Shown here: positions 1-64,000 of the stretch, piece after piece
Layout of the letters: each line of letters opens with the position of its first letter
Position numbering within the stretch: position 1 is the first letter of the stretch
NCBI GenBank assembly: GCA_905181955.1
Contig: CAJJAC010000003.1
Span: 38,114-102,113 of the forward strand
Origin: SAR86 cluster bacterium SAR86B
GTDB taxonomy: Bacteria > Pseudomonadota > Gammaproteobacteria > Magnimaribacterales > D2472
Length of the DNA: 64,000 nucleotides
Direction: 5' to 3'
Notes under the pieces: model-generated
Seen by the model: only the letters and a program-made list of their open reading frames with translations
Databases searched by the model: none
Told to the model about the DNA's origin: nothing
Program-made: the position numbers and the translations under genes

Positions 1-215
1 AAATTGATTTTCATTTCTTGATATCCAGAAAAACCCATAGCTTTGCAAAACCTAATAAGCGTTGGCTCGCTGATGCCCATAAGCGAAGAGGCCTCAGCAG
101 TTTTAAGACTGATAACAGATTTTGGATCCTTTAAAATATATTCAGCAACAATTTTCTCTGATTTTCTTAATTCAGGAAGAGTATTTTTAATCTTGCGTAA
201 TAATTTTGTTGGCAT
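1..215 (-). CDS. RpiR/HexR-family HTH transcriptional regulator, N-terminal part (gene continues beyond left edge)
   Basis: Not in the ORF track because it is truncated by the window edge. Reverse-strand translation from ATG (215-213) reads MPTKLLRKIKNTLPELRKSEKIVAEYILKDPKSVISLKTAEASSLMGISEPTLIRFCKAMGFSGYQEMK. This is a typical RpiR HTH_6 N-terminus. Confidence 0.6.
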   Translation of the reverse strand, partial: MPTKLLRKIKNTLPELRKSEKIVAEYILKDPKSVISLKTAEASSLMGISEPTLIRFCKAMGFSGYQEMKIN

Positions 216-257
216 AAGGTTAGAATATCCTTCCTAAGCAAAAAAATGAATCCCTAA

Positions 258-2441
258 ATGGATGTATCTTACATATTAGACAATTTGAATGATGAGCAGC
301 GTAAAGCTGTTACATCAGAAAAGCAGCATCTTATGGTGCTTGCTGGCGCTGGCTCTGGTAAAACAAGGGTTCTTGTTCATAAAGTTGCATGGGAAGTTGA
401 AGCATTACAAAAAAATCCTGCAGCCATTATGGCAGTTACTTTTACGAATAAAGCTGCAGCTGAGATGCGTTCTAGAATTGAAGAATTACTACAATCTCCT
501 GCTATGGATTTATGGTGCGGAACCTTTCATGGCTTATCTCACAGAATGCTTAAACGTTTTCATAAAGAAGCCGGCCTCACAAGTGGATTTACAATTCTAG
601 ACTCAGATGATCAATTAAGAATTATCAAAAGAATTGCTAAGGAATCTAACTTAGATGAAGCATCCTGGCCATCGCGTCAAAGCCAATGGCAGATTAACTC
701 TTGGAAAGATGACGGCCTTAGATGCTCTGAAGTTGAAGATCATGGAGACTTTTTTAAAGAGACAATTAAAAAAATATACAAAGAATACGAAGAGATTTGT
801 AAGCAGGATAATTTATTAGATTTTGGCGAGCTCTTACTTAAGTCTTATGAAGTGATTAAAAATAATGAATCGGTGAGATCTTATTTTCATACAAGGTTTA
901 AGACCGTTCTAATTGACGAGTTTCAAGATACTAACTCTATTCAATATAAATGGTTATTAGAAATAGCTTCATCAAGCGCATCTATCACTGCTGTGGGTGA
1001 TGATGATCAATCTATCTATGGATGGAGAGGGGCTAAAGTAGAAAATGTAGCTTCTTTCACTAAGACTTTTAAAAATTCTGAAACGATAAGACTTGAGCAA
1101 AACTACCGCTCTACTAGCATCATACTTTCAGCCGCTAATGCACTTATAGAAAATAATACTGACAGGCTGGGTAAGAATCTTTGGACTGAACAACTTGAAG
1201 GTGAAAATATTATTTTATATCAAGCCTATAACGAGCAAGATGAGGCGCGCTTTGTTGCTGATATTTTAAGAGAGTGGATGAATAAGGGTGAGTTGTATGA
1301 GGATGCAGCTGTCTTATATAGATCTAATGCTCAATCTCGCGCCCTTGAGGAGGCTTTACTAAGATCATCAATTCCATACAGAATATATGGCGGTCAAAGG
1401 TTCTATGAGAGATTAGAAATTAAAAATGCTATCAGCTATTTAAAAATTATCTTTAATCACTCTGACAATCCTTCCTTTGAAAGGTCTATATCCAATCCCA
1501 CTAGAGGAGTTGGCGAGAAAACTTTAAGTAAGATTAGAAGTGCTGCTAAAAAATATAATATTTCTTATATAAAAGCTTCTGCTAAATTAATTGATGAAGG
1601 GGTGATCTCAGGCAAAGGCGGCAATGGGCTTAGATCTTATCTAGAATTAATAGCTGCCTGCAAAGAACTAGCTGAAAGCAATTCATTGTCTGAATTAATG
1701 GAATACATTATTCAAACATCAGGGCTCTATGCTTATCACGGGAAAGAGCCTGGTGAGAAGGGAAAAACAAGAACTGAAAACTTAGAAGAATTAATTACAG
1801 CTACCAAAAACTTTGAACAAAGCATTAGTGATGAAAAGAAAAATATAGAAATTGCAGAAGATTATCTCGATATGATCTCGCTTGATTCTGGAGATAGGCA
1901 AGCGAGTGAACATGATGATGCAGCCCAGCTCATGACCCTTCACTCCGCTAAAGGTTTAGAGTTTAAATTGGTATTAATGACAGGTTTAGAGGAAAGCTTA
2001 TTTCCTCATGGTCGCTCAATGGATAGTATCTCGCAGTTAGAAGAAGAGAGAAGGTTATGTTATGTAGGTATTACTAGAGCTATGCAAAAACTTTATATTA
2101 CTTATGCTGAGTCAAGAAGACTCCATGGATCAGATACCTTTAATCCGCCATCTAGGTTCATTCGGGAGATTCCAAAAGAATTAATGGATGAAATTAGACC
2201 TCGCGCTCAAACTACAACTGCATATACACGCAGAGAATATCCTGCTGCTAAAGAAGCTAAGTATAAAGTTGAAGATGAGATAGGATTTGCATTAGGCCAA
2301 AAAGTCTTGCACCCATCTTTTGGAGAAGGCATAGTTCTTAATTATGAGGGAACAGGTGATGCCGCAAGAGTACAGATTAATTTTGAAAAATCTGGAACCA
2401 AGTGGCTGGTCTTATCTTTTGCTAAACTCGAGAAAATATAA
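258..2441 (+). CDS. uvrD: DNA helicase II (UvrD), SF1 helicase
   Basis: 727 aa. Walker A is AGAGSGKTRVL; helicase motifs are DEFQDTN, VGDDDQSIYGWRGA, QNYRST and MTLHSAKGLEF. Length and C-terminal tail fit UvrD rather than Rep. Confidence 0.85.
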   Translation: MDVSYILDNLNDEQRKAVTSEKQHLMVLAGAGSGKTRVLVHKVAWEVEALQKNPAAIMAVTFTNKAAAEMRSRIEELLQSPAMDLWCGTFHGLSHRMLKRFHKEAGLTSGFTILDSDDQLRIIKRIAKESNLDEASWPSRQSQWQINSWKDDGLRCSEVEDHGDFFKETIKKIYKEYEEICKQDNLLDFGELLLKSYEVIKNNESVRSYFHTRFKTVLIDEFQDTNSIQYKWLLEIASSSASITAVGDDDQSIYGWRGAKVENVASFTKTFKNSETIRLEQNYRSTSIILSAANALIENNTDRLGKNLWTEQLEGENIILYQAYNEQDEARFVADILREWMNKGELYEDAAVLYRSNAQSRALEEALLRSSIPYRIYGGQRFYERLEIKNAISYLKIIFNHSDNPSFERSISNPTRGVGEKTLSKIRSAAKKYNISYIKASAKLIDEGVISGKGGNGLRSYLELIAACKELAESNSLSELMEYIIQTSGLYAYHGKEPGEKGKTRTENLEELITATKNFEQSISDEKKNIEIAEDYLDMISLDSGDRQASEHDDAAQLMTLHSAKGLEFKLVLMTGLEESLFPHGRSMDSISQLEEERRLCYVGITRAMQKLYITYAESRRLHGSDTFNPPSRFIREIPKELMDEIRPRAQTTTAYTRREYPAAKEAKYKVEDEIGFALGQKVLHPSFGEGIVLNYEGTGDAARVQINFEKSGTKWLVLSFAKLEKI

Positions 2442-3529
2442 TGAAACATAAGAATTTATTTATTCTAGGACTTATCTTAATAACGTCATGTTCGAATGAC
2501 GTAGCTGAAAAAATGAGTGATGAAGCTAAAGCTACTCAAACCTATAACTGGCGACTAGTAACAGCATGGCCAAAAAACTATCCTGGTCTTGGAATGGCTC
2601 CAGAGAAGATTGCACAACTTGTAGAAGAAATGAGTAATGGTCAGATGAAAATCACAGTTTATGGTGCTGGTGAACAAGTTCCAGCTTTTGGAGTTTTTGA
2701 AGCTGTTTCAAGTGGCTCTCATCAAATGGGTCATAGCGGGAGTTATTTTTGGAAAGGAAAAGCTCCAGCAGCACAGTTTTTTTCAGGCGTACCTTTTGGA
2801 TTCACTTCTGATGAAATAAATGCTTGGGTATATAAAGGTGGCGGACTTGAGATATGGAGAGAAATATACGAGCCTTTTAATATTCATCCTATGCCTGCGG
2901 GCAATACTGGAACCCAAATGTTTGGCTGGTTTAACAAAGAGATTAATTCATTAGAAGATATAAAAGGTCTAAAAATGCGCATACCAGGAGTGGGAGGCGA
3001 AGTTTTTAAAAGAGCTGGCGGTATTCCTGTAACTTTACCAGCTGGTGAACTTTTTACAGCCCTACAAACAGGGGTAATTGATGCAACTGAATGGGTTGGA
3101 CCTTATAACGATCTGACTTTTGGATTTCAACAGGCTGCTAAGTATTACTACTATCCAGGTTGGCATGAACCAGGCTCAATGCTAGAGCTTTTAATTAACA
3201 AGGAAGCTTGGGAATCTTTACCAAAGCATCTGCAAGTTATTATTGAGACAGCTGCCAAGGCAGTCAATCAAGATACTTTAGCTGAATATACAGCAAGAAA
3301 TAATAGAGCTTTAAGAGAATTAATAGATGTTCATGGCGTTGAATTAAGAAAACTGCCTAATGATGTCATTGCTGAATTTAAAGTCATTGCGAATGAAATT
3401 ATGGAAGAGAATGCAGCCAAAGATCCTACTGTTAACAAAGTCTATCAGTCTTACAAAAATTTTCATGAAGAGGTTTCTGCATATCATGCAATCTCAGAAA
3501 ATGCTTTTATTGAGGCTAGAAATAATTAG
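2441..3529 (+). CDS. dctP: TRAP transporter solute-binding protein (DctP family, lipoprotein-like N-terminus)
   Basis: 362 aa. N-terminus LILITSCSN looks like a lipobox. Strong overall resemblance to DctP-type TRAP periplasmic receptors (NWRLVTAWPKNYPGLG..., RIPGVGGEVFKRAGG). The ATG overlaps the uvrD stop (TAATG). Confidence 0.85.
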   Translation: MKHKNLFILGLILITSCSNDVAEKMSDEAKATQTYNWRLVTAWPKNYPGLGMAPEKIAQLVEEMSNGQMKITVYGAGEQVPAFGVFEAVSSGSHQMGHSGSYFWKGKAPAAQFFSGVPFGFTSDEINAWVYKGGGLEIWREIYEPFNIHPMPAGNTGTQMFGWFNKEINSLEDIKGLKMRIPGVGGEVFKRAGGIPVTLPAGELFTALQTGVIDATEWVGPYNDLTFGFQQAAKYYYYPGWHEPGSMLELLINKEAWESLPKHLQVIIETAAKAVNQDTLAEYTARNNRALRELIDVHGVELRKLPNDVIAEFKVIANEIMEENAAKDPTVNKVYQSYKNFHEEVSAYHAISENAFIEARNN

Positions 3530-4131
3530 TGAAAAATGATTTAACCTTTAAATCACTTGGGCTTACCAATTACCAAGATTCATATGATGCTATGAAGGCT
3601 CATATAACAAACTCTACTTTTGAAAATCAAATATGGCTCCTAGAGCATCCGCCAGTATTTACTCTTGGAACAGCAGCAAGTAAAGAACATATTCTTGATG
3701 CTAAAAATATCCCAGTTATTCAAACCGATAGAGGTGGCGAAGTTACATACCATGGACCTGGCCAGCTAGTTATTTACTTCTTACTTGATATAAAAACTTT
3801 AAAGTGGGGGCCTAAAGCTTTGGTAAAGAATTTAGAAGACTTTATTCAAGAACTACTAAAGCAATATGGTATCGAAACTAATATAATAAGCGGCGCTCCT
3901 GGAGTTTATGTTCAGGATGAAAAAATTGCTTCAATTGGTTTAAGAATATCAAGAGGCAAAACTTATCATGGTATTAGTTTGAATGTTGATATGGACACAG
4001 AGCCATTTAAACAAATTAATCCATGTGGATATGAGGGTTTAAAGGTAACGCAAATAAAAGATTTTATTGATACTATAGATATTAAAGAGGTTGAAGCCTT
4101 AGCAATAAAAATATTAGGCAACCAATTGTAA
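3529..4131 (+). CDS. lipB: Octanoyltransferase LipB
   Basis: 200 aa. GTG start overlaps the dctP stop (TAGTG). Motifs [12 protein letters not shown] and [14 protein letters not shown] are present. lipA is adjacent. Confidence 0.9.
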
Positions 4132-4133
4132 TT

Positions 4134-5108
4134 ATGGAAATTATTCCAACAGTAAAGATTGTAAATAGAGATGGCATTAGGGCTGTGAAGAATGGCCAGA
4201 AAGCTAATAAATATTCACATATCCCAAATACACGAAAGCCAGATTGGATTCGTGTTAAAGCCACGTTTGATCCTCGCTACAATCAAGTTAAACAACAAGT
4301 AACTGAAAAACGTCTTAATACTGTTTGTGAAGAAGCTATGTGTCCAAATATTTCAGAGTGTTGGTCTAATGGCACGGCTACCTTTATGTTGCTTGGATCT
4401 GTTTGTACAAGAGCATGTAAATTTTGCTCAGTAGACACTGGTAACCCTAATGGCTGGATAGATGATGATGAGCCCCAAAATACAGCAAATGCTGTAAATA
4501 TGATGGGTTTGAAGTATGTTGTACTAACTTCAGTGAACAGAGATGACTTAGAGGATGGTGGCGCTGATCATTACGCAAGAACAGTTCAGGCTATTAAGGC
4601 TAAAAACCCAAATACTGCGGTAGAGGCGCTTACACCAGACTTTAAAGGTATTTATTCTTCTATTGAAACGATTGTAAATTCTGGACTTGAGGTTTTCGCT
4701 CAAAATATAGAAACCGTTGAAAGATTAACTCATCCAGTCAGAGATATCAGAGCAGGCTATCAACAAACATTAGATGTTTTAGCTGAATCAAAGAAAATTA
4801 ATCCAAGCGTTTTAACCAAAACTAGCTTGATTTTGGGTCTAGGTGAAACTGATGAAGAGATAGAGCAAACTATGGATGATCTTATAAGACATGAAGTAGA
4901 TATTCTTACACTCGGACAATACCTAAGACCAACACTAAATCATTTGCCGGTTGAAAAATGGGTGAGCCCAGAAGAATTTGATCGTTATAGACAGATAGGT
5001 TTAAGAAAAGGCTTCCTTGAAGTTGTTTCTGGTCCTATGGTTAGATCTAGTTATAGGGCGGAAAGAGTCTTAGAAAAGAACAATGCTGGGCTTGGACTAG
5101 CGATATAA
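4134..5108 (+). CDS. lipA: Lipoyl synthase LipA (radical SAM)
   Basis: 324 aa. Cys clusters [12 protein letters not shown] and [10 protein letters not shown] (CxxxCxxC) are present. Begins 2 nt after lipB. Confidence 0.95.
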
Positions 5109-5127
5109 ATTTTTTATTAAAAATAAA

Positions 5128-5985
5128 ATGACTGAAAGTAATCTTAAAGATTTTATCTCAGGCTACTCTATTGAAGTAGTACCAAATTCTGCTGCTAAGG
5201 TTGAAAGTTTCGCAGATGTACTTCCAAAAAATACTAGAGTCTATATTGCTCACTTGTCAGAAAAAGAAGATATCAAAACCATGGTAGCTACAGCTAAAAG
5301 AATAAGTGACGAGGGATTTTCTGTGATGCCGCATATTCCAGCACGGATTATTAAAAATAAAGCTACCTTAGAAAACTGGATTTCTATGTATAGAAATGAA
5401 GCTAATGTTACAGAAGCTCTTTTAATTGGAGGGGGGTCCTCTCAACCGCTAGGAGATTTTGATTCATCAATCCAATTAATTGAATCAGGTTTATTTGATG
5501 CAGCTGGTTTTAAAAGATTACATATAGCAGGGCACCCAGAAGGCAGTAAAGATATAGATCCTAATGGTGGAAATGCTAATGTTTCCAGCGCTCTTTCATG
5601 GAAACAAGAATTTTCTAAACGCACTGATGCTGAAATGGCTATAGCTACTCAATTTTGTTTTGACGCAACTACAGTTACTCAATGGGCGGAAAGCCTTAAA
5701 CAAGATGGTATAGATATTCCAATTCATATTGGCATCGCTGGTCCAGCTAAACTTCAAACTCTTTTAAGGTTTTCTATTCAATGTGGCATAGGGCCATCAA
5801 TGAAAGTTCTTACAAAAAGAGCTAAGGATTTTACAAAACTTTTATTGCCATATAAGCCTACTGAGATATTAGAAGGTTTAGCAGAATATAAATTAAACAA
5901 TCCAGAGCTAAATATTGAACAAGTACACTTCTTCCCAATTGGTGGCATTAAACAGACTACTGACTGGGTAAAAGAAGTTAGTTAA
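5128..5985 (+). CDS. Methylenetetrahydrofolate reductase (MTHFR/MetF) family protein
   Basis: 285 aa. Colinear with E. coli MetF as I recall it: IAGHPEGS vs AAYPEVHPE, ATQFCFD vs ITQFFFD, and an IGIAGP-type strand. It is divergent, so the exact activity is uncertain. Confidence 0.6.
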   Translation: MTESNLKDFISGYSIEVVPNSAAKVESFADVLPKNTRVYIAHLSEKEDIKTMVATAKRISDEGFSVMPHIPARIIKNKATLENWISMYRNEANVTEALLIGGGSSQPLGDFDSSIQLIESGLFDAAGFKRLHIAGHPEGSKDIDPNGGNANVSSALSWKQEFSKRTDAEMAIATQFCFDATTVTQWAESLKQDGIDIPIHIGIAGPAKLQTLLRFSIQCGIGPSMKVLTKRAKDFTKLLLPYKPTEILEGLAEYKLNNPELNIEQVHFFPIGGIKQTTDWVKEVS

Positions 5986-6142
5986 CTACTGAGCTAATAG
6001 CTCTAGCTCTTAAAACATCTCCAGGCTATAAAAGCTTTAAACCAAGTTTTCTCTTATTTAAAGTAGTAACTCTTTTATATGTTTTAAATAAATTCATATT
6101 AATGTTATCGTCTTTGTAGATATATTTTTTAATAGGTAAATT

Positions 6143-6532
6143 ATGAACTTTCTAGAGGCGGTTAAGAGTTATTTTGTAAGATGGAATGATTTTAAAGGTA
6201 GAAGTTCCAGATCAGAATATTGGTGGGCAATTTTATTTACCAACATAGTAAACATAGTTTTAAATGTTCTTTTACCAAATCTTGAGCCGGGTGATTCAAC
6301 TGGTTTATTCTTACTTGCTTTATTAAAACTCGGAATACTTTTATTTATGCTATTTGCCGTATTATCTTTAATTGCTAGAAGACTTCATGATGTTAATAAA
6401 TCAGGCTGGTGGTATTTATTGATTTTTACAATCATAGGAAGTATTCCTATATTGTATTGGTTTGTTCAGAAAGGGGATGAAGCAGACAATAGATTTGGAC
6501 CTGATCCTTTGGCTGAACCCCAAAACGATTAA
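6143..6532 (+). CDS. DUF805 family inner-membrane protein (YhaH/YhaI-like)
   Basis: 129 aa. Signature strings RSSRSEYWW and RRLHDVNKSGWW plus hydrophobic segments. Confidence 0.8.
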   Translation: MNFLEAVKSYFVRWNDFKGRSSRSEYWWAILFTNIVNIVLNVLLPNLEPGDSTGLFLLALLKLGILLFMLFAVLSLIARRLHDVNKSGWWYLLIFTIIGSIPILYWFVQKGDEADNRFGPDPLAEPQND

Positions 6533-6538
6533 GAGTTT

Positions 6539-7711
6539 TTAATAAGCTATATAAGCAGCAACATTCCAGAAGTTAAATTCTGTTTCTGTTGTGATCTGAG
6601 CATCTGGAATAAAGATGCTTAGTTCATGCCTACCTTTTTCTAATTTACCCAAACTAATTTTCTTTGGTGAGACTTGACTGCCTGGGCACCAACCAGATCT
6701 TGAGTAGTCAGATGATGCAATTCGTTCCTCTATTTCTACACCTTTCCATTCAGCAGTCTCAGTCCATACCCCTGAACTTGGATTAAATCTTCTAAAGGCA
6801 GCGCAGTCATCTCTCCATGGAATGAATTCAGCAACAATCTGATTATTCAGACTAACAACATTTGTTTTTTTAACAAACTCATCGCCTGTTCCATGGCCTC
6901 CATGGCCAGTGGTTAGATAGTAAAGAAATACTTCATCAGCATCTGCTTCTAACTCAAAACTAGTTACTAATGGCTCTATACCAAACTGGTCATACCCATT
7001 TTGACCTGCTGAAAAGGGAGTTGTATTGACTAGTGAAACAATATTTTGGCCTTGTGATTGATTGGTCTGAGCAGGCTCAGTAAATTCTATAGCTACATCA
7101 ATATCCCAGCCTTTGTCAGACCAAGTATCTATGAAAACGCCAACCAAAATCTCACCTTTCAAAATTGGTAATAAATGCGTTATATCCTCACTCCAAGAAA
7201 TATCATCTTCCCATTTAGCAATATAAACAGGCTTAAGTTTTTCACAGCATTCCTCAGTATTAAAGTAACCAACTCCAAATGGAGTAATAAACCTTAGAAG
7301 CTCCAAGGGCGGATAATAATTATTATCTTCAAGTAAGAATTTTTGTATACCTGGATATGAATCCATTGGTTCTTTATTAGGAAAACTATTGTTTGCTAAA
7401 TTTAAAACAGAATAATCTGACGAAGTTGGGATAATAAAAAATGATCCTGATTTATCCCACGGGTCTCCAGTTGAAACCAATGTAATGTTTGCATTAGCAT
7501 GGCGATAATTATTATTTGTGGGCAGTTGAATTGTTTTTAAGATCAAGCGTCCAGAGCCAAGAGCAATTGTTTGATCATTCTGCTCTTCAGAGGAAGGTTG
7601 AAAACGAATGCTTTGTTTTTCAAAAACATCAAATGCAATCTTATTATCCAGACTCTCATTTGAGCATGATGCAATAATCAAAAATACAATTAAAAATTTT
7701 AGATTCTTCAT
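6539..7711 (-). CDS. Putative lipoprotein with PNGase F-like (peptide-N-glycosidase F fold) domains
   Basis: 390 aa. N-terminus FLIIASCSN looks like a lipobox. Ordered motif matches to PNGase F as I recall it: GDPWDKSG, RFITPFGVGYF, GHGGHGTGDEF and SGWCPGSQV. The ATG overlaps the dctM stop (ATGA at 7708-7711). Confidence 0.55.
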   Translation of the reverse strand: MKNLKFLIVFLIIASCSNESLDNKIAFDVFEKQSIRFQPSSEEQNDQTIALGSGRLILKTIQLPTNNNYRHANANITLVSTGDPWDKSGSFFIIPTSSDYSVLNLANNSFPNKEPMDSYPGIQKFLLEDNNYYPPLELLRFITPFGVGYFNTEECCEKLKPVYIAKWEDDISWSEDITHLLPILKGEILVGVFIDTWSDKGWDIDVAIEFTEPAQTNQSQGQNIVSLVNTTPFSAGQNGYDQFGIEPLVTSFELEADADEVFLYYLTTGHGGHGTGDEFVKKTNVVSLNNQIVAEFIPWRDDCAAFRRFNPSSGVWTETAEWKGVEIEERIASSDYSRSGWCPGSQVSPKKISLGKLEKGRHELSIFIPDAQITTETEFNFWNVAAYIAY

Positions 7712-9045
7712 AAAACAATACTCGGAAAGATTAATACTAGTATGAGTATTAATAATTGAATCAAGATAAATGGTATTACACCTTTGTATATTTCAGAAGT
7801 TTTAATACTAGCATCAGCAACACCTCTTAAATAAAACAACGAGAATCCAAATGGAGGAGTTAAAAAGGATGTTTGAAGATTAATAGCTAAAAGCACTGCA
7901 AGCCACACCGGATCAAAGCCCATCATTAAAAGCGGCGGGGCTACCAAGGGAACAATAACATAACAAATTTCAATAAAATCTAATATAAACCCAAGCAAGA
8001 AGACTATCAGCAATACAAATATTAAGGCTGCATAAGGTCCACCTGGGATAGCGCTAAAAATAAGCTCAATAAGATCATCGCCGCCCACACCTCTAAAGAT
8101 TAAAGAGAATATAGAGGCGCCTATTAATATAGTAAATATCATTGTGGTAACAATTGCAGTTTTCTCACTGGTTTCTTTCAAGAATCCCAATGTTAGTTTT
8201 CCATTAACCAATGCAATAATCATGGCGCCCATGGCACCAATCGCTGCCGCTTCTGTAGGAGTGGCAATGCCTCCAATAATAGAACCCAACACTAAGACAA
8301 TAAGCATTAGTGGCAGAGCAAGGGTTTTCAATATTTCAGCACTTGGTGGTGATGTTGCATCAGGTGAGAAATAAATATTTGGATTTTTTGAATTTTGATA
8401 AATGGTATACACTAAATATGAAGTACAAATAAGAATTCCAGGAACAATTGCTCCAATAAAAAGATCGCCAACCGTAACTGTTTTTTGAGAGAAGATACCC
8501 ATATTATTTTGAGCTCTTTGATAAGCATTAGACATAACATCACCTAGTAACACGAGAGCAATTGATGGTGGGATGATTTGCCCCAAGGTCCCAGTAGCTG
8601 CAACAAGACCTGTAGAAAAATCTTTTTTATAACCTTGTTGAATTAAAACTGGCAGCGACATTAAACCCATAGTCACAACAGTTGCACCTACTATTCCAGT
8701 GCTAGCTGCCAAAAGGGCACCGACAACAATAATTGAAATACTTAGACCACCGCGAATATTCTTAAAAGCCAATGCCATATTTTCGAGCATTCTTCCGGCA
8801 ATACCAGATCTTTCAAGGATAGTCCCCATAAATATAAACAAAGGCACAGCAAGCAAGGTAACATTATTCATAATCCCAAATATTCTTAAGGGAATGCTCT
8901 TAAATATATTGGGATCAAATATTCCAGCAGGTATACATAGCAAAGAAAAGAGAATTGATACCCCTGCAAGCGTTAACGCAACTGGATAACCCAGCAACAA
9001 TGCACCGCACACTAATACTAATAATAATAGCGGGATTATTTCCAT
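7708..9045 (-). CDS. dctM: TRAP transporter large permease (DctM)
   Basis: 445 aa, polytopic and very hydrophobic, with typical DctM length and N-terminus. Overlaps dctQ by 10 nt. Confidence 0.9.
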   Translation of the reverse strand: MEIIPLLLLVLVCGALLLGYPVALTLAGVSILFSLLCIPAGIFDPNIFKSIPLRIFGIMNNVTLLAVPLFIFMGTILERSGIAGRMLENMALAFKNIRGGLSISIIVVGALLAASTGIVGATVVTMGLMSLPVLIQQGYKKDFSTGLVAATGTLGQIIPPSIALVLLGDVMSNAYQRAQNNMGIFSQKTVTVGDLFIGAIVPGILICTSYLVYTIYQNSKNPNIYFSPDATSPPSAEILKTLALPLMLIVLVLGSIIGGIATPTEAAAIGAMGAMIIALVNGKLTLGFLKETSEKTAIVTTMIFTILIGASIFSLIFRGVGGDDLIELIFSAIPGGPYAALIFVLLIVFLLGFILDFIEICYVIVPLVAPPLLMMGFDPVWLAVLLAINLQTSFLTPPFGFSLFYLRGVADASIKTSEIYKGVIPFILIQLLILILVLIFPSIVL

Positions 9046-9509
9046 AGGATCCTAGAAGCTTTATATAAAAAAGCTCCAATCAGCGTTAAGGGGAATAAAA
9101 ATATAAAAGATTTTTGAATATACACATAAGCCAAACCACCTGGCTCAGTTGATGTTTCTTTAATACTCCAAGACATATAGATAAGATCAATTGAGTAGAC
9201 AAAAATTACCACACATACAGGTAATAAAAATATGATGCCGCAAACCAAGTTAACCATATCTTTGTATTTTGATTTAGCTTCGCGATAAAAGATGTCTACG
9301 CGAACATGTTCATCTTGATTAAAAACATATCCAGCACAACCCAAAAAGATAAGTGAGTGAAAATACATGACCAATTCCTGAAGATCAGTTCTTCCTATTC
9401 CAAAGAAATAACGACTTACAATAACTACGACCATTAGCAAAGTCATGACGGGAATTAGGTAAGAAATATTCTTCCCTATTAAATTTATGCATTTTTCTAC
9501 AACTTTCAT
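9036..9509 (-). CDS. dctQ: TRAP transporter small permease (DctQ)
   Basis: 157 aa with 4 predicted TM segments, immediately upstream of and overlapping dctM. Confidence 0.8.
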   Translation of the reverse strand: MKVVEKCINLIGKNISYLIPVMTLLMVVVIVSRYFFGIGRTDLQELVMYFHSLIFLGCAGYVFNQDEHVRVDIFYREAKSKYKDMVNLVCGIIFLLPVCVVIFVYSIDLIYMSWSIKETSTEPGGLAYVYIQKSFIFLFPLTLIGAFLYKASRILWK

Positions 9510-9545
9510 TAGAAGTCTCTTAAAGATTTCGTTAGAATTATCACT

Positions 9546-10313
9546 ATGATTATAGTTCTTTCCCCTGCGAAAACATTAGATTACTCTGTTCCAACTTCTG
9601 AGAATCATACCGCGCCTCAGTTTTTAAGCCAATCCAGTAAACTTATTAAGACTCTAAAAGTAAAAGAGCCAAAGGATATAGCATCCTTAATGGGCCTGAG
9701 TGATAAGTTGGCGACTCTTAACTTTGATAGATATCAATCATGGACTGCTAGTAAAACTGAGTCTGCTGAATCCAAAGCATCTTTATTTGTTTTTAAAGGA
9801 GATGTATATCAAGGACTAAAAGCAGATGAGCTTTCAAAGAGGGATATTAAATTTGCACAAAAGCACTTAAGAATATTATCAGGCCTTTATGGAATTCTCA
9901 GACCATTAGATGTCATCAAGCCATACCGTCTGGAAATGGGAACTAAATTACAAACTGATTCAGCTTCAAACCTTTACGAGTTTTGGGGCAACAAGATTCA
10001 AGCAAATATTACCGCTGAACTTAAATCACAAAAATCTAATTTATTAGTTAATTTAGCCTCAAAAGAATATTTTTCTGTTCTAGGAAAAATGCCAGAGGAT
10101 ATCAATGTAGTTTCGCCAGTATTTAAAGATTATAAAAATGGCCAGTACAAGATTATTAGTTTTTACGCTAAAAAAGTAAGAGGGACTATGACTAATTGGC
10201 TAATTAGAAATAAGATTAAAGATGCAAAAGATATTAATAAATTTGCTGAAGAGGGTTATTATTTTTCTAAGGAGCTATCAACTCTAACTGAGCCTGTCTT
10301 TTTAAGGGACTAA
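9546..10313 (+). CDS. yaaA: Peroxide stress protein YaaA (UPF0246/DUF328)
   Basis: 255 aa. N-terminus MIIVLSPAKTLDY and LRILSGLYGILRPLD are characteristic of YaaA. Confidence 0.9.
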   Translation: MIIVLSPAKTLDYSVPTSENHTAPQFLSQSSKLIKTLKVKEPKDIASLMGLSDKLATLNFDRYQSWTASKTESAESKASLFVFKGDVYQGLKADELSKRDIKFAQKHLRILSGLYGILRPLDVIKPYRLEMGTKLQTDSASNLYEFWGNKIQANITAELKSQKSNLLVNLASKEYFSVLGKMPEDINVVSPVFKDYKNGQYKIISFYAKKVRGTMTNWLIRNKIKDAKDINKFAEEGYYFSKELSTLTEPVFLRD

Positions 10314-11159
10314 ACCATCCTTTTCCCAAAAGCTTTTTTGCTCTTCCAAATCATCATATTTGCCTGTTTCTTTATTCATATAAGACGTCATTGCAGCCTC
10401 CATATCTCTTCCACTTAAAAGGCTTGAATTCCATGCCGCATGATAATCTAAAGAATCTCGAACACTGTGATCTCTTGCATAATTAATCTGTTTCTTGATT
10501 ACTCTTGTGACTAACGGAGACTTACTTGCGATAGTTTTAGCAATTTTCTCCGCCTCAACCATAAGCTCTTCATAAGACTCAAATACATCATTTACTAATC
10601 CGAGCGTTTTAGCTTCAACAGCATCAAATTTTCTACCGGTATAGGCTAGCTCTCTAACTGCAGCAATAGGTATTAGGGTTGGTAATCTTTGAAGTGTTCC
10701 TACATCAGCAGCAATTCCTATATCAACTTCTGCTATTTTAAAGAAAGCATCAGCAGAGCAATATCTCATGTCACAAGCAGCAACCATATCAATACCACCA
10801 CCAACACAAGCACCTTGAATAGCAGCAATTGTTGGCATTCTACATTCCTCAAGTGCTGTAAAAGCATCTTGAAGCTCTAAAACTTCATGATAAAAAGTTT
10901 CTCTCATTCTGGCAGGATCCTTTTTCTTATCTGAACTTCCTGCTGAAAAGTTAGCAAGATCCATTCCAGAGCTAAAATGCTTTCCTTCACCAGTCAGTAA
11001 AATTACCCTTGCTTGGGCACCTTTATCTATTTCTTTAATAATTTCAGGTAATTCTTTCCAAAACAGTCGTGTCATTGAATTGAATTTATCTGGTCTGTTC
11101 ATTTTAAGATGAGCAATACCATCCTTAATATTTAGTTCAAAGCATGTAGCATTATCCAT
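10302..11159 (-). CDS. Enoyl-CoA hydratase/isomerase (crotonase) family, dienoyl-CoA isomerase-like
   Basis: Crotonase motifs LTGEGKHFSSGMDL and AAIQGACVGGGIDMVAACD are present. The track ORF starts at 11204, but I prefer ATG 11159 (MDNATCFELN...), which has GGAG upstream. The 15-aa extension MKCVRLLRSLWRLLK looks non-native. Confidence 0.85.
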   Translation of the reverse strand: MDNATCFELNIKDGIAHLKMNRPDKFNSMTRLFWKELPEIIKEIDKGAQARVILLTGEGKHFSSGMDLANFSAGSSDKKKDPARMRETFYHEVLELQDAFTALEECRMPTIAAIQGACVGGGIDMVAACDMRYCSADAFFKIAEVDIGIAADVGTLQRLPTLIPIAAVRELAYTGRKFDAVEAKTLGLVNDVFESYEELMVEAEKIAKTIASKSPLVTRVIKKQINYARDHSVRDSLDYHAAWNSSLLSGRDMEAAMTSYMNKETGKYDDLEEQKSFWEKDGLVP

Positions 11160-11362
11160 TTTCAGCAATCTCCAGAGACTTCTTAACAGCCTCACGCATT
11201 TCATCTACGAGTTCGAAAGTTTTATGATGAGGTAAAACAACCTTTCGATCCATGCTGAGCTTAACTAAGCCATTTTGGATTTTTTTTAAGTTTTCTATTA
11301 ATTCAATGTTCATTGATTTATTTAAGTTAAAATATACTAAACAATTATAATCTCAGTAGCAT

Positions 11363-12547
11363 ATGAAATCATTAAAACTCAATCATTTTTCTATTTTTAC
11401 TTTATCTATTTGCTCGGTTTTATTGCTAATAATAGCTTCCTGCTCCAATAGTGACCAAGACAACAATGAAGAAGAGCTAATAAAGATTGGTAATAAACAG
11501 TCAGAAGAAATTAATATTATTAATTTTGAATCTAATAAACCAAGAAATGTAATATTAATGATCGGAGATGGGATGGGCCCAAATCAAATCTCTCTTGCAA
11601 GAATTGCAATAGGTGGTCCAGATTACAGACTTGCAGTAGACATGATGCCGCATACAGGCATAGTACTTACCCATTCATTTGGAAATATATATACAGATTC
11701 TGCTTCCTCAGCAACAGCCTATTCAACTGGAACAAAAACTATAAATGGTTACCTGTCTCTTGATAGCAATAAAGAACCACTTTCTATTTTGACTGAAGAA
11801 TTATATGAAAATGGCTACATTAATGGTCTCGTTGCAACATCAGCCATTACTCATGCAACGCCAGCAGCCTTTTATGCTCATGTAGACGATAGAGATAAAG
11901 AGATTGAGATTGCTCAACAGCTTATTCAAGCCAGCTCTATAAGCATTGCTTTGGGTGGCGGTAAAGAATATTTTGAAAATATTGAAACCACAGAAGCTGT
12001 AGAAATTTTTTACTCTACGGATGAAGTTCGAAATTCTAATAATCAGAGTAACGCAAGAATAATAGGTCTCTTTGATGAAGATGGAATTATGCGAGCAGAA
12101 AATAAGCCAACTCAAAAAGAAATGACAACAATGGCACTAACGCATTTATCTAATAAAGCAGCTTCATGTAATGGCTTCTTTTTAATGTCAGAGGGAAGTC
12201 AAATTGATTGGGGCGGGCATCTAAATAATTCTTCATATGTGTTGGCTGAATTCATGGATTTTGAATCCACACTCACTGACATGATGCAGTTTGTGAATGA
12301 GGATAAGAATACACTTCTTATAGTGACGGCTGACCATGAAACAGGCGGCCTTCAATTATTAGGTCAGCAAGATGATAGCCTTATAATTAAATTCACAACA
12401 AATCAACATTCAGCACTTCCGGTGAATGTCTATGCTTATGGCCCAGGAGCAGATTCCTTTTCGGGTCTAATGGATAATACTGAAATTTTTCAAAAGATAG
12501 TAGAAGCTCTAGACTATAAAAATATTCAGAAATCTAATTGCAAATAG
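11363..12547 (+). CDS. phoA: Alkaline phosphatase, PhoA family (lipoprotein-like)
   Basis: 394 aa. N-terminus LLIIASCSN. Motifs are IGDGMG, the active-site region TDSASSATAYSTG, and the C-terminal metal site TADHETGG. Confidence 0.85.
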   Translation: MKSLKLNHFSIFTLSICSVLLLIIASCSNSDQDNNEEELIKIGNKQSEEINIINFESNKPRNVILMIGDGMGPNQISLARIAIGGPDYRLAVDMMPHTGIVLTHSFGNIYTDSASSATAYSTGTKTINGYLSLDSNKEPLSILTEELYENGYINGLVATSAITHATPAAFYAHVDDRDKEIEIAQQLIQASSISIALGGGKEYFENIETTEAVEIFYSTDEVRNSNNQSNARIIGLFDEDGIMRAENKPTQKEMTTMALTHLSNKAASCNGFFLMSEGSQIDWGGHLNNSSYVLAEFMDFESTLTDMMQFVNEDKNTLLIVTADHETGGLQLLGQQDDSLIIKFTTNQHSALPVNVYAYGPGADSFSGLMDNTEIFQKIVEALDYKNIQKSNCK

Positions 12548-12618
12548 TTTCTAAAATTGTTTTCGAGAAATATATCAATATTAAGTGTATTATTTATACT
12601 TAATATTTAAATAACTAG

Positions 12619-13608
12619 ATGAAAATAAATCAGAAATTTCTTAAAAGTATACTTGAGCCTTTAAAACAAACCTCTGCATCAGCCTCAAAGGCAATAATGG
12701 AAGTTTATAACTCTGAGTCTTACGATACAGAAATTAAAGCAGACGGATCTCCTGTAACGGAAGCAGATAATAGAGCAAACGATATTATTATCAGATCACT
12801 TAAAGAAATTACCCCAGACATTCCTATCATTTCTGAAGAAACTTTTCATTCCGAAGATCAAAATCCTAAAGGCCCATATTGGCTAGTTGACCCGCTTGAT
12901 GGGACTAAAGGGTTTATTAATAAAGATGGAAATTTTACAGTTAATATTGCATTGATTGATAATGCTATGCCTATATTTGGCATTATTGAAGCCCCAGCAA
13001 CTGGAAAAATTTGGTCAGGATCATTTTTTCAAAGACCTGTTAGACGCTTTAGATTTGGTGCTCTTTTTTTCTTTATAGGCCCTTTAGCTTTATTTGTATC
13101 AAATATCTTTGGTCCAATTAGCTTCTTAATATTTTTGATACTATTTTTATTTACCCCCTGGTTTATTCAGCATAAGAGTTACGGACCTCATTCAGTTACA
13201 AAAGAAATGATTGATGGAAAGCTTTTATATAAAGATGGCCCATTAAGATTGGTCATGAGCAAGAATCATCAAACTGAGATTGATAGAAAATTTTTAGATT
13301 TCCTTACCAGTAAAGATATTGCATATACTCTTGTAGAAAAAGGCAGCTCTCTTAAATTATGCGCCCTTGCTGACAATGAGGCTGATATATACCCAAGATT
13401 TGGGCCTACATCTGAGTGGGATATAGCTGCTGGACATGCAATTCTTATAAAAAATGGGGGAAGAGTCTGTCAAATGACTTCGGGTGAGCATCTTGCTTAT
13501 ACAAAAGAAGAATCTATCCTAAATCCTGCCTTCGTAGGCTTCAGAAATACCTACCTAAAAGATAGATATTTAGGACTTATAAGCGAATTTTATAAAAAAT
13601 TGGTATAA
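12619..13608 (+). CDS. cysQ: 3'(2'),5'-bisphosphate nucleotidase CysQ (IMPase family) with an internal hydrophobic insertion
   Basis: 329 aa. IMPase/CysQ motifs SEE, WLVDPLDGTKGF, GSSLKLC and WDIAAGHAI are present. About 60 extra residues (aa ~135-195) include two hydrophobic stretches. Confidence 0.75.
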   Translation: MKINQKFLKSILEPLKQTSASASKAIMEVYNSESYDTEIKADGSPVTEADNRANDIIIRSLKEITPDIPIISEETFHSEDQNPKGPYWLVDPLDGTKGFINKDGNFTVNIALIDNAMPIFGIIEAPATGKIWSGSFFQRPVRRFRFGALFFFIGPLALFVSNIFGPISFLIFLILFLFTPWFIQHKSYGPHSVTKEMIDGKLLYKDGPLRLVMSKNHQTEIDRKFLDFLTSKDIAYTLVEKGSSLKLCALADNEADIYPRFGPTSEWDIAAGHAILIKNGGRVCQMTSGEHLAYTKEESILNPAFVGFRNTYLKDRYLGLISEFYKKLV

Positions 13609-13661
13609 TTACTATAAATATATTAATAATTAATATATTTAATTATAAAAATTTTATATAA

Positions 13662-14522
13662 ATGGCAACAGAGTTACAACCAATTCAGCTAACCACGCCA
13701 GGCAAGGACATTGAGTCTTACCTAGCATGTGTGCATTCGATACCTATTCTGACAAAAGAACAGGAGCAAGAGCTTGCCTTAAAATTATATGAAGCTGATG
13801 ATTTAGATGCTGCTAGACAGCTTGTTATTCACCACCTTCGTTTTGTTGTTCACATTGCTCGCTCTTACCAAGGCTATGGATTGCCACTAGCAGACATTAT
13901 TCAAGAAGGTAATGTTGGACTTATGAAAGCTGTTGATAAGTTTGATCCTCACAGGGGTGTAAAAGTAGTTTCTTTTGCAGTTCATTGGATCAAAGCAGAA
14001 ATACACGAGTACATTTTAAAGAACTGGAGACTGGTTAAAATAGCTACAACCAAAGCTCAACGTAAATTGTTCTTTAATTTAAGAAGCAAGAAAAAAAGTC
14101 TTGAATGGCTTACAAAAGAAGAAGCAGAAAAAATTGCAAAAGATCTTAATGTTGAGATTAAAGATGTTTTACATATGGAGAACCGACTATCGTCAAATGA
14201 CACATCTTTTGATGCACCAAGTGGCGCGGATTCTGAGGATGAAATGATGTCACCTTCTCAATATTTAGAGGATAAAAGATCTGATCCAGCAACTCTTGCT
14301 GAAAATAGCCAAATACAAGAACTTAATCTATCTGGATTAAGTAAAGCAATCAAAATACTTGATGATAGAAGTAAGGATATTATTCAAAGAAGATTCTTGT
14401 CTGAAGACAAGGTCACACTTCATGACCTTGCAGCTGAATACAGCATTTCTGCAGAACGAGTTAGGCAGATTGAAAATGGAGCATTAAAGAAATTAAAGGC
14501 ATTTATGTCTGACGCTGCTTAA
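13662..14522 (+). CDS. rpoH: RNA polymerase sigma-32 factor RpoH
   Basis: 286 aa. Region 2 is IQEGNVGLMKAVDKFDP, the RpoH box is QRKLFFNLR, and region 4 is ERVRQIE. Confidence 0.95.
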   Translation: MATELQPIQLTTPGKDIESYLACVHSIPILTKEQEQELALKLYEADDLDAARQLVIHHLRFVVHIARSYQGYGLPLADIIQEGNVGLMKAVDKFDPHRGVKVVSFAVHWIKAEIHEYILKNWRLVKIATTKAQRKLFFNLRSKKKSLEWLTKEEAEKIAKDLNVEIKDVLHMENRLSSNDTSFDAPSGADSEDEMMSPSQYLEDKRSDPATLAENSQIQELNLSGLSKAIKILDDRSKDIIQRRFLSEDKVTLHDLAAEYSISAERVRQIENGALKKLKAFMSDAA

Positions 14523-14546
14523 TTAAATCAGCTTCACTAAAATTTA

Positions 14547-15197
14547 ATGCGTTACAAATTCTTACCTTCCTTTGTTAAAAGAAGAGGAAGAATCACTCAA
14601 AGCCAAGAAGACAATCTAAAACTACTTCCTAATTTCTTAATTGAAAGTTATGAAGACATTTGTAGAGAAAAAACTAATTTTTCGAAGCTTATTCTTGAAA
14701 TAGGTTTCGGAAATGGTGAAAACATAATTTCACTTGCTCAAGATAATCCAGATACTTTATTTATAGGCTCAGAAGTATATTTAGCTGGAATAGGTTACTT
14801 GATAGGTGAAATACAAGATCTAGGTCTTGTAAATATCAGAATCAATACTGGTGACATAAGGTTATTAATAGAGCAAGTTGAAGAACCAGTCTTTGATGAT
14901 GTATTAATTATCTGCCCAGATCCTTGGCCAAAAGCGCGGCATCACAAAAGAAGACTCATAAAAGCAGATTTCTTAGAATTAGTTCATCCAATTATTAAAG
15001 ACAAAGGTGAATTATTTATTTCAACTGATTGGGAAAATTATGCTGAATCAATCGAAGAAGCTATAACATCTTCTTCAGGCTATGGGCTGCTTACTAAATC
15101 CTCTTATCAAGATTCTAGCCTTACAAAATTCCAAAAGAGAGCAGTTGAGGAGGGTAGAGATATTTACGTCTTCCCACTTAAGAAATTAATTAAATAA
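14547..15197 (+). CDS. trmB: tRNA (guanine-N7)-methyltransferase TrmB
   Basis: 216 aa. Motifs are EIGFGNGE (SAM binding) and CPDPWPKARHHKRRL. Confidence 0.9.
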   Translation: MRYKFLPSFVKRRGRITQSQEDNLKLLPNFLIESYEDICREKTNFSKLILEIGFGNGENIISLAQDNPDTLFIGSEVYLAGIGYLIGEIQDLGLVNIRINTGDIRLLIEQVEEPVFDDVLIICPDPWPKARHHKRRLIKADFLELVHPIIKDKGELFISTDWENYAESIEEAITSSSGYGLLTKSSYQDSSLTKFQKRAVEEGRDIYVFPLKKLIK

Positions 15198-16319
15198 ATT
15201 TATAGTATCGTTCAAAAATTTATACCCAATTTGAGTAGCTCTAAAACCATCAGCTTCTAGTAGCTCATCTTCAATACCCTTCAATCTTTTTTGTAAAAAA
15301 GAATCAGGGATATATATATTACTTTTCTCTATTTCTTCAAAAGAAACGCCACCTTTAATACGCAAAAGGTTCATTGCTAAATCTAAGTCATAGGAATCTG
15401 AATCAATAAATGTATCCAGTGTCTTTGCAGGATTTTTAATATAAGAATTTAAGGTTTTTAACTTAATCATTCTTTTAATGCTATTTTTTGTAGTGATCTT
15501 GCTATGAGCACCTGGACCTAATCCTAAGTAATCCCCATACATCCAATAATTCATATTATGCCTACTCTTTTTTGCATCTTTAGACCACGAAGAAACCTCA
15601 TATTGATAAATGCCATTGGTATTTAATATTTCTTTTGCCTCATCTTCCATAGATTCAATTAATACATCGCTAGGCAGATGTAATTCTTTTTTATAAAAGA
15701 TCGTATTTGGCTCAATAGTTAGTTGGTACATAGACAAATGGTCAATTTCATAACTACAAAATACCTCGATATCTTTCTGTAAAGATTCTAGGCTTTGCCC
15801 CATAACTCCATAAATTAGATCTATAGTTGTATCAATAGTCTCCACTCCAGATGCAATTTCAATTGCCTTAATAGAGTCATTTTTATTGTGATTTCTTTCA
15901 AGACTCGACAAGGTATTAGCATCAAAACTCTGGATACCAATAGAAACTCTATTTATTCCTATGCTTACTAAATTGTTTATATAGTCTTCTTTAACCTCTT
16001 TAGGATTGAGCTCAAAACTTACTTCGCAACCTTCCTCAAGGAGTTTCTTCTCATTGAGCCTATTGATAATTTTCTCTATTATTTTTACTGATATTAAAGA
16101 AGGGGTACCGCCACCAAAATACAGAGACTTAAATTTTCTATTGCCAATATATTCATGAGAATCATCTAAATCTTTTAATATTGCTAATAGTAATAACTCT
16201 TCATCACCATCTTTTTTATCAGTCTCAATATTAAAATCACAATAGGGACACCTCTTTTCACACCAGGGAAAATGGATGTATAAAGAAATAGGAACGTTAC
16301 TTGGTTCTAAGGCTTTCAA
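15186..16319 (-). CDS. hemW: Radical SAM heme chaperone HemW (coproporphyrinogen III oxidase-like)
   Basis: 377 aa. Motif is SLYIHFPWCEKRCPYCDFN. The start appears to be TTG, overlapping the rdgB 3' end. This is the conserved rdgB-hemW pairing. Confidence 0.85.
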   Translation of the reverse strand: MKALEPSNVPISLYIHFPWCEKRCPYCDFNIETDKKDGDEELLLLAILKDLDDSHEYIGNRKFKSLYFGGGTPSLISVKIIEKIINRLNEKKLLEEGCEVSFELNPKEVKEDYINNLVSIGINRVSIGIQSFDANTLSSLERNHNKNDSIKAIEIASGVETIDTTIDLIYGVMGQSLESLQKDIEVFCSYEIDHLSMYQLTIEPNTIFYKKELHLPSDVLIESMEDEAKEILNTNGIYQYEVSSWSKDAKKSRHNMNYWMYGDYLGLGPGAHSKITTKNSIKRMIKLKTLNSYIKNPAKTLDTFIDSDSYDLDLAMNLLRIKGGVSFEEIEKSNIYIPDSFLQKRLKGIEDELLEADGFRATQIGYKFLNDTINLFN

Positions 16320-16902
16320 GTTTTTCTAAAAACAGCTCTGCAGCAATAGCTCTATGACTAATTTTATTCTTTTCATCAGGGTCCATGTTTGCCATAGATA
16401 TATCATATCCAGCTGGGTAGAAGAGCTTATCGTATCCAAAACCTCCGTCACCTGAACTCTCTATAGAAATTTCACCATGAATCTCACCACTTGCGAAGAT
16501 TGGCATAGGGTCCTCTACTGAGTGAACGCCAACTAGAATACAAACATAGTATGCCGGCAGCGATCGTAAATTAAGTTTATTGAGCTCTTCTATTATTTTG
16601 TTTCTATTATCTAAATCACTAGCATCTTCACCCGCATATCTAGCAGAATGAATTCCTGGTTTAAAATTAAGACCAGGTACTACAATTCCTGAATCATCTG
16701 CAATAGTAAACATCCCAGACTCAGAAGCACCATGCCTAGCTTTTATAAGTGCATTTTCTAAAAAAGTTAGACCATCCTCAATAGGCTCTTCTATATTTAG
16801 CTCGCTTTGAGATTTAATTTCAAAGTTATTAAAAATTTTTCTAAATTCTTTTAACTTTCCTTTATTAGATGTTGCTAAAAGTACTTGGTTATTTTCTAGC
16901 AA
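16297..16902 (-). CDS. rdgB: dITP/XTP pyrophosphatase RdgB (Ham1 family)
   Basis: Motifs LATSNKGKLKEF and FGYDKLF are present. The track start (16950) is a TTG deep inside metW. I prefer TTG at 16902, which has GAAGGGG upstream and gives MLENNQVLLATSN. The exact start is uncertain. Confidence 0.85.
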   Translation of the reverse strand: MLENNQVLLATSNKGKLKEFRKIFNNFEIKSQSELNIEEPIEDGLTFLENALIKARHGASESGMFTIADDSGIVVPGLNFKPGIHSARYAGEDASDLDNRNKIIEELNKLNLRSLPAYYVCILVGVHSVEDPMPIFASGEIHGEISIESSGDGGFGYDKLFYPAGYDISMANMDPDEKNKISHRAIAAELFLEKLESLRTK

Positions 16903-17482
16903 GTAAATACACCCCTTCAGATGAAAGAAGATTGGGTGCAATTGCAGCAATCTTGCTTTGCTTTCTTTCTTTATTTAAGTGAATACTATCTTCAATAATA
17001 AAACCCTCAGCATCACAGAGGTCTTCAAAATCTTTTATGGTACATAAATGTATGTTTTCTGTTCCATACCAACTAGATGGCAGACTAGGGGTGACAGGCA
17101 TTCTTCCCAGCATAAGCGCAAGTCTGCATCTCCAATATCCTAAATTAGGAATAGTAACAATACATTTATTTGATAGATTAAGAATCTTACCAAGCGCAAT
17201 ATTGGGTTCTTTAAGGCACTGAATAGAACTAGCCATAATTGCAACATCAAAATTGCAATCAGAGAACTCATCGATTCCATCATCTATATTCTTTTCTATT
17301 ACAGAAATATTTTTATCTAAACACAAAGCAATTCCGATTGGATCAATCTCAATCCCATAACCCACGGTTTGTTTTTGATCTCTAAGCTCTTTGAGCAAAG
17401 AGCCATCACCACAACCAAAATCAATAATATTACTAGATGGCTGAATCCAATTCTTTACAATGTCTGTTATAGGATTATTCAT
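16889..17482 (-). CDS. metW: Methionine biosynthesis protein MetW
   Basis: 197 aa. Methyltransferase-like motif IIDFGCGDGSLL. Directly downstream of metX with no intervening nucleotide (metX ends at 17483). Confidence 0.9.
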   Translation of the reverse strand: MNNPITDIVKNWIQPSSNIIDFGCGDGSLLKELRDQKQTVGYGIEIDPIGIALCLDKNISVIEKNIDDGIDEFSDCNFDVAIMASSIQCLKEPNIALGKILNLSNKCIVTIPNLGYWRCRLALMLGRMPVTPSLPSSWYGTENIHLCTIKDFEDLCDAEGFIIEDSIHLNKERKQSKIAAIAPNLLSSEGVYLLARK

Positions 17483-18577
17483 CTAGCTACCTAAAAAGGC
17501 CTCAAGATTTTTTTTGTATCTTTCATTAGTAAATAAAAAACTGTCATGTCCTTGTTGTCCATCTAATTCCAGATATGAAGAATTTATACCAGACTGCATA
17601 GCAGCTATCTGCATCTCTTTGCCTCTTTCAGGGGGGAATAACCAGTCAGACTTAAAGCCAATAATAAGAAGCTTCGCAGTGACATTTTTAAGAGCTTCCT
17701 GTAACTCATTATTAAAGTCCTTAGCTGGATCAAAACCATCCATGGCTCTTGTCATCAGAATATATGTATTCGCATCGAAAGCTTCGGAAAATTTATTCCC
17801 TTTATATTGAAGATAATTTTCAACTTCATAATCAACTAATTCATCTACTCTGGATTCAATATCTTGAATCTTTCTTCCAAATCTTTTATTCATATTGTCT
17901 TCAGAAAGGTATGTTATGTGAGCCAGCATTCTTGCTGTCTTAAGACCGTCTTTTGGGAAAGTATCATTCTTTAAATAATCTCCACCATAAAAATTTGTAT
18001 CATGTCTTATAGATTCTCGACCTACCTCATTTAATGCTATATTTTGCGAGCTAGCTTTTGCAGCTGCAGCTATAACAGCAGCCCTTTTAACTTTTCCAGG
18101 AAAAGTTATTGTCCATTGAAGAGCTTGCATACCCCCAAGACTCCCTCCAAGGACACATGCCCAAGAGCTAATGCCTAACTTACTAAGGAGCATCTCTTGT
18201 GAATTTACCCAATCAAGAACAGTAATATTGGGAAAGTTTTTCCCATAGACTTCATTATTTTCAGGACAAATGCTTATTGGCCCAGTTGAACCAAAGCAGC
18301 CGCCTAAATTATTAGGTGAAACGACAAAAAATTTATTTGTGTCTATTGCTTTATCTGGACCTATTAACTCATCCCACCAACCTGATTTTGCATCATTATC
18401 TAATTTGCCTGCTGCATGATGGCTTCCTGAAAATGCATGACACACAAGTATTGCATTTGATTTATCAGAATTTAATTCACCGTATGTATCGACCATAAGA
18501 TCAAAGGTCGAAAGGACTTCACCAGACTCAAGCTTAATTCCTGAATTAAAGTTATGTAACTCCCTATGAGATTTCAT
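17483..18577 (-). CDS. metX: Homoserine O-acyltransferase MetX (acetyl- or succinyl-transferring)
   Basis: 364 aa. Alpha/beta hydrolase nucleophile elbow GGSLGGMQA. metW is adjacent. Confidence 0.9.
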   Translation of the reverse strand: MKSHRELHNFNSGIKLESGEVLSTFDLMVDTYGELNSDKSNAILVCHAFSGSHHAAGKLDNDAKSGWWDELIGPDKAIDTNKFFVVSPNNLGGCFGSTGPISICPENNEVYGKNFPNITVLDWVNSQEMLLSKLGISSWACVLGGSLGGMQALQWTITFPGKVKRAAVIAAAAKASSQNIALNEVGRESIRHDTNFYGGDYLKNDTFPKDGLKTARMLAHITYLSEDNMNKRFGRKIQDIESRVDELVDYEVENYLQYKGNKFSEAFDANTYILMTRAMDGFDPAKDFNNELQEALKNVTAKLLIIGFKSDWLFPPERGKEMQIAAMQSGINSSYLELDGQQGHDSFLFTNERYKKNLEAFLGS

Positions 18578-19101
18578 ATTAATAATCTAACAATTTGAGC
18601 CAAAAGAAGGTCCACCTGATTAAGCGCTATTAAAACGAGTAAAGGTGAAAAATCTAGACCACCCATATCAGGCAAGTAATTTCTTATAGGTGATAATATT
18701 TTATTAGATATTTCATCAATAAGCTGAGGCAATGGATGAGGGTTTCCTGGTGAAACCCAGCTTAATATAACTCCACCAATGACAGCAAATAGAAGCATCT
18801 GACTAATACTACTTAATACATTAAATGCTGAATAAATTATGACATCAAAAATCTCATAAGTTGATCCAGTAATAATATAAAAACTTATAAATTTAAATAA
18901 AAGGGCCGCAAAAAATATTCCAAAGATTCCGCCAGCAATGCTAGTAAAGATCATACTGAGTGGATTCAAAAGATTAACAAAACTTTTTACAACAGGATTA
19001 AAGTAATTGACCTTTAAAACCCTGAATACTAATAAAATAACAAAGGCGTAACTTAATGAGCCTATTAACAATGCAATAATATTTATAAGGTTAGTATTCA
19101 T
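18574..19101 (-). CDS. yggT: YggT family membrane protein
   Basis: 175 aa, 4-5 TM segments, in the conserved yggS-proC-yggT context. Confidence 0.8.
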   Translation of the reverse strand: MNTNLINIIALLIGSLSYAFVILLVFRVLKVNYFNPVVKSFVNLLNPLSMIFTSIAGGIFGIFFAALLFKFISFYIITGSTYEIFDVIIYSAFNVLSSISQMLLFAVIGGVILSWVSPGNPHPLPQLIDEISNKILSPIRNYLPDMGGLDFSPLLVLIALNQVDLLLAQIVRLLI

Positions 19102-19885
19102 TACTTATCTCTTTTGATCTTTTAATAGCGCTAATTATGCCTTTTTCAAATAATTGAAGCACATTATTTTTTTTTAAAGAATTTATTCCAGCTTCAGTTG
19201 TACCTTTTTTGGATGCAATCATATTAATCGCCTCATCTAAACCCACGCCATCATCTATAGAAGATGATATGCCATCTAGAAAATTACTAATAATCTTATT
19301 GGCAAATTTTTTATCACCATCACAGAGTTTAAGAACACGTTTTTCATATACTTTTAGCAGATAGAAGAAATATGCAGGCCCGCTGCCTATAAGGCCTGTA
19401 AAGTTATCAAGTTCAGACTCCTTTTTAAGGATAATACTAGCCCCGACTTGGCTAAATAGTTTTTTTGATCTGCTAATTAGTTTTTTTGAATTAGTTTTTC
19501 CATAAATTGCTGTAATACCTTTTCCATAAGCAGATGCAGTAATAGGCATAGCTCTGACAACTTGAGCTTTATCAAAACACTTTGCAATTTTTTTTAATTT
19601 TATGCCTGCAACCACACTAATAATATTTGGAGCATTTGTTATATCTGAAATTTCTTTACAGGCCTGAAGGGCGTCTTTTGGCTTTACAGCAAGAATAATA
19701 GATTCAATTTTATTATTTAAGAGGTTTTTATCTATAGGTTTGATTCCTATCTTTGATAGTATTTTTTTATTGGATGCATTCCTATCTATATACAAAATAT
19801 CTTTTTTCGAAACACCGTTTTTAATTAAGCCCTTAATAATTGACTGACTTATATTTCCCGCCCCAAAGAATACTGTAGTTCCCAT
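19091..19885 (-). CDS. proC: Pyrroline-5-carboxylate reductase ProC
   Basis: 264 aa. N-terminal Rossmann motif FFGAGNISQSI and C-terminal TTEAG motif. Confidence 0.9.
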   Translation of the reverse strand: MGTTVFFGAGNISQSIIKGLIKNGVSKKDILYIDRNASNKKILSKIGIKPIDKNLLNNKIESIILAVKPKDALQACKEISDITNAPNIISVVAGIKLKKIAKCFDKAQVVRAMPITASAYGKGITAIYGKTNSKKLISRSKKLFSQVGASIILKKESELDNFTGLIGSGPAYFFYLLKVYEKRVLKLCDGDKKFANKIISNFLDGISSSIDDGVGLDEAINMIASKKGTTEAGINSLKKNNVLQLFEKGIISAIKRSKEISNEY

Positions 19886-20568
19886 TATCTTTTACCAAAA
19901 ATAGATTCACCAATTCTAATCATATTAGAGCCACATTGAATTGCAGACTCAAAGTCAGAAGTAGTTCCCATTGATAATATATTTGCATCTGGGTAAGCTG
20001 ATTTTAAATTAGCGTGCAGAGCAAAACATTTCCTCATCACTTTCTCATTTTCTACAATATCGCTAGATATTTTAGGAAGAACCATCATTCCTCTTAATTT
20101 TAAATTGCTCTGCGTATTAATAAGAGAAGAGAATCTTAATAGATTATCTGGGCTGACTCCAGATTTAGATTTCTCATTATCAATGTTTACCTGCACACAA
20201 ACGTTCATTATTTTATCTACCTCGCTGCAGTAAGTATTGAGCTTAGAAATTATTTTTTCACGATCGATTGAATGAACCCAATCAGCATGAGCAGCAACTA
20301 ACTTAACTTTATTTGATTGAATAGGCCCAATAAAATGCCAAGTGATATCAAGGCTTGTTAACTCGTCTGATTTTTGCGCAAGCTCTTGGGCAAAATTCTC
20401 ACCGAAATTCTTAAAACCATGTTGATAAACTTTTTTTATAATTGAAATATCTTTTTTCTTAGAAACTGCAATTGTTAACACATCGGCAGGTTTGATATCA
20501 GCATTAAAGCATGCCGCTAAGAAACGCTCTTGAAAGAGCTCTAGATTATTATTTATTGAATCGTGCAT
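19885..20568 (-). CDS. yggS: PLP homeostasis protein YggS (alanine racemase N-terminal fold)
   Basis: 227 aa. Motifs are AVSKKK (PLP lysine region), FGENFAQE, WHFIGPIQSNK and IRIGESIFG. Confidence 0.9.
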   Translation of the reverse strand: MHDSINNNLELFQERFLAACFNADIKPADVLTIAVSKKKDISIIKKVYQHGFKNFGENFAQELAQKSDELTSLDITWHFIGPIQSNKVKLVAAHADWVHSIDREKIISKLNTYCSEVDKIMNVCVQVNIDNEKSKSGVSPDNLLRFSSLINTQSNLKLRGMMVLPKISSDIVENEKVMRKCFALHANLKSAYPDANILSMGTTSDFESAIQCGSNMIRIGESIFGKR

Positions 20569-21083
20569 TTTGTTTTAATAAGAGGTGATAGACCAATTCT
20601 TATAACTACTTCTCTTGCATTGTTTATATCTGATTTATTCATGAAGGGGCCTAGCATTACACCAAACAATATCTTATCTAGCTTATCTATCTCCATAATA
20701 TAAGGCTTTAAATCCATACTTCTCAGTTTATATAACATTTCTGATGCAAACTCCTCTTTCCCATAAGCCTCAACCTGGAGCAAATAAACACAATCTGATT
20801 TATTTAAAACTTCTTCTATTTCTACCAATATAGTTTCACCCTTAAGTCTTTCAGGAAACGTAATGGAAACCGAATTTTCTGATACGGGACTTGGTTTAAA
20901 GATTTCAAGGTTACTATCAAATAAATAAAAAGAAGCAAAAATTGTTAGTAACGAGATGGCAAAAAGAGAAAGTATTATGCTTTTTGCAAATACAGGCTTG
21001 GCTCTATTCTTTGATCTAAAAATAGTTTTACTTTTTTTTGGCTTCTTTCTGCTTGAAGAGACTCTTTGAGCAAAATCTTTCAT
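20553..21083 (-). CDS. SPOR domain-containing membrane protein
   Basis: 176 aa. Basic N-terminus, one TM segment, and a C-terminal SPOR-like repeat (YLLQVEAYGKEEFASEMLYKL...FGVMLGPF). Lies downstream of argS. Confidence 0.6.
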   Translation of the reverse strand: MKDFAQRVSSSRKKPKKSKTIFRSKNRAKPVFAKSIILSLFAISLLTIFASFYLFDSNLEIFKPSPVSENSVSITFPERLKGETILVEIEEVLNKSDCVYLLQVEAYGKEEFASEMLYKLRSMDLKPYIMEIDKLDKILFGVMLGPFMNKSDINNAREVVIRIGLSPLIKTKCTIQ

Positions 21084-21085
21084 AA

Positions 21086-22828
21086 CTACATTTTCTCTAA
21101 GGCTTCTATACCTAAAAGATTTAAGCCATTTGATATAACCAGTTTTACCAGACCTAGACTTTGTAAGATAGACTCTTGATTTTCTTTAGATTCCTTGAGA
21201 ATAGGATTATTGTTGTAGTAGCTATGCAGCAGATGAGCTATATCCCTAAGATAGAAGACAATTAGGTGAGGTTGAAGAGTTTCACCAGATCTCTTAACAA
21301 CTCCTGGAAATTTTGACGCTTCATGAATTAATTTATCACAGGCCAGATATGAACCATCTTTAATGGTATCTAAATTTTCAGGAAGTTCTTTGTTAGATTC
21401 TAGATATTTATTCTGAAGAGAAGCGATTCTTGCATGAGCATATTGAATATAAAAAATTAGGTTTTCTTTATTCTGAGATTTTGCTAATTCAATATCAAAG
21501 TCCAGATGCTGATCAGCCTGTTTTGATAAATAATAAAATCTCGCTGCATCGACACCTATTTCTTTTATAAGATCTTTTAGTGTATAAAAACTCCCACTTC
21601 TTGTAGACATTTTTACTTTCTCTTTTCCTTGATAAAGATTAGCAAATTGAACTAGTTGTACATGGAGTTTATTTTTTGAAAAACCCAAACCTTCAAGAGA
21701 GGCCTCTATTCTCTTAATGTAGCCATGATGATCTGAACCCCATACGTTTATTAGCCTATCAAAACCCCTGTCTACTTTATCTTTATGATAAGCAAGATCT
21801 GCTGCAAAATAAGTTGGTCTGCCGTCATCTCTTATAAGTACTCTATTTTTATCGTCTCCAGCTTTTTCAGTATTGAGCCAGATTGCACCTTTCTCTTCAT
21901 AAGCCAGACCACTTGTTTTTAATTGATCAATAGCCTGTGAAATTTTAGATCCTGAATCTTGAAGTGATCCAAGACTAGATTCGTAATACCAATTATCAAA
22001 GTCTACTTTAAAAGCCTTTAAATCTTCTTCTATACTTTTTAATACTGTATCTAGCGATACTTTTTTTATTTGCTCCCACAAACTTATATCTTCTTCTTTA
22101 AAGATTTTTATAAGAGCATCAATCTGCTCTTCTGCATCCTCAGGTAATCCAGAAGTGATATTTTTAACTTTACTGCTATCAATCTTTGCATTTGGATCAA
22201 TTTGATTAGCAATATCAATAATATATTTACCCTTATAACCACTTTCTGGAAATGAGTTTTCATCAAAACAATTATGCAATCGTAGCCAAACACTCGCAGC
22301 TAGAATATCAATCTGTCTCCCAGCATCATTAATGTAGTACTCTTTTGAAACAGAGTAGCCATTAGCCTGAAGAATCTTTCCAATAGCATCTCCAAAGGCA
22401 GCACCTCGTCCATGGCCAACATGAAGAGGGCCAGTTGGGTTCGCTGATACAAATTCTATTTGGATGCTTTTTTTATACCCATGATCAGAATGACCAAACT
22501 TATTATTTAACTTTGATGATTCATTAACCACGGCAGCGAAATAAGATCTATTTAAAAAAATATTTAAAAACCCTGGGCCTGCGACCTCAACATCTGCTAC
22601 CTCTTTAAGCTCAACTAAATATTTTTTTATTTTTTCAGCTATTTCTCTTGGATTAACTCCCAGCAAATTACCAGAAACAAGACCAATATTTGTAGTGATA
22701 TGTCCTTTACTCAGATCGTCTGTAATTTCTGTCTTATATTTATCTTTAATGAGTTGAATATCATCTTTATCAAAGCCGCTATCGTGATCTAAAAAGCTTT
22801 TTATGTGCTCATTAAAAAGGTTAATCAT
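21086..22828 (-). CDS. argS: Arginine--tRNA ligase ArgS
   Basis: 580 aa. Class I HIGH variant is ANPTGPLHVGHGR. C-terminal anticodon-binding domain ends in EKM. Confidence 0.95.
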   Translation of the reverse strand: MINLFNEHIKSFLDHDSGFDKDDIQLIKDKYKTEITDDLSKGHITTNIGLVSGNLLGVNPREIAEKIKKYLVELKEVADVEVAGPGFLNIFLNRSYFAAVVNESSKLNNKFGHSDHGYKKSIQIEFVSANPTGPLHVGHGRGAAFGDAIGKILQANGYSVSKEYYINDAGRQIDILAASVWLRLHNCFDENSFPESGYKGKYIIDIANQIDPNAKIDSSKVKNITSGLPEDAEEQIDALIKIFKEEDISLWEQIKKVSLDTVLKSIEEDLKAFKVDFDNWYYESSLGSLQDSGSKISQAIDQLKTSGLAYEEKGAIWLNTEKAGDDKNRVLIRDDGRPTYFAADLAYHKDKVDRGFDRLINVWGSDHHGYIKRIEASLEGLGFSKNKLHVQLVQFANLYQGKEKVKMSTRSGSFYTLKDLIKEIGVDAARFYYLSKQADQHLDFDIELAKSQNKENLIFYIQYAHARIASLQNKYLESNKELPENLDTIKDGSYLACDKLIHEASKFPGVVKRSGETLQPHLIVFYLRDIAHLLHSYYNNNPILKESKENQESILQSLGLVKLVISNGLNLLGIEALEKM

Positions 22829-22830
22829 AA

Positions 22831-23391
22831 TTAAACTCTACTGACATAGCTTTCTGTGCGTGTATCTACTTTTATAGTTTCACCTTCATTAACAAATAAT
22901 GGAACTTGAATACTTACACCCGTCTCAAGTTCAGCTATTTTAGTTGCACCTGATACTGTATCACCCCTAACACCGGGCTCAGAAGCCGTAATAGCCAGGT
23001 TAACGAATACAGGAGCTTCAATAATAATCGGTTGATCATCCCATAAGACTATTTCACATCTCTCTTGGCCAACAAGCCATTTTTTAGCATCTCCAATAAG
23101 CTTAGACCCCACCTCTAACTGTTCAAAATTATCTGGATCCATGAAATTCCACGTCTCCCCATCAGAATATAGAAAATCCATTTCCCTATGGCTCACGTCA
23201 GCAGTTTCTGCACTCTCCCCAGATTTAAATGTTTTATCAATAACATTTCCTGTTAAAAGATTTCTATACTTTACGCGCATAACGGCTTGACCCTTACCGG
23301 GTTTATGGAACTCATGATCAATAATAGAACATGGAGCGCCATCTAATAAAAGTTTAGTTCCGTTTTTAAACTGGTTTGTTGAAATTTTCAT
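22831..23391 (-). CDS. efp: Elongation factor P
   Basis: 186 aa. Contains HEFHKPGKGQAVMRVKYRNLLTG, including the modified-Lys loop KPGKG. Confidence 0.95.
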   Translation of the reverse strand: MKISTNQFKNGTKLLLDGAPCSIIDHEFHKPGKGQAVMRVKYRNLLTGNVIDKTFKSGESAETADVSHREMDFLYSDGETWNFMDPDNFEQLEVGSKLIGDAKKWLVGQERCEIVLWDDQPIIIEAPVFVNLAITASEPGVRGDTVSGATKIAELETGVSIQVPLFVNEGETIKVDTRTESYVSRV

Positions 23392-23429
23392 AATATACTA
23401 TAGGTCTATTTTAAAGGGGTGATTATCAA

Positions 23430-25244
23430 ATGAACAAATTATTTAGCTTACTTATAACAATATTTATTTTAGTGTCTTGTTCCTCAAACGATTCTGAAAT
23501 TAAAACTATATCTGATGTAGAGTCTTTTCTAGAGAAGGTAGAGCAAGAGAATAAAACTCTTGGACCAGTTGCTTCTTCTGCATCATGGATAAGTTCTAAT
23601 TTTATAACTTACGATTCGCAAAAGATAGCTGCAGATTTTGGTAAACGCTATTCTCTGATTTCAGTAGAAAGAGCAAACGAAGCTGCGACCTTTGATGACC
23701 TAGACCTGCCTGATGAAATGAGAAGAAAACTAAATTTAATAAAAGGTGGTTTTGTTATGCCAGCACCTCTAGACGATGCTTTAGCTGGAGAAATAGCTAA
23801 TATAGAATCTGAACTTGGTGCCATGTATGGATTAGGCAGTCATTGCTTTGATGAAAATGATTGTTATGACCTTGAAGCTTTTGAGCAAATTATAGACTCA
23901 TCAAGAAACCCAGAAGAGCTATTAAAAGCATGGACGGGCTGGAGAGAAATAGGCAAGCCTATGAAGGATAAGTATATGCGCATGGTTGAAATAGGTGACC
24001 TTGGTGCTAGAGACCTAGGCTATGACGGCTTAACTGATTTATGGTTTAGTAAATATGATATGCCTGCTGAAGAGTTCCTTGAAGAGACAGATAGAGTCTG
24101 GGAAGAAGTAAAACCTCTATATGATGCACTTCAATGTCACGTCCGAGAAAAGTTAAATGAACATTATGGGGATGATATTGTTCCTGCCGAAGGAATGCTT
24201 CCTGCTCATGTTCTGGGAAATATGTGGGGCCAATCATGGGCTAACGTATATGATCTAGTTTTTGAAGAAGATCCGAATGCAGTTTCTATTAATTTAACTT
24301 CACTTATCGAAGAAAAAGATTTGACGGAGCGTGAGATGGTTGTGATAGCTGAAGATTTCTTCCTATCTTTAGGATTTGATCCATTACCAGAAACCTTCTG
24401 GGAAAGATCTTTATTTACTAAACCTCAAGATAGAAATGTAGTGTGTCATGCATCAGCATGGAACCTAGACCCAGATAATAACGACTTAAGAATAAAGATG
24501 TGTATACAAAAGAATGAGGAAGATTTTGTAACTATTCATCATGAGTTAGGTCATATTTTTTATTATCAAGCTTATAACGATCTTCCTGGAGTATTTAGAG
24601 GAGGAGCAAATGACGGCTTTCATGAAGCTGTTGGAGATTTATTAGCTTTATCGATTACTCCAGATTATTTAAACCAGATTGGTTTTGTTACTAAGGCTGA
24701 GGCAGAAGCAGCGGAGCAGGACCCAATTGCATTATTAATGAAGCAAGCTTTAGATGGCGTTGTCTCAATTCCATGGACTTTAATGTTAGATAAATGGAGA
24801 TCAGGTATTTTTACTGGTGAAATAACAAAAGAAAACTTAAATTCTAGTTGGTGGGAATTAAGAGAAAAGTATCAAGGCATTACATCTCCAATGGAAAGAG
24901 GTGAAGAGTATTTTGATCCAGGTGCTAAATATCATATTCCTGGTAATACTCCATACACGCGATACTATCTTGCAAAAATTATGCAATACCAGTTCCATGA
25001 ATCATTATGTAACGACATAGGTTTTGAAGGGCCTCTGCATGAGTGTTCAATTTATAATAATCCTGAGGCTGGAGTAAAAATAAGAAATATGCTGGCAATG
25101 GGTCAAAGCAAGCCTTGGCAGGATGCTTTTGAAGCTTTAACTGGAGAAAGAGCTTTAAGCGGAACTTCAATTTTAAATTATTATAAACCTCTTCAAGAAT
25201 GGCTAGAAAAAGAAAATGAAAGCCGTTCATGTGGTTGGGAGTAG
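23430..25244 (+). CDS. M2 family zinc peptidase (angiotensin-converting-enzyme-like peptidyl-dipeptidase A), lipoprotein-like
   Basis: 604 aa. N-terminus ILVSCSS. Zinc site is HHELGHIFYY with the downstream glutamate motif FHEAVGD, as in ACE/M2 peptidases. Confidence 0.85.
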   Translation: MNKLFSLLITIFILVSCSSNDSEIKTISDVESFLEKVEQENKTLGPVASSASWISSNFITYDSQKIAADFGKRYSLISVERANEAATFDDLDLPDEMRRKLNLIKGGFVMPAPLDDALAGEIANIESELGAMYGLGSHCFDENDCYDLEAFEQIIDSSRNPEELLKAWTGWREIGKPMKDKYMRMVEIGDLGARDLGYDGLTDLWFSKYDMPAEEFLEETDRVWEEVKPLYDALQCHVREKLNEHYGDDIVPAEGMLPAHVLGNMWGQSWANVYDLVFEEDPNAVSINLTSLIEEKDLTEREMVVIAEDFFLSLGFDPLPETFWERSLFTKPQDRNVVCHASAWNLDPDNNDLRIKMCIQKNEEDFVTIHHELGHIFYYQAYNDLPGVFRGGANDGFHEAVGDLLALSITPDYLNQIGFVTKAEAEAAEQDPIALLMKQALDGVVSIPWTLMLDKWRSGIFTGEITKENLNSSWWELREKYQGITSPMERGEEYFDPGAKYHIPGNTPYTRYYLAKIMQYQFHESLCNDIGFEGPLHECSIYNNPEAGVKIRNMLAMGQSKPWQDAFEALTGERALSGTSILNYYKPLQEWLEKENESRSCGWE

Positions 25245-25247
25245 ATT

Positions 25248-26093
25248 ATGCAATCAATAATGTATTTAACTTTTGCAGCCCTTGGTTTTGTAATTCCTTT
25301 TGGAATTAGCTTAGCTATTGGCAATGAGCTAGTCCAAAATATAGTTTTACTTGTTTATATAATTCAGTGGGTTGCCTTTATACCTGCTTATATGTTTCAA
25401 ACAGAAAAATTTTATGATTTAACTGGCAGCATTACTTATACGAGCGTATTTGCTTACTGTATATACTTAGCTACATCAGGCGATATTAACTGGGGCTCAT
25501 TAATAATTTCAATTCTAGTAATTTTATGGGCAGGACGTTTAGGAACTTTCTTATTTACAAGAATAGCTAAAGACGGAGAAGATAAGCGGTTTAGAACCAT
25601 TAAGCCTGACATGGCACAATTCTTTATGACATGGACACTTCAGGGAATGTGGGTTTCACTTTGTTCTTTATGTGCCATTACAGCTATAGCAAGCGATACA
25701 GGTATTATTGTTAATGGTATTTTTTATATAGGCATAATAATGTTCATTGGAGGATTTGCTATAGAAATAGTTGCAGATCAACAGAAGTCTGCATTTAGAG
25801 CCATACCAGAAAATAGAAATAAATTTATTACTAGTGGTTTATGGAGTAAATCAAGACACCCTAATTACTTCGGTGAAATAATGCTATGGACTGGAGTTGC
25901 TGTTATGTCTTTTTCTTCATTATCAGGCATAGAGTATCTAACATTAATATCACCAATATTTACTTATTTATTATTAGTAAAAATTAGTGGAGTTAGAATG
26001 TTAGAGGGAAGAGGTCAGAAAACATGGGGCCAAGATGAAGAATATATTGCATATATGAAAAACACACCCATGGTGATGTTAAAATTTTGGTAG
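25248..26093 (+). CDS. DUF1295 / steroid 5-alpha-reductase-like membrane protein
   Basis: 281 aa, polytopic. C-terminal motif GLWSKSRHPNYFGEIMLW. Begins 3 nt after the M2 peptidase gene. Confidence 0.75.
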   Translation: MQSIMYLTFAALGFVIPFGISLAIGNELVQNIVLLVYIIQWVAFIPAYMFQTEKFYDLTGSITYTSVFAYCIYLATSGDINWGSLIISILVILWAGRLGTFLFTRIAKDGEDKRFRTIKPDMAQFFMTWTLQGMWVSLCSLCAITAIASDTGIIVNGIFYIGIIMFIGGFAIEIVADQQKSAFRAIPENRNKFITSGLWSKSRHPNYFGEIMLWTGVAVMSFSSLSGIEYLTLISPIFTYLLLVKISGVRMLEGRGQKTWGQDEEYIAYMKNTPMVMLKFW

Positions 26094-26131
26094 ACTTGTG
26101 CATAAATTGAGAACGGTCTCACAAAATAAAT

Positions 26132-26161
26132 TTGTGAATTTTTGCATTAACTTGGTAGAAT
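26132..26161 (+). promoter_or_regulatory. Candidate sigma-70 promoter for the TonB2-type cluster
   Basis: TTGTGA (26132-26137), an 18-nt spacer, then TAGAAT (26156-26161). A palindrome TGAGAacggTCTCA lies just upstream at 26108-26121. Pattern match only. Confidence 0.25.
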
Positions 26162-26224
26162 GACAGAACTTTTTTAGTAGTTAAAAAAAACAATTAATTA
26201 CAAAGTAATAGGGAGCAACTTAAT

Positions 26225-26983
26225 ATGTTGAAATTACGAGCCATAATAATGTCTCTTGCTTTAATCATTCCATTTGTAGCGAGCGCTACTGATATGGAAG
26301 CAGTGTTAGAAGTAGGCAGAGATAATTCAAACCAATCAGCTGTATCGCAAGATAAAATCGACAGCACAGAAAAGCAAACAGACAAAATTGTAAACGAGTG
26401 GAAGGTTGTCTCTAAGCAAGTCGAAGGCCTAAAGGTTTATAACCAACAAAAAAGAATCCAAATTCAAGCTCAGCTTGATTTGATGGATAAATTAGATGAT
26501 CAGCTAACCCAAGTAGTTGTCATGCAAAGACAAATACCACCTTTAGCCCAAAGAATGCTTGAAGGTCTAGAAAAGTTTGTTGAGCTTGATGTACCTTTCC
26601 ATATTGAAGAAAGAAGACAAAGACTTGATTTAGTAAGAAGTTCTTTATCAAATCCAAAAGTGACAGCTTCAGAGCAAGTAAGACAAATTTTAGAAGCCTA
26701 TAATATTGAGGGTGAGTACGGAAGAAAGATTGATGCTTTTGAATCTTCTATTATTATTGATGGCCAAGAAATAGTAGCTAATGTTTTAGTTATTGGAAGA
26801 ATTGGAATGTTCTATCAAACCAAAGATGAGAGAACTAGCGGTATATGGGATAACGATGCTAACGACTGGATAGAACTAGAAAGTGGTTTTAGAACAGCTA
26901 TTAGAGATGGTATTAGAATGGCTAAAAAATTAGCTCCAACAGATATGTTGATGCTGCCAGTAATCGTTAAGGAGCAAATCTAA
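26225..26983 (+). CDS. DUF3450-type periplasmic coiled-coil protein (TonB2-system TtpB-like)
   Basis: 252 aa with a signal peptide and a coiled-coil-rich sequence. First gene of an ExbB/ExbD/TonB cluster. Its stop overlaps the next start (TAATG). Confidence 0.7.
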   Translation: MLKLRAIIMSLALIIPFVASATDMEAVLEVGRDNSNQSAVSQDKIDSTEKQTDKIVNEWKVVSKQVEGLKVYNQQKRIQIQAQLDLMDKLDDQLTQVVVMQRQIPPLAQRMLEGLEKFVELDVPFHIEERRQRLDLVRSSLSNPKVTASEQVRQILEAYNIEGEYGRKIDAFESSIIIDGQEIVANVLVIGRIGMFYQTKDERTSGIWDNDANDWIELESGFRTAIRDGIRMAKKLAPTDMLMLPVIVKEQI

Positions 26984-28377
26984 TGAAATTTTTAAATTTA
27001 TTTTATTTCGTATTAATTGTTACGTTTTCTGCTCCATCTTTTGCACAAGATGCTGATGATGCAAGCGTTGATCAAGAACCAACCACTGTCGAAGCACTTT
27101 TAGCACTTGTTAAAGAAGGTAAAGTTAAAGAACAAGCAGAAAATAACAAAAGAGAAGCAACCTTCTTAGCAAGCAAGAATAAGCAAGCTAGTATTTTAGC
27201 TGCTGAAAAAAGAGAACTTGCTAGGCAAGAAAAAATTGCAGACAAATTAGAGGCTGAATATAAATCAAACCAAGAAATTCTTAGAGTTAAAGAAGATGCT
27301 TACAAGAAAGAGCTTGGTTCATTGGTCGAATTATTTGGTCACATACAAAGTTCAGCTGGAGAAGCCTCATCAATGTTTGCTGGTTCACTTACTTCTGCTC
27401 AATTTGGACTTGAAAGAGTTTCATTTTTAAATGGCCTTACCGGCAAAATGTCAGAAACAACTGAGCTACCTACTATTAAAGAAATAGAGCGTTTATGGTA
27501 CGAACTTCAAAATGAAATGATTGCTGGTGGAAATGTAGTTAAATTCAATACTACTGTTATTGATGTTGATGGCGAAACTTCTGAATGTGAAGTTACCAGA
27601 GTAGGTTTATTTAATGCTGTTTGTGATGGTAAATATCTTGAATTTGCATCATCTAAAGGGCAGTATGCCTTTCTTCCAAGACAACCAGCTGGAAGATATA
27701 CAAAGAGTGCTAAGAATTTAGGAAATGCTGAAGGTGGCGAACAGGTTAAGTTTGGAGTTGATCCAACTGGACCTACAGGTGGAAGCTTATTAGCAAACCT
27801 TATACAAACTCCTTCTATGGCAGAAAGAGCAAAGCAAGGTAAAGAAGTTGGAGCAGCAATTATTGTTGTAGGTATTATTGGTATTGCAATAGCTTTCTGG
27901 AAACTTTACAGCTTATATATGGTTAGTGTAGCTGTTACTAGGCAGACTAAATCCAAAACTGCATCATCAGATAATCCTTTAGGAAGGGTTCTTAAAGTAG
28001 GAGAAGCTAACTTTAAGAAAGATATAGATACATTAGAACTTCGTTTAGCTGAAGCAATCATGGCGGAAAGGCCTTCGATTGAGAGAGGCATAAGTGTTGT
28101 AAGAATAATCTCGGTTGTAGCTCCGTTAGCCGGTCTACTTGGAACTGTTACAGGCATGATTGTGACATTCCAACAGATTACACTTTACGGTACTGGAGAT
28201 CCTAAGCTAATGGCTGGTGGTATTTCACAAGCATTAGTTACAACAGTTCTAGGCCTATTAGTTGCTATCCCAACAACTCTTCTTCATTCATTTACTGCAT
28301 CGTCAGCTAAAGGAATTATTTGTATTTTAGAAGAACAGAGTACTGGTATATTGGCTGAGCATTCTGAAACTAGCTAG
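26983..28377 (+). CDS. Long MotA/TolQ/ExbB-family proton channel protein with periplasmic N-terminal extension (TtpC-like)
   Basis: 464 aa. Signal peptide, then about 280 aa of charged coiled-coil region, then a C-terminal 3-TM MotA/ExbB core (APLAGLLGTVTGMI...GISQALVTTVLGL). Confidence 0.8.
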   Translation: MKFLNLFYFVLIVTFSAPSFAQDADDASVDQEPTTVEALLALVKEGKVKEQAENNKREATFLASKNKQASILAAEKRELARQEKIADKLEAEYKSNQEILRVKEDAYKKELGSLVELFGHIQSSAGEASSMFAGSLTSAQFGLERVSFLNGLTGKMSETTELPTIKEIERLWYELQNEMIAGGNVVKFNTTVIDVDGETSECEVTRVGLFNAVCDGKYLEFASSKGQYAFLPRQPAGRYTKSAKNLGNAEGGEQVKFGVDPTGPTGGSLLANLIQTPSMAERAKQGKEVGAAIIVVGIIGIAIAFWKLYSLYMVSVAVTRQTKSKTASSDNPLGRVLKVGEANFKKDIDTLELRLAEAIMAERPSIERGISVVRIISVVAPLAGLLGTVTGMIVTFQQITLYGTGDPKLMAGGISQALVTTVLGLLVAIPTTLLHSFTASSAKGIICILEEQSTGILAEHSETS

Positions 28378-28385
28378 TTTTATAT

Positions 28386-28910
28386 ATGTACGAATTAAGT
28401 GAAGCATTTGTCTCAGTAAGAGACTTCATGGAGCAGGGTGGCGACGTTCTGTGGGGCATTGCTTTACTAGTATTATTTATGTGGACCATGATCTTTGAAA
28501 GGGCCTTCTACTATGCTCAAGGATACAATGAGTATATTGCTGGATTAGTTCAGCAATGGGAATCAAGAGAAGATAAGACTTCTTGGTACGCTCTTCAAAT
28601 TCGTGCCAAGTACATGTCTCAAGCAAAAGTAGAAATTAATAGGAATCTATCACTGATACAAACTTGTGTTGCTATAGCTCCTTTATTTGGTTTACTAGGA
28701 ACAGTTACAGGAATGATAGAGGTCTTCCAGGTTATGGCCTTTAATGGTGGTGGTGATGCTAGATCAATGGCAGGAGGTGTTTCAAAAGCAACACTTCCAA
28801 CTATGGCAGGAATGGTCGTTGCTTTATCAGGTGTATTTGCAACAATATATTTAAATGGTGCTAGTCTTAAAAGAGAGCAAATGTTAAATAAAGTTATTAA
28901 AAGATATTAA
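28386..28910 (+). CDS. exbB: Biopolymer transport protein ExbB
   Basis: 174 aa. MotA/TolQ/ExbB core is APLFGLLGTVTGMIEVF...GVSKATLPTMAGM. Confidence 0.85.
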   Translation: MYELSEAFVSVRDFMEQGGDVLWGIALLVLFMWTMIFERAFYYAQGYNEYIAGLVQQWESREDKTSWYALQIRAKYMSQAKVEINRNLSLIQTCVAIAPLFGLLGTVTGMIEVFQVMAFNGGGDARSMAGGVSKATLPTMAGMVVALSGVFATIYLNGASLKREQMLNKVIKRY

Positions 28911-28929
28911 AAGATATTAGGAGAGAATT

Positions 28930-29340
28930 GTGAGAAGAGGATCAATTACAAGCGCAGTAAAAGAAGAAGAAAGTGAAATCAATATGACGCCGATGCTTGA
29001 TGTTGTATTTATCATGCTTATTTTCTTTATTGTTACCGCAAACTTTATTAAAGAGCCTGGTTTAGAAATCAATAGACCTGATTCAAACACAGCAGAAACC
29101 CAAGAAAATGCTGCAATATTAATTGCTGTTGGACCAACTGGTGAAATATGGATGGATGGCAGAAGAATTGATGTCAGACAGGTAAAAGCTAATGTTGTGA
29201 AAATGCTTGCCGATAATCCTCAGGGTTCTGTTGTAATTCAAGCTGATGAAAAAGCAGTAGCAGATACAATAATCAAGGTTATGGATGGAGCTAGAGAAGC
29301 TGGAGTCTCTGCAATTTCACTAGCATCAGAACCTAAATAA
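28930..29340 (+). CDS. exbD: Biopolymer transport protein ExbD
   Basis: 136 aa. GTG start preceded by AGGAGAG. Motif EINMTPMLDVVFIMLIFFIV is typical of ExbD/TolR. Confidence 0.9.
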   Translation: MRRGSITSAVKEEESEINMTPMLDVVFIMLIFFIVTANFIKEPGLEINRPDSNTAETQENAAILIAVGPTGEIWMDGRRIDVRQVKANVVKMLADNPQGSVVIQADEKAVADTIIKVMDGAREAGVSAISLASEPK

Positions 29341-29349
29341 TTATTAAAT

Positions 29350-30039
29350 ATGGCGACAGAAATAGCTAATAAATCAGCAAATTCTTCAGAGTCAGTATTA
29401 GCTTTCCTGGCTAAAAATAAGTATATTTCAGGTGGCGTTTTAGCCTCATTAGTTTCACTAGTTTTATTCTTCGTTATGGTTCTATTAATCTCTCTTGGAG
29501 ATAGTGGCATAAAAGATGATAATTCAGTCAAACTTGTAGATATTGTTATGCCCGAAAGAGACATAGATACTCTTTTACAAGAAGTAGATAAACCAGATGA
29601 ACCAGAAGAGCAGCCAGATGATATTGCTCAGCCAGAACTTGAACTTCAGCCACTTACAGGCGTTGATGTTGCTATCGCAAAACCCAAAGCAGTTGTAAAA
29701 GTGGGTGGGTCATTCTTTAAAGACGGTGCTTATATGCCTTTATTTGCTGTTCAGCCTCAATATCCCAGAAGAGCTCAAGAAAGAGGCACAGAAGGCTACT
29801 CAATTATTAGTTTTACTATTACTGAACAAGGAACTGCAGAGGGAGCAATTGTTGTAGAAGGCAAATGTGGAGATATAAATGATCCAGAGGTTGTCATGAG
29901 AGATTGTTCAATCTTCAATAATTCTTCGGTAAGAGCAGCAGCTAAATTAAAATATAAACCAAAAATTGTTGATGGTAATCCAGTAAAAGTAGACAATGTT
30001 TTATATAGATTTAGATATGAAATGGAGGAAGAAGATTAG
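29350..30039 (+). CDS. tonB: Energy transducer TonB
   Basis: 229 aa. N-terminal TM segment, acidic Pro/Glu-rich spacer (DKPDEPEEQPDD), and C-terminal TonB domain (PQYPRRAQERGTEGYSIISFTI). Confidence 0.85.
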   Translation: MATEIANKSANSSESVLAFLAKNKYISGGVLASLVSLVLFFVMVLLISLGDSGIKDDNSVKLVDIVMPERDIDTLLQEVDKPDEPEEQPDDIAQPELELQPLTGVDVAIAKPKAVVKVGGSFFKDGAYMPLFAVQPQYPRRAQERGTEGYSIISFTITEQGTAEGAIVVEGKCGDINDPEVVMRDCSIFNNSSVRAAAKLKYKPKIVDGNPVKVDNVLYRFRYEMEEED

Positions 30040-30040
30040 T

Positions 30041-31504
30041 ATGAGAAAATTAAACCTTGCTAGGCTCTTCACCGCATTTTTAGTCGCTTGTATATTTATG
30101 CCGGTTGATTCATTTGCACAATCAAATGCATCAAACAAATCTAAAAAACAAACTACTTATAAAAAAGCTAGAGTGCTGCAGAATTCTACTGCTAAAAAGA
30201 TTACAAAAGTTACCGAAGCTTTAGAAAGAGTAAAAATTGTACAAATAAAAGATACTAATAAAGAATCAGAGACTTTTGGTCAGATGATTCCTACAGAAGA
30301 ACCAGATCCTGATATGCCAACAGTCATCAAGATTCTTACAGATATGAGATCCAAGGCTTCTGAAATGAAAAGCTATGATAGATCAATTATGTGGAATTAT
30401 TGGGGATACGTTTATTACACACAAGAAAATTACCCAGAAGCTTTAAAAGCTTATACGAAAGTTATTAATGAAGAAGAGGTAACTCTTCCATTAAGAAATG
30501 GGACACTTTTTACTTTAGCATCATTGCATATGTATGAAGAAAATTGGTCTAAAGGAATTGAATTACTGCTTATGTGGATGGATGAAGTAGAAACAGTTAC
30601 TGCTCAGTCCTGGTCATTCCTTGCAAGCGCATATTATCAAATTGAAGACTATACAAAATCTCTTGATGCATCTATTACCGCTATAGATATGGCAGAACTA
30701 GAAGGTTACACACCTAAAGAAAATTGGTATGTAATCATGGCTGCTTGCTATGAGGAGCTAAAGAATAAGATTGGTGAGAAAGAAACTTTATTAAAGCAAT
30801 TAGATATATATGAAATCTTAGTCAATCTATATCCAAAAAAACGGTACTTTCTTCAGCTAGGCCAGACTTACGGAACACTGGAAAGAGAAAAAGACTATAT
30901 GACTGCTTTAAATGCAGCCTATCAAAGTGACTATTTAGATAAAGAGGGTGAATATTTAACTCTTGCTCAATTACTTCTTATGAATGGAAATCCATACTGG
31001 GCCGCAAGTGTGATTGTAAGTGGCCAAGAAAAAGAAGTTCTTGTCACGAATGAAAAAACAAAAGAAGAAGAATTAAAGCCAGTAGTCAAAGATACTGAGA
31101 AGAATCTTAAGCTTCTTGCAGATTCCTGGAGAATGGCACAAGAAATTGATAAAGCCATACCTGTCTTAGAAAAGGCTGCCAAGATATCTAAAGATGGAGA
31201 AACTTATGTTCTTCTTGGCAATCTGTATTTATCAGAAGATAAACTAAAGCAGGCTGTTGATGCTATAAAAAAAGGCATTAAAAAAGGTAAGCTAAAAAAA
31301 ATATCTCAAGCCCATTTAACTTTAGGACAAGCCCACTTTGAATTACAAAATTTTGATGAAGCTAAAAAACAATTCAGAATGGCAGCTAGAGATAAAGATA
31401 AGAAGATTAAGAAAACTGCAAATAACTGGATTAAATATACTGAAAGTGAAGAAAGTAGAATTAAGTATATGCAGCAAAGAAGAGACTATATTAAGCAATC
31501 ATAA
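30041..31504 (+). CDS. Secreted TPR-repeat protein (TonB2-system TtpD-like)
   Basis: The track ORF starts at 29996. I prefer ATG 30041 (MRKLNLARLF...SFAQS signal peptide), with GGAGGAAGAAG upstream, 1 nt after the tonB stop. TPR-like helical repeats run throughout. Confidence 0.7.
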   Translation: MRKLNLARLFTAFLVACIFMPVDSFAQSNASNKSKKQTTYKKARVLQNSTAKKITKVTEALERVKIVQIKDTNKESETFGQMIPTEEPDPDMPTVIKILTDMRSKASEMKSYDRSIMWNYWGYVYYTQENYPEALKAYTKVINEEEVTLPLRNGTLFTLASLHMYEENWSKGIELLLMWMDEVETVTAQSWSFLASAYYQIEDYTKSLDASITAIDMAELEGYTPKENWYVIMAACYEELKNKIGEKETLLKQLDIYEILVNLYPKKRYFLQLGQTYGTLEREKDYMTALNAAYQSDYLDKEGEYLTLAQLLLMNGNPYWAASVIVSGQEKEVLVTNEKTKEEELKPVVKDTEKNLKLLADSWRMAQEIDKAIPVLEKAAKISKDGETYVLLGNLYLSEDKLKQAVDAIKKGIKKGKLKKISQAHLTLGQAHFELQNFDEAKKQFRMAARDKDKKIKKTANNWIKYTESEESRIKYMQQRRDYIKQS

Positions 31505-32008
31505 TTTTCTGTAGGTCTCTACAGCAAAATCATATTGGTTATCTTCATTTTTTAAGAAGCTCTCTGAAGAATCCAATTCCCAACTATTAAAATCTATCTC
31601 TGGGTAATAAACATCCCCATCTATTGAGCAATCTACTCTAGTTAAAACAAGTTTATTAAATGTATCTATTGAATCTCTAAACAAGTAGCCGCCGCCTATA
31701 ATAGCCACTTCATTATCAACATCTTGCTTAATATTATGCATCTTTGCTGATTCTATAGCGTCATCCAGATTAGCAAAAACTGATACACCTTCAACATCTT
31801 TAAGTGTTGACGATATTACATAATTAACTCTATTAGGCAAAGGTCTTCCAATAGACTCATATGTTTTTCTTCCCATAACTATGATTTTTTTAGTTGTATA
31901 CTTTTTAAAATGCGCCAAATCATCCTTTAAGTTCCAGGGCAATTCATTATTAACTCCAATAACTCGATTATTAGACATTGCCACAACATGCGAAATAATT
32001 AAATCCAT
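31499..32008 (-). CDS. folA: Dihydrofolate reductase FolA
   Basis: Motifs VIGVNNELPWNLKDDLAHFKKYT and VIMGRKTYESIG are present. I prefer ATG 32008, directly after the thyA stop, over the track start at 32050. Confidence 0.9.
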   Translation of the reverse strand: MDLIISHVVAMSNNRVIGVNNELPWNLKDDLAHFKKYTTKKIIVMGRKTYESIGRPLPNRVNYVISSTLKDVEGVSVFANLDDAIESAKMHNIKQDVDNEVAIIGGGYLFRDSIDTFNKLVLTRVDCSIDGDVYYPEIDFNSWELDSSESFLKNEDNQYDFAVETYRKL

Positions 32009-32009
32009 T

Positions 32010-32876
32010 TTAAATAGCCATTTGCGCTTTGATGGCCGGATGATGTTCATAATTCTCTAAAATAAAATCATCCACACTTAGCGCTGCTATTTCATCAATT
32101 GAAGAAATATCTGGTAACTTTAACGAAGGTAACTTTTTTGGCTCCCTTAATAATTGCTCCTTAACCTGGTCAATACTATTTTTATAAATATGCGCATCAC
32201 CAAAAGAATGAACAAATCTTCCAGGCTTTAAACCGCAAATCTTAGCAAAGATTGAAACTAACAAAGCATAACTTGCAATATTAAAAGGTACTCCAAGAAA
32301 CATATCAGCACTTCTTTGATACATATGACAACTTAAAGAGCCATCTTTGGTTACATAATATTGTGACATAACGTGACAAGGAGGCAGGGCCATATTCTCA
32401 AGCTCAGCTACATTCCATGCACTCAAAATATGCCTTCTTCCAAATGGATTATTTTTAATCCCATCAAGCAATATTTTAATTTGATCCAGATCTCCCCAGT
32501 TTCGCCACTGCACTCCATAAACAGGTCCTAATTTTTTTTCAAGCGGATTATTTGTATAACCTAGATCTCTACCTTGATTATCTGCATTATCTGTCCAGAT
32601 AGTAGAATATTTATCTAAGTCCGTTAGAACCGCTCTATCTTGACCAAATCTTATTTCTGCAAGCCTTCTTTCATCATCCGAACCCTCTAAAAACCAGAGT
32701 AATTCAGAAACAACACCCTTCCAAGCAAGCGACTTTGTTGTTACAGCAGGGAAGCCTTTTTTAAGATCAAACTCTAGCTGATGCCCAAAAGAAGATAGAG
32801 TTCCTGTATTGGTTCTATCCTCTCTCTCTTCTCCAGATTCTAAAATATAAGAAAGTAAATCTAAATAAGCTTTCAT
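32010..32876 (-). CDS. thyA: Thymidylate synthase ThyA
   Basis: N-terminus MKAYLDLLSYILESG...DRTNTGT, active-site LPPCH, and RSADMFLGVPFNIASYALL. I prefer ATG 32876, which forms an ATGA overlap with the lgt stop. Confidence 0.95.
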   Translation of the reverse strand: MKAYLDLLSYILESGEEREDRTNTGTLSSFGHQLEFDLKKGFPAVTTKSLAWKGVVSELLWFLEGSDDERRLAEIRFGQDRAVLTDLDKYSTIWTDNADNQGRDLGYTNNPLEKKLGPVYGVQWRNWGDLDQIKILLDGIKNNPFGRRHILSAWNVAELENMALPPCHVMSQYYVTKDGSLSCHMYQRSADMFLGVPFNIASYALLVSIFAKICGLKPGRFVHSFGDAHIYKNSIDQVKEQLLREPKKLPSLKLPDISSIDEIAALSVDDFILENYEHHPAIKAQMAI

Positions 32877-33670
32877 GCTTTCCGTAAAAAATAAGTTAGT
32901 AGTGCAAATCCTGCAAAGATCATTGGCATGCAAAGCAATTGACCCATGCTTAACCATTCTAATGCAACAAAGCCTATATGTGCATCGGGCTGTCTAAAAA
33001 ATTCAATAAAAAATCGCGTTGAGCCATACAAGATAAGAAATGAAGCTGAAACTATGCCTCTTCTGGAGGTTCTAGTATTAATAATAGCTAAAATAATAAA
33101 TAGAACTATGCCTTCAAAAAAACTCTCATATAATTGTGATGGATGTCTAGGAAGACCGAAAGGATCAGTAGGAAAGATAAAACCCCACTCACCTGAAGTT
33201 GCTCTTCCGTAGAGCTCTCCATTTAAGAAATTTCCTATTCTTACTAAGCCCAAACCAATTGGCATAGCTAAAGTTATAGAGTCAGTTAGCCTAAAGAAAT
33301 CAATTTTGAATCTTTTAGAAAAGATAACTGTACTAACAATTACTCCAGCCAGACCACCATGAAAACTTAAACCACCTTGCCATATATAAAAAAGAGATAG
33401 GGGGTCGTTTATAAGTTGATCAGTTCCATAAAAAAACATGTAACCAATTCTGCCTCCTATCATGGCTCCAAAAATCAGACCATAAAGGAAGACCAGATCA
33501 TTTACCTGATCAATAGATAGTCCTAACTCTTTAGTGATGGGGTGTGTTTTTAGAAATAAATATATACAGTATGCAGAAAGCACCCAAGTGACTGCATAGT
33601 ATTGAATATTTAAAGGACCCCATGAGATTAAACTGGGGTTATTAAAAAAATCTGATAGTTCAATAATCAT
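32873..33670 (-). CDS. lgt: Prolipoprotein diacylglyceryl transferase Lgt
   Basis: 265 aa. Motifs are GGLSFHGGLAGV, RIGNFLNGELYGR and PSQLYE. This is the conserved lgt-thyA pairing. Confidence 0.95.
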   Translation of the reverse strand: MIIELSDFFNNPSLISWGPLNIQYYAVTWVLSAYCIYLFLKTHPITKELGLSIDQVNDLVFLYGLIFGAMIGGRIGYMFFYGTDQLINDPLSLFYIWQGGLSFHGGLAGVIVSTVIFSKRFKIDFFRLTDSITLAMPIGLGLVRIGNFLNGELYGRATSGEWGFIFPTDPFGLPRHPSQLYESFFEGIVLFIILAIINTRTSRRGIVSASFLILYGSTRFFIEFFRQPDAHIGFVALEWLSMGQLLCMPMIFAGFALLTYFLRKA

Positions 33671-34458
33671 ATGGCTAGCATATACAAAGCACCAGCTATT
33701 AGGAATAAGGAAAATAGAATTTTTAGAACTAAATCACTAAGACTATGGGTAATAGCCACCCCAATTCTTGCAGAAAGAATACTTGTAGCTGATATACCAA
33801 TAACCGCTGGCAGATATATGTAACCTAATGACATTGCAGGAGTATTTTCTAGACTCCAGCCTATGTATAAATATCCCAGAGATCCAAATAGAGCTATAGG
33901 AACCCCACAGGCTGCAGCAGTGCCTATGCAAAGCTTCATTTCATAACCAAAATACCTCAAATAAGGAACAGTAAAACTACCACCCCCTATGCCTATAAGT
34001 GAAGATGCCATTCCGATTCCAGATCCGGATAAAATAGATAAACTAAAATTATTCTCCTTTTTGGAATCTTTTATTTCAAAGCTAGAAATTAGCTGTATGG
34101 CAATAATTAATAAAAATACTCCCACTAAAGACCTTAGGCTGTTACCTGAAATATTGCTTGCAATAATAGCCCCTACGATAGCTCCTATGGCAATACCTGT
34201 TGAAAGAGGATAAAAGGCTTTCCAAACGACTCCCTGTCTTTGATTATGAGAATATGCTGAAGCTATTCCAGTAAAGAAAATACTCGCTAGAGAAGTTCCT
34301 ATTGCAAGGTGAGTAATAATAATTTGATCAAAGCCTAGATAAATAAAAGTAGCTATCAGCGCGGGAACAATAATGACACCCCCGCCAATACCAAACATTC
34401 CTGCAAGAGTTCCAGCAAAAACTCCAACCAAAAGAAATATTAAGATCTCTAGACCCAT
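33667..34458 (-). CDS. TauE/SafE (DUF81) family anion exporter membrane protein
   Basis: 263 aa, glycine-rich and polytopic, with two repeated halves (GIGGGVIIVP / GIGGGSFTVP). Confidence 0.8.
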   Translation of the reverse strand: MGLEILIFLLVGVFAGTLAGMFGIGGGVIIVPALIATFIYLGFDQIIITHLAIGTSLASIFFTGIASAYSHNQRQGVVWKAFYPLSTGIAIGAIVGAIIASNISGNSLRSLVGVFLLIIAIQLISSFEIKDSKKENNFSLSILSGSGIGMASSLIGIGGGSFTVPYLRYFGYEMKLCIGTAAACGVPIALFGSLGYLYIGWSLENTPAMSLGYIYLPAVIGISATSILSARIGVAITHSLSDLVLKILFSLFLIAGALYMLAI

Positions 34459-34941
34459 TTAAGAAATTCTCTCTATATAAGGCATACAAAACTCTTTAAG
34501 GACAGAACGATAAACATCTTTCTTAAATTCTACAATCGCATGAAGAGGATGCCAGTATGAAGTCCATTTATAATCATCAAATTCAGGGTTAGCATCATTT
34601 GTAAAATCTATTGAAACCTCATTTAAGAGTTCAAACATAAACCATTTTTGTTTTTGACCTTTAAATTTATTTTTAAAAAAGTATTTTTGTATACTTTCTT
34701 CAGGCAGGTCATATTTGTACCAGCTTTCAGAAGTCGCTATCTTTTTGACATTAGAGCTTCGAATACCGACTTCTTCGTATAATTCTCTTAGAGCGGTTTC
34801 TTCTGCTTTTTCACCAAGGTCAATTCCTCCTTGAGGGAATTGCCAGTTATCAGAATCTTTTCTTTTGCAAAGTAATAATTTACCTTTATGATTAACTACT
34901 ATAAGACCAACGTTCAATCTGTATCTTGGTTCTTTAATCAT
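34459..34941 (-). CDS. rppH: RNA pyrophosphohydrolase RppH (Nudix)
   Basis: N-terminus MIKEPRYRLNVGLIV. Nudix box is GGIDLGEKAEETALRELYEEVG. I prefer ATG 34941 over the track start at 34998. Confidence 0.9.
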   Translation of the reverse strand: MIKEPRYRLNVGLIVVNHKGKLLLCKRKDSDNWQFPQGGIDLGEKAEETALRELYEEVGIRSSNVKKIATSESWYKYDLPEESIQKYFFKNKFKGQKQKWFMFELLNEVSIDFTNDANPEFDDYKWTSYWHPLHAIVEFKKDVYRSVLKEFCMPYIERIS

Positions 34942-34957
34942 AAATAGGCTGAAGTAT

Positions 34958-35626
34958 ATGAGTGATAAATTAATAATATTTGATTTAGATAATACCATTC
35001 TTAATGGAGATTCTGATTATTCATGGATTAAATTTATGATTGATTCAGACCAAGTAGATCATGATGAATTTTCTAAAAAAAATGAGTATTTTTATGAACA
35101 ATACTATCAAGGAAATTTAGATTATGAGGCTTGGGCAGAATTTGCTCTTTCAACATTTAAAGATAAAACTCCAGAACAGATGGAGCAATTATTAAGAAGT
35201 TTTCTAAATACTGTTATTGAGCCAATGATAAATATCTATGCATTAAGGCTGCTGCATGAACATTCTCACGACAATGATTTCATGCTCCTCGCCTCGGCAA
35301 CTAATGCAATAATTGTTCAGCCGATTGCAGAAAGGCTAGGCTTTAAGCATATTGTCGCTACAGATGTTGAAATTATTGATGGTAAATACACTGGAAAAAT
35401 GGAGGGAGAATCTGCTTTAGGCAAAGGAAAATTAAATAAAGTAAAAAAATGGATGGATAAAAATGGGTTCATTAATTTTGAAAATACTACTTTTTATTCA
35501 GATTCTATTAATGATTTGCCATTGCTTTTAGAAGTTTCAAATCCGATAGCAGTTAACCCGGATGAAGAGTTAAGAGCTGCATGCTGGGAAGCTGATTGGG
35601 AAATTATAGAATTACCAATTCACTAA
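34958..35626 (+). CDS. HAD-IB family hydrolase (phosphoserine phosphatase-like)
   Basis: 222 aa. Motif I is IIFDLDNTILNGDSD. Includes a cap domain and the C-terminal motif YSDSINDLPLL. Confidence 0.75.
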   Translation: MSDKLIIFDLDNTILNGDSDYSWIKFMIDSDQVDHDEFSKKNEYFYEQYYQGNLDYEAWAEFALSTFKDKTPEQMEQLLRSFLNTVIEPMINIYALRLLHEHSHDNDFMLLASATNAIIVQPIAERLGFKHIVATDVEIIDGKYTGKMEGESALGKGKLNKVKKWMDKNGFINFENTTFYSDSINDLPLLLEVSNPIAVNPDEELRAACWEADWEIIELPIH

Positions 35627-38475
35627 AAGTCGTCCATAGAAGGACAACTACAAATCAAGTTTCTATCACCATAGGTATTGTCAACCCTTCCAACAGGGGG
35701 CCAAAATTTATTACTTTTTAATGTTGATATAGGATAAGCAGCTCTTGTTCTTGAATAAGAATGACCCCACTCATCTTTAGAAACCTCTTCAGCAGTATGA
35801 GGAGCATTCTTAAGCATGTTATCAACTACATCAAGACATCCAGACTCAATATCTGCAATTTCTTTTCTAATGCTGATCATCGCATCACAAAAACGGTCAA
35901 TTTCTAATCTTGACTCACTCTCTGTGGGTTCAATCATAAGAGTTCCAGCAACTGGCCAAGACATAGTGGGAGCATGAAAGCCATAATCAATTAATCTTTT
36001 AGCTATATCCTCTACCTCTATTTGTGCAGAATCTTTAAATGGCCTTACATCCAAAATACATTCATGAGCAACAAGCCCACTTTCTCCTTTGTATAAGACC
36101 TCATAGTCATCTTTCAGTCTATGAGCAATATAGTTTGCATTTAATATTGCAATCTCTGTTGCTTTTCTTAAACCTTTTGAGCCCATCATCTTGATGTACA
36201 TCCAACTGATAGGAAGAATGCTCGCACTACCCCAATCAGATCCTGAGACTGGACCAACATTATTATCAGGATTGTCATGAAAGCCTGGTACAAACTCTTT
36301 AAGCTTCTCTACAACACCAATTGGACCAACTCCAGGCCCTCCACCGCCATGAGGTATACAGAAAGTTTTATGAAGATTAAGATGAGAAACATCACCGCCA
36401 AATTGGCCTGGATAACAGATTCCAACCATAGCATTTAAATTAGCTCCATCTATATAAACCAACCCGCCTGTTTTATGAACAATTTCACAAACCTCAGTAA
36501 CTGAAGATTCAAACACTCCATGAGTTGACGGATAAGTAATCATGATTGCAGATAATTTATCTTTATATAAGGCAGCTTTCTCTTTTAAATCACTAATAGA
36601 AATATTTCCCTCAGCATTACATTCAATTGGAATGATCTTCATTCCAACCATTTTTGCTGATGCTGGATTAGTTCCATGCGCTGACCTTGGGATTAGGCAT
36701 ATATCTCTGTCGTTATCACCATTTTTTTTGTGGTAGGCATTTATAGCTAAAAGACCAGCATACTCTCCTTGTGAGCCAGCATTAGGTTGTAATGAGATTG
36801 CTGAATAACCCGTTATGGCAATTAACATATTTTCAAGCTCATCAATTAATTGCATATAACCATTAATTTGATTTTTTGGGACTAAGGGATGAATAGAGGA
36901 GAATTCTGGCCAGCTTACAGGCATCATTTCTGATGCTGAATTAAGTTTCATTGTGCATGAGCCTAGGGGTATCATCGCTGTATCTAATGCAATATCTTTA
37001 TTAAAAAGTCTTCTGATATATCGCATCAATTCTGTTTCAGTTTGATAATTATTAAAGACCTTATGAGTAAGGTAGGATGAAGTCCGGATAAGATCATCAG
37101 GAATAGAGGCTGGCAGATCTTTTAAATCAAAATTGTCTTCATCACAAAAAACACTAACTATATTTTTTAAATCCTCAAAAGAAACTGATTCGTCTATTGA
37201 AATCCCGATTGAGGATTTATCAATGTGTCTTAAATTAATCTTTTTAGCGATGGCTTTATCTAGATAAATTTTAGTTTTTTTGCCAGAATGAATTACAAGA
37301 GTATCAAAAAAATCTGAAGATTTTATTTTTAAATTATTTTTTTTAAGCATCAACATGAGTATTTTGGTGTAATCATGCACTCTTTGACCAATTGCTTTTA
37401 AGCCTTTAGGACCATGATATACAGCATAGAATCCAGCCATAATTGCTAATAATGCTTGAGCAGTGCATATATTACTTGTCGCCTTTTCTCTTCTTATATG
37501 CTGCTCTCTAGTTTGAAGTGCAAGTCTGTATGCTGTATTCCCATGGACATCTACAGAGGCTCCAACAATTCTTCCAGGTAAAGATCTTTTATATGATTCT
37601 TTTGTTGCCATAAAGGCTGCATGAGGACCACCAAATCCAACTGGAACTCCAAATCTTTGAGAAGATCCAATAACAATATCTGCATTAAATTCACCTGGGG
37701 GTTTAATTAAGGTTAGTGCAAGTAGATCTGTTGCAAAAATAGCTAAAGCATTCTTGCTATGAGCAGATTCAACTACATTAGACATATCTTTAAGCACGCC
37801 ATCTGCTCCAGGATACTGAACCAGAACAGCAAAATAATCTTCATTATTCATATCTTCCGGGTTGCCAATTTTTATATCTATCCCAAGTGGCTCAGCTCTT
37901 GTTTTTAAGACATTTATAGTTTGAGGAAAGCATTGTTCATCTACTAAAAATAAGTTCGATTGAGATTTACTTAATCTTTTTGCAAGAGTCATAGCCTCAG
38001 CTGCAGCCGTTGGCTCATCTAGCAATGAGGCATTTGCTATATCCATACCAGTAAGATCACATACCATGGTTTGATAATTTATAAGGGCTTCAAGCCTTCC
38101 TTGCGCTATTTCCGGTTGATACGGAGTATAGGATGTATACCAGCCAGGATTTTCAAATATATTTCTTAGAATAGGGGCAGGAGTAATAGAGTTATAAAAA
38201 CCCTGCCCAATATAAGTTTTATAAACTTTATTTTTTTTACTAACTATATCTAAGTATCTTAATGCTTCTTCCTCAGAGGCTTCATCATCAATATTTAAAC
38301 TCTCATCGCTGAAAATATTTTTTGGAACTATAGATTGAATAAAGCCATCCATTGAAGCAAAGCCCATTTCTTTTAGCATCTCTATAGATACCTCTTTAGG
38401 TACGCCTATATGTCTTCTAGAAAAAGAATTTAGCTCTAAATATTTAGGATCTAAGATATCGTCTTTTTTAGTCAT
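35623..38475 (-). CDS. gcvP: Glycine dehydrogenase (decarboxylating), glycine cleavage P protein
   Basis: About 950 aa single-chain GcvP. The PLP-lysine region is NLHKTFCIPHGGGGPG. I prefer ATG 38475 (MTKKDD...) over the upstream TTG at 38487. Confidence 0.95.
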   Translation of the reverse strand: MTKKDDILDPKYLELNSFSRRHIGVPKEVSIEMLKEMGFASMDGFIQSIVPKNIFSDESLNIDDEASEEEALRYLDIVSKKNKVYKTYIGQGFYNSITPAPILRNIFENPGWYTSYTPYQPEIAQGRLEALINYQTMVCDLTGMDIANASLLDEPTAAAEAMTLAKRLSKSQSNLFLVDEQCFPQTINVLKTRAEPLGIDIKIGNPEDMNNEDYFAVLVQYPGADGVLKDMSNVVESAHSKNALAIFATDLLALTLIKPPGEFNADIVIGSSQRFGVPVGFGGPHAAFMATKESYKRSLPGRIVGASVDVHGNTAYRLALQTREQHIRREKATSNICTAQALLAIMAGFYAVYHGPKGLKAIGQRVHDYTKILMLMLKKNNLKIKSSDFFDTLVIHSGKKTKIYLDKAIAKKINLRHIDKSSIGISIDESVSFEDLKNIVSVFCDEDNFDLKDLPASIPDDLIRTSSYLTHKVFNNYQTETELMRYIRRLFNKDIALDTAMIPLGSCTMKLNSASEMMPVSWPEFSSIHPLVPKNQINGYMQLIDELENMLIAITGYSAISLQPNAGSQGEYAGLLAINAYHKKNGDNDRDICLIPRSAHGTNPASAKMVGMKIIPIECNAEGNISISDLKEKAALYKDKLSAIMITYPSTHGVFESSVTEVCEIVHKTGGLVYIDGANLNAMVGICYPGQFGGDVSHLNLHKTFCIPHGGGGPGVGPIGVVEKLKEFVPGFHDNPDNNVGPVSGSDWGSASILPISWMYIKMMGSKGLRKATEIAILNANYIAHRLKDDYEVLYKGESGLVAHECILDVRPFKDSAQIEVEDIAKRLIDYGFHAPTMSWPVAGTLMIEPTESESRLEIDRFCDAMISIRKEIADIESGCLDVVDNMLKNAPHTAEEVSKDEWGHSYSRTRAAYPISTLKSNKFWPPVGRVDNTYGDRNLICSCPSMDDF

Positions 38476-38510
38476 TATAAAAACCAATTAAAGCTTGTGG
38501 TGCTTTAGTA

Positions 38511-38897
38511 CTACTCTTCGCAAACTTCACCATATTCTTCTGGTGAAAGTAATTCACCTAATTCATCCATATCATCAGGCTGCATTTTATAAAACCATCC
38601 ATCAGAATATGGAGATTCATTAATAGTTTCTGGATTATCAAGCAGCAGCTCATTAACTTCTATCACTTCTCCGGATATTGGAGAATATACATCAGAGGCA
38701 GCCTTAACTGATTCAACAATAGCAACCTCATCTTCTGCACTCATTTGAACTCCTATATCAGGAAGCTCTACGAACACAATATCTCCCAATAGATCCTGAG
38801 CATGATCTGAGATACCCACTGTTACAGTCCCATCATCTTCAACTCTTACCCATTCATGCGATGGTCTGAACTTTAAGTCACCTGGAATTTCTTTCAT
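38511..38897 (-). CDS. gcvH: Glycine cleavage system H protein
   Basis: 128 aa. The lipoyl-lysine motif is VESVKAASDVYSP. Confidence 0.95.
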   Translation of the reverse strand: MKEIPGDLKFRPSHEWVRVEDDGTVTVGISDHAQDLLGDIVFVELPDIGVQMSAEDEVAIVESVKAASDVYSPISGEVIEVNELLLDNPETINESPYSDGWFYKMQPDDMDELGELLSPEEYGEVCEE

Positions 38898-39958
38898 ATT
38901 ACAATTTTACCTTTTCTCATAAATGGTGGCGATACTATTTCTACTTTAAATTCATTATTTCTTATTTGAACTTTTCCTTCACCATTATGGCCTTTATCTA
39001 TCCTTGCAAATGCAATACTAAATCCAAAAGAAGGAGAAAAAGTACCACTTAATATCTCTCCGCCACCAGAATCATGTTCAATCATTTGATGTGATCTAAG
39101 AATTCCTTTATCTCTTAAGATAATTCCTTTTAATTCTTTACAAGCGGTTTGATCAATTTTTAACAGAGCAGATTTACCAATAAAGTTTCTATCTATATCC
39201 TTAAAATCCAATGTCCATGCAAGGTTTGATTCATAGGGGTGATTAGCTGAATCCATATCAGTGCCATATAGATTTAATCCAGCTTCTAGTCTAAGAGTAT
39301 CTCTAGCCCCAAGTCCTATAGGCACTGCTCCTGCATCAATAAGGTTAGCCCATAGAGATTTTACGTTAGCATTATCAATTACTATCTCAAATCCTTCTTC
39401 GCCTGTGTACCCAGTTTTAGCTACCATCATTGAATTAACATTTGTGACGTCAAAATCATTCATCTCATCAAGACCATTCATATCAATACTCTTTAAAATA
39501 TTGCCCGAATTGGGCCCCTGAACAGCAATAATTGAAAAATTATTCATAAATTCTATATTCACATCATAATTATCAGATTGCTTAGTAAACCAACCATGGT
39601 TCTGAGAGCAGGTAGCACAATTTGAGATTATTCTGTAATGATCTCCTAGATTATAGACAATCAAGTCATCTAAAATTCCTCCAGCTTCATTTAGTAGTGG
39701 ACTATAAAGAGCTCTTCCAGGAGTGTTAATTTTTTGAACATCATTAGGTAAAAGATTTTTAAGGAATTTTTCTTGCTCAGGTCCACTTAAATCAAATACA
39801 GACATATGAGATACATCAAATATACCAACATTAGATCTAACAATTTTATGTTCATTAATTTGCGAGCCATAGTTTATTGGCATACTCCAGCCACCAAAAT
39901 CTACCATCTTTGCACCAAGCTTGATGTGCATGTCATATAGCGTTGTTTTATTCATCAC
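38894..39958 (-). CDS. gcvT: Aminomethyltransferase, glycine cleavage T protein
   Basis: 354 aa. Motifs are GWSMPINYGS, GIFDVSHM and TGYTGEEGFEI. Overlaps gcvH by 4 nt. Confidence 0.95.
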   Translation of the reverse strand: MMNKTTLYDMHIKLGAKMVDFGGWSMPINYGSQINEHKIVRSNVGIFDVSHMSVFDLSGPEQEKFLKNLLPNDVQKINTPGRALYSPLLNEAGGILDDLIVYNLGDHYRIISNCATCSQNHGWFTKQSDNYDVNIEFMNNFSIIAVQGPNSGNILKSIDMNGLDEMNDFDVTNVNSMMVAKTGYTGEEGFEIVIDNANVKSLWANLIDAGAVPIGLGARDTLRLEAGLNLYGTDMDSANHPYESNLAWTLDFKDIDRNFIGKSALLKIDQTACKELKGIILRDKGILRSHQMIEHDSGGGEILSGTFSPSFGFSIAFARIDKGHNGEGKVQIRNNEFKVEIVSPPFMRKGKIVI

Positions 39959-41493
39959 TGATCCAATCTTTTGTTTAAAAAATATACCAAGACAAAGCTC
40001 AGCATTACTAATAAAAGGCTTGGATTAGCAGCTAGCTCCCATTGGCCCTCACTAGTAAAGTTATAAATTTTTGATGAAAGAGTTTCAAAACCTACAGGTC
40101 TAAGAATTAAGGTAGCTGGCTGTTCTTTTACTACTTCAATAAATACCACTAAGAATGCTACCAATAGCGCAGGCTTTAATGACGGCAAGTAAAGAGAAAT
40201 AAAAGCCTTCAATGGGTTAGAGGGAAGGGTCGCAAGAGCTTGTTTGCTAGATTCAGGAATATTATCCAGCGCAGAGACTAGATACTGAAAAGCTGGAGTC
40301 ATAAATCTTATAGAAAGACATATAATTAAACCAAAAATACCCAAGGAAGTAATAGATACTCCAAATATTTCATTTACTACTATGAGAAGACCTACAGCAA
40401 TAACAGATCCCGGCAATGCATAGCCTATTGTTGAAATAGTAATAATACTTTTCATTTTATTAGAGCCATTATAAGCAAGAGATAAAACCAATGCGGTAAT
40501 TATAATAAGTAAGGCTGTTATAAATCCAAGAAATCCAGAGTTTATAAAAAGTGTAATATTTGAGCTAGATAAGAAAACTTCTTTTAAATCACTCCATATT
40601 ATTAATTGAATAAGCGGAAGACCGAAGGCAACTAGAAATAATAAAGAGCATGCTGATGTACTGATAATACCTAGTGTTTTATTTAAAGAGATCTTATCAA
40701 AAGAGTCATTAGAAATAGATCCAACTTTTTTGGAGTCTGTTAATTTTCTGCTTAATAAAAGCAGAAGGACTACAAATGTAAATAAAATACCTGCTAATCG
40801 AGCTCCGCTGAAATAATCTTGATATCCAAACCATGCGTTATAGATTGCTACAGTAAAAGTTTCAATTCTAAGTGTTGAAACTCCTCCAAAATCTGCAAGG
40901 GTTTCCAGCATAGCTAGAATCATTCCAGCAATAATAGCGGGCTTCAGGGCTGGTAATAGAACTGTTTTTATAACAGTTAGATCTGATTTTCCTAGAGTTT
41001 TTGCTGCTTTAAATAACGGGACACCTAAATGCTTAATTTGAGCTTTCATTAAAAGAAAAATATAAGGATACAGAGCCAATGACATTATTAATGATGCCCC
41101 AAGAATATTCCTTACCGAGGGCATAATGATCCCAATTTCTCTTAACCATGTTGCTAAAGGACCAGAGTATTCAAGACCGCCAACAAAAATAAATGCATAA
41201 ATATATGCAGGAAACGCAAGAGGTAAACTTAAGGACCAGCTAAAAAAATTATGGCCTGGAAATTTATAAAGGCTTGTTAAGATTGCAAAAGGTGCAGCAA
41301 TAATAAAAGTAAAGAATCCAACCAAAATAGTTAAAGAAACAGTATTAATCAATAATTTTGATATAAGAGCTGATGTGAGAAAGGATTCAGATACATCTTG
41401 AAGGAATGCTAAACCCAAGAAGGCTATAAAAAAAACTATAGAGAAGCCAACCCATGGAATTGAAAGATATCTCCAAATTTTTAAATGCTCCAT
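39955..41493 (-). CDS. Two-domain ABC permease, Fe(3+)-type (FbpB/HitB-like)
   Basis: 512 aa, about 12 TM segments, with two EAA-type loops (AAKTLGKSDLTVIKTVLLPALKP, and EVVKEQPATLILRP matching the FbpB-type ELPATLLLRP motif). No ATPase or binding-protein gene is adjacent. Confidence 0.75.
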   Translation of the reverse strand: MEHLKIWRYLSIPWVGFSIVFFIAFLGLAFLQDVSESFLTSALISKLLINTVSLTILVGFFTFIIAAPFAILTSLYKFPGHNFFSWSLSLPLAFPAYIYAFIFVGGLEYSGPLATWLREIGIIMPSVRNILGASLIMSLALYPYIFLLMKAQIKHLGVPLFKAAKTLGKSDLTVIKTVLLPALKPAIIAGMILAMLETLADFGGVSTLRIETFTVAIYNAWFGYQDYFSGARLAGILFTFVVLLLLLSRKLTDSKKVGSISNDSFDKISLNKTLGIISTSACSLLFLVAFGLPLIQLIIWSDLKEVFLSSSNITLFINSGFLGFITALLIIITALVLSLAYNGSNKMKSIITISTIGYALPGSVIAVGLLIVVNEIFGVSITSLGIFGLIICLSIRFMTPAFQYLVSALDNIPESSKQALATLPSNPLKAFISLYLPSLKPALLVAFLVVFIEVVKEQPATLILRPVGFETLSSKIYNFTSEGQWELAANPSLLLVMLSFVLVYFLNKRLDQ

Positions 41494-41494
41494 T

Positions 41495-42601
41495 TTATTC
41501 TTCTAAAATATTCTTATTAGGCTGCTTAAGATTTTTTTTATTCTTTGCACCTAACTTTTCAAGATCCTTCATTTGATTAAATAGATTGCCTTGACCTTCA
41601 TATAATTTATTCTGCGCACCAAGAAAAGATTTCTCAACACCCTTCAAATGCCTGCCAATATCTTCTAAATCCTCAGTTAGTCCTGAGAATTTATCTATTA
41701 AATGACCTGCTCGCTCTGCAATCAAATCAGCATGCTTATTATGTTTATCTAGTCTCCATAAGTTTTCAGCTATTCTTAAAATAGCAATTAAATTTGTTGG
41801 AGTTACAAAAGCCATTCGATTGTCATTAGCATATTTCTGTAAATCCCAATCATTTGTAAGTGCCAAGGAAAGTGCTGATTCTATAGGTACAAACATAAGG
41901 ACATAATCTGGTGAATTTATTTCTGGGAGAGCATGATAATCTTGCTCCTTTAGCGCCTTCATATTTTTCTTTAATGAGGTTATATGATCTTTTAAATATA
42001 TCTCTTTTGTCTTGGGATCATCCTCTTTAATAAATTTCTCATAGGCAGTTAGTGAGACTTTTGAGTCGATAACAATATTTCTTTCACCAGGCAGATATAT
42101 TACTGCATCTGGTATTTTTAGAGATCCATCTGACGCTCTATAGCCTTTCTGCAATTCATAGTTTAATCCTTTTTCTAATCCAGACTCTTCAAGTGTTCTT
42201 TCAAGTATTTGTTCACCCCATAAACCCTGAGCCTTTGAGTCTCCCCTGAGTGCCTTGGTAAGATTTTCAGTATTATCATTCATACTGTCTGTTGCTTTTA
42301 GAAGTTGATCTACTTGAAGCTTAAAGCTTTCTTTTGCAGCTGATTGCTCTTTTTGCTGCGTTTGGATTTGTTCTTTTAGATCCTTTATTTGTTCCTTAAA
42401 AGGCTCTAATGTCTGATTAAGATCTTTTAAATTCTTCTGAGATAAAGAATCAGTTTTTTCTTCAAGAATTTTATTAGCAATATTAATAAAGCTCAGCTCT
42501 ATTAATTTCGCATTATTTTTTCTCATATTTACCAAGACAAATAAAATTATTGCCAAGCTAACTATAATTAAAAGTCCTAAAATTATATTTTCTTCAACCA
42601 T
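41495..42601 (-). CDS. rmuC: DNA recombination protein RmuC
   Basis: 368 aa. N-terminal TM segment, a long coiled coil, and a C-terminal RmuC nuclease-like core (PDAVIYLPGERNIVIDSKVSL...MFVPIESA). Confidence 0.85.
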   Translation of the reverse strand: MVEENIILGLLIIVSLAIILFVLVNMRKNNAKLIELSFINIANKILEEKTDSLSQKNLKDLNQTLEPFKEQIKDLKEQIQTQQKEQSAAKESFKLQVDQLLKATDSMNDNTENLTKALRGDSKAQGLWGEQILERTLEESGLEKGLNYELQKGYRASDGSLKIPDAVIYLPGERNIVIDSKVSLTAYEKFIKEDDPKTKEIYLKDHITSLKKNMKALKEQDYHALPEINSPDYVLMFVPIESALSLALTNDWDLQKYANDNRMAFVTPTNLIAILRIAENLWRLDKHNKHADLIAERAGHLIDKFSGLTEDLEDIGRHLKGVEKSFLGAQNKLYEGQGNLFNQMKDLEKLGAKNKKNLKQPNKNILEE

Positions 42602-42636
42602 TAGTTACATTATTCCATTAAAATATATCTCATACT

Positions 42637-43851
42637 ATGCCTGAATCAATAGCTCAACAATTTAAATCTCTATTAGACGAAAAGTTATCTATAGATTTAA
42701 CACGAGGCAAGCCCAGCCCATCTCAATTAGATTTATCAAATGAGCTCTTAAGTATAGCTGTAGAGCCATTAACAGAAGATGGAACAGATATAAGGAATTA
42801 CGGAGAACCACTTGGTATTTATCAAGCACGAGAATTGGGGTCAGAATTACTAGATAGCCCAATTGAAAATACAATTGCCGCTGAGCAATCCAGCTTATTA
42901 TTAAGTTACCAATTATTGCTTGCTAATCATCTTTTTGGTTTAAATGGAAAACCATGGAAAGATATAAAAAATCCTAAATTTATTTGCCCAACCCCTGGTT
43001 TTGACAGACATTTTAGGATGCTAGATGAGCTTGGTATTGAAATGTTACCAGTACCTTTAACGAGTGATGGATTAGATACTAATATCTTACAAACAACCTT
43101 AGCTGAGCATTCAGACATTGTTGGCCTTATTAGCGTTCCAAGACACTCAAATCCATCTGGCGACATCTATTCAGATGATAATATTCTTAAAATATTTGAG
43201 TTATGTTCTGAATATTCTAAAGATTTAGTTTTTTTATTTGACCATGCTTACCTAATTCATGATTTATCTAATGCCCCAAGTCAGACACCAATTTGGTTGT
43301 TAGCAGAGCAAGCTAAAGTTCTTAATCAGACAGCAATTCTTACATCCTTTTCTAAAGTTACTTTTGGAGGTGGCGGCTTGGCTTTTTTTGCAGGAGGCGA
43401 GGGCACATTTTCCTTACTTAAAAAAATTAGAGACTCAATGATTATTTGTCCTGACAAAGTTAATCAATCTCGACATGTAACATTCTTTAAAAACAAAGCA
43501 AATATAATTATACATATGCAAAAGCATGCAGCTATTATTGAACCAAAATTTGAATTAACTACCTCTATTCTAAAAACAATTCCTCATGAATGTGGAACTT
43601 TCTCAAGTCCAACTGGCGGTTATTTCATAACTTATAAAACAGTAAAACCCATAGCTGCAAAGATTATAGATATATGTAAAAGCGCTGGAGTCCTAATAAC
43701 GCCTGCAGGCGCAACATTTCCTCATGGAATAGATCCTAATGATAGTGTTATTAGGCTTGCTCCAACTTTTGTTGAAGCAGATAAGCTACAAAAAGCAATT
43801 GAAGTATTTTCTGCAGCAGTGCAGATAGCTCACTTTGATATTGAAATTTAA
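42637..43851 (+). CDS. PLP-dependent aminotransferase, class I/II fold
   Basis: 404 aa. Contains DLTRGKPSPSQLDL near the N-terminus, and SFSKVTFGGGGLAF, the SxSK PLP-lysine context. Substrate is unknown. Confidence 0.7.
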   Translation: MPESIAQQFKSLLDEKLSIDLTRGKPSPSQLDLSNELLSIAVEPLTEDGTDIRNYGEPLGIYQARELGSELLDSPIENTIAAEQSSLLLSYQLLLANHLFGLNGKPWKDIKNPKFICPTPGFDRHFRMLDELGIEMLPVPLTSDGLDTNILQTTLAEHSDIVGLISVPRHSNPSGDIYSDDNILKIFELCSEYSKDLVFLFDHAYLIHDLSNAPSQTPIWLLAEQAKVLNQTAILTSFSKVTFGGGGLAFFAGGEGTFSLLKKIRDSMIICPDKVNQSRHVTFFKNKANIIIHMQKHAAIIEPKFELTTSILKTIPHECGTFSSPTGGYFITYKTVKPIAAKIIDICKSAGVLITPAGATFPHGIDPNDSVIRLAPTFVEADKLQKAIEVFSAAVQIAHFDIEI

Positions 43852-44180
43852 TTCCTTGCTCTAGAAGCAGGCACATGACTTCCACTTTCAAAATGAGAGA
43901 AAATACTTGAAACATTAGGATGGTTAGCTGGCTTATTAAGATTTTCTAATACAAGATTCTGTTCAGATACATAAGCTATATAAAAGATATCTTTATTTTC
44001 AGCAAAAACATGATAAAAAGGCTGCTCTTTTGCAGGTCGCATAGTCTCCGGTATGGCTTCATACCATTCATCAGTATTGTTAAATTCTGGGTCAAGGTCA
44101 AAAATAACACCTCGAAAATCAAGAAATTTATGCTTGATAACATCCCCAATTGAGAATTTTGCTTCTATTAATTCTTTCAT
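43848..44180 (-). CDS. hspQ: Heat shock protein HspQ (YccV hemimethylated-DNA-binding domain)
   Basis: 110 aa. Contains KFSIGDVIKHKFLDFRGVIFDLDPEF and QPFYHVF. Its stop shares the palindromic TTAA with the aminotransferase stop. Confidence 0.85.
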   Translation of the reverse strand: MKELIEAKFSIGDVIKHKFLDFRGVIFDLDPEFNNTDEWYEAIPETMRPAKEQPFYHVFAENKDIFYIAYVSEQNLVLENLNKPANHPNVSSIFSHFESGSHVPASRARN

Positions 44181-44220
44181 AATTTATATAATATATTGAT
44201 ATAACTAAAAGAGAAATATT

Positions 44221-44544
44221 ATGGATCAAGATATTATGATTGTCTCCTCAAATCACATCGATGGCAGGCCTATTAAAGAATACTTAGGAATAGTTGCAGG
44301 CAGCATTGTTAAATCTAGAAATGCTGGAAGTGATATATTTGCTTCACTTAAAAGTTTAGTGGGAGGAGAGTTAGTAGGATATTCAAGACTCCTGCAAAGA
44401 GCTAGAGATGATGCTTATGGCAGAATGATAGAAGACGCAAAATCAAAAGGTGCAAATGCTATCATTGCCTTCAGATTTCAAACTTCAACTATAACCAAGG
44501 GCGCTTCTGAAGTTGTAGCCTATGGCACAGCAGTAAAGATTTAA
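44221..44544 (+). CDS. ybjQ: YbjQ family protein (UPF0145)
   Basis: 107 aa. Typical YbjQ strings are GIVAGSIVKSRNAGSDIFASLKSLVGGEL and GANAIIAFRF. Confidence 0.85.
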   Translation: MDQDIMIVSSNHIDGRPIKEYLGIVAGSIVKSRNAGSDIFASLKSLVGGELVGYSRLLQRARDDAYGRMIEDAKSKGANAIIAFRFQTSTITKGASEVVAYGTAVKI

Positions 44545-44564
44545 TAAAAATTAAGGACAAATAA

Positions 44565-44789
44565 ATGAACAAAACTGAAAAGACTGCTTTTAGAGAAGCA
44601 ATAATAATTGTAATGATGGGTTGTATTATTAACTTCCCACTTCAAACATTCTTATTATGGTTAACTATTGATCAGTGGTCCTGGACTAACACGGTGACTA
44701 TCTCACTCTTTACCCAAGCAATCCTTACTTTTGTTGCCCTCTTAAGGGTATATTCAATTCGTATGAGATTCCAAAGAGGTAAATTTTAA
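44565..44789 (+). CDS. Hypothetical small membrane protein (2 TM)
   Basis: 74 aa with two hydrophobic segments and a basic C-terminus. AAGGA lies 8 nt upstream of the ATG. No family recognised. Confidence 0.4.
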   Translation: MNKTEKTAFREAIIIVMMGCIINFPLQTFLLWLTIDQWSWTNTVTISLFTQAILTFVALLRVYSIRMRFQRGKF

Positions 44790-44797
44790 AAAATTTC

Positions 44798-45985
44798 TTA
44801 TAAAGATCTCAAAGCATCAGTAATATTTTGTCTAGCTGCATTAAGTGCAGGTAAAAAACCTCCAATAAAACCAACTATTAATGCGAGAATAAGACCCTGC
44901 ATTATAATTTCACCAGTTACTGCAAAATCAAATGATGTTTGACTAAATGTGCCCCCTGCAAGTGTTGAGACTGTGTATCCATTGAATACTACATAAGCTA
45001 AACCAGCGCCTAAGAGGCCTCCAGAAAGAGCTAGAACCATAGATTCCATCATTAAGGCTGCAAGTATAGAGCTTCCTCTAAATCCAACAGCCCGCAGTGT
45101 CCCAATTTCAACCAACCGAGTAGATACTGCGCTATACATAGAATTCAATGCAGCAAAGATCGAACCAATAGCCATAATAATAGCCACTAAATATCCAAAG
45201 CTATTAATAATTCCAGACACTCCTGATGCTTGATTCTTATAAAAATCTAGTTCATTTTCAACTTTTACTTCGAGCCTTGGGTCATTTTCTATAAAGATAG
45301 CAAATTCATCAAAACTTGATACTGACTCTAATCTTGCTATTGCGTTCGATGTAGATGCTCCGCGCTGAAAAGCAGACTGTGCTACCTTCACATCAGCCCA
45401 AACTTCAGATTCATGAACATCTCCATCAGTACTAAAAACTCCCACTACAGTCCATGCAGCATTTCTAAAAGTTACCTTATTACCTAGCTCAACTCCTTCA
45501 TATTGATCATAAGCTCCTCTTCCAACAATAATTTCTGCTCTACCAGGCTCAAAGTTTCTTCCTTTAATAATCTTGGTTTCAGGTCTAACAGCAAAACTCA
45601 TAGCATCCACGCCTCTTAATGGAAGGTTTGAAGTGTCATCTGCACCTTTCTTTTTAAGGTCTACAACCGTATAGACTTCAAATGCAATCATTGGTTCATT
45701 ATTCAATTGTCTTAAACCGGGAGCATTAGCCATAACATTTGCTTCTTCTATTGAAATTACACTACTTAACTCAGAAGAGGACCCTGATCTTAAGATCATA
45801 GCTCTATCTGCTTCTCCAGTTCCCTCAACAGTTGATTGCAATCCACTGGCCATAGCTAATAAAGATACCATTACCGCAACCGAACCAGCTATTCCAATAA
45901 TAACAACTAAGGAAGAACCAAAACGTTGTGTTATTGATAACAAATTCATATTTGTTACTGCCAATACTTGTCTAAACCACTTCAT
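44798..45985 (-). CDS. ABC transporter permease, FtsX/MacB-type (DevC-like), third permease of operon
   Basis: 395 aa. TM1, a large periplasmic domain, then a C-terminal 3-TM FtsX domain (RLVEIGTLRAVGFRGSSIL...ITDALRSL). Confidence 0.8.
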   Translation of the reverse strand: MKWFRQVLAVTNMNLLSITQRFGSSLVVIIGIAGSVAVMVSLLAMASGLQSTVEGTGEADRAMILRSGSSSELSSVISIEEANVMANAPGLRQLNNEPMIAFEVYTVVDLKKKGADDTSNLPLRGVDAMSFAVRPETKIIKGRNFEPGRAEIIVGRGAYDQYEGVELGNKVTFRNAAWTVVGVFSTDGDVHESEVWADVKVAQSAFQRGASTSNAIARLESVSSFDEFAIFIENDPRLEVKVENELDFYKNQASGVSGIINSFGYLVAIIMAIGSIFAALNSMYSAVSTRLVEIGTLRAVGFRGSSILAALMMESMVLALSGGLLGAGLAYVVFNGYTVSTLAGGTFSQTSFDFAVTGEIIMQGLILALIVGFIGGFLPALNAARQNITDALRSL

Positions 45986-45987
45986 AA

Positions 45988-47148
45988 TTAATCCTTTTTA
46001 AGAGCATCTACGACTTTCAATCTCATTGCGCCCAAAGCAGGCGGAAAACCACTAATAAATGCAGTAATAATAGCTATACCAAGTCCTGAGAGAATAACTG
46101 ATACATCTAATGAAATCTCTCCTAGAGATACAGAAACCATTTCCGATAGAGCTGGCATCATTAGTGCTGTAATGCCTAGCCCTAATAATGCTCCAATAAT
46201 ACAAAGAACAAGTGATTCAATTAATACCAAGTTCATAACCGTCATATCAGAAAAGCCTATAGTTTTAAAGACAGCAAGTTCAGAGGTTCTTTCTCTAATA
46301 GACTGACTCATAGTGTTGCCTGTCACTAGTAATATTGTAAAAAACACAGCTGCAAGTATCGCATTCATTATAAAACCTATATCACCAATCTGGCTTGCAA
46401 ACATCTGTTGATACGCCTTTTCTGTTGATGTCTTTGTTTCATCCATTGAGTTTGCAAACATTGCATCTATTTCTTTTGCAACTCTTGGGCCATCATTTTT
46501 GTCTGATAACTTAACTATAAAATTACCAACTACACCTCTTCTCATCTCCTCTCTAGCCTCATCAAAATATTTATAATTTAAAAATACCTGATCTTCATTG
46601 CCTGGATTTTCAGAATCTATAAAAGTACCAACTAAATCAAATTCCCATAAATTAGTTCCGTCATTTAAGAAATATATATCTCCAATAATTGGAATTCTAT
46701 CTCCTATCTTCCATCCAAATCTGTCTATTATTTTTTGTCCTGCGATCATGCCCGTTCTCGTTGAAATAAAGGCTTCTTTATGCTGATCACTGATTTTAAA
46801 TTCTTCATAGATATCTAAGAATTCTTTGGGAGGTACTGGCCATTTTGGAAAAAAATTAGCTCTATCTATGTAAGTTCCACCAAACCAATCTTGGTGAGCA
46901 ACAATTTCAACACCCTCAATACCTTTAATTCTTTGTAAATAAGAAATAGGCATAGAATCAATAATAGAATATTTAGAAGCTACTACTAATCTGTCATCAC
47001 CAGATAAATCTACATCCTCTGTAAAAATTACTGCAACTGATCTTAAAAGACCAAATAATAAGAAAGCTATTACAAGTGAAGAGATGGTTAAGCCTGTTCG
47101 CCATTTCTTTCTTTTTAAAGCAGCCAGAATAATTATCCAATATTTCAT
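45988..47148 (-). CDS. ABC transporter permease, FtsX/MacB-type, second permease
   Basis: 386 aa. Clear paralog of the 47151-48302 product: shared N-terminus pattern, TGNTMSQSIRERTSELAVFKTIGF, and C-terminal LKVVDALKKD. Confidence 0.8.
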   Translation of the reverse strand: MKYWIIILAALKRKKWRTGLTISSLVIAFLLFGLLRSVAVIFTEDVDLSGDDRLVVASKYSIIDSMPISYLQRIKGIEGVEIVAHQDWFGGTYIDRANFFPKWPVPPKEFLDIYEEFKISDQHKEAFISTRTGMIAGQKIIDRFGWKIGDRIPIIGDIYFLNDGTNLWEFDLVGTFIDSENPGNEDQVFLNYKYFDEAREEMRRGVVGNFIVKLSDKNDGPRVAKEIDAMFANSMDETKTSTEKAYQQMFASQIGDIGFIMNAILAAVFFTILLVTGNTMSQSIRERTSELAVFKTIGFSDMTVMNLVLIESLVLCIIGALLGLGITALMMPALSEMVSVSLGEISLDVSVILSGLGIAIITAFISGFPPALGAMRLKVVDALKKD

Positions 47149-47150
47149 AT

Positions 47151-48302
47151 TTATCCTTTCGCCAAAGCATCTACTACTTTTAATTTATAAGCTTGATAAG
47201 CAGGAAGAATTCCAGCAAGAGAGGCCATGAGAACTCCAATTAAAATACCTTTCATTACTTGATAGGTGTCAAAGACAATGATCCCCCCAGTAAGACCACC
47301 GCTTGCTTGGTCTATAAATGGAATTGTTATGAGTGTTAATATCAGGCCAAATAATGCTCCTAACAGAATAATAAAATTACTCTCTAGAAGTATCGAAATA
47401 AATATTTGCATATCCCTATAGCCTAGACTTTTAAGAATGGCTAAATCGCTTGTTCTCTCTCTTACTGATTGACTCATAGTGTTTGCAGTTACTAAAAGTA
47501 ATGTAAAAAATACTGCAGAAATAATAGCTGTAATTATTAATTTAATATTTCCAATATCCGATAACATTTTTTGAGATAAAGTAATTTCGTTTCCAGTAAA
47601 GGTTGCATATGCTGAGTTCTTATAATTATCATCAATAATATTGCTTATTTCATCAGCTTTTGAAGGATCATCTAGATTAAACAGTATCATTGATACAGTA
47701 CCTTTATTAGCAATTCTTGCCTCTTCTACATACTCATTTCGGACCATAAGACCAAGCTCATCTGCAGCAGGGCTTGTTGTATAAATTCCTTCTATTACAA
47801 ATTCCCATACATTTGATCCATCATTCTTTTTTGAAAAAGTTGGTATTGAAATAAGATCACCAACCTTCCAGCCTTTTAAGTCTGCGGCAGTTTTACCTGC
47901 AAGGGCACCTCTTTTATTTGAAAAGAAAGCCTTCTTTGCCTCAGGTGAAGCTTCAAACCTATCCATAACCTTGAAGTAATCTTTACTTATAGCAAATATA
48001 GGAATATTTTCAGTAATGGAATTTATATCCATTGAAAGCATATCTAACCATGCAATATTTGTAACACCCTCTAAAGATTCTAAGTAATTGATATGTGATT
48101 GTGGCAATCTGCCAAACATCATGTCGTGTTTAGGCATAATAATCATTCGCTCTGCATTAATTTCACCAGCAGCTCCTGAAAATAATGGATCAGCTGAATG
48201 AAGCAAACCATAAAGAAAAAAGGCTATAACAACAGATAAGATTGTTAGAAGACTTCTCATCTTCTTTCTAACAACGCCTGCTTTAACTAGAACCCAGTAC
48301 AC
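47151..48302 (-). CDS. ABC transporter permease, FtsX/MacB-type, first permease
   Basis: 383 aa. Contains TANTMSQSVRERTSDLAILKSLGY and C-terminal LKVVDALAKG. Has the TM1, periplasmic domain, 3-TM layout. Confidence 0.8.
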   Translation of the reverse strand: MYWVLVKAGVVRKKMRSLLTILSVVIAFFLYGLLHSADPLFSGAAGEINAERMIIMPKHDMMFGRLPQSHINYLESLEGVTNIAWLDMLSMDINSITENIPIFAISKDYFKVMDRFEASPEAKKAFFSNKRGALAGKTAADLKGWKVGDLISIPTFSKKNDGSNVWEFVIEGIYTTSPAADELGLMVRNEYVEEARIANKGTVSMILFNLDDPSKADEISNIIDDNYKNSAYATFTGNEITLSQKMLSDIGNIKLIITAIISAVFFTLLLVTANTMSQSVRERTSDLAILKSLGYRDMQIFISILLESNFIILLGALFGLILTLITIPFIDQASGGLTGGIIVFDTYQVMKGILIGVLMASLAGILPAYQAYKLKVVDALAKG

Positions 48303-48304
48303 GA

Positions 48305-48982
48305 TTAAGTTGTTAACTTACCTTTATCTAAGTGAAGTGATCGCTTGGCAGAGTCTGCAGCAGCAGGGTCATGAGTAACCATTAATATAGTTTTTCCATG
48401 ATCCTCATTTAAGCTCTTTAAAAGATTAAGAATATCTGTTGCAGTATTCCTATCTAAATCGCCCGTAGGCTCATCACACACCAAAATATCAGGATCTGAG
48501 ACTAATGCCCTGGCAATGGCTACTCTTTGCTGCTGACCACCTGAAAGCTCGCTTGGCTTATGCCCAGATCTATCAGACAAACCAACGATACTTAAAGCAG
48601 TTTCAACATGTTTTTTTCTTTCAGAGCTAGATAAATTAGTTAAAAGGAGGGGGAGCTCTATATTCTTCTGAGCTGTCAAGACTGGAAGCAGATTGTAGAA
48701 TTGGAATATAAAGCCAACATTACCTGCTCTCCAATTGCTCAATTGTTTTGAATTCATTTGGTCGATTCTTTCACCATTAATAGATACCGAGCCACTTGAT
48801 GGCGTATCTAAACCTCCTATAAGGTTAAGAAGAGTCGATTTTCCAGATCCTGACGGCCCCATTAAAGCTAAAAAGTCTTGCTTAGGAATCTCTAAATTAA
48901 GATCATCCAAAACAATTAAAGTCTCCCCACCACGTTTATATTCTTTGGAAAGGTTTTTAACATCTACTAATATTTCTGACAT
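48305..48982 (-). CDS. ABC transporter ATP-binding protein (MacB/LolD-type)
   Basis: 225 aa. Walker A is GPSGSGKSTLLN, the signature is LSGGQQQRVAIARAL, and Walker B is ILVCDEPTGDLD. Confidence 0.9.
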   Translation of the reverse strand: MSEILVDVKNLSKEYKRGGETLIVLDDLNLEIPKQDFLALMGPSGSGKSTLLNLIGGLDTPSSGSVSINGERIDQMNSKQLSNWRAGNVGFIFQFYNLLPVLTAQKNIELPLLLTNLSSSERKKHVETALSIVGLSDRSGHKPSELSGGQQQRVAIARALVSDPDILVCDEPTGDLDRNTATDILNLLKSLNEDHGKTILMVTHDPAAADSAKRSLHLDKGKLTT

Positions 48983-48990
48983 ATTACTTC

Positions 48991-50136
48991 CTATTTAATT
49001 AGAACTTCTTGACCATTCTCAAGATCATTGCTTGGATCTGTAACTACATTATCACCAGCTATAACTCCATTGATTAACCTACTGAAATTTGAGGATGAAC
49101 TTCCAACACTAACTTTAGTTTTCGTTAGCAAACCATTTTTAATAACAAATACATAAGATAAATTACCTTCTTTTATAACAGAAGACGATGGGACCATTAC
49201 TCCTTCAAGTTTTTTTGGAGCTTTATTCATTTGTTCCTTTAAAAATGAAACTTTTGCACCCATATCAGGTAGCACTCTTTCATCCTTTTCTAATAATCCT
49301 ATCCTTACTTTAACAGTGGCTTTATTTCTATCAGCAGTAGGAATGATTGCTATAACTTCAGAGGCTATATCCCAATTTGGGTACGCATTAAGATTTGTTA
49401 TAGCAGGTTGACCTGCTTGAACTCTATTGATGTATGACTCATTCACATCAACCTCAACTTCTAAAGAGCTCATATCAACGATAGTCCCTATACCTGTTCT
49501 AGTGAAGCCACCACCAGCAGAAACTGGAGAAATCATTTCGCCTGGCTGCGCAGCTTTATTTATTACAACACCAGAGAAAGGGGCACGTATCTGCATGTCT
49601 GCAACTATCTGCTTACTAATATCCAACCTTGCTTTTAATCCGTCTACCTGAGATTCAGCTGCATCTAATGATGCCTGGCTGGCAAGATTATCTTTTCTTA
49701 GCTCTAAAGTTCTATTAAAAATTCTTCGAGCTTCTTTTAATTGAGTTTTAGCAAAATTTAACTCTGCTTGGACCGTACTATCATCAAGTTGAGCCAATAT
49801 CTGATTTTTTTCAACAAACATACCTTCTTCTATATAGACTTCTAATACTTTGCCAGTAATTTTAGATGAAACTGTCGCTTGCATTCTAGCTGTCACATAT
49901 CCAGAAGCATCTAATACGCTAGCAGCAGCATTATCTGACTGATTAGCTGATTTAGCTGTATAAGTATTAACTTCTATAAGCTCATCTTCGGATAAGAAAA
50001 CCAATTGGACAAAAGTAAGCGCAATAACTAGCGCAACAGTAGCTAATAAAAATTTTGTTACTAAAGAGCCTTCAGATTTATTGTTTTCTGATCGATCAAT
50101 CTTTAAATCATTTAAAAGATCTTTTTTATCACTCAT
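48991..50136 (-). CDS. Periplasmic adaptor (membrane fusion protein, HlyD/MacA family)
   Basis: 381 aa. N-terminal TM anchor, coiled-coil hairpin region, and lipoyl/beta-barrel motifs (ITGKVLEVYIEEGMFVEKNQILAQLD). AAGGAG lies upstream of the ATG. Confidence 0.85.
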   Translation of the reverse strand: MSDKKDLLNDLKIDRSENNKSEGSLVTKFLLATVALVIALTFVQLVFLSEDELIEVNTYTAKSANQSDNAAASVLDASGYVTARMQATVSSKITGKVLEVYIEEGMFVEKNQILAQLDDSTVQAELNFAKTQLKEARRIFNRTLELRKDNLASQASLDAAESQVDGLKARLDISKQIVADMQIRAPFSGVVINKAAQPGEMISPVSAGGGFTRTGIGTIVDMSSLEVEVDVNESYINRVQAGQPAITNLNAYPNWDIASEVIAIIPTADRNKATVKVRIGLLEKDERVLPDMGAKVSFLKEQMNKAPKKLEGVMVPSSSVIKEGNLSYVFVIKNGLLTKTKVSVGSSSSNFSRLINGVIAGDNVVTDPSNDLENGQEVLIK

Positions 50137-50185
50137 ATCTAGTCTCCTTTATATAATTCTACACGAAGAGATATAAATGTAACCT

Positions 50186-51034
50186 TTAAAGATTATGATT
50201 TTTGCTTTTGTTTAAATTCCACTCAGGAGGGCCAAAAAAAGAATTAAATCGCTCATTTGAATTAGCTGAGTTTTTAAAGTCTTCAATCATTTTAATCCAA
50301 TTCATAAATGTAATTTTTATAGGATTAAAAGTTTTAACATTTTCAGTTATTCCAAATGTAACTTTATTTTTCTCTTTAGCAAAAGTTCCAAAGACTCTGT
50401 CCCAGACAATAAACATATTTCCATAATTTTTATCAATGTACTCTGGGTTGGAGGCGTGATGAACTCTATGGGAGGAGGGTGTAACAAATACATATTCAAG
50501 AATCCCAAGAGTTCTGATGGATTGAGTATGGCCTGTAATGCCCCATAAGGTTGCTGCTGCTCCAGCCAAAGCGGTAATTAAAGGATCAAAGCCTATAAGA
50601 GGAAGTACTAAGAAAAAAGGAACTTTAGTTATAGGACCAAACCAAGCTTGACGAAGAGCTACAGTGAAATTCATTTCTTCACTAGAATGATGATTCATAT
50701 GTACAGCCCACATGAATCTAACTCTATGAGAAAATCTGTGATACCAATAGAAAACAAAATCTATAACTAAGAATGTAAGGATCCACACAGTTGCTGATGA
50801 AAACATTTCATTAATAGTAAATATACGAAACTCATATAAATAAAAATAGAAAAATATAATTGAACCCTTAGTCCCTATATTTACAATAATATTGCCAGCT
50901 AAGAGCCCAAATCCAGCCATACTGTCATCAAGCTTATATAAAGAAAGATTATTAATTTTTGAATAAATAGTTTCAGCAATAATCATGCTAATAACAATAG
51001 GGATGCCGTAGGTATATAAGTTTATATCGGTCAT
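50186..51034 (-). CDS. Fatty acid hydroxylase / sterol desaturase family membrane protein
   Basis: 282 aa. Histidine boxes are HRFSHR, HMNHHS and HRVHH. Confidence 0.8.
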   Translation of the reverse strand: MTDINLYTYGIPIVISMIIAETIYSKINNLSLYKLDDSMAGFGLLAGNIIVNIGTKGSIIFFYFYLYEFRIFTINEMFSSATVWILTFLVIDFVFYWYHRFSHRVRFMWAVHMNHHSSEEMNFTVALRQAWFGPITKVPFFLVLPLIGFDPLITALAGAAATLWGITGHTQSIRTLGILEYVFVTPSSHRVHHASNPEYIDKNYGNMFIVWDRVFGTFAKEKNKVTFGITENVKTFNPIKITFMNWIKMIEDFKNSANSNERFNSFFGPPEWNLNKSKNHNL

Positions 51035-51202
51035 ATCTTCAGTATTTTAAAACTTTTAAAAAGGTTTTTTAATCTGATTTATTTTCTTGTTCGAGAATTC
51101 CCTTTTCTTTAAGTTTGTTTTCAAGCATGACAACTTTTGCAAGTGCTGCTATACCAAAAACAAAACCAATCACCGCAAATCCTTCCATAATCTAATCCTA
51201 TA

Positions 51203-52339
51203 TTATTTATGTGGCGTAACTAAAAACTTAGTTCCAGTGGCTTGCTTGCCATAACTTTGAATAGCTTCAGGTTGAAGCATTTCTTCAAATGAAACTTCTT
51301 GAGTATAATGACTAGCAAAAGTAGTATTAATTTCTTTAGCAACTCTTTCACGCATAGCCATAAATTTCTCCATACCTATTCTTCCAATCATAGGAGTTAG
51401 CAACCAACCACCAAGACCCCAACACATCCCATAAGCTCTATTTAAAACTGTAGGAGATGGATCTAAGCCGCCGTAGATATAAACCTGTTTATATGTGTCT
51501 GAACCATAGCGACTATATTCAACGGCAGTTTTGTTTGCTGCAATTTCCATTGCTGAAAGAATTTGACCTGCTAATTTACCTTCGTTACCGCCTCCAGTTG
51601 CATCAAAGCCAAGCGTTGCACCAGTTGCAACTAAAGCATCAACAAGACTTTCCATAAAATCTGGAGAGCTGGTGTTGCATACATACTCAGCACCAAGGCC
51701 TTTTAATAAATCTACATGCTCATCTTTACGAACAATATTAACTAATGGAACTGAATCATCTTTACATATCTTGACAAGCATTTGCCCAAGATTAGATGCC
51801 GCAGCTGTATGAACAAGAGCTGTATGATTTTCTAATTTCATAGTCTCCACAAAACCTAAAGCTGTTAATGGATTTACAAAAGAAGAAGCAGCTTCTCTTG
51901 AGGAAGTTCCATCCTCCATAACTAAGCAATTCATTGCTGGGACACATCTATACTCTGAGTACATTGCTCCGCCGGCAACACCTACTGTTTTACCAATTAA
52001 ATGTTGAGCATTGACACCGGCTGCCTCAACAATACCACCACCTTCATTACCTGCCTGCATTGACTGATCTAGTCTAGGCGTCATAGCTTTCATAAGACCT
52101 TTATGAATATCCATAGTTGCAACCGTTTCATCTCCAGAGCCTGAAACCGTTAAAGTTGATGGATCTGATGCAAAACTTAATAAAAGAGCGAGGTCAGATG
52201 GATTGATTGGGGCAGCCTCAACCTTTATTAGCACCTCATCATCTTTTGGCGTTGGCTTATCTACAGTAGCTATAGAGAGATGTAATTTTCCCTCACTAGT
52301 AATTTCTGTTCTTATCTCTCTACAAGTTTCTTGTGTCAT
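51203..52339 (-). CDS. Medium-chain dehydrogenase/reductase (quinone oxidoreductase-like) family protein
   Basis: 378 aa. GroES-like N-terminal domain (VLIKVEAAPINPSD) and a Rossmann region (HTAAASNLGQM). Substrate is unknown. Confidence 0.7.
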   Translation of the reverse strand: MTQETCREIRTEITSEGKLHLSIATVDKPTPKDDEVLIKVEAAPINPSDLALLLSFASDPSTLTVSGSGDETVATMDIHKGLMKAMTPRLDQSMQAGNEGGGIVEAAGVNAQHLIGKTVGVAGGAMYSEYRCVPAMNCLVMEDGTSSREAASSFVNPLTALGFVETMKLENHTALVHTAAASNLGQMLVKICKDDSVPLVNIVRKDEHVDLLKGLGAEYVCNTSSPDFMESLVDALVATGATLGFDATGGGNEGKLAGQILSAMEIAANKTAVEYSRYGSDTYKQVYIYGGLDPSPTVLNRAYGMCWGLGGWLLTPMIGRIGMEKFMAMRERVAKEINTTFASHYTQEVSFEEMLQPEAIQSYGKQATGTKFLVTPHK

Positions 52340-52387
52340 TATTGTTCCCTTATTTTGTTATATGTAAATATCTATAAGTAGTATAAA

Positions 52388-52407
52388 CCTTAGAGTTTAC
52401 TCTAAGG
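52388..52407 (-). terminator. Candidate intrinsic terminator downstream of pip
   Basis: Perfect 8-bp inverted repeat CCTTAGAG-TTTA-CTCTAAGG, starting 5 nt after the pip stop. On the minus strand it is followed by TTTATAC. Confidence 0.4.
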
Positions 52408-52412
52408 CAATA

Positions 52413-53366
52413 CTAATTTTTTCCAAATTCATTTGTTGCCGATATCAGAGCATGTGTGATTTCTTTTTCAAAAGCTGTATGCCCTGAAGAGGGTGCTATT
52501 ATCATCTCAGCTTCTGGCCATGCTTCAGATAACTCCCATGCAGTCTTCATTGGACAAACTACATCATATCTTCCCTGAACAATCACAGTTGGAATTGAAC
52601 GAATCTTATCTATATTTTCTATTAATTGATTTTCAGTTTTAAACCACCCTTTATTAATAAAATAATGGTTTTCAATAAGAGCAAATGCTAATGCAAATTC
52701 AGGATCTGAAAACTCTTCTACTAATGAAGGCTTGTAACTTAAACTACTAGTTGCAGCTTCCCATCTTGACCATGCTATTGCAGCATTGAGCCTCTTTTGC
52801 TTATCATCACTTGTAAATATTTTATGATAAGCGCTCATCAAATTATCTCGCTTATCCTCATCAATAATTTCTAAAAAACCACTCCATGCTTCTGGAAAAA
52901 TTCTACTTGCACCATCTTGATAGAACCAATGGAGCTCTTCTTTTCTTAATAGGAATATACCTCTTAGAACGATCTCACTTACAGATCCAGGATGCGCTTG
53001 AGCATATGCAAGAGAGAGAGTGCTTCCCCAGGAACCGCCAAATACTAACCACTTTTCAATACCTAATTTATTTCTTAGATTTTCTATATCAGAAACCAGA
53101 TCCCATGTTGTATTATTTTCTAAACATCCGTGGGGCTTACTTCTTCCACAACCTCTTTGATCAAAAATAACTATTCTATAAATAGCAGGATTAAAAAAAC
53201 GTCTTACATCTTCACTGCCACCACCGCCAGGACCGCCATGAAGAAAGACAGCCGGCTTACCTTTTGGATTTCCGCATTGTTCATAATAAATATTATGATT
53301 ATCAATATCTAGAAAGCCAGAATCATATGGATGAATTTTAGGATATAAAGTTAATTGATTAGACAT
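52413..53366 (-). CDS. pip: Prolyl aminopeptidase (proline iminopeptidase, S33 alpha/beta hydrolase)
   Basis: 317 aa. Contains YYEQCGNPKGKPAVFLHGGPGGG and the nucleophile elbow GGSWGSTL. Confidence 0.9.
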   Translation of the reverse strand: MSNQLTLYPKIHPYDSGFLDIDNHNIYYEQCGNPKGKPAVFLHGGPGGGGSEDVRRFFNPAIYRIVIFDQRGCGRSKPHGCLENNTTWDLVSDIENLRNKLGIEKWLVFGGSWGSTLSLAYAQAHPGSVSEIVLRGIFLLRKEELHWFYQDGASRIFPEAWSGFLEIIDEDKRDNLMSAYHKIFTSDDKQKRLNAAIAWSRWEAATSSLSYKPSLVEEFSDPEFALAFALIENHYFINKGWFKTENQLIENIDKIRSIPTVIVQGRYDVVCPMKTAWELSEAWPEAEMIIAPSSGHTAFEKEITHALISATNEFGKN

Positions 53367-53421
53367 GCCCTATTATTATTTAAGTTATAAAAATGTTCTA
53401 CAACATTTAAACAATTTCTCT

Positions 53422-53868
53422 TCACCCATTTTTTTCAACATGGGTTCGTAGTATTTCTTTCATAAATTCAAAGTTCCTCTCACCAATACTCCAAGACAAT
53501 TTCTCCTCTATTTTTATTAAATGATCTGCGCCTTGTTTTCTCACTGCCTGACCTTTTTCAGTAATTACTATTAAACGATCTTTTTTATTATCATTGCTGC
53601 TAATTAAATCTAGATAACCTAATTCTTTAAGTCGATGAGTTTTTTTATGAACAGCCTGCCGAGAAATACCCAAGCTTCTTGCTAATTCTGAAATAGATTT
53701 TTCTTTTCCCCTAAGAGCATTGAATATTTTAACTTCCGCAGGAGAGCCTTGATATTCTGAATTCTTATTTAATTCAATCATTTCAGCTTCCATCCACTCA
53801 GATACCTCTAGTATTAGACGCAAGAAATTACCTTCAAGAAAGGTTTTATAGTTATTATTGTCAACCAT
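53422..53868 (-). CDS. MarR family transcriptional regulator
   Basis: 148 aa. Winged-HTH region is ISELARSLGISRQAVHKKTHRLKELGYL. Confidence 0.85.
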   Translation of the reverse strand: MVDNNNYKTFLEGNFLRLILEVSEWMEAEMIELNKNSEYQGSPAEVKIFNALRGKEKSISELARSLGISRQAVHKKTHRLKELGYLDLISSNDNKKDRLIVITEKGQAVRKQGADHLIKIEEKLSWSIGERNFEFMKEILRTHVEKNG

Positions 53869-53878
53869 ATTGACAATA
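53856..53878. promoter_or_regulatory. Palindromic candidate MarR operator overlapping divergent promoter
   Basis: TATTGTCAA-ccata-TTGACAATA has perfect 9-bp arms. It overlaps the marR start codon (53866-53868). It also contains TTGACA (53870-53875), followed 17 nt later by TATCTT (53893-53898), reading toward the + strand membrane gene. Confidence 0.45.
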
Positions 53879-53922
53879 TAGCATAAATTATCTATCTTAT
53901 TAAGCTAAAGTAATTAAAGTAC

Positions 53923-54900
53923 ATGAAATATTTCAATACAACAGGATTTTTAAAGGATAGAATTTTGTTTCTTAGCATAGCAATTTGGTTAGCTGCAACA
54001 TTATTTTATTTTGTTTTTGTTTTTATGGGCTTTGCTTTATCTCCAATTGCAGAAGATGGATTAACGAGCTTGCTAACTGTTTATATTCCCGTTGTTACAT
54101 TAAGTGTCTTTTTACTCCTTTACCTAACTAGAAAACGTAAAGCGATTGCTTGGGATGAGCTTTATGCTGTCAATAAAAATACTGCAAAAAAAGAAGCATG
54201 CTTTGCTGTCTTTTATCTAGTTATTACACAGCTTATTTTAGGAGCTGGATTTAATATGGGCCTGCATTTTCCTGGAACAGATGTATATTATTCAGGAAGT
54301 CATTCACAAGCAGATATTTGGATTTGGGTAATTGCATATACTTTTATCTACACAATTCTTCCAATACTTTGGCTTCAGCAAAAAGGATTTTCTCTGAAAA
54401 AACTTTTTTCTTCCTTTAATTGGATCCGTGATATGTGGATTATTGTGGCATATTGGGCATTAGATTTTTTTGGTCCAATTTTTAGTGGATCTACTGATTT
54501 TATTGGCGGCATTAGCCCCACTCAGTATTTACAAGGAGTGCCTTGGGGCGTATTTATAAATACCCTGGGCGCCGGACTTCCGGTTGTAGTAATGATGCAT
54601 ATGATTTTTATCCCGCGCATTGCAGTTATAGTTAAAAATAAATTTACTGTAATCCTAATTGGAGGCCTTTTTTATTCACTATTTAGCATGTTCGATCAAG
54701 GTGTAGATTACAGCACGGTTGGAACTGGTTTAACTAGCTTTACTTATATTATTATGACTCAAACGCTTGTGGGTATGGGCAAAGCAACATTCACTGTTGT
54801 CACAGGCAACCCTTTTATTCATTTTATTTCGCTGCATGTTATCAGCGCTCGCATTCCTTTTGATACAAAAATGTATATTGAGATTTTTAATTTAAAATAA
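53923..54900 (+). CDS. Hypothetical polytopic membrane protein (about 8 TM), divergent from marR
   Basis: 325 aa with long hydrophobic segments. No family motif recognised; I looked for CPBP EExxxR/HxxxN motifs and did not find them. Confidence 0.5.
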   Translation: MKYFNTTGFLKDRILFLSIAIWLAATLFYFVFVFMGFALSPIAEDGLTSLLTVYIPVVTLSVFLLLYLTRKRKAIAWDELYAVNKNTAKKEACFAVFYLVITQLILGAGFNMGLHFPGTDVYYSGSHSQADIWIWVIAYTFIYTILPILWLQQKGFSLKKLFSSFNWIRDMWIIVAYWALDFFGPIFSGSTDFIGGISPTQYLQGVPWGVFINTLGAGLPVVVMMHMIFIPRIAVIVKNKFTVILIGGLFYSLFSMFDQGVDYSTVGTGLTSFTYIIMTQTLVGMGKATFTVVTGNPFIHFISLHVISARIPFDTKMYIEIFNLK

Positions 54901-55033
54901 GTCTTTACATTTGTTATTAAATTTATTTAAATATAGTAATCGTGATTTGATCTGATTGCCGCGATAAAAAATAATGAGCTAAAACGGAAACTATTCCCAG
55001 GATTTAACTACACACTAAATGGAGTTTAACAAA

Positions 55034-55050
55034 AACTACTTTTAGTAGTT
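55034..55050 (+). terminator. Terminator/attenuator-like hairpin in the BHMT leader
   Basis: AACTACT-TTT-AGTAGTT (7-bp stem) preceded by an A-run and followed by CTTTATT. It could terminate the upstream membrane gene or act as a leader attenuator. The stem is weak and AT-rich. Confidence 0.3.
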
Positions 55051-55109
55051 CTTTATTGCATTGCACATAAGTGAACAATAATCGAACTTTATTATGGAGA
55101 TAGAATGAG

Positions 55110-56168
55110 ATGAAAAGACAATTAATAGAAAGATTAAATGAAGGTCCTGTAATTTGCGCCGAAGGTTTTTTATTTGAGATAGAAAAAAGAGGTTATTTAG
55201 CAGCTGGGGAGTTTGTTCCCATGGTTTCTTTGGAACATCCAGAAGCATTGGAGAATCTACATAAAGATTTTCAACATGCCGGATCAGATGTTGTCGAGGC
55301 ATTTACTTATAATGCACACCGAGAAAAAATGAGAGTTATTGGCAAAGAAGACCTTCTTGAGCCTTTAAATAGAGCTGCATTGAAAATTGCAAAAAAAGTT
55401 GCTGATAATCCTATTGGTGGAGGTGAGGCTAACTTGATGGCAGGAAATATTTCAAATTCAAATATATGGGAAGAGGGCAATAAAGATTCTCATGCTGAAG
55501 TCGAAAGAATGTTTAATGAAATGGTTGAATGGTCAGTAGATGAGGGCGCAGACATGTTAGTTGGTGAAACTTTCTATTATGCTGAAGAGGCATATATGGC
55601 TTTAGATATCATTCAAAAAGCTGGATTACCTTCAGTAATTACAATCGCCCCAATGGCAGAAAATGTTATGAGAGACGGTATTTCAATTATGGATACTATG
55701 AAAGAGTTAGAACAAAGAGGTGCTGATGTAGTCGGTATGAACTGTTTTAGGGGTCCTGATACTATGATGCCTTACTTAAGAGAAGCAAGAAAAGTACTTA
55801 AATGTCATATGGGTGCTTTACCACTTCCTTATAGAACTACTCCGGAGCATCCAACCTTCTTCAATCTTCCAGATGAGCACGGGTGTACATGTCCTGCACC
55901 GCATGGAAGAACCTTCCCAACTGCTCTTGATCCAATGTATATCAATAGATATGAAATGCATGCCTTTGGTAAAGAAGCTGCAGAATTAGGTATCAATTAT
56001 TTAGGAGTGTGTTGTGGTGCGACACCTATGCACATTAGGGAAGTTGCTGAAGCTGCCGGCTTGATAGTTCCAGCAAGCAAATATAGAGAAAATATGTCAA
56101 ATCATTTTATGTATGGAACTAACGAAAGAATTGCAAAACATATGCAAGATTATGGCGACGAAGCATAG
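55110..56168 (+). CDS. bhmt: Betaine--homocysteine S-methyltransferase (BHMT, Pfam S-methyl_trans family)
   Basis: 352 aa. Colinear with animal BHMT as I recall it (ERLNEGPVICAEGFLFEIEKRGY..., EHPEALENLHKDFQHAGSDV). Zinc-ligand cysteines are present in GMNCF and GVCCGATP. GGAG lies 10 nt upstream. Confidence 0.85.
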   Translation: MKRQLIERLNEGPVICAEGFLFEIEKRGYLAAGEFVPMVSLEHPEALENLHKDFQHAGSDVVEAFTYNAHREKMRVIGKEDLLEPLNRAALKIAKKVADNPIGGGEANLMAGNISNSNIWEEGNKDSHAEVERMFNEMVEWSVDEGADMLVGETFYYAEEAYMALDIIQKAGLPSVITIAPMAENVMRDGISIMDTMKELEQRGADVVGMNCFRGPDTMMPYLREARKVLKCHMGALPLPYRTTPEHPTFFNLPDEHGCTCPAPHGRTFPTALDPMYINRYEMHAFGKEAAELGINYLGVCCGATPMHIREVAEAAGLIVPASKYRENMSNHFMYGTNERIAKHMQDYGDEA

Positions 56169-56178
56169 ATTTATTAAA

Positions 56179-56254
56179 TGGTGGCCTGAGGTAGAATCGA
56201 ACTACCGACACAAGGATTTTCAATCCTTTGCTCTACCGACTGAGCTATCAGGCC
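56179..56254 (-). tRNA. tRNA-Phe (anticodon GAA), CCA encoded
   Basis: The reverse complement is GGCCTGATAGCTCAGTCGGTAGAGCAAAGGATTGAAAATCCTTGTGTCGGTAGTTCGATTCTACCTCAGGCCACCA. It folds as a cloverleaf with a 7-bp acceptor stem, anticodon loop TTGAAAA and GTTCGATTC T-loop. Very close to E. coli tRNA-Phe. Confidence 0.95.
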
Positions 56255-56269
56255 TTAAAGTGAGATTGG

Positions 56270-56298
56270 ATTATAGAAAAGATTTAAGCCAATGTCAT
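56270..56298 (-). promoter_or_regulatory. Candidate sigma-70 promoter for tRNA-Phe
   Basis: On the minus strand: ATGACA (56298-56293), a 17-nt spacer, then a perfect TATAAT (56275-56270), 15 nt upstream of the mature tRNA 5' end. Confidence 0.5.
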
Positions 56299-56320
56299 TA
56301 AGATTAGTAATTGAAATTAA

Positions 56321-58927
56321 TTAAGCGCGAACCCTTTCATTACTGGGATCAAAGATAGACCCCTTACCAACTATCTGAACGGTCATAGGATACATACCAT
56401 CACCATCTTCGTTAAAGTACTCCAATAATAGCGATTTCCCTGTTGTAGCAATATTTTTAGGTAGGTAGCCCATAACTACAAATTTTTTGATGGATGGGCA
56501 GTACGACATACTAGTACTATAAGATCTTCGACCTTTACTATCTATTGGCACTTCACCTGAAGCAGCATCAATGATTGGTGAGATACCGACCGGATAACGC
56601 GAACCAGTTCCTGATACATTTAAGTCATCCAGCGTCATGGTGCATAGAATTGCACTAGGCTCTTCTTCTCGATGAGCAAGATGCGCCGCTTTGCCATGAA
56701 AGTCAGCTTCTTTTACCAGGCGTCTTTCAATAGCTGATTCGCAAGCATTATATTCGCTCTCTAAATCTGCACCTTGAAGTCTAAAGCTTTTTTCAAGACG
56801 TCTACTGTTGGCGTAAGTTTCAATACCAACAGGCACAACCCCCACCTCAAGCAGAGAGTCATAAAGTGCCAGACCCTCTTCACTGTTATTATTCAAATAG
56901 ATTTCCCAGCCGCTTTCGCCGACATAGGAAATACGTGCTGCCCAGACATCAATGGTTTTTCCACCAGATAAATTAAGGGTCAGATATTTTGCAGTTGCAA
57001 AGGGAAAATTCTCTATGCTAATTTCACTAGGATCAACTAAATGGCCCAAGGCATTTTTTGCTTGAGGCCCCCATAATCCTAAAGTTGCTATGTCGTGGGT
57101 GCGGATATTAATGTCTGCTTCTAGCCCCATATCATCTCGATAATTACGCAAGGTTACCCAATCCAGGTTGCCATCAGCACCACCAGTAACTACCCTATAA
57201 CACTCTGCACCTATGCGCGAGATAGTCAGGTCTGCATGAACACCACCATCCTCATCTAGGAAGTTTGTATAAATCATTCTTCCTTCAGAAGTATTGCCAC
57301 CAACCTTCGCCACAGAAAGATACTCGAGCATACTTTCTGCATCTGGACCTTCGATATCCATAATTGCAAAGTGCGATAGATTGATCATCCCAACTGATTC
57401 ACTCATAGCTAAATGTTCTGCGTTAGCAAGTTCGTAAGGTACGTGGCGTCGATCCCATTCGTTTTCTCGGACCGGAACCTCTTGTAAATAATTGTCGAGT
57501 TTTTGTCGATTGCTCTCATAAGCAAGGGCACGTTCCCAGCCAGCAACTTCGTTATCAAAGTAGCCTCCAAGCTCTTTTTCTCTTTCATAAAATGGGCTTA
57601 CGAATAGTTCTCTACTGCTAATATAAGGCTCTCTAGGGTGAACAGCAGGAGTATAGATGGTTTGCGCATTTTCAAAAGATCGTGTTTTAACAAAGTTTTT
57701 TTCTTTTTGCGCGGGATAAAATCTGGCAATATTAAAAGAGCGCATATCAACCTGAGTTTTGCCATTAATCATCGATTCGGCACAGAGCCTTGCACATCCA
57801 GGACCATCCTTAACCCACACTGCTTCGCATAACCAAAAGCCTCTAACTTCAGGACTTTCACCGATCAAAGAACTAGCGTCAGGAGTCACAGATAACAAGC
57901 CATTAAATGAACTTTTTTCATCCCAGCCTAACTCAGCAAGTATAGGCGTTGTTTCAAATGCTTTTTCTAAAGGTTCGGCAATTTGTTCAAGATCTAGGTA
58001 TCTCATTGAGTCAGAAGTCATAGTCTTCGCAGGATTCCCAATGTCTTCAGGGTCAACCAATCGAGGCTCTTTGTCCTCGTAAAAACCCCATTCAAGCATG
58101 CCTCCATGAAGTCTTCCTGTATCTCTAACATAAGCTGAATTACCTTGATCACGAAGTAGTGGATACACGAGTAATTCTTTTGTTCCTTGTATTTCTGGAA
58201 GTGGGCCAAAAAATAATAAAGGGTGTTCCACTGGCATGAGCGGAATTGGAACGCCAGCCATTTTCCCTATTAAAGGTCCCCAGATTCCCGATGCAATTAC
58301 AACTTTGTCAGTTTTAATTATTCCTTTATCCGTTTTGACTCCAGTAATACGACCATTCTCAATTTCAAAACCTGTAGCTGGTGTGTCAGTGTATGTAGTT
58401 AGAGCACCTTTCTCTTTCGCACTTTCTACAGCAAAGTTCACCACATCTTGTGAGCGGGGTGTTACTAGACCAGCATCCGGATCCCACATTGCACCGCGGA
58501 TTGATTTTTCTTCTAATAAAGGAAATTTTTCTTTAGCTTCGGCTGCAGAAATTAATCTGACATTAGTGCCAAAGGCTTTGCCTGATGCAACCTTTCGCTT
58601 AAGCTCCTCCCAGCGCGCATCATCATCTTTCCGACAGATTTCAAGACCTCCCTTTTTTAAAAAGAAGCCATTGTCTTCATAAAACTTTCTACTAAAGTCG
58701 GTTGCCCAACAACCTAATTTGTCATGAGTTGTGTTGTAGACAAAGTCTGAAGCATGAGCAGTTGACGCTATATCTGAAGGAATTATGGTAGATTTTTCCA
58801 AGCCGACGATATTTTTTTGGCCAAGCTCTGTTAGCCAATATGCGAGCATCGATCCAACAATACCACCTACACCGACAATAACCACTTCGGCTTCAGTAGG
58901 GAATTTAGAGGTCTTTTTATCGGTCAT
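56321..58927 (-). CDS. Dimethylglycine/sarcosine dehydrogenase family enzyme (FAD oxidoreductase fused to GcvT-like folate-binding domain)
   Basis: 868 aa. N-terminal dinucleotide fold is VVIVGVGGIVGSMLAYWL. The DAO-type domain is followed by an aminomethyltransferase-like C-terminal half (YVGESGWEIY). Adjacent to bhmt. Confidence 0.85.
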   Translation of the reverse strand: MTDKKTSKFPTEAEVVIVGVGGIVGSMLAYWLTELGQKNIVGLEKSTIIPSDIASTAHASDFVYNTTHDKLGCWATDFSRKFYEDNGFFLKKGGLEICRKDDDARWEELKRKVASGKAFGTNVRLISAAEAKEKFPLLEEKSIRGAMWDPDAGLVTPRSQDVVNFAVESAKEKGALTTYTDTPATGFEIENGRITGVKTDKGIIKTDKVVIASGIWGPLIGKMAGVPIPLMPVEHPLLFFGPLPEIQGTKELLVYPLLRDQGNSAYVRDTGRLHGGMLEWGFYEDKEPRLVDPEDIGNPAKTMTSDSMRYLDLEQIAEPLEKAFETTPILAELGWDEKSSFNGLLSVTPDASSLIGESPEVRGFWLCEAVWVKDGPGCARLCAESMINGKTQVDMRSFNIARFYPAQKEKNFVKTRSFENAQTIYTPAVHPREPYISSRELFVSPFYEREKELGGYFDNEVAGWERALAYESNRQKLDNYLQEVPVRENEWDRRHVPYELANAEHLAMSESVGMINLSHFAIMDIEGPDAESMLEYLSVAKVGGNTSEGRMIYTNFLDEDGGVHADLTISRIGAECYRVVTGGADGNLDWVTLRNYRDDMGLEADINIRTHDIATLGLWGPQAKNALGHLVDPSEISIENFPFATAKYLTLNLSGGKTIDVWAARISYVGESGWEIYLNNNSEEGLALYDSLLEVGVVPVGIETYANSRRLEKSFRLQGADLESEYNACESAIERRLVKEADFHGKAAHLAHREEEPSAILCTMTLDDLNVSGTGSRYPVGISPIIDAASGEVPIDSKGRRSYSTSMSYCPSIKKFVVMGYLPKNIATTGKSLLLEYFNEDGDGMYPMTVQIVGKGSIFDPSNERVRA

Positions 58928-59131
58928 AATATCTGTCTCACGGCTATTTTTAGTCTCTTAATCGATTAAACTCTAATTTTTATATTTTGTAAATCAAAAT
59001 ATTTAACACCCATAAGGCTAGGAAATAATTTTGAATTTGAGGATGAAATCCTGTGTTTACAGGCATATAAATGTTTATTGCAAAATTGCTAAAATAATCT
59101 TAAAAGAGCCTATAAAAGATGCGGTAAGTTC

Positions 59132-59401
59132 TTAGTCTAGAGCTTTAAAACCAGATGCTTTCTCATAATCTTCATTGTTAATAAATTTATACATTTGAAC
59201 TAGCAACCATTCTCTGCTTTCAGGATTAGACATATCTAAACGTTTTTCATTGATCAATGTGGTTTGATGAGACTTCCATTCATCCCACGCTTTTTGAGAA
59301 ATAGAACCCATTAACTCTTGCCCTCTAGCTCCAGGCATTGGCGGTATTTGAAGAGCTGGCAGATCTTCTTTAAATTTTTTACAGAATATTGTTTCACTCA
59401 T
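59132..59401 (-). CDS. yggX: Fe(2+)-trafficking protein YggX
   Basis: 89 aa. Contains IFCKKFKEDLPALQIPPMPGARGQEL and INEKRL. Overlaps the mutY 3' end in the conserved mutY-yggX order. Confidence 0.9.
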   Translation of the reverse strand: MSETIFCKKFKEDLPALQIPPMPGARGQELMGSISQKAWDEWKSHQTTLINEKRLDMSNPESREWLLVQMYKFINNEDYEKASGFKALD

Positions 59402-60420
59402 AAGCTTAAAATAATTTTTTTAATTGGAGCAGGCATCCCAAAACTGTCAATATCAGATTTTCTTATCCAGCGATGCTCTATATTTGTTTTCACTTTAAAA
59501 ATTTTATCATATCTTAATAAGCTAATACTTAGATTTAAATCTAAGTGGGTTAGTTTATGTTTTTTTTGAATATTTTTCTGAGTAGATGATTTGGATTTAA
59601 CTATTTTATGAATTCTTGGATATTCAGAAGGTAGCCACAAACCATCCCAAAAAGTTTTTTCATTTCTTTTAAATAAAAGGAAATCATTTTTAGTATAGGC
59701 AAGAGTGAAATTAATATCTTTGACAGGTTTTATTTTAAGAACCTTAGCTGCTTTTAATGGCTCTTTAGTTTTAAATGCAGAACTACATATTTGATTCAAT
59801 GGACAAAAATTACAACTAGGGTCTTTAGGCTTACAAATTGTTGCTCCTAAATCCATAATCCCCTGAGTGTATTCAAAGATATTATTTGCTGGAGTGACAT
59901 CCCTTGAAACCTCCCAAAGTTGTTTATTTCTTTTGGAATTAGATTGCTCGTTAATACTTGAGTACCTTGATAAAACTCTTTTTACATTAGCGTCAAGAAT
60001 TGGATAAGATTTTTTATAAGCAATTGACATGATTGCTCCTGCTGTTGACTCCCCAATACCAGGCAATAATTTAAGGTCTTCAAATTTTTGAGGAAATTTA
60101 TTTTTAAATTCTGTCTTGATTATTTCTTTTGCCTTAAAGATATTTCTAGCTCTTCTATAAAATCCTAATCCTGACCATAAAGCTATAACCTCATCTTCAG
60201 TTGCGTCCATAAAAGAAGGTAATGTAGGAAATTCTTTAAGAAACCTTTCGTAATATGGAATAACTGTTTTAACTTGCGTTTGTTGCAACATAATCTCAGA
60301 AATCCAAACTCTATATGGAGAGATATTAGATCTCCATGGTAAATTTTTTCTTCCTTGAGATTTATACCAGTCAATAACAAGACTGCTGAGATTCATATTA
60401 TCTTTTTGAAGATTAATCAT
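59398..60420 (-). CDS. mutY: A/G-specific adenine DNA glycosylase MutY
   Basis: 340 aa. Contains LPWRSNISPYRVWISEIMLQQTQV, the HhH-GPD motif LPGIGESTAGAI, and the 4Fe-4S cluster CxxxxxxCxxCxxxxxC (CKPKDPSCNFCPLNQIC). Confidence 0.9.
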   Translation of the reverse strand: MINLQKDNMNLSSLVIDWYKSQGRKNLPWRSNISPYRVWISEIMLQQTQVKTVIPYYERFLKEFPTLPSFMDATEDEVIALWSGLGFYRRARNIFKAKEIIKTEFKNKFPQKFEDLKLLPGIGESTAGAIMSIAYKKSYPILDANVKRVLSRYSSINEQSNSKRNKQLWEVSRDVTPANNIFEYTQGIMDLGATICKPKDPSCNFCPLNQICSSAFKTKEPLKAAKVLKIKPVKDINFTLAYTKNDFLLFKRNEKTFWDGLWLPSEYPRIHKIVKSKSSTQKNIQKKHKLTHLDLNLSISLLRYDKIFKVKTNIEHRWIRKSDIDSFGMPAPIKKIILSL

Positions 60421-61043
60421 TCATAGAGGTTTGCTTTTAAAGAAATAGAGCCATCTTCATTAAAAAGATAATGAATAGGGGCACCGGTAGGTATTTCTAA
60501 TTTTACAATCTCTTTCTCTGATATCTCATCTAACTGCATTATTAAAGCTCTAAGAGAATTGCCATGAGCTGCAATAAGAATATTTTGACCATCAATTACT
60601 CTTGGCATAATTTTTTCATTAAAATAAGGTAGAACTCTTTCAGCAGTATTTTTTAAACTCTCTCCATCAGGAGGAGGTATGTCATAAGACCTTCTCCAGA
60701 TATGAACTTGCTCTTCTCCCCACTTCTCCCTTGCATCATCTTTATTTAGTCCAGACAAGCTTCCATAATCTCTTTCATTTAATGCCTGATTTTTAATTAT
60801 AGGTATACCTTCTTGGTTTATTTCACCAAGAATGAGATCCCCAGTTAATTGAGCTCTTTTTAAATCTGAAGTAAACATAGAATCAAAATCTATATTGGTA
60901 TCTTTAATAAGTTGCCCAGCCTTTCTGGCTTCATCATAGCCAAGTGAGGTAAGTCCAGGATTCTTCCATCCTGTAAATAGATTTTTTTCATTCCATTCAC
61001 TTTGGCCATGTCTGACTATGATTAAATTTCTTTTTAAGCTCAT
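60417..61043 (-). CDS. gpmA: 2,3-bisphosphoglycerate-dependent phosphoglycerate mutase (short form)
   Basis: 208 aa. Contains the catalytic LIIVRHGQSEWNEKNLFTGW and AAHGNSLRAL. Confidence 0.85.
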   Translation of the reverse strand: MSLKRNLIIVRHGQSEWNEKNLFTGWKNPGLTSLGYDEARKAGQLIKDTNIDFDSMFTSDLKRAQLTGDLILGEINQEGIPIIKNQALNERDYGSLSGLNKDDAREKWGEEQVHIWRRSYDIPPPDGESLKNTAERVLPYFNEKIMPRVIDGQNILIAAHGNSLRALIMQLDEISEKEIVKLEIPTGAPIHYLFNEDGSISLKANLYE

Positions 61044-61093
61044 TTATTAACTCCTTTAAACACAAGTGACTTATTTTAAGAGATAATACGCAT

Positions 61094-61510
61094 ATGATCG
61101 AATTCAATTTATTTTTAATAGATTATTGGTATTTATCTTTTCCACTATTCTTAACTATTATCTTATGGTCTCGCCATGAAATGAATAGGGGAGGCAATAA
61201 AATATCATGCTCAGATTTAACTCAGTTAGTTAATAAAAATGCTGCCTCTGTTATTGATTTAAGAACTTCTGATGAATTTGATATCGGCCATATTCCTAAT
61301 TCAGTAAATATGCCTCATGACGATTTTGATAACTACAGTCATCAAATTTCATCTGATTTAGAGAAGCCAATCATTTTGATTTGCTCAATGGGCAGACAGT
61401 CAGCATCCATTGGCGAGACTTTAATGAAAATGGAATATACAAATGTAAATATTTTGACTGGCGGTATCATGACATGGCAACAAGAAGGCTTGCCATTAGT
61501 TACTAAATAA
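61094..61510 (+). CDS. Membrane-anchored rhodanese-domain protein (YibN-like)
   Basis: 138 aa. N-terminal TM segment and a rhodanese fold with the active-site loop CSMGRQS. Confidence 0.75.
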   Translation: MIEFNLFLIDYWYLSFPLFLTIILWSRHEMNRGGNKISCSDLTQLVNKNAASVIDLRTSDEFDIGHIPNSVNMPHDDFDNYSHQISSDLEKPIILICSMGRQSASIGETLMKMEYTNVNILTGGIMTWQQEGLPLVTK

Positions 61511-61515
61511 AATAT

Positions 61516-62895
61516 TTATAATCCCAATTCTTTTATTTTCTTACTTAGGGTGTTTCTTCCCCACCCTAGTAATATAGCTGCTTCATTTTTACGACCATTG
61601 GTTTTATCAAGAGCTGTTTGTATTAATATTTTATCAAGCTTAGGCCCAACAATATCTAGTAAATCAGAATCCTTGGTATCAGATAAGTCTTTTAACCATA
61701 ATGCTAGACCTCTCTCCCAATCCAATGATGCTTCTGATTCTACAATTTCATGATCTTTTATTTCACTTGGTAAATCTTCAACTTTTATATTTTGAGTTGG
61801 AGACATTAATGTTAACCAATAACAAATATTTTCTAACTGTCGCACATTGCCTGGCCAATCATATTTTTCTAAATACTCTAACGCTTCCTTGCTAAGAACT
61901 CTTAACTCCTCTCCAAGAGAATCAGAGTGCATTTTTAAAAATGCTGTTGCGAGTAACTTAATATCATCGATCCTTTCTTTTAGTTTTGGGACTTCAATTC
62001 TTATAACATTTAATCTATAAAATAAGTCTTCTCTAAACCTTGAAAGGCTCACAAGGCTATGGAGATCTTGGTGTGTGGCAGCCAAAATTCTTACATCTAC
62101 CTTTATGGGCTTATCTCCACCAACTCTATAAAATTCTTTATTAGACAAAACTCTAAGTAATCTTGTTTGGCACTCTAAAGGCATATCCCCAATCTCATCT
62201 AAGAATAATGTTCCACCGTTAGCTTGCTCAAATCTCCCTATTCTTCTATCTACAGCTCCAGTGAAAGCTCCTTTCTCATGCCCAAATAATTCAGATTCAA
62301 CAAGTTCTTTTGGTATATCTGCCATATTTAATGCAACAAAAGGCATGTCATATCTAGGACTATTTTTATGCAATGATTTAGCAATAAGCTCTTTGCCAGT
62401 TCCTGACTGACCCTGAATAAGAACCGTAGCATTAGTATTAGCTAACTTACCTATAGCTCTAAATACCAACTGCATCGATGACGCTTTACCAATAATCTCA
62501 GAAGATGGTTTGACTTTAAGGCCTTTAGTTTTAGGTTTTCCTTCTAAGGCACGATTCATAATCTCTATCGCCTCATCTAGATCAAAAGGTTTTGGCATAT
62601 ATTCAAATGCTCCGCCTCCATATGAATCAATTGCAGCCTGCATGTCTGTAAAAGCAGTCATTATAATCACTGGTATGTGATCAAAATTATCATTAATATG
62701 TTTCAGCAAGTCATATCCATGAGTTCCTGGCATTTTTATATCAGTAATGATTAAGTCAGGTTGATCGGTTTTAAGCTGTTCTATTAAGCTATCAGCATTT
62801 GAGAAAATGCTCGTTAGAAAACCAGCGCTTTTCAAGCTTTCTTCTAACACCATTCTGATTGCTTCATCATCATCAGCTACCCAAATTTTATGCAT
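61516..62895 (-). CDS. ntrC: Sigma-54-dependent nitrogen response regulator NtrC
   Basis: 459 aa. Receiver domain (DLIITDIKMPG), AAA+ domain (GQSGTGKE, the sigma-54 contact motif GAFTGA, and RFREDLFYRLNV), and a C-terminal HTH. Overlaps ntrB. Confidence 0.9.
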   Translation of the reverse strand: MHKIWVADDDEAIRMVLEESLKSAGFLTSIFSNADSLIEQLKTDQPDLIITDIKMPGTHGYDLLKHINDNFDHIPVIIMTAFTDMQAAIDSYGGGAFEYMPKPFDLDEAIEIMNRALEGKPKTKGLKVKPSSEIIGKASSMQLVFRAIGKLANTNATVLIQGQSGTGKELIAKSLHKNSPRYDMPFVALNMADIPKELVESELFGHEKGAFTGAVDRRIGRFEQANGGTLFLDEIGDMPLECQTRLLRVLSNKEFYRVGGDKPIKVDVRILAATHQDLHSLVSLSRFREDLFYRLNVIRIEVPKLKERIDDIKLLATAFLKMHSDSLGEELRVLSKEALEYLEKYDWPGNVRQLENICYWLTLMSPTQNIKVEDLPSEIKDHEIVESEASLDWERGLALWLKDLSDTKDSDLLDIVGPKLDKILIQTALDKTNGRKNEAAILLGWGRNTLSKKIKELGL

Positions 62896-63976
62896 TGACT
62901 ACTCCTTTCAGTTGAACAGCAGACATAGGCAATAAAATTGAGAAAACAGTTTTCTCAGGCTTGCTAGAAAAAGAAATAGAACCCCCATGAATTCTAATAA
63001 TATCTTGAGCTATTGATAACCCAAGTCCAGAGCCATCTTCCTTGGTTGACATCATTGGAAAGAAAACTTGCTCTTGGATTTCATTAGGTATTCCTGGTCC
63101 ATTATCAGTAATATCAATCTGACATACTGTAGAAAAAACTTTGCCATTAATAGGTTGGCTATAAGATATTCGTGAAGATAGAGTTATAGAAGATCCTTCT
63201 TTTTCAACATCAACAGCCTGCATGGCATTTTTTACAATATTCAGAATGGCATGAATAAATAGATTTTCATCCCCTTCAATATCAGGGATACTTGGGTCAT
63301 AATCTCTTATTAAATTAAAGTTTTTATCTTGTTCTGCCAAAGCTAGAGAATGAACTCTTTCCAATGCAGAATGAATATTAAAAGGCTCTAGATTGGGTTT
63401 CTTGGGTGGAGTTAATATTTTACTTACAAGAGAATTTAAGCGATCTGTTTCATCAATAATTATTTTTAAGAATTTAGTTGAAAATGCATCCTTCCATTTT
63501 GAGCTAAGTAATTGAGCGCTGCCCTTTATTCCAGATAAAGGATTTTTAACTTCATGAGCTAGAGTTCTAGCTAAATTAGCAGCAATTTTCTGAGAAGAAA
63601 CCATTTTAGATGAATCAATAATTTTATTTAGATTATCAACACTCATAACTTCCAGAATTATGCATTCATATGTTGGTGAGAAAGATACGGTAAGGTCCAC
63701 CTCTCGAGAAGATTTATTATTAGATATAAGCTCAAAATCTCTTTTGGTAATAGACTTACGATCTTTTAACGCCATGCCAATAATTCTTTTAACTTCACGC
63801 TCTGTATCGAGAGAAAGAAAATTTGAATAAGAAGAAGGATCTTTCGAATCTTTAGTCCAACCATTAGCAAGCGCAGAATCATTAATCCACAAAAGATTAA
63901 GAGATGAATCTAAAATAATAATCTCAGTAGTTAAGTGATTTAGTAATGATGTATCTAATTTTTCTATATTGGCCAT
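62888..63976 (-). CDS. ntrB: Nitrogen regulation sensor histidine kinase NtrB
   Basis: 362 aa, cytoplasmic. PAS-like N-terminus, H-box LAHEVKNPLSGIKG, N-box NIVKNAMQA, and G-boxes DNGPGIP and GSGLGLS. AAGGAG lies upstream. Confidence 0.85.
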   Translation of the reverse strand: MANIEKLDTSLLNHLTTEIIILDSSLNLLWINDSALANGWTKDSKDPSSYSNFLSLDTEREVKRIIGMALKDRKSITKRDFELISNNKSSREVDLTVSFSPTYECIILEVMSVDNLNKIIDSSKMVSSQKIAANLARTLAHEVKNPLSGIKGSAQLLSSKWKDAFSTKFLKIIIDETDRLNSLVSKILTPPKKPNLEPFNIHSALERVHSLALAEQDKNFNLIRDYDPSIPDIEGDENLFIHAILNIVKNAMQAVDVEKEGSSITLSSRISYSQPINGKVFSTVCQIDITDNGPGIPNEIQEQVFFPMMSTKEDGSGLGLSIAQDIIRIHGGSISFSSKPEKTVFSILLPMSAVQLKGVVNA

Positions 63977-64000
63977 TAGATAAGATCAGCTCCTTTTTCA

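Follow-up and report, generated by a model that had tools for sequence, protein, structure and literature searches.

A group 1 PNGase F-like lipoprotein gene overlaps dctM at a convergent TakP-type TRAP locus in SAR86

Peptide:N-glycanases (PNGases) yield a free glycan, an Asp-peptide, and ammonia, and produce no 2-oxo- or 2-hydroxy-acids. The removal of N-glycans by these enzymes is usually attributed to Bacteroidota. The described enzymes most similar to the protein considered here are BF0811 from Bacteroides fragilis (3KS7), an active PNGase with broad specificity, and BVU_2763 (4QHB), both of group 1. The group 2 enzymes, among them PNGase F-II (4R4X) and the plant-type PNGase of B. massiliensis (7ZGN), have a bowl-like domain at the N-terminus as well as a pocket that accommodates core α-1,3-fucose, while classic PNGase F comes from Elizabethkingia meningoseptica (1PNF/1PNG/1PGS). 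The closest described transporters are tripartite TRAP systems of the Rhodobacter sphaeroides TakPQM type (2HZK/2HZL, 4PET, 5CM6, 7UG8). Genes of both kinds adjoin in SAR86, which is among the most abundant heterotrophic lineages of the surface ocean and is, to our knowledge, uncultured. Our literature searches found no paper naming both 'TRAP transporter' and 'PNGase', and none mentioning a capability for N-glycan removal in SAR86.

A first-pass annotation of the 64-kb stretch of SAR86 DNA analyzed here (the window) had placed an ORF with PNGase F-like motifs directly behind dctQ and dctM on the minus strand. All three ORFs and the ATGA overlap lie where it put them (Table 1). The 390-aa ORF matches both Pfam N-glycanase families above cutoff and in the expected order, with PF09112 (153.3 bits against a gathering cutoff of 22.4) followed by PF09113 (155.3 bits against 25). 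Since these scores far exceed the gathering scores, a chance match is ruled out. The best PDB matches in a phmmer search are 3ks7 (3e-88) and 4qhb (1e-86), and group 1 is favored over group 2 (3e-88 to 3KS7 versus 2e-53 to PNGF-II). The catalytic module begins at about residue 25, with no N-terminal bowl-like domain ahead of it. The ORF is a genuine two-domain PNGase F homolog of the BF0811, or 'group 1', branch, and as such a further member of a known enzyme family.

Table 1 Features of the PNGase and TRAP genes, in window coordinates.
Feature	Position	Strand	Basis
dctP, TakP-type TRAP solute-binding protein, lipoprotein signal LITSC	2441..3529	+	PF03480 6.5e-63
PNGase F-like lipoprotein gene, 390 aa (group 1 / BF0811-like)	6539..7711	-	ORF + Pfam + phmmer + Foldseek
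N-glycanase_C domain, residues 247-388	6548..6973	-	PF09113 at 1.1e-45
E278 codon (= PNGase F E206)	6880-6878	-	hhalign + alignment
N-glycanase_N domain, residues 28-210	7082..7630	-	PF09112 at 7.5e-45
D195 codon (D195/W197 = PNGase F E118/W120)	7129-7127	-	hhalign + alignment
D86 codon (= PNGase F D60)	7456-7454	-	hhalign + alignment
Lipoprotein signal peptide, residues 1-16, lipobox IASC, Cys16	7664..7711	-	read from sequence by inspection
ATGA junction, dctM stop / PNGase start	7708..7711	-	sequence
dctM, TRAP large permease subunit	7708..9045	-	PF06808 1.5e-76; TIGR00786 304.9 bits, above cutoff
dctQ, TRAP small permease subunit	9036..9509	-	PF04290 2.6e-11

An AF2 model of the ORF (pLDDT 80.5, pTM 0.82) recovers the PNGase F fold that had been proposed for it. 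Foldseek aligns the model to 3KS7/4QHB with a TM-score of 0.84 at ~40% identity, to PNGF-II with a TM-score of 0.77, and to PNGase F itself (1PNF/1PGS) with an E-value of ~1e-15 and a target-normalized TM-score of 0.71–0.73. As predicted, the fold is a pair of side-by-side, eight-stranded antiparallel β jelly rolls. Classic PNGase F is out of reach of a pairwise phmmer search of the PDB with the ORF, but a profile of 29 homologs does reach it (4e-6). We therefore mapped residues by hhalign between the homolog profile and the 1PNF sequence, which is identical to 1pnf_A (probability 96.9%). All four ordered motifs named in the first-pass annotation align: GDPWDKSG pairs with CDEWDRYA, RFITPFGVG with RFITPYWVG, GDEF with CAEW, and SGWCPGS with AGWCPGM. 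D86, E278, and W341 thereby take the places of PNGase F D60, E206, and W251. The catalytic pair D86 and E278 is invariant across the 29 homologs (alignment A1), as are W197 and W341. Within the chitobiose-binding set, W197 (W120) and W341 are retained, while E118 is replaced by D195 and W191 by H270. Both replacements also occur in BF0811/3KS7 in the phmmer and hhalign alignments; being common to an active enzyme, they are compatible with activity, though the site is not identical to that of PNGase F. The alignment of homologs also reveals a loop deletion of ~30 residues in the P0021/P0026 subclade.

The ORF begins with MKNLKFLIVFLIIASC and carries the lipobox I-A-S-C; by inspection, the signal MKNLKFLIVFLIIAS-C16 fits the pattern [LVI][ASTVI][GAS]C. 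Alignment A1 retains Cys16 in at least 90% of the 29 homologs and [LI][ASTIV][SA]C in 10/10 SAR86-clade sequences, in keeping with the lipoprotein-type N-terminus originally suggested. The gene would encode an active-type PNGase that is exported and lipid-anchored.

The dctQ and dctM genes overlap by 10 nt. At the next junction the sequence reads ...gtt tta tga / atg aag..., with the PNGase ATG at 7711-7709 and the dctM TGA at 7710-7708. All 13 of the SAR86 loci that we examined have the order dctQ-dctM-PNGase with its ATGA, even where PNGase protein identity falls to 54%, and the constancy of the 4-nt overlap agrees with the third-cistron position assigned to the ORF. Retention of the overlap to this divergence is also expected under selection for the co-expression of functionally related genes. 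The SAR86 PNGases form a monophyletic clade in 100/100 NJ bootstraps, and at the deepest SAR86 split they have diverged faster (54% identity) than DctM (72%) or LipA (83%). Synteny in SAR86 extends over the entire ~17-kb neighborhood of the gene, and the conserved junction on its own is therefore not specific. Overlaps are also frequent here: 17 of the 44 same-strand gene junctions in the window overlap, including uvrD/dctP, dctP/lipB, gcvT/ABC permease, and mutY/His_Phos. Several of these pairs are unrelated genes, and ATGA-type overlaps join unrelated genes as well. In streamlined genomes, a 4-nt start/stop overlap and a conserved order do not by themselves indicate a functional partnership.

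As to expression, only a weak Shine-Dalgarno sequence is visible by inspection 5′ of the PNGase ATG, so that translation of the PNGase probably depends on dctM. A pattern scan found no terminator-like site between dctM and the PNGase gene, and Rfam and tRNA scans of the region gave no matches. Promoter-like matches, 14 against a shuffle expectation of 15.7 ± 3.8, are uninformative in this AT-rich DNA. From the gene arrangement, the PNGase gene is probably co-transcribed with dctQM.

The locus had been taken for a TRAP system in which an N-glycanase-fold partner replaces the binding-protein gene. The literature searched contains no paper naming both partners. The replacement does not hold, as a dctP gene lies on the plus strand of the same window (Table 1). 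Its product matches 4pet (1e-93), 5cm6 (4e-91), 7ug8 ('ketoacid-binding protein'), and 2hzk/2hzl, and belongs to the TakP / ketoacid / lactate-binding (2-oxoacid/pyruvate) class. The gene is syntenic in every SAR86 locus that extends far enough. A search for DctM homologs was filled by SAR86 sequences (94–100% identical); the contexts of distant DctQM homologs come from tblastn against a plasmid collection. A TakP-type dctP lies at most one gene from the closest DctQM homologs in 5/5 alphaproteobacterial plasmid loci examined, and in three of the five (Sulfitobacter, Paroceanicella, and Hoeflea) it is convergent with dctM-dctQ, as in SAR86. DctP and DctQM of the same subfamilies occur together in loci L090, L091, L095, L096, L097, and L098. 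We infer that this dctP encodes the cognate binding protein of dctQM and that the substrate is of the 2-oxoacid/pyruvate/lactate type. The Hoeflea plasmid also carries a UvrD-family gene beside dctP, which suggested a common origin with the uvrD-dctP pair of SAR86; as the helicases are just 27% identical over 94 residues, the pairing is taken as coincidence.

Outside SAR86, none of 71 PNGase loci has TRAP genes (DctQ, DctM, or DctP) within 8 kb of the PNGase homolog. Neither a recurrence of the linkage outside SAR86, across these 71 loci, nor a loss of DctP from the window was found. Three of the non-SAR86 loci, from Bizionia, Tenacibaculum, and Paraglaciecola, were annotated gene by gene, and all are N-glycan clusters. 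The partner glycosidases GH92, GH20, and GH2 are absent from the 64-kb window, a point against the explanation favored below.

We weighed several explanations of this arrangement. The lipoprotein might make or capture the carboxylate that is transported, or feed DctP, as part of a SAR86-specific enzyme-coupled TRAP module. Such a module would account for an ATGA and a gene order kept in 13/13 SAR86 loci despite 54% identity, and for the weak Shine-Dalgarno sequence. A suggestive parallel comes from the Sulfitobacter plasmid, where an isoaspartyl peptidase/L-asparaginase gene precedes the closest DctQM homolog; this asparaginase is another Asn-amide hydrolase, and its family, Asparaginase_2, is also found alongside PNGase in flavobacterial N-glycan clusters. 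The neighbor is missing, however, at the other DctQM loci examined (L091, L095-L098), and we do not count it as separate evidence that enzyme and transporter are functionally linked. The DctP class is a further obstacle, since PNGase products are not acids of the TakP/ketoacid/lactate kind. Together with the score of 0/71 outside SAR86 and the unrelated genes of the window that overlap likewise, this speaks against the earlier suggestion that the enzyme generates the transported acid, and the ~17-kb synteny deprives the conserved junction of specificity. We consider such a module improbable, and any mechanistic link between PNGase and transporter unlikely. That the SAR86 lipoprotein is a working, previously undescribed partner of a TakP-type TRAP system, through substrate supply or a physical complex, seems more improbable still; if true, the Sulfitobacter asparaginase-dctQM arrangement would be a second Asn-amide hydrolase tied to this TRAP subfamily.

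The protein could instead have kept the PNGase F fold for another job, either as a glycan- or peptide-binding lipoprotein or as an amidase whose substrate is something other than N-glycans of the eukaryotic type. The lack of partner glycoside hydrolases within 64 kb, the faster evolution at the deepest SAR86 split (54% identity, where DctM retains 72% and LipA 83%), the W191-to-H270 and E118-to-Asp changes relative to PNGase F, and the ~30-residue deletion in the P0021/P0026 subclade would all fit. Against it stand the invariance of the catalytic Asp and Glu and of the chitobiose-contacting Trp equivalents, the sharing of D195 and H270 with active BF0811, and the similarity to the BF0811 family (40% Foldseek identity, TM-score 0.84). 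We regard this alternative as doubtful, and with the catalytic residues invariant in 29 homologs, a non-catalytic binding role was set aside as the leading idea. There is likewise little to recommend a gene that, though adjacent, is expressed separately from a promoter of its own within the 3′ end of dctM. Promoters are commonly located within upstream genes in compact genomes, and dctM contains sigma-70-like minus-strand matches, for example at 8153-8126 and 8010-7982. Such matches nevertheless occur at shuffle level (14 versus 15.7 ± 3.8), and the two genes have a conserved 4-nt overlap with no intergenic space and no terminator-like site between them.

The explanation we favor, and consider likely, is that an active-type, lipid-anchored PNGase shares the dctQM transcript with a TRAP system that works separately, with no mechanistic partnership between them. 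Because the TRAP system has its own dctP and a predicted 2-oxoacid-type substrate, the linkage would reflect shared expression in a streamlined genome rather than an enzyme-transporter partnership. The PNGase gene, probably of Bacteroidota-type origin, would have been fixed once, in the SAR86 ancestor, directly 3′ of dctM in the 3′-3′ gap of a convergent TakP-type locus where dctQM faces dctP. It would now most likely be carried on the dctQM transcript, with its translation coupled at the ATGA, while the TRAP system would remain a separate device with its own dctP. At the SAR86 cell envelope, the enzyme would most likely act on N-glycopeptides or N-glycoproteins, such as those derived from phytoplankton, hydrolyzing the GlcNAc-Asn amide to free the glycan and ammonia and leave an Asp-peptide. 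That a PNGase is conserved with its active site intact suggests that SAR86 strips N-glycans from glycopeptides or glycoproteins.

Among known enzymes, BF0811 and BVU_2763 match the SAR86 protein in two-domain layout and approximate length (~390 aa), in having Asp and His where the PNGase F active site has E118 and W191, and in lacking the extra bowl-like domain. They differ from it in host, a gut Bacteroides in the case of BF0811 as opposed to a free-living, streamlined marine gammaproteobacterium; the SAR86 protein also has a lipoprotein signal, and its gene sits behind TRAP permease genes, away from glycan-utilization loci. PNGase F shares the fold and both Pfam domains, and its D60, E206, W120, and W251 all have aligned equivalents, but identity is only ~16–22%, and the SAR86 protein exceeds it by ~75 residues, with additional loops or hairpins. 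The catalytic modules of group 2 are homologous (E ~1e-53 to 1e-56, TM-score 0.76–0.77), whereas the SAR86 protein lacks their bowl-like domain, and these enzymes have Gly at the position of D195. The Bizionia, Tenacibaculum, and Paraglaciecola orthologs are 42–49% identical to the SAR86 PNGase and also have lipoprotein-type N-termini. Their neighbors are GH92, GH20, GH2 β-mannosidase, GH97, Asparaginase_2, CutC, MFS/SSF, and TonB-dependent receptor genes. The SAR86 gene, in contrast, is surrounded by dctQM and housekeeping genes, with no N-glycan cluster genes nearby. On the transporter side, SAR86 DctP matches the TakPQM-type proteins at 1e-74 to 1e-93, and DctQ and DctM are separate subunits in both. 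SAR86 departs from this type in the lipobox of its DctP, in the lipB, lipA, MTHFR-like, DUF805, and PNGase genes that lie between the convergent units, and in the additional enzyme cistron that follows dctM.

The 390-aa ORF that follows dctM encodes a homologue of the group-1 PNGases; its active-site signature is intact, and it carries a signal for export and lipidation. Pfam identifies N-glycanase_N at residues 28-210 (7.5e-45) and N-glycanase_C at residues 247-388 (1.1e-45), and the Pfam scores of dctQ, dctM and the ORF lie far beyond chance. Among solved structures, phmmer places 3KS7 (B. fragilis 'putative PNGase F', 3e-88), which is the 'group 1' Bacteroides PNGase BF0811, and 4QHB (B. 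vulgatus, 1e-86) closest, with 7ZGN next and PNGase F-II (4R4X/4R4Z) after it, these two at about 1e-53 to 1e-56. Pairwise phmmer against the PDB missed classic PNGase F, which a profile of 29 homologues matched at 4e-6; hhalign of their alignment against its mature sequence (identical to 1pnf_A over residues 1-314) gave a probability of 96.9%. An AlphaFold2 model of the ORF (pLDDT 80.5, pTM 0.82) matches the PNGase F fold in Foldseek, with TM scores of 0.84 for 3KS7/4QHB, 0.77 for PNGF-II and, target-normalised, 0.71-0.73 for PNGase F itself.

In the hhalign residue map, W85-D86-K87, D195-T-W197, H270, E278 and W341 of the ORF correspond to W59-D60-R61, E118-T-W120, W191, E206 and W251 of PNGase F, respectively. 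D86, D195, W197, E278 and W341, and with them the catalytic Asp and Glu (D86 and E278), are invariant across the 29 homologues. Together with the Foldseek result, this bears out all four motif correspondences with PNGase F drawn in the first-pass annotation, which was also right about a lipoprotein-type N-terminus: MKNLKFLIVFLIIAS-C16 is, by inspection, a lipoprotein signal, and the lipobox is present in 10/10 SAR86-clade sequences and most flavobacterial ones in the alignment. Residue +2 is Ser, which in E. coli sorts lipoproteins to the outer membrane. A near-identical signal, ending in (T/A)SCSN, occurs in three unrelated exported proteins, namely DctP, the PNGase and an alkaline-phosphatase-family protein. 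Lipid anchors on TRAP binding proteins are unusual in Gram-negative bacteria, and SAR86 may tether many periplasmic proteins by such signals.

Features in the window and in comparison loci (the latter in their own coordinates)
Feature	Coordinates	Strand	Details
dctQ	9509-9036	-	157 aa; PF04290, 2.6e-11
dctM	9045-7708	-	445 aa; PF06808, 1.5e-76; passes NCBIfam TIGR00786 cutoff
PNGase-like ORF	7711-6539	-	390 aa; PF09112 N-glycanase_N + PF09113 N-glycanase_C
dctM/ORF junction	7708-7711	-	ATGA
PNGase signal	7664-7711	-	LIIASCSNES
dctP	2441-3529	+	PF03480, 6.5e-63
DctP signal	2441-2500	+	LILITSCSND
Alkaline-phosphatase-family protein signal	11363-11450	+	LLIIASCSNSD
uvrD, dctP, lipB, lipA	258-4131	+	1-nt start/stop overlaps; lipA 2 nt later
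MTHFR-like ORF	5128-5985	+	285 aa; matches 5,10-methylenetetrahydrofolate reductase 7XG9, 1.9e-48
CysQ/inositol-monophosphatase-family protein	12619-13608	+	329 aa
Peptidase_M2 protein	23430-25244	+	604 aa; full length, E = 7e-199
DUF3450 - ExbB - ExbB - ExbD - TonB - TPR	26225-31504	+	
Gamma-glutamyltranspeptidase context, Pseudomonadales MAG (L008)	7001-11089		PNGase homologue
Isoaspartyl peptidase/L-asparaginase context, Sulfitobacter sp. W002 plasmid NZ_CP081127.1 (L090)	3284-6317		DctQM
Gamma-glutamyltranspeptidase context, Rhodobacteraceae plasmid (L091)	6552-9467		TakP-type TRAP operon
UvrD-family gene/dctP unit, Hoeflea sp. IMCC20628 plasmid (L098)	2367-7388		dctP facing dctM-dctQ

The position of the PNGase gene behind dctM is fixed in SAR86. 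Metagenome contigs encode the exact protein, flanked by identical neighbours, and species-representative genomes hold at least 442 relatives, the closest in SAR86 MAGs and SAGs (e.g. FRAM18_bin311, 93%). Among 16 SAR86 loci (four with the exact protein, three contigs of metagenome or MAG origin with a homologue, and nine species-level genomes), tblastn of the window proteins recovers dctM-PNGase in every one; yaaA/dctQ upstream and the order (variable)-lipA-lipB-dctP-uvrD downstream are kept wherever the contig reaches. The arrangement persists to 54% PNGase identity, where DctM, DctP and LipA are 72%, 70% and 83% identical, and ATGA is present, with varying flanking bases, in 13/13 loci whose junction sequence was inspected. 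No DctQ, DctM or DctP was found by tblastn within 8 kb of the PNGase homologue in any of 71 non-SAR86 loci (mostly Flavobacteriales and Bacteroidales, plus Pseudomonadales, K189A, Kangiellaceae and Colwellia); the arrangement is confined to one lineage. SAR86 PNGases form one clade in 100/100 NJ bootstraps, consistent with a single fixation. Since homologue searches return an overwhelmingly bacteroidotal family, acquisition from Bacteroidota would be the likelier direction.

The TRAP system in the window is complete, its own binding protein included. The idea that the glycanase stands in place of the binding-protein gene is contradicted by dctP, and the headline of a TRAP system with such a replacement does not hold. 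The best PDB matches of DctP are 4PET (1e-93) and 5CM6 (4e-91), with further matches to 7UG8, a 'ketoacid-binding protein', to 2HZK/2HZL, the R. sphaeroides 2-oxoacid receptor TakP, and then to lactate-binding TTHA0766. This DctP is TakP-type, a class whose ligands are monocarboxylic 2-oxo- and 2-hydroxy-acids. For its partnership with DctQM, we searched window DctM and DctP against plasmid records and inspected the loci of the best matches (DctM, 53% identity: Sulfitobacter L090, Paroceanicella L095, Ponticoccus L096; DctP: Rhodobacteraceae L091, Phaeobacter L097, Hoeflea L098). All carry a TakP-type DctP within one gene of DctQM, at 40-46% (DctP) and 44-58% (DctQM) identity to the window. 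Because dctP faces dctM-dctQ in L090, L095 and L098, as in SAR86, the SAR86 locus looks like a convergent TRAP locus whose 3′-3′ gap contains additional genes: lipB and lipA, sometimes accompanied by the MTHFR-like gene and DUF805, codirectional with dctP, and the PNGase gene codirectional with dctQM. The MTHFR-like ORF, which has no Pfam match, lies between lipA and the PNGase gene in most SAR86 loci and is absent from the deepest branch, where nothing but the PNGase gene, lipA and lipB lies in the gap.

Several plasmid neighbours deserve mention. An isoaspartyl peptidase/L-asparaginase gene, of the Asparaginase_2 family found beside PNGase in flavobacterial N-glycan clusters, directly precedes DctQM in L090, the closest plasmid-borne homologue (53% identity); this may be coincidence, as it was not seen in other DctQM loci examined. 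A gamma-glutamyltranspeptidase gene directly follows the TRAP operon in L091. In L098, a UvrD-family gene precedes dctP, and IS6 elements flank the unit; kinship with the SAR86 uvrD-dctP order was rejected, the helicases being only 27% identical (94 aa), and the resemblance to uvrD-dctP ... dctM-dctQ is probably accidental.

The minus-strand order dctQ-dctM-ORF and the ATGA overlap were as first read (dctM frame att gtt tta tga; ORF frame atg aag aat). This four-base overlap, the zero intergenic space, a weak Shine-Dalgarno sequence ahead of the ORF ATG and a scan that found no terminator-like site at the junction make it likely that the PNGase gene is co-transcribed with dctQM and translationally coupled; set beside these features, a separate dctM-internal promoter for the PNGase gene appears improbable. 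The conserved junction invites the reading of a true enzyme-transporter module, which we consider quite unlikely. None of these junction features shows shared function, and the overlap by itself does not imply a PNGase-TRAP link in this genome, because unrelated genes overlap likewise. In this very compact window (34.9% GC), 17 of 44 same-strand junctions between ORFs of at least 90 aa overlap and 27/44 have a spacing of at most 3 nt. Unrelated pairs share 1 nt (uvrD/dctP, dctP/lipB) or 4 nt (metX-like/yggT, gcvT/ABC permease, mutY/His_Phos), and the operon-like packing of uvrD-dctP-lipB-lipA is conserved in SAR86 loci.

In Bizionia (L092), Paraglaciecola (L093) and Tenacibaculum (L094), the orthologue lies inside a typical N-glycan degradation cluster with GH92 α-mannosidase, GH20 hexosaminidase, GH2 β-mannosidase, GH97, Asparaginase_2 (the glycosylasparaginase family) and CutC, the transport genes being MFS or SSF transporters and a TonB-dependent receptor. 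The family's usual transport partners are thus not TRAP systems, and the presence of homologues in such clusters supports a role in N-glycan or glycopeptide deglycosylation. Pfam detects none of the cluster glycosidases (GH92, GH20, GH2, GH97) in the 64-kb window; a PNGase fold in a non-canonical role is nonetheless unlikely for a protein with this active-site signature. The picture we favour, and regard as probable, is a group-1 PNGase co-expressed with dctQM beside a separate TakP-type TRAP system. Expressed from the dctQM transcript, the lipoprotein would be anchored in the envelope, at the outer membrane by the E. coli rule, and would cleave the GlcNAc-Asn amide of N-glycopeptides or glycoproteins to yield glycan, ammonia and an Asp-peptide. 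The TRAP system would import a 2-oxo- or 2-hydroxy-monocarboxylate unrelated to that reaction.

Elsewhere in the window, the Peptidase_M2 (angiotensin-converting enzyme family) protein is an animal-type dipeptidyl carboxypeptidase and could act on peptides alongside the PNGase, and the ExbB/ExbD/TonB cluster, an energiser of TonB-dependent uptake, could serve glycopeptide import for a periplasm-facing PNGase. The CysQ-family protein carries a hydrophobic insertion of ~55 residues (…RRFRFGALFFFIGPLALFVSNIFGPISFLIFLILFLFTPWF…) between its two Pfam stretches; other SAR86 loci encode orthologues of 262-273 aa. In L008, the PNGase homologue neighbours MatE, an alpha/beta hydrolase and, two genes away, a gamma-glutamyltranspeptidase.

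No paper in the literature searched joins PNGase with either SAR86 or a TRAP transporter, and those naming SAR86 and N-glycans assign N-glycan genes to Bacteroidota, Verrucomicrobiota and Planctomycetota. That an abundant oligotroph retains a PNGase without partner glycosidases nearby is of mild ecological interest. The enzyme's family is already known, and the SAR86 protein is a new member. It differs from PNGase F in having Asp in place of E118 and His in place of W191, the same changes that are found in the active BF0811.

Follow-up and report, generated by a model that had tools for sequence, protein, structure and literature searches.

In the 64,000-nucleotide stretch of SAR86B contig CAJJAC010000003.1 analyzed here (the window), five genes form one real operon for a MacB-type ATP-driven export pump, with one periplasmic adaptor, one ABC ATPase and three permeases, P1, P2 and P3 (Table 1). 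We find that this operon combines a widespread but uncharacterized two-permease pump with a third permease, P1, added in SAR86, and that it represents a modest variation on that pump rather than a new kind of system. Judging from sequence comparison, we give an even chance to an assembly in which P2 and P3 would form a heterodimeric, adaptor-coupled exporter with P1 as an alternative partner for P3.

Table 1. Genes of the export operon and its upstream neighbor (window positions)
Feature	Position	Strand	Length	Description
Adaptor	48991..50136	-	381 aa	Periplasmic adaptor (membrane fusion protein)
ABC ATPase	48305..48982	-	225 aa	MacB/LolD/FtsE-type NBD
P1 permease	47151..48302	-	383 aa, GTG start	Additional P2-type copy, SAR86-specific
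P2 permease	45988..47148	-	386 aa	4-gene module ortholog (first permease)
P3 permease	44798..45985	-	395 aa	4-gene module ortholog (second permease, MacB-like)
FAH	50186..51034	-		Neighbor; fatty-acid-hydroxylase-family membrane protein (Pfam FA_hydroxylase, 1.1e-31)

The open reading frames confirm the five co-directional genes, with the sizes and 2- to 8-nt gaps, that the initial annotation had described. The adaptor, ATPase, P1, P2 and P3 genes all lie on the minus strand and are separated by 8, 2, 2 and 2 nt, with the GTG start of P1 located 2 nt past the ATPase stop codon. As to whether these might be separate transcription units, the tight junctions and the lack of any terminator-like site inside the five-gene stretch speak for a single operon. 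Furthermore, all five genes are under purifying selection (dN/dS of 0.05 to 0.09).

Pfam matches bear out the proposed MacB-type operon of an adaptor, an ATPase and three FtsX permeases. The adaptor matches HlyD_D23 (4.9e-25) as well as HlyD_3, passes the TIGR01730 RND_mfp model (177 bits, cut-off 94.9) and reaches 46 bits against the MacA equivalog (cut-off 342), with a single N-terminal transmembrane (TM) helix (hydropathy peak at residues 30 to 48) resembling the anchor of MacA. The ATPase (ABC_tran, 6.3e-36) is a MacB/LolD/FtsE-type nucleotide-binding subunit, as found in the MacB/FtsX (type VII) superfamily, with intact motifs (Walker A GPSGSGKST, signature LSGGQQQR, Walker B ILVCDE, H-loop THD); its top NCBIfam matches are LolD, YbbA, DarD, DevA, FtsE and the MacB NBD, all under their equivalog cut-offs. 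The permeases likewise show the anatomy of type VII proteins, each having four TM segments by hydropathy, a periplasmic core (Porter and Sabre) between TM1 and TM2 and a C-terminal FtsX domain (PF02687) that scores over the gathering threshold (P1, 4.6e-15; P2, 6.4e-14; P3, 6.2e-12). P3 additionally matches MacB_PCD (1.1e-12); P1 and P2 have no Pfam match for the periplasmic core domain, but their homologs carry PF12704, and the P1/P2 and P3 families are homologous over 332 columns that include the periplasmic region (hhalign, 99.6%).

With respect to structure, the permeases match the MacB structures 5gko and 5nik with Foldseek E values of 1e-13 to 1e-16. The AF2 model of P1 (pLDDT 82) has a complete MacB/LolE-like fold, with LolE first, then MacB and Spr0695, as its top full-length matches, and it also matches the isolated periplasmic domains 3ftj and 5udf. 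The P3 model is good in the periplasmic domain only and of low confidence in the TM part, and its closest PDB matches are MacB (5gko) and Spr0695 (5xu1). P1, P2 and P3 are all intact, full-length MacB-fold proteins, and the feared degenerate permease did not materialize. P1 and P2 are paralogs, as had been proposed, with a full-length identity of 35% (E value of 2e-73) and with the motifs cited for them and the LKVVDAL ending in common, and P3 is indeed more divergent, with weak BLASTP matches to the other two (22 to 32% over parts). The description of P3 as DevC-like is not supported in any specific sense: it scores 25.7 bits against the DevC model TIGR01185, far under the cut-off of 290 (P2, 29.2 bits), and by both sequence and fold it comes closest to MacB and Spr0695.

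The three-permease layout had been singled out, and this stands in part. The order adaptor-ATPase-P1-P2-P3 is seen only in SAR86, where every sufficiently long contig has it (5 genomes, locus L081 and 10 metagenome contigs), with one further SAR86 locus (L101) showing P1-P2-P3 with a truncated P2 ORF; the baseline, however, is two permeases and not one, and this four-gene form, adaptor-ATPase-P2-P3, is common across phyla. The module normally carries two unlike permeases and the extra P1 alone is special: among the 65 complete non-SAR86 loci, 63 have a P3-type gene immediately after a P2-type gene, usually in the four-gene form (at least 53 of the 65 have the adaptor and ATPase genes upstream of P2-P3). 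These loci belong to several phyla, among them Pseudomonadota, Verrucomicrobiota and Acidobacteriota, and within the first named to taxa such as Xanthomonadales, Cellvibrionaceae and Woeseiaceae. The module is present at 596 genome loci at least, also on beta- and alphaproteobacterial replicons, with examples in Stenotrophomonas maltophilia (CP158958.1), Lysobacter, and plasmids of Caballeronia and Tritonibacter; PGAP labels its genes efflux RND transporter periplasmic adaptor subunit, ABC transporter ATP-binding protein and, twice, ABC transporter permease.

The SAR86 operon belongs to this module, with adjacent orthologous P2- and P3-type genes downstream of the adaptor and ATPase genes; the four shared components are identically ordered and closely spaced in both. 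Identity to the module elsewhere is 40 to 48% for P2 (to the permease after the ATPase in 65+ loci of other phyla), 38 to 46% for P3 (to the last gene), 57 to 68% for the ATPase and 40 to 47% for the adaptor; the difference lies in the additional, probably P2-derived P1 between the ATPase and P2. We found no functional study of the adaptor-ATPase-P2-P3 module in the literature. A comparative-genomics study of S. maltophilia mentions a conserved pump of ATPase, permease and MFP whose substrate is not known, which may or may not be the module locus (PMC4607518).

Among characterized systems, one of the closest is the tripartite ABC pump VarACDEF of Vibrio cholerae (VC1563, VC1565-VC1568), which confers macrolide resistance (PMC5595328) and was overlooked when the initial annotation stated that characterized relatives were either homodimers or LolCE. 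Here, the adaptor VarA and the separate ATPase VarF are combined with two separate MacB-type permeases, VarD and VarE, that have four TM segments and large periplasmic domains, and function depends on TolC or VarC (PMC5595328). Experiments have therefore already documented a MacB-type pump that has two permeases and depends on an adaptor and TolC. Both operons encode an adaptor, a separate ATPase and distinct MacB-type permeases, but SAR86 has three permeases instead of two, and the Var locus has its own outer-membrane factor (OMF) gene, VarC, alongside a LysR regulator and a metallo-beta-lactamase, whereas the SAR86 operon has no OMF gene.

The remaining systems resemble the SAR86 operon in part. 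MacAB-TolC (Escherichia coli and Acinetobacter baumannii) shares the permease fold, the N-terminal TM anchor of the adaptor and an operon without an OMF gene, but MacB is a fused NBD-TMD homodimer, while the SAR86 NBD is separate from three TMD genes and the permeases score 32 to 38 bits against the MacB equivalog NF007826 (cut-off 966). LolCDE has a separate ATPase dimer and pairs two paralogous permeases of the MacB fold as a heterodimer, and the top matches of P1 (Foldseek) and the ATPase (NCBIfam) are LolE and LolD, respectively; Lol systems, however, lack a membrane-fusion adaptor, the first gene of the SAR86 operon, and scores remain under the cut-offs for LolC/E (TIGR02212; 43.5, 29.9 and 25.3 bits, cut-off 362) and LolD (241 bits, cut-off 307.75). 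The glycolipid exporters DevBCA/HgdBC, which are TolC-linked, likewise combine an adaptor, a separate ATPase and a MacB-fold permease but have a single permease, and the SAR86 proteins fall below the models for DevB (TIGR02971; 46 bits, cut-off 129) and DevA (TIGR02982; 215 bits, cut-off 295.8).

Since the known architecture pairs two TMDs with two NBDs, alternative assemblies are indeed needed, as had been argued, where three permeases have a single ATPase and adaptor in common. In the assembly that we favor, the operon would encode a type VII (MacB/FtsX-fold) ABC exporter paired with a hexameric-type periplasmic adaptor, whose core, inherited from the four-gene module, would join an ATPase dimer to a single permease of each type, P2 and P3, as a predicted heterodimer like LolCE or VarDE. 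The joint duplication of the permease genes in locus L012 (P2-P3-P2-P3) points to the P2-P3 pair as the functional unit. A different, unlikely arrangement would place two different transporters on the one ATPase and adaptor: a P1-P2 heterodimer, as in LolC/LolE, and a MacB-like P3 homodimer. P1 and P2 are indeed paralogs with conserved TM parts, as are LolC and LolE, P3 is the most MacB-like of the three (MacB_PCD match; closest PDB structures of the homodimeric MacB and Spr0695), and two Verrucomicrobiota loci (L007 and L021) have a P2-type gene without an adjacent P3, so that P2-type homodimers may be viable and contacts between P2-type proteins may exist. Outside SAR86, however, there is one P2-type gene, nearly always paired with P3, and a heterodimer of P2-type proteins is thus not the ancestral state; in L012, moreover, both P2 and P3 were copied as one unit.

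Across phyla, P2- and P3-type genes occur together almost without exception and in a fixed order, which is also hard to reconcile with P1, P2 and P3 as three independent homodimeric pumps competing for one ATPase and adaptor; we consider that reading improbable. Frequent independent loss would be expected of such pumps, yet P3 is missing in only 2 of the 65 loci, although this reading is in line with the complete folds and coupling helices of all three permeases and with the homodimeric state of the characterized adaptor-coupled relatives MacB, Spr0695, YknZ and DevC (PMC5985334, PMC8277102).

The most probable origin of P1 is a duplication of P2 within the SAR86 lineage, as suggested by the phylogeny and by shared residues. 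In a neighbor-joining tree, the P1 clade is monophyletic (100/100 bootstraps) and is sister to SAR86 P2 with moderate support (72/100), its branches being about twice as long, and P1 and SAR86 P2 share two derived states (control mean 0.2); the 35% identity between them is not above that to some non-SAR86 P2 proteins (33 to 37%). We observe that divergence has been asymmetric, with 69% of family-conserved columns retained in P1 versus 87% in SAR86 P2, 11 such columns altered in all P1 orthologs and kept in P2 (the reverse holds for 0), and the WFGGxY family motif lost in P1. As judged by identity to the outgroup, the divergence of P1 is concentrated in the periplasmic domain (25% versus 41% for P2), compared with the TM regions (38 to 41% versus 43 to 44%). 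P1 is also the fastest-evolving component, with 42 to 44% identity between SAR86 subclades (P2, 52 to 60%; P3, 61 to 63%), and this, together with the 11 lost residues, could describe a duplicate that is decaying or mostly redundant and lacks a role of its own. We regard such redundancy as very improbable, given that all sampled SAR86 subclades, with their streamlined genomes, carry an intact, full-length P1, which evolves at a dN/dS of about 0.07 (P2, about 0.055), yields a confident AF2 model and keeps, among its conserved columns, the coupling-helix motif RERTS-L.

Under the favored P2/P3 assembly with P1 as an alternative, tandem duplication of the P2 gene in the SAR86 lineage would have given rise to P1 as the upstream copy, which would have kept the TM and coupling-helix parts that dock on the ATPase and the partner permease while its periplasmic, substrate-facing domain was remodeled; this pattern is the reason for viewing P1 as an alternative to P2 alongside P3. 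By swapping for P2, P1 would create the isoforms P1-P3 and P2-P3, which would use a common ATPase and adaptor and differ in what their periplasmic domains handle. That P1 and P2 are truly interchangeable in this way, giving two pump isoforms with different periplasmic specificities on one ATPase dimer and adaptor hexamer, is a more tentative proposal, which we consider less likely than not. In terms of transport, mechanotransmission would drive out an amphiphilic substrate taken from either the periplasm or the inner membrane's outer leaflet. A tripartite arrangement with a TolC-family duct is assumed, and a TolC-like duct encoded elsewhere would presumably also be used. In agreement with the earlier remark that no OMF gene is nearby, none was found among the Pfam-scanned ORFs of 390 to 954 aa in the window or adjoining the module in 80 surveyed loci.

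The nature of the substrate had been tentatively linked to FAH, which lies 49 nt upstream of the adaptor gene on the same strand. This position was confirmed, but the adjacency is limited to the SAR86 subclade of the window, and the hint of a lipid substrate is therefore without general support. In that subclade, all contigs reaching upstream keep the synteny ADH-FAH-operon; FAH is absent beside the operon in SAR86 loci L003-L006 and L081, other SAR86 subclades having a beta-helix protein and an SO2930 diheme cytochrome in its place, and none of the 70+ non-SAR86 loci has it beside the module. That the pump exports a lipid which the FAH enzyme produces or modifies is highly improbable, even though the position and subclade-wide synteny of FAH, and the fact that the relative DevBCA is a glycolipid exporter, speak for it, because FAH is missing from these other loci, scores 65 bits against OlsE (cut-off 475) and is separated from the operon by a gap with a promoter-like hexamer pair, matches of this kind being fewer than in shuffled sequences.

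Few bacterial groups of the surface ocean are as abundant and as genome-streamlined as SAR86. If the interchange of P1 and P2 as partners of P3 is true, it would be the first case of type VII ABC transporters assembling their permeases combinatorially, and one that is fixed across the whole order of this abundant group.

The five co-directional genes seen in the initial annotation lie on the minus strand with the sizes and spacing it reported, and its reading of them as one operon agrees with gaps of 8, 2, 2, and 2 nt. No terminator-like site was found inside the operon, but the promoter and terminator scans were uninformative, with promoter-like matches being rarer than in shuffles. The encoded proteins are members of the MacB/FtsX (type VII ABC) superfamily and show every one of its defining features, and the adaptor has an N-terminal TM anchor and scores above the cut-off of the general adaptor model TIGR01730. 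None of the proteins passes the curated equivalog models for MacB/MacA, LolC/E/D, DevC/B/A, FtsX, YbbP, or DarB, and the closest solved structure by sequence is matched at E ~1e-8, with none nearer. A Lol system is excluded by the missed equivalog cut-offs together with the presence of an adaptor. As initially proposed, the first two permeases in transcription order (P1 and P2) are paralogs, with 35% identity over their full length (BLASTP, E 2e-73), and the third (P3) is more divergent, aligning weakly to P1 and P2 by BLASTP and being the only one of the three in which MacB_PCD is found. Profile-profile comparison aligns P3 with P1/P2 as homologs over 332 columns that take in the periplasmic domain (hhalign, probability 99.6%). 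The further suggestion that P3 is DevC-like does not hold, since it reaches 25.7 bits on TIGR01185 (cut-off 290) and P2 scores slightly higher. A small hydrophobic ORF of ~74 aa on the opposite strand runs towards the stop codon of P3.

Genes of the operon, other features of the window, and loci with the adaptor-ATPase-P1-P2-P3 order
Feature	Position in window	Strand	Description
Adaptor	48991-50136	-	381 aa; Pfam HlyD_D23/HlyD_3
ATPase	48305-48982	-	225 aa; Pfam ABC_tran
P1	47151-48302	-	383 aa, GTG start; Pfam FtsX
P2	45988-47148	-	386 aa; Pfam FtsX
P3	44798-45985	-	395 aa; Pfam FtsX and MacB_PCD
Fatty-acid-hydroxylase-family gene (FAH)	50186-51034	-	49 nt upstream of the operon, same strand
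Hydrophobic ORF	~44575-44797	+	~74 aa
PNGase F-like protein	6539-7711	-	N-glycanase_N and N-glycanase_C domains, E ~1e-45
Peptidase M2/angiotensin-converting-enzyme-like protein	23430-25244	+	E 7e-199
MotA/ExbB-family protein	26983-28377	+	464 aa
Multi-TM permease	39955-41493	-	512 aa; Fbp-like by eye
Sigma-54 response regulator	61516-62895	-	
SAR86 loci L001, L003-L006			Five genomes, divergent subclades
SAR86 locus L081			Further subclade
Metagenome contigs, 10 and L101			Window's own subclade; P2 ORF truncated in L101

Outside SAR86, the layout of an adaptor, an ATPase, and two unlike permeases is common. Scanning one genome per species gave at least 596 P1/P2-type permease loci, the best 80 of which were surveyed with 10-kb flanks annotated by BLAST against the window's proteins, and module order was counted in the 65 non-SAR86 loci that are complete at both sides. 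A P2-type gene is directly followed by a P3-type gene in 63 of these 65, so that a pair of unlike permeases alongside a single ATPase and a single adaptor is already the baseline of the family. The clean order adaptor-ATPase-P2-P3 is found in at least 53 of the 65, with several of the loci outside it being ORF-calling artefacts in high-GC DNA. The module occurs in Xanthomonadales (Stenotrophomonas maltophilia, Lysobacter), Cellvibrionaceae, Woeseiaceae, Verrucomicrobiota, and Acidobacteriota, among others. It is also present on secondary replicons of Caballeronia, Burkholderia, Rhizobium, and Tritonibacter, where PGAP gives its genes generic names only, and its proteins are 40-48% (P2) and 38-46% (P3) identical to those of the window. 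The sole breaks of the P2-P3 pairing among the complete loci are two from Verrucomicrobiota with no P3-type gene nearby, one having ATPase-P2 only (L007) and the other adaptor-ATPase-P2 only (L021); three further Verrucomicrobiota loci carry P2-P3 without an adjoining adaptor or ATPase. The permease pair is duplicated jointly in a Nevskiaceae MAG (L012, DASRHK010000033.1, 5671-12338), where the order adaptor-ATPase-P2-P3-P2-P3 gives four FtsX-type permeases per one ATPase and one adaptor.

On a Tritonibacter mobilis plasmid (L086, NZ_CP110386.1, 1-12648), the module lies within a cluster of genes for two AMP-binding enzymes, a cytochrome P450, a flavin/halogenase-like protein, an LLM oxidoreductase, an acyl-CoA dehydrogenase, and a PPTase, a context which suggests that it exports a secondary metabolite in this species. 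The 452-aa gene after this module, considered as an outer-membrane factor (OMF), encodes a flavin/halogenase-like protein instead. A literature search, which was not exhaustive, returned no paper on a three-permease MacB-type system or on a characterised P2/P3 module; a Cupriavidus "two permeases" match is an unrelated glycerol importer, and SbiAB and MacABCsm of S. maltophilia are different, fused-type pumps.

The operon is a SAR86-specific three-permease variant of this widespread, unnamed module. Among the loci surveyed, the order adaptor-ATPase-P1-P2-P3, whose recurrence the initial annotation had proposed to survey, is found in SAR86 only. All SAR86 loci long enough to judge have P1-P2-P3, and those closest to the window are from single-cell and metagenome-assembled SAR86 genomes, with 84-85% P1 identity. 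The additional permease, P1, with its diverged periplasmic domain, is a lineage-specific paralog fixed across SAR86. In the marine metagenome contig L101 (3842-4726), the P2 ORF is truncated and separated from P3 by 280 nt, which may reflect a real pseudogene or else an error of assembly or a frameshift error.

None of the three permeases is degenerate, a possibility that the initial annotation had raised. All three follow the MacB pattern of four hydrophobic segments, with a periplasmic domain of ~210 aa between TM1 and TM2-4, and carry a cytoplasmic coupling-helix motif after TM2 (P1, NTMSQSVRERTSDLAILKSLGY; P2, NTMSQSIRERTSELAVFKTIGF; P3, NSMYSAVSTRLVEIGTLRAVGF). In the ATPase, Walker A and B, the signature, and the H-loop are intact. 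Compared with their orthologs in SAR86 genome L001 (84-88% amino acid identity), P1, P2, and P3 show dN/dS values of 0.067, 0.055, and 0.051, which are rough, with synonymous sites being near saturation. AlphaFold2 predicts for P1 a complete fold of a type VII ABC permease (81 sequences, pLDDT 82), with LolE, MacB, and Spr0695 as best solved matches (Foldseek E 1e-13 to 1e-15). The P3 model is weaker (pLDDT 63.6) because of a shallow alignment (SAR86 sequences only, at least 64% identical); its membrane part is poor and the periplasmic domain alone is usable, matching its MacB and YknZ counterparts with target-length-normalised TM-scores of 0.68-0.70. Systematically weak translation of P1 was also considered and rejected: start codons and RBSs gave no consistent signal, since GTG is confined to the window's subclade and ATG is used elsewhere.

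With respect to its origin, P1 is most likely a tandem duplicate of P2 that arose in the SAR86 stem lineage, a reading with moderate support from tree monophyly and shared derived residues. A neighbour-joining tree built from 88 P1/P2-type proteins and rooted with P3 recovers SAR86 P1 as monophyletic in 100 of 100 bootstraps, SAR86 P2 in 67, and P1 together with SAR86 P2 in 72, and two derived residues are common to P1 and SAR86 P2 (control groups, mean 0.2, maximum 1). Branch lengths in P1 are roughly double (0.8-1.0 versus 0.36-0.44), and the sequence comparisons indicate a divergence that is asymmetric and localised. Of the 87 columns with a conservation of at least 90% across 75 non-SAR86 P2-type proteins, SAR86 P2 keeps 87% and P1 69%. 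In 11 of these columns every P1 ortholog departs from a residue that P2 retains, with no reverse case, and five of the 11 (W, F, G, G, and Y) make up the periplasmic WFGGxY motif at P1 positions 87-92. In the periplasmic domain, P1 is 25% and P2 41% identical to the outgroup; in the TM regions, the corresponding values are 38-41% and 43-44%. Between SAR86 subclades P1 is the fastest-evolving of the five components (42-44% identity), compared with P2 (52-60%), P3 (61-63%), the adaptor (59-63%), and the ATPase (76-79%).

Knowledge of MacB-type pumps rests on homodimers (MacB) and one heterodimer (LolCE). Transporters of the MacB fold place two permease units on two NBDs and pass ATP-driven movements to the periplasmic domains (mechanotransmission), the adaptor-coupled ones expelling periplasmic or outer-leaflet substrates via a TolC-type duct (PMC5985334, PMC8277102). 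Across phyla, P2-type and P3-type genes are almost invariably adjacent, and in the Nevskiaceae MAG they were duplicated jointly; both observations argue for a P2/P3 heterodimer as the putative working unit. P1 would then descend from a P3-partnering protein, with its membrane and ATPase-docking parts conserved and its periplasmic domain remodelled, and the most economical model, given this origin and these conserved docking parts, is that P3 pairs with either P1 or P2, yielding two pump isoforms that share one ATPase and one adaptor. A P1-P2 heterodimer alongside a P3 homodimer, which would separate the P2-P3 pair of 63 loci, appears unlikely. Three homodimers, an arrangement with MacB as its precedent, would likewise leave that pairing aside and are less probable still, and a redundant P1 is the least credible of these three rivals next to its low dN/dS and complete predicted fold.

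For the preferred heterodimers of P3 with P1 or P2, LolCE offers a precedent but works without an adaptor. The statement in the initial annotation that characterised relatives are only homodimers or LolCE overlooked VarACDEF of V. cholerae, a TolC-dependent tripartite pump with two permeases that makes the cell resistant to macrolides (PMC5595328). By description VarACDEF resembles the module in its adaptor, separate ATPase, and two MacB-type permeases, and differs in having an OMF. The reported lack of a nearby OMF gene is borne out, as none appeared among the Pfam-scanned ORFs of 390-954 aa in the window and none was found next to the module among the flanking-ORF clusters of 80 loci, the largest of which covers at most 14 of the 80; the recurrent clusters comprise sensor kinases, a RarD-like protein, peptidases, beta-lactamase-family hydrolases, and spurious high-GC ORFs. 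E. coli macAB likewise has no duct gene next to it. The "macrolide efflux" system that Dupont et al. list in all SAR86 genomes, annotated by homology only (PMC3358033), is probably this operon.

The FAH gene does adjoin the operon as initially described, and the lipid substrate read from it has no general support: ADH-FAH-operon synteny is conserved within the window's subclade only, and FAH accompanies the module in no non-SAR86 locus of the 80-locus survey. Other SAR86 subclades have a TIGR03805 parallel beta-helix protein and a TIGR03806 SO2930-family diheme cytochrome upstream (L003-L006, ~5858-8160; L081, 3085-6162) and RraA, an amidohydrolase, and a beta-lactamase-family hydrolase downstream on the opposite strand. 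Given these differing neighbourhoods, the five genes move as a relocatable block. Elsewhere in the window, the PNGase F-like and peptidase M2 proteins represent eukaryote-associated enzyme families in a streamlined marine bacterium, and the multi-TM permease, the long MotA/ExbB-family protein, and the sigma-54 response regulator have no link to the operon.

The feature is real and its sequence was accurately read at the outset, but it is less surprising than claimed, because the module normally has two unlike permeases and a two-permease tripartite pump has already been characterised; the finding alone opens no long-standing question. The adaptor-coupled module with two unlike permeases is common in at least three phyla (Pseudomonadota, Verrucomicrobiota, and Acidobacteriota) and essentially unstudied. 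Since the operon is found in every sampled SAR86 subclade, it is probably part of how SAR86, an abundant group, copes with toxic or amphiphilic compounds. If combinatorial assembly is true, the operon would offer a natural test case for which half of a heterodimer sets the substrate choice of a type VII transporter, and a streamlined genome could broaden the range of compounds that it exports or expels by means of one gene and not a whole pump.
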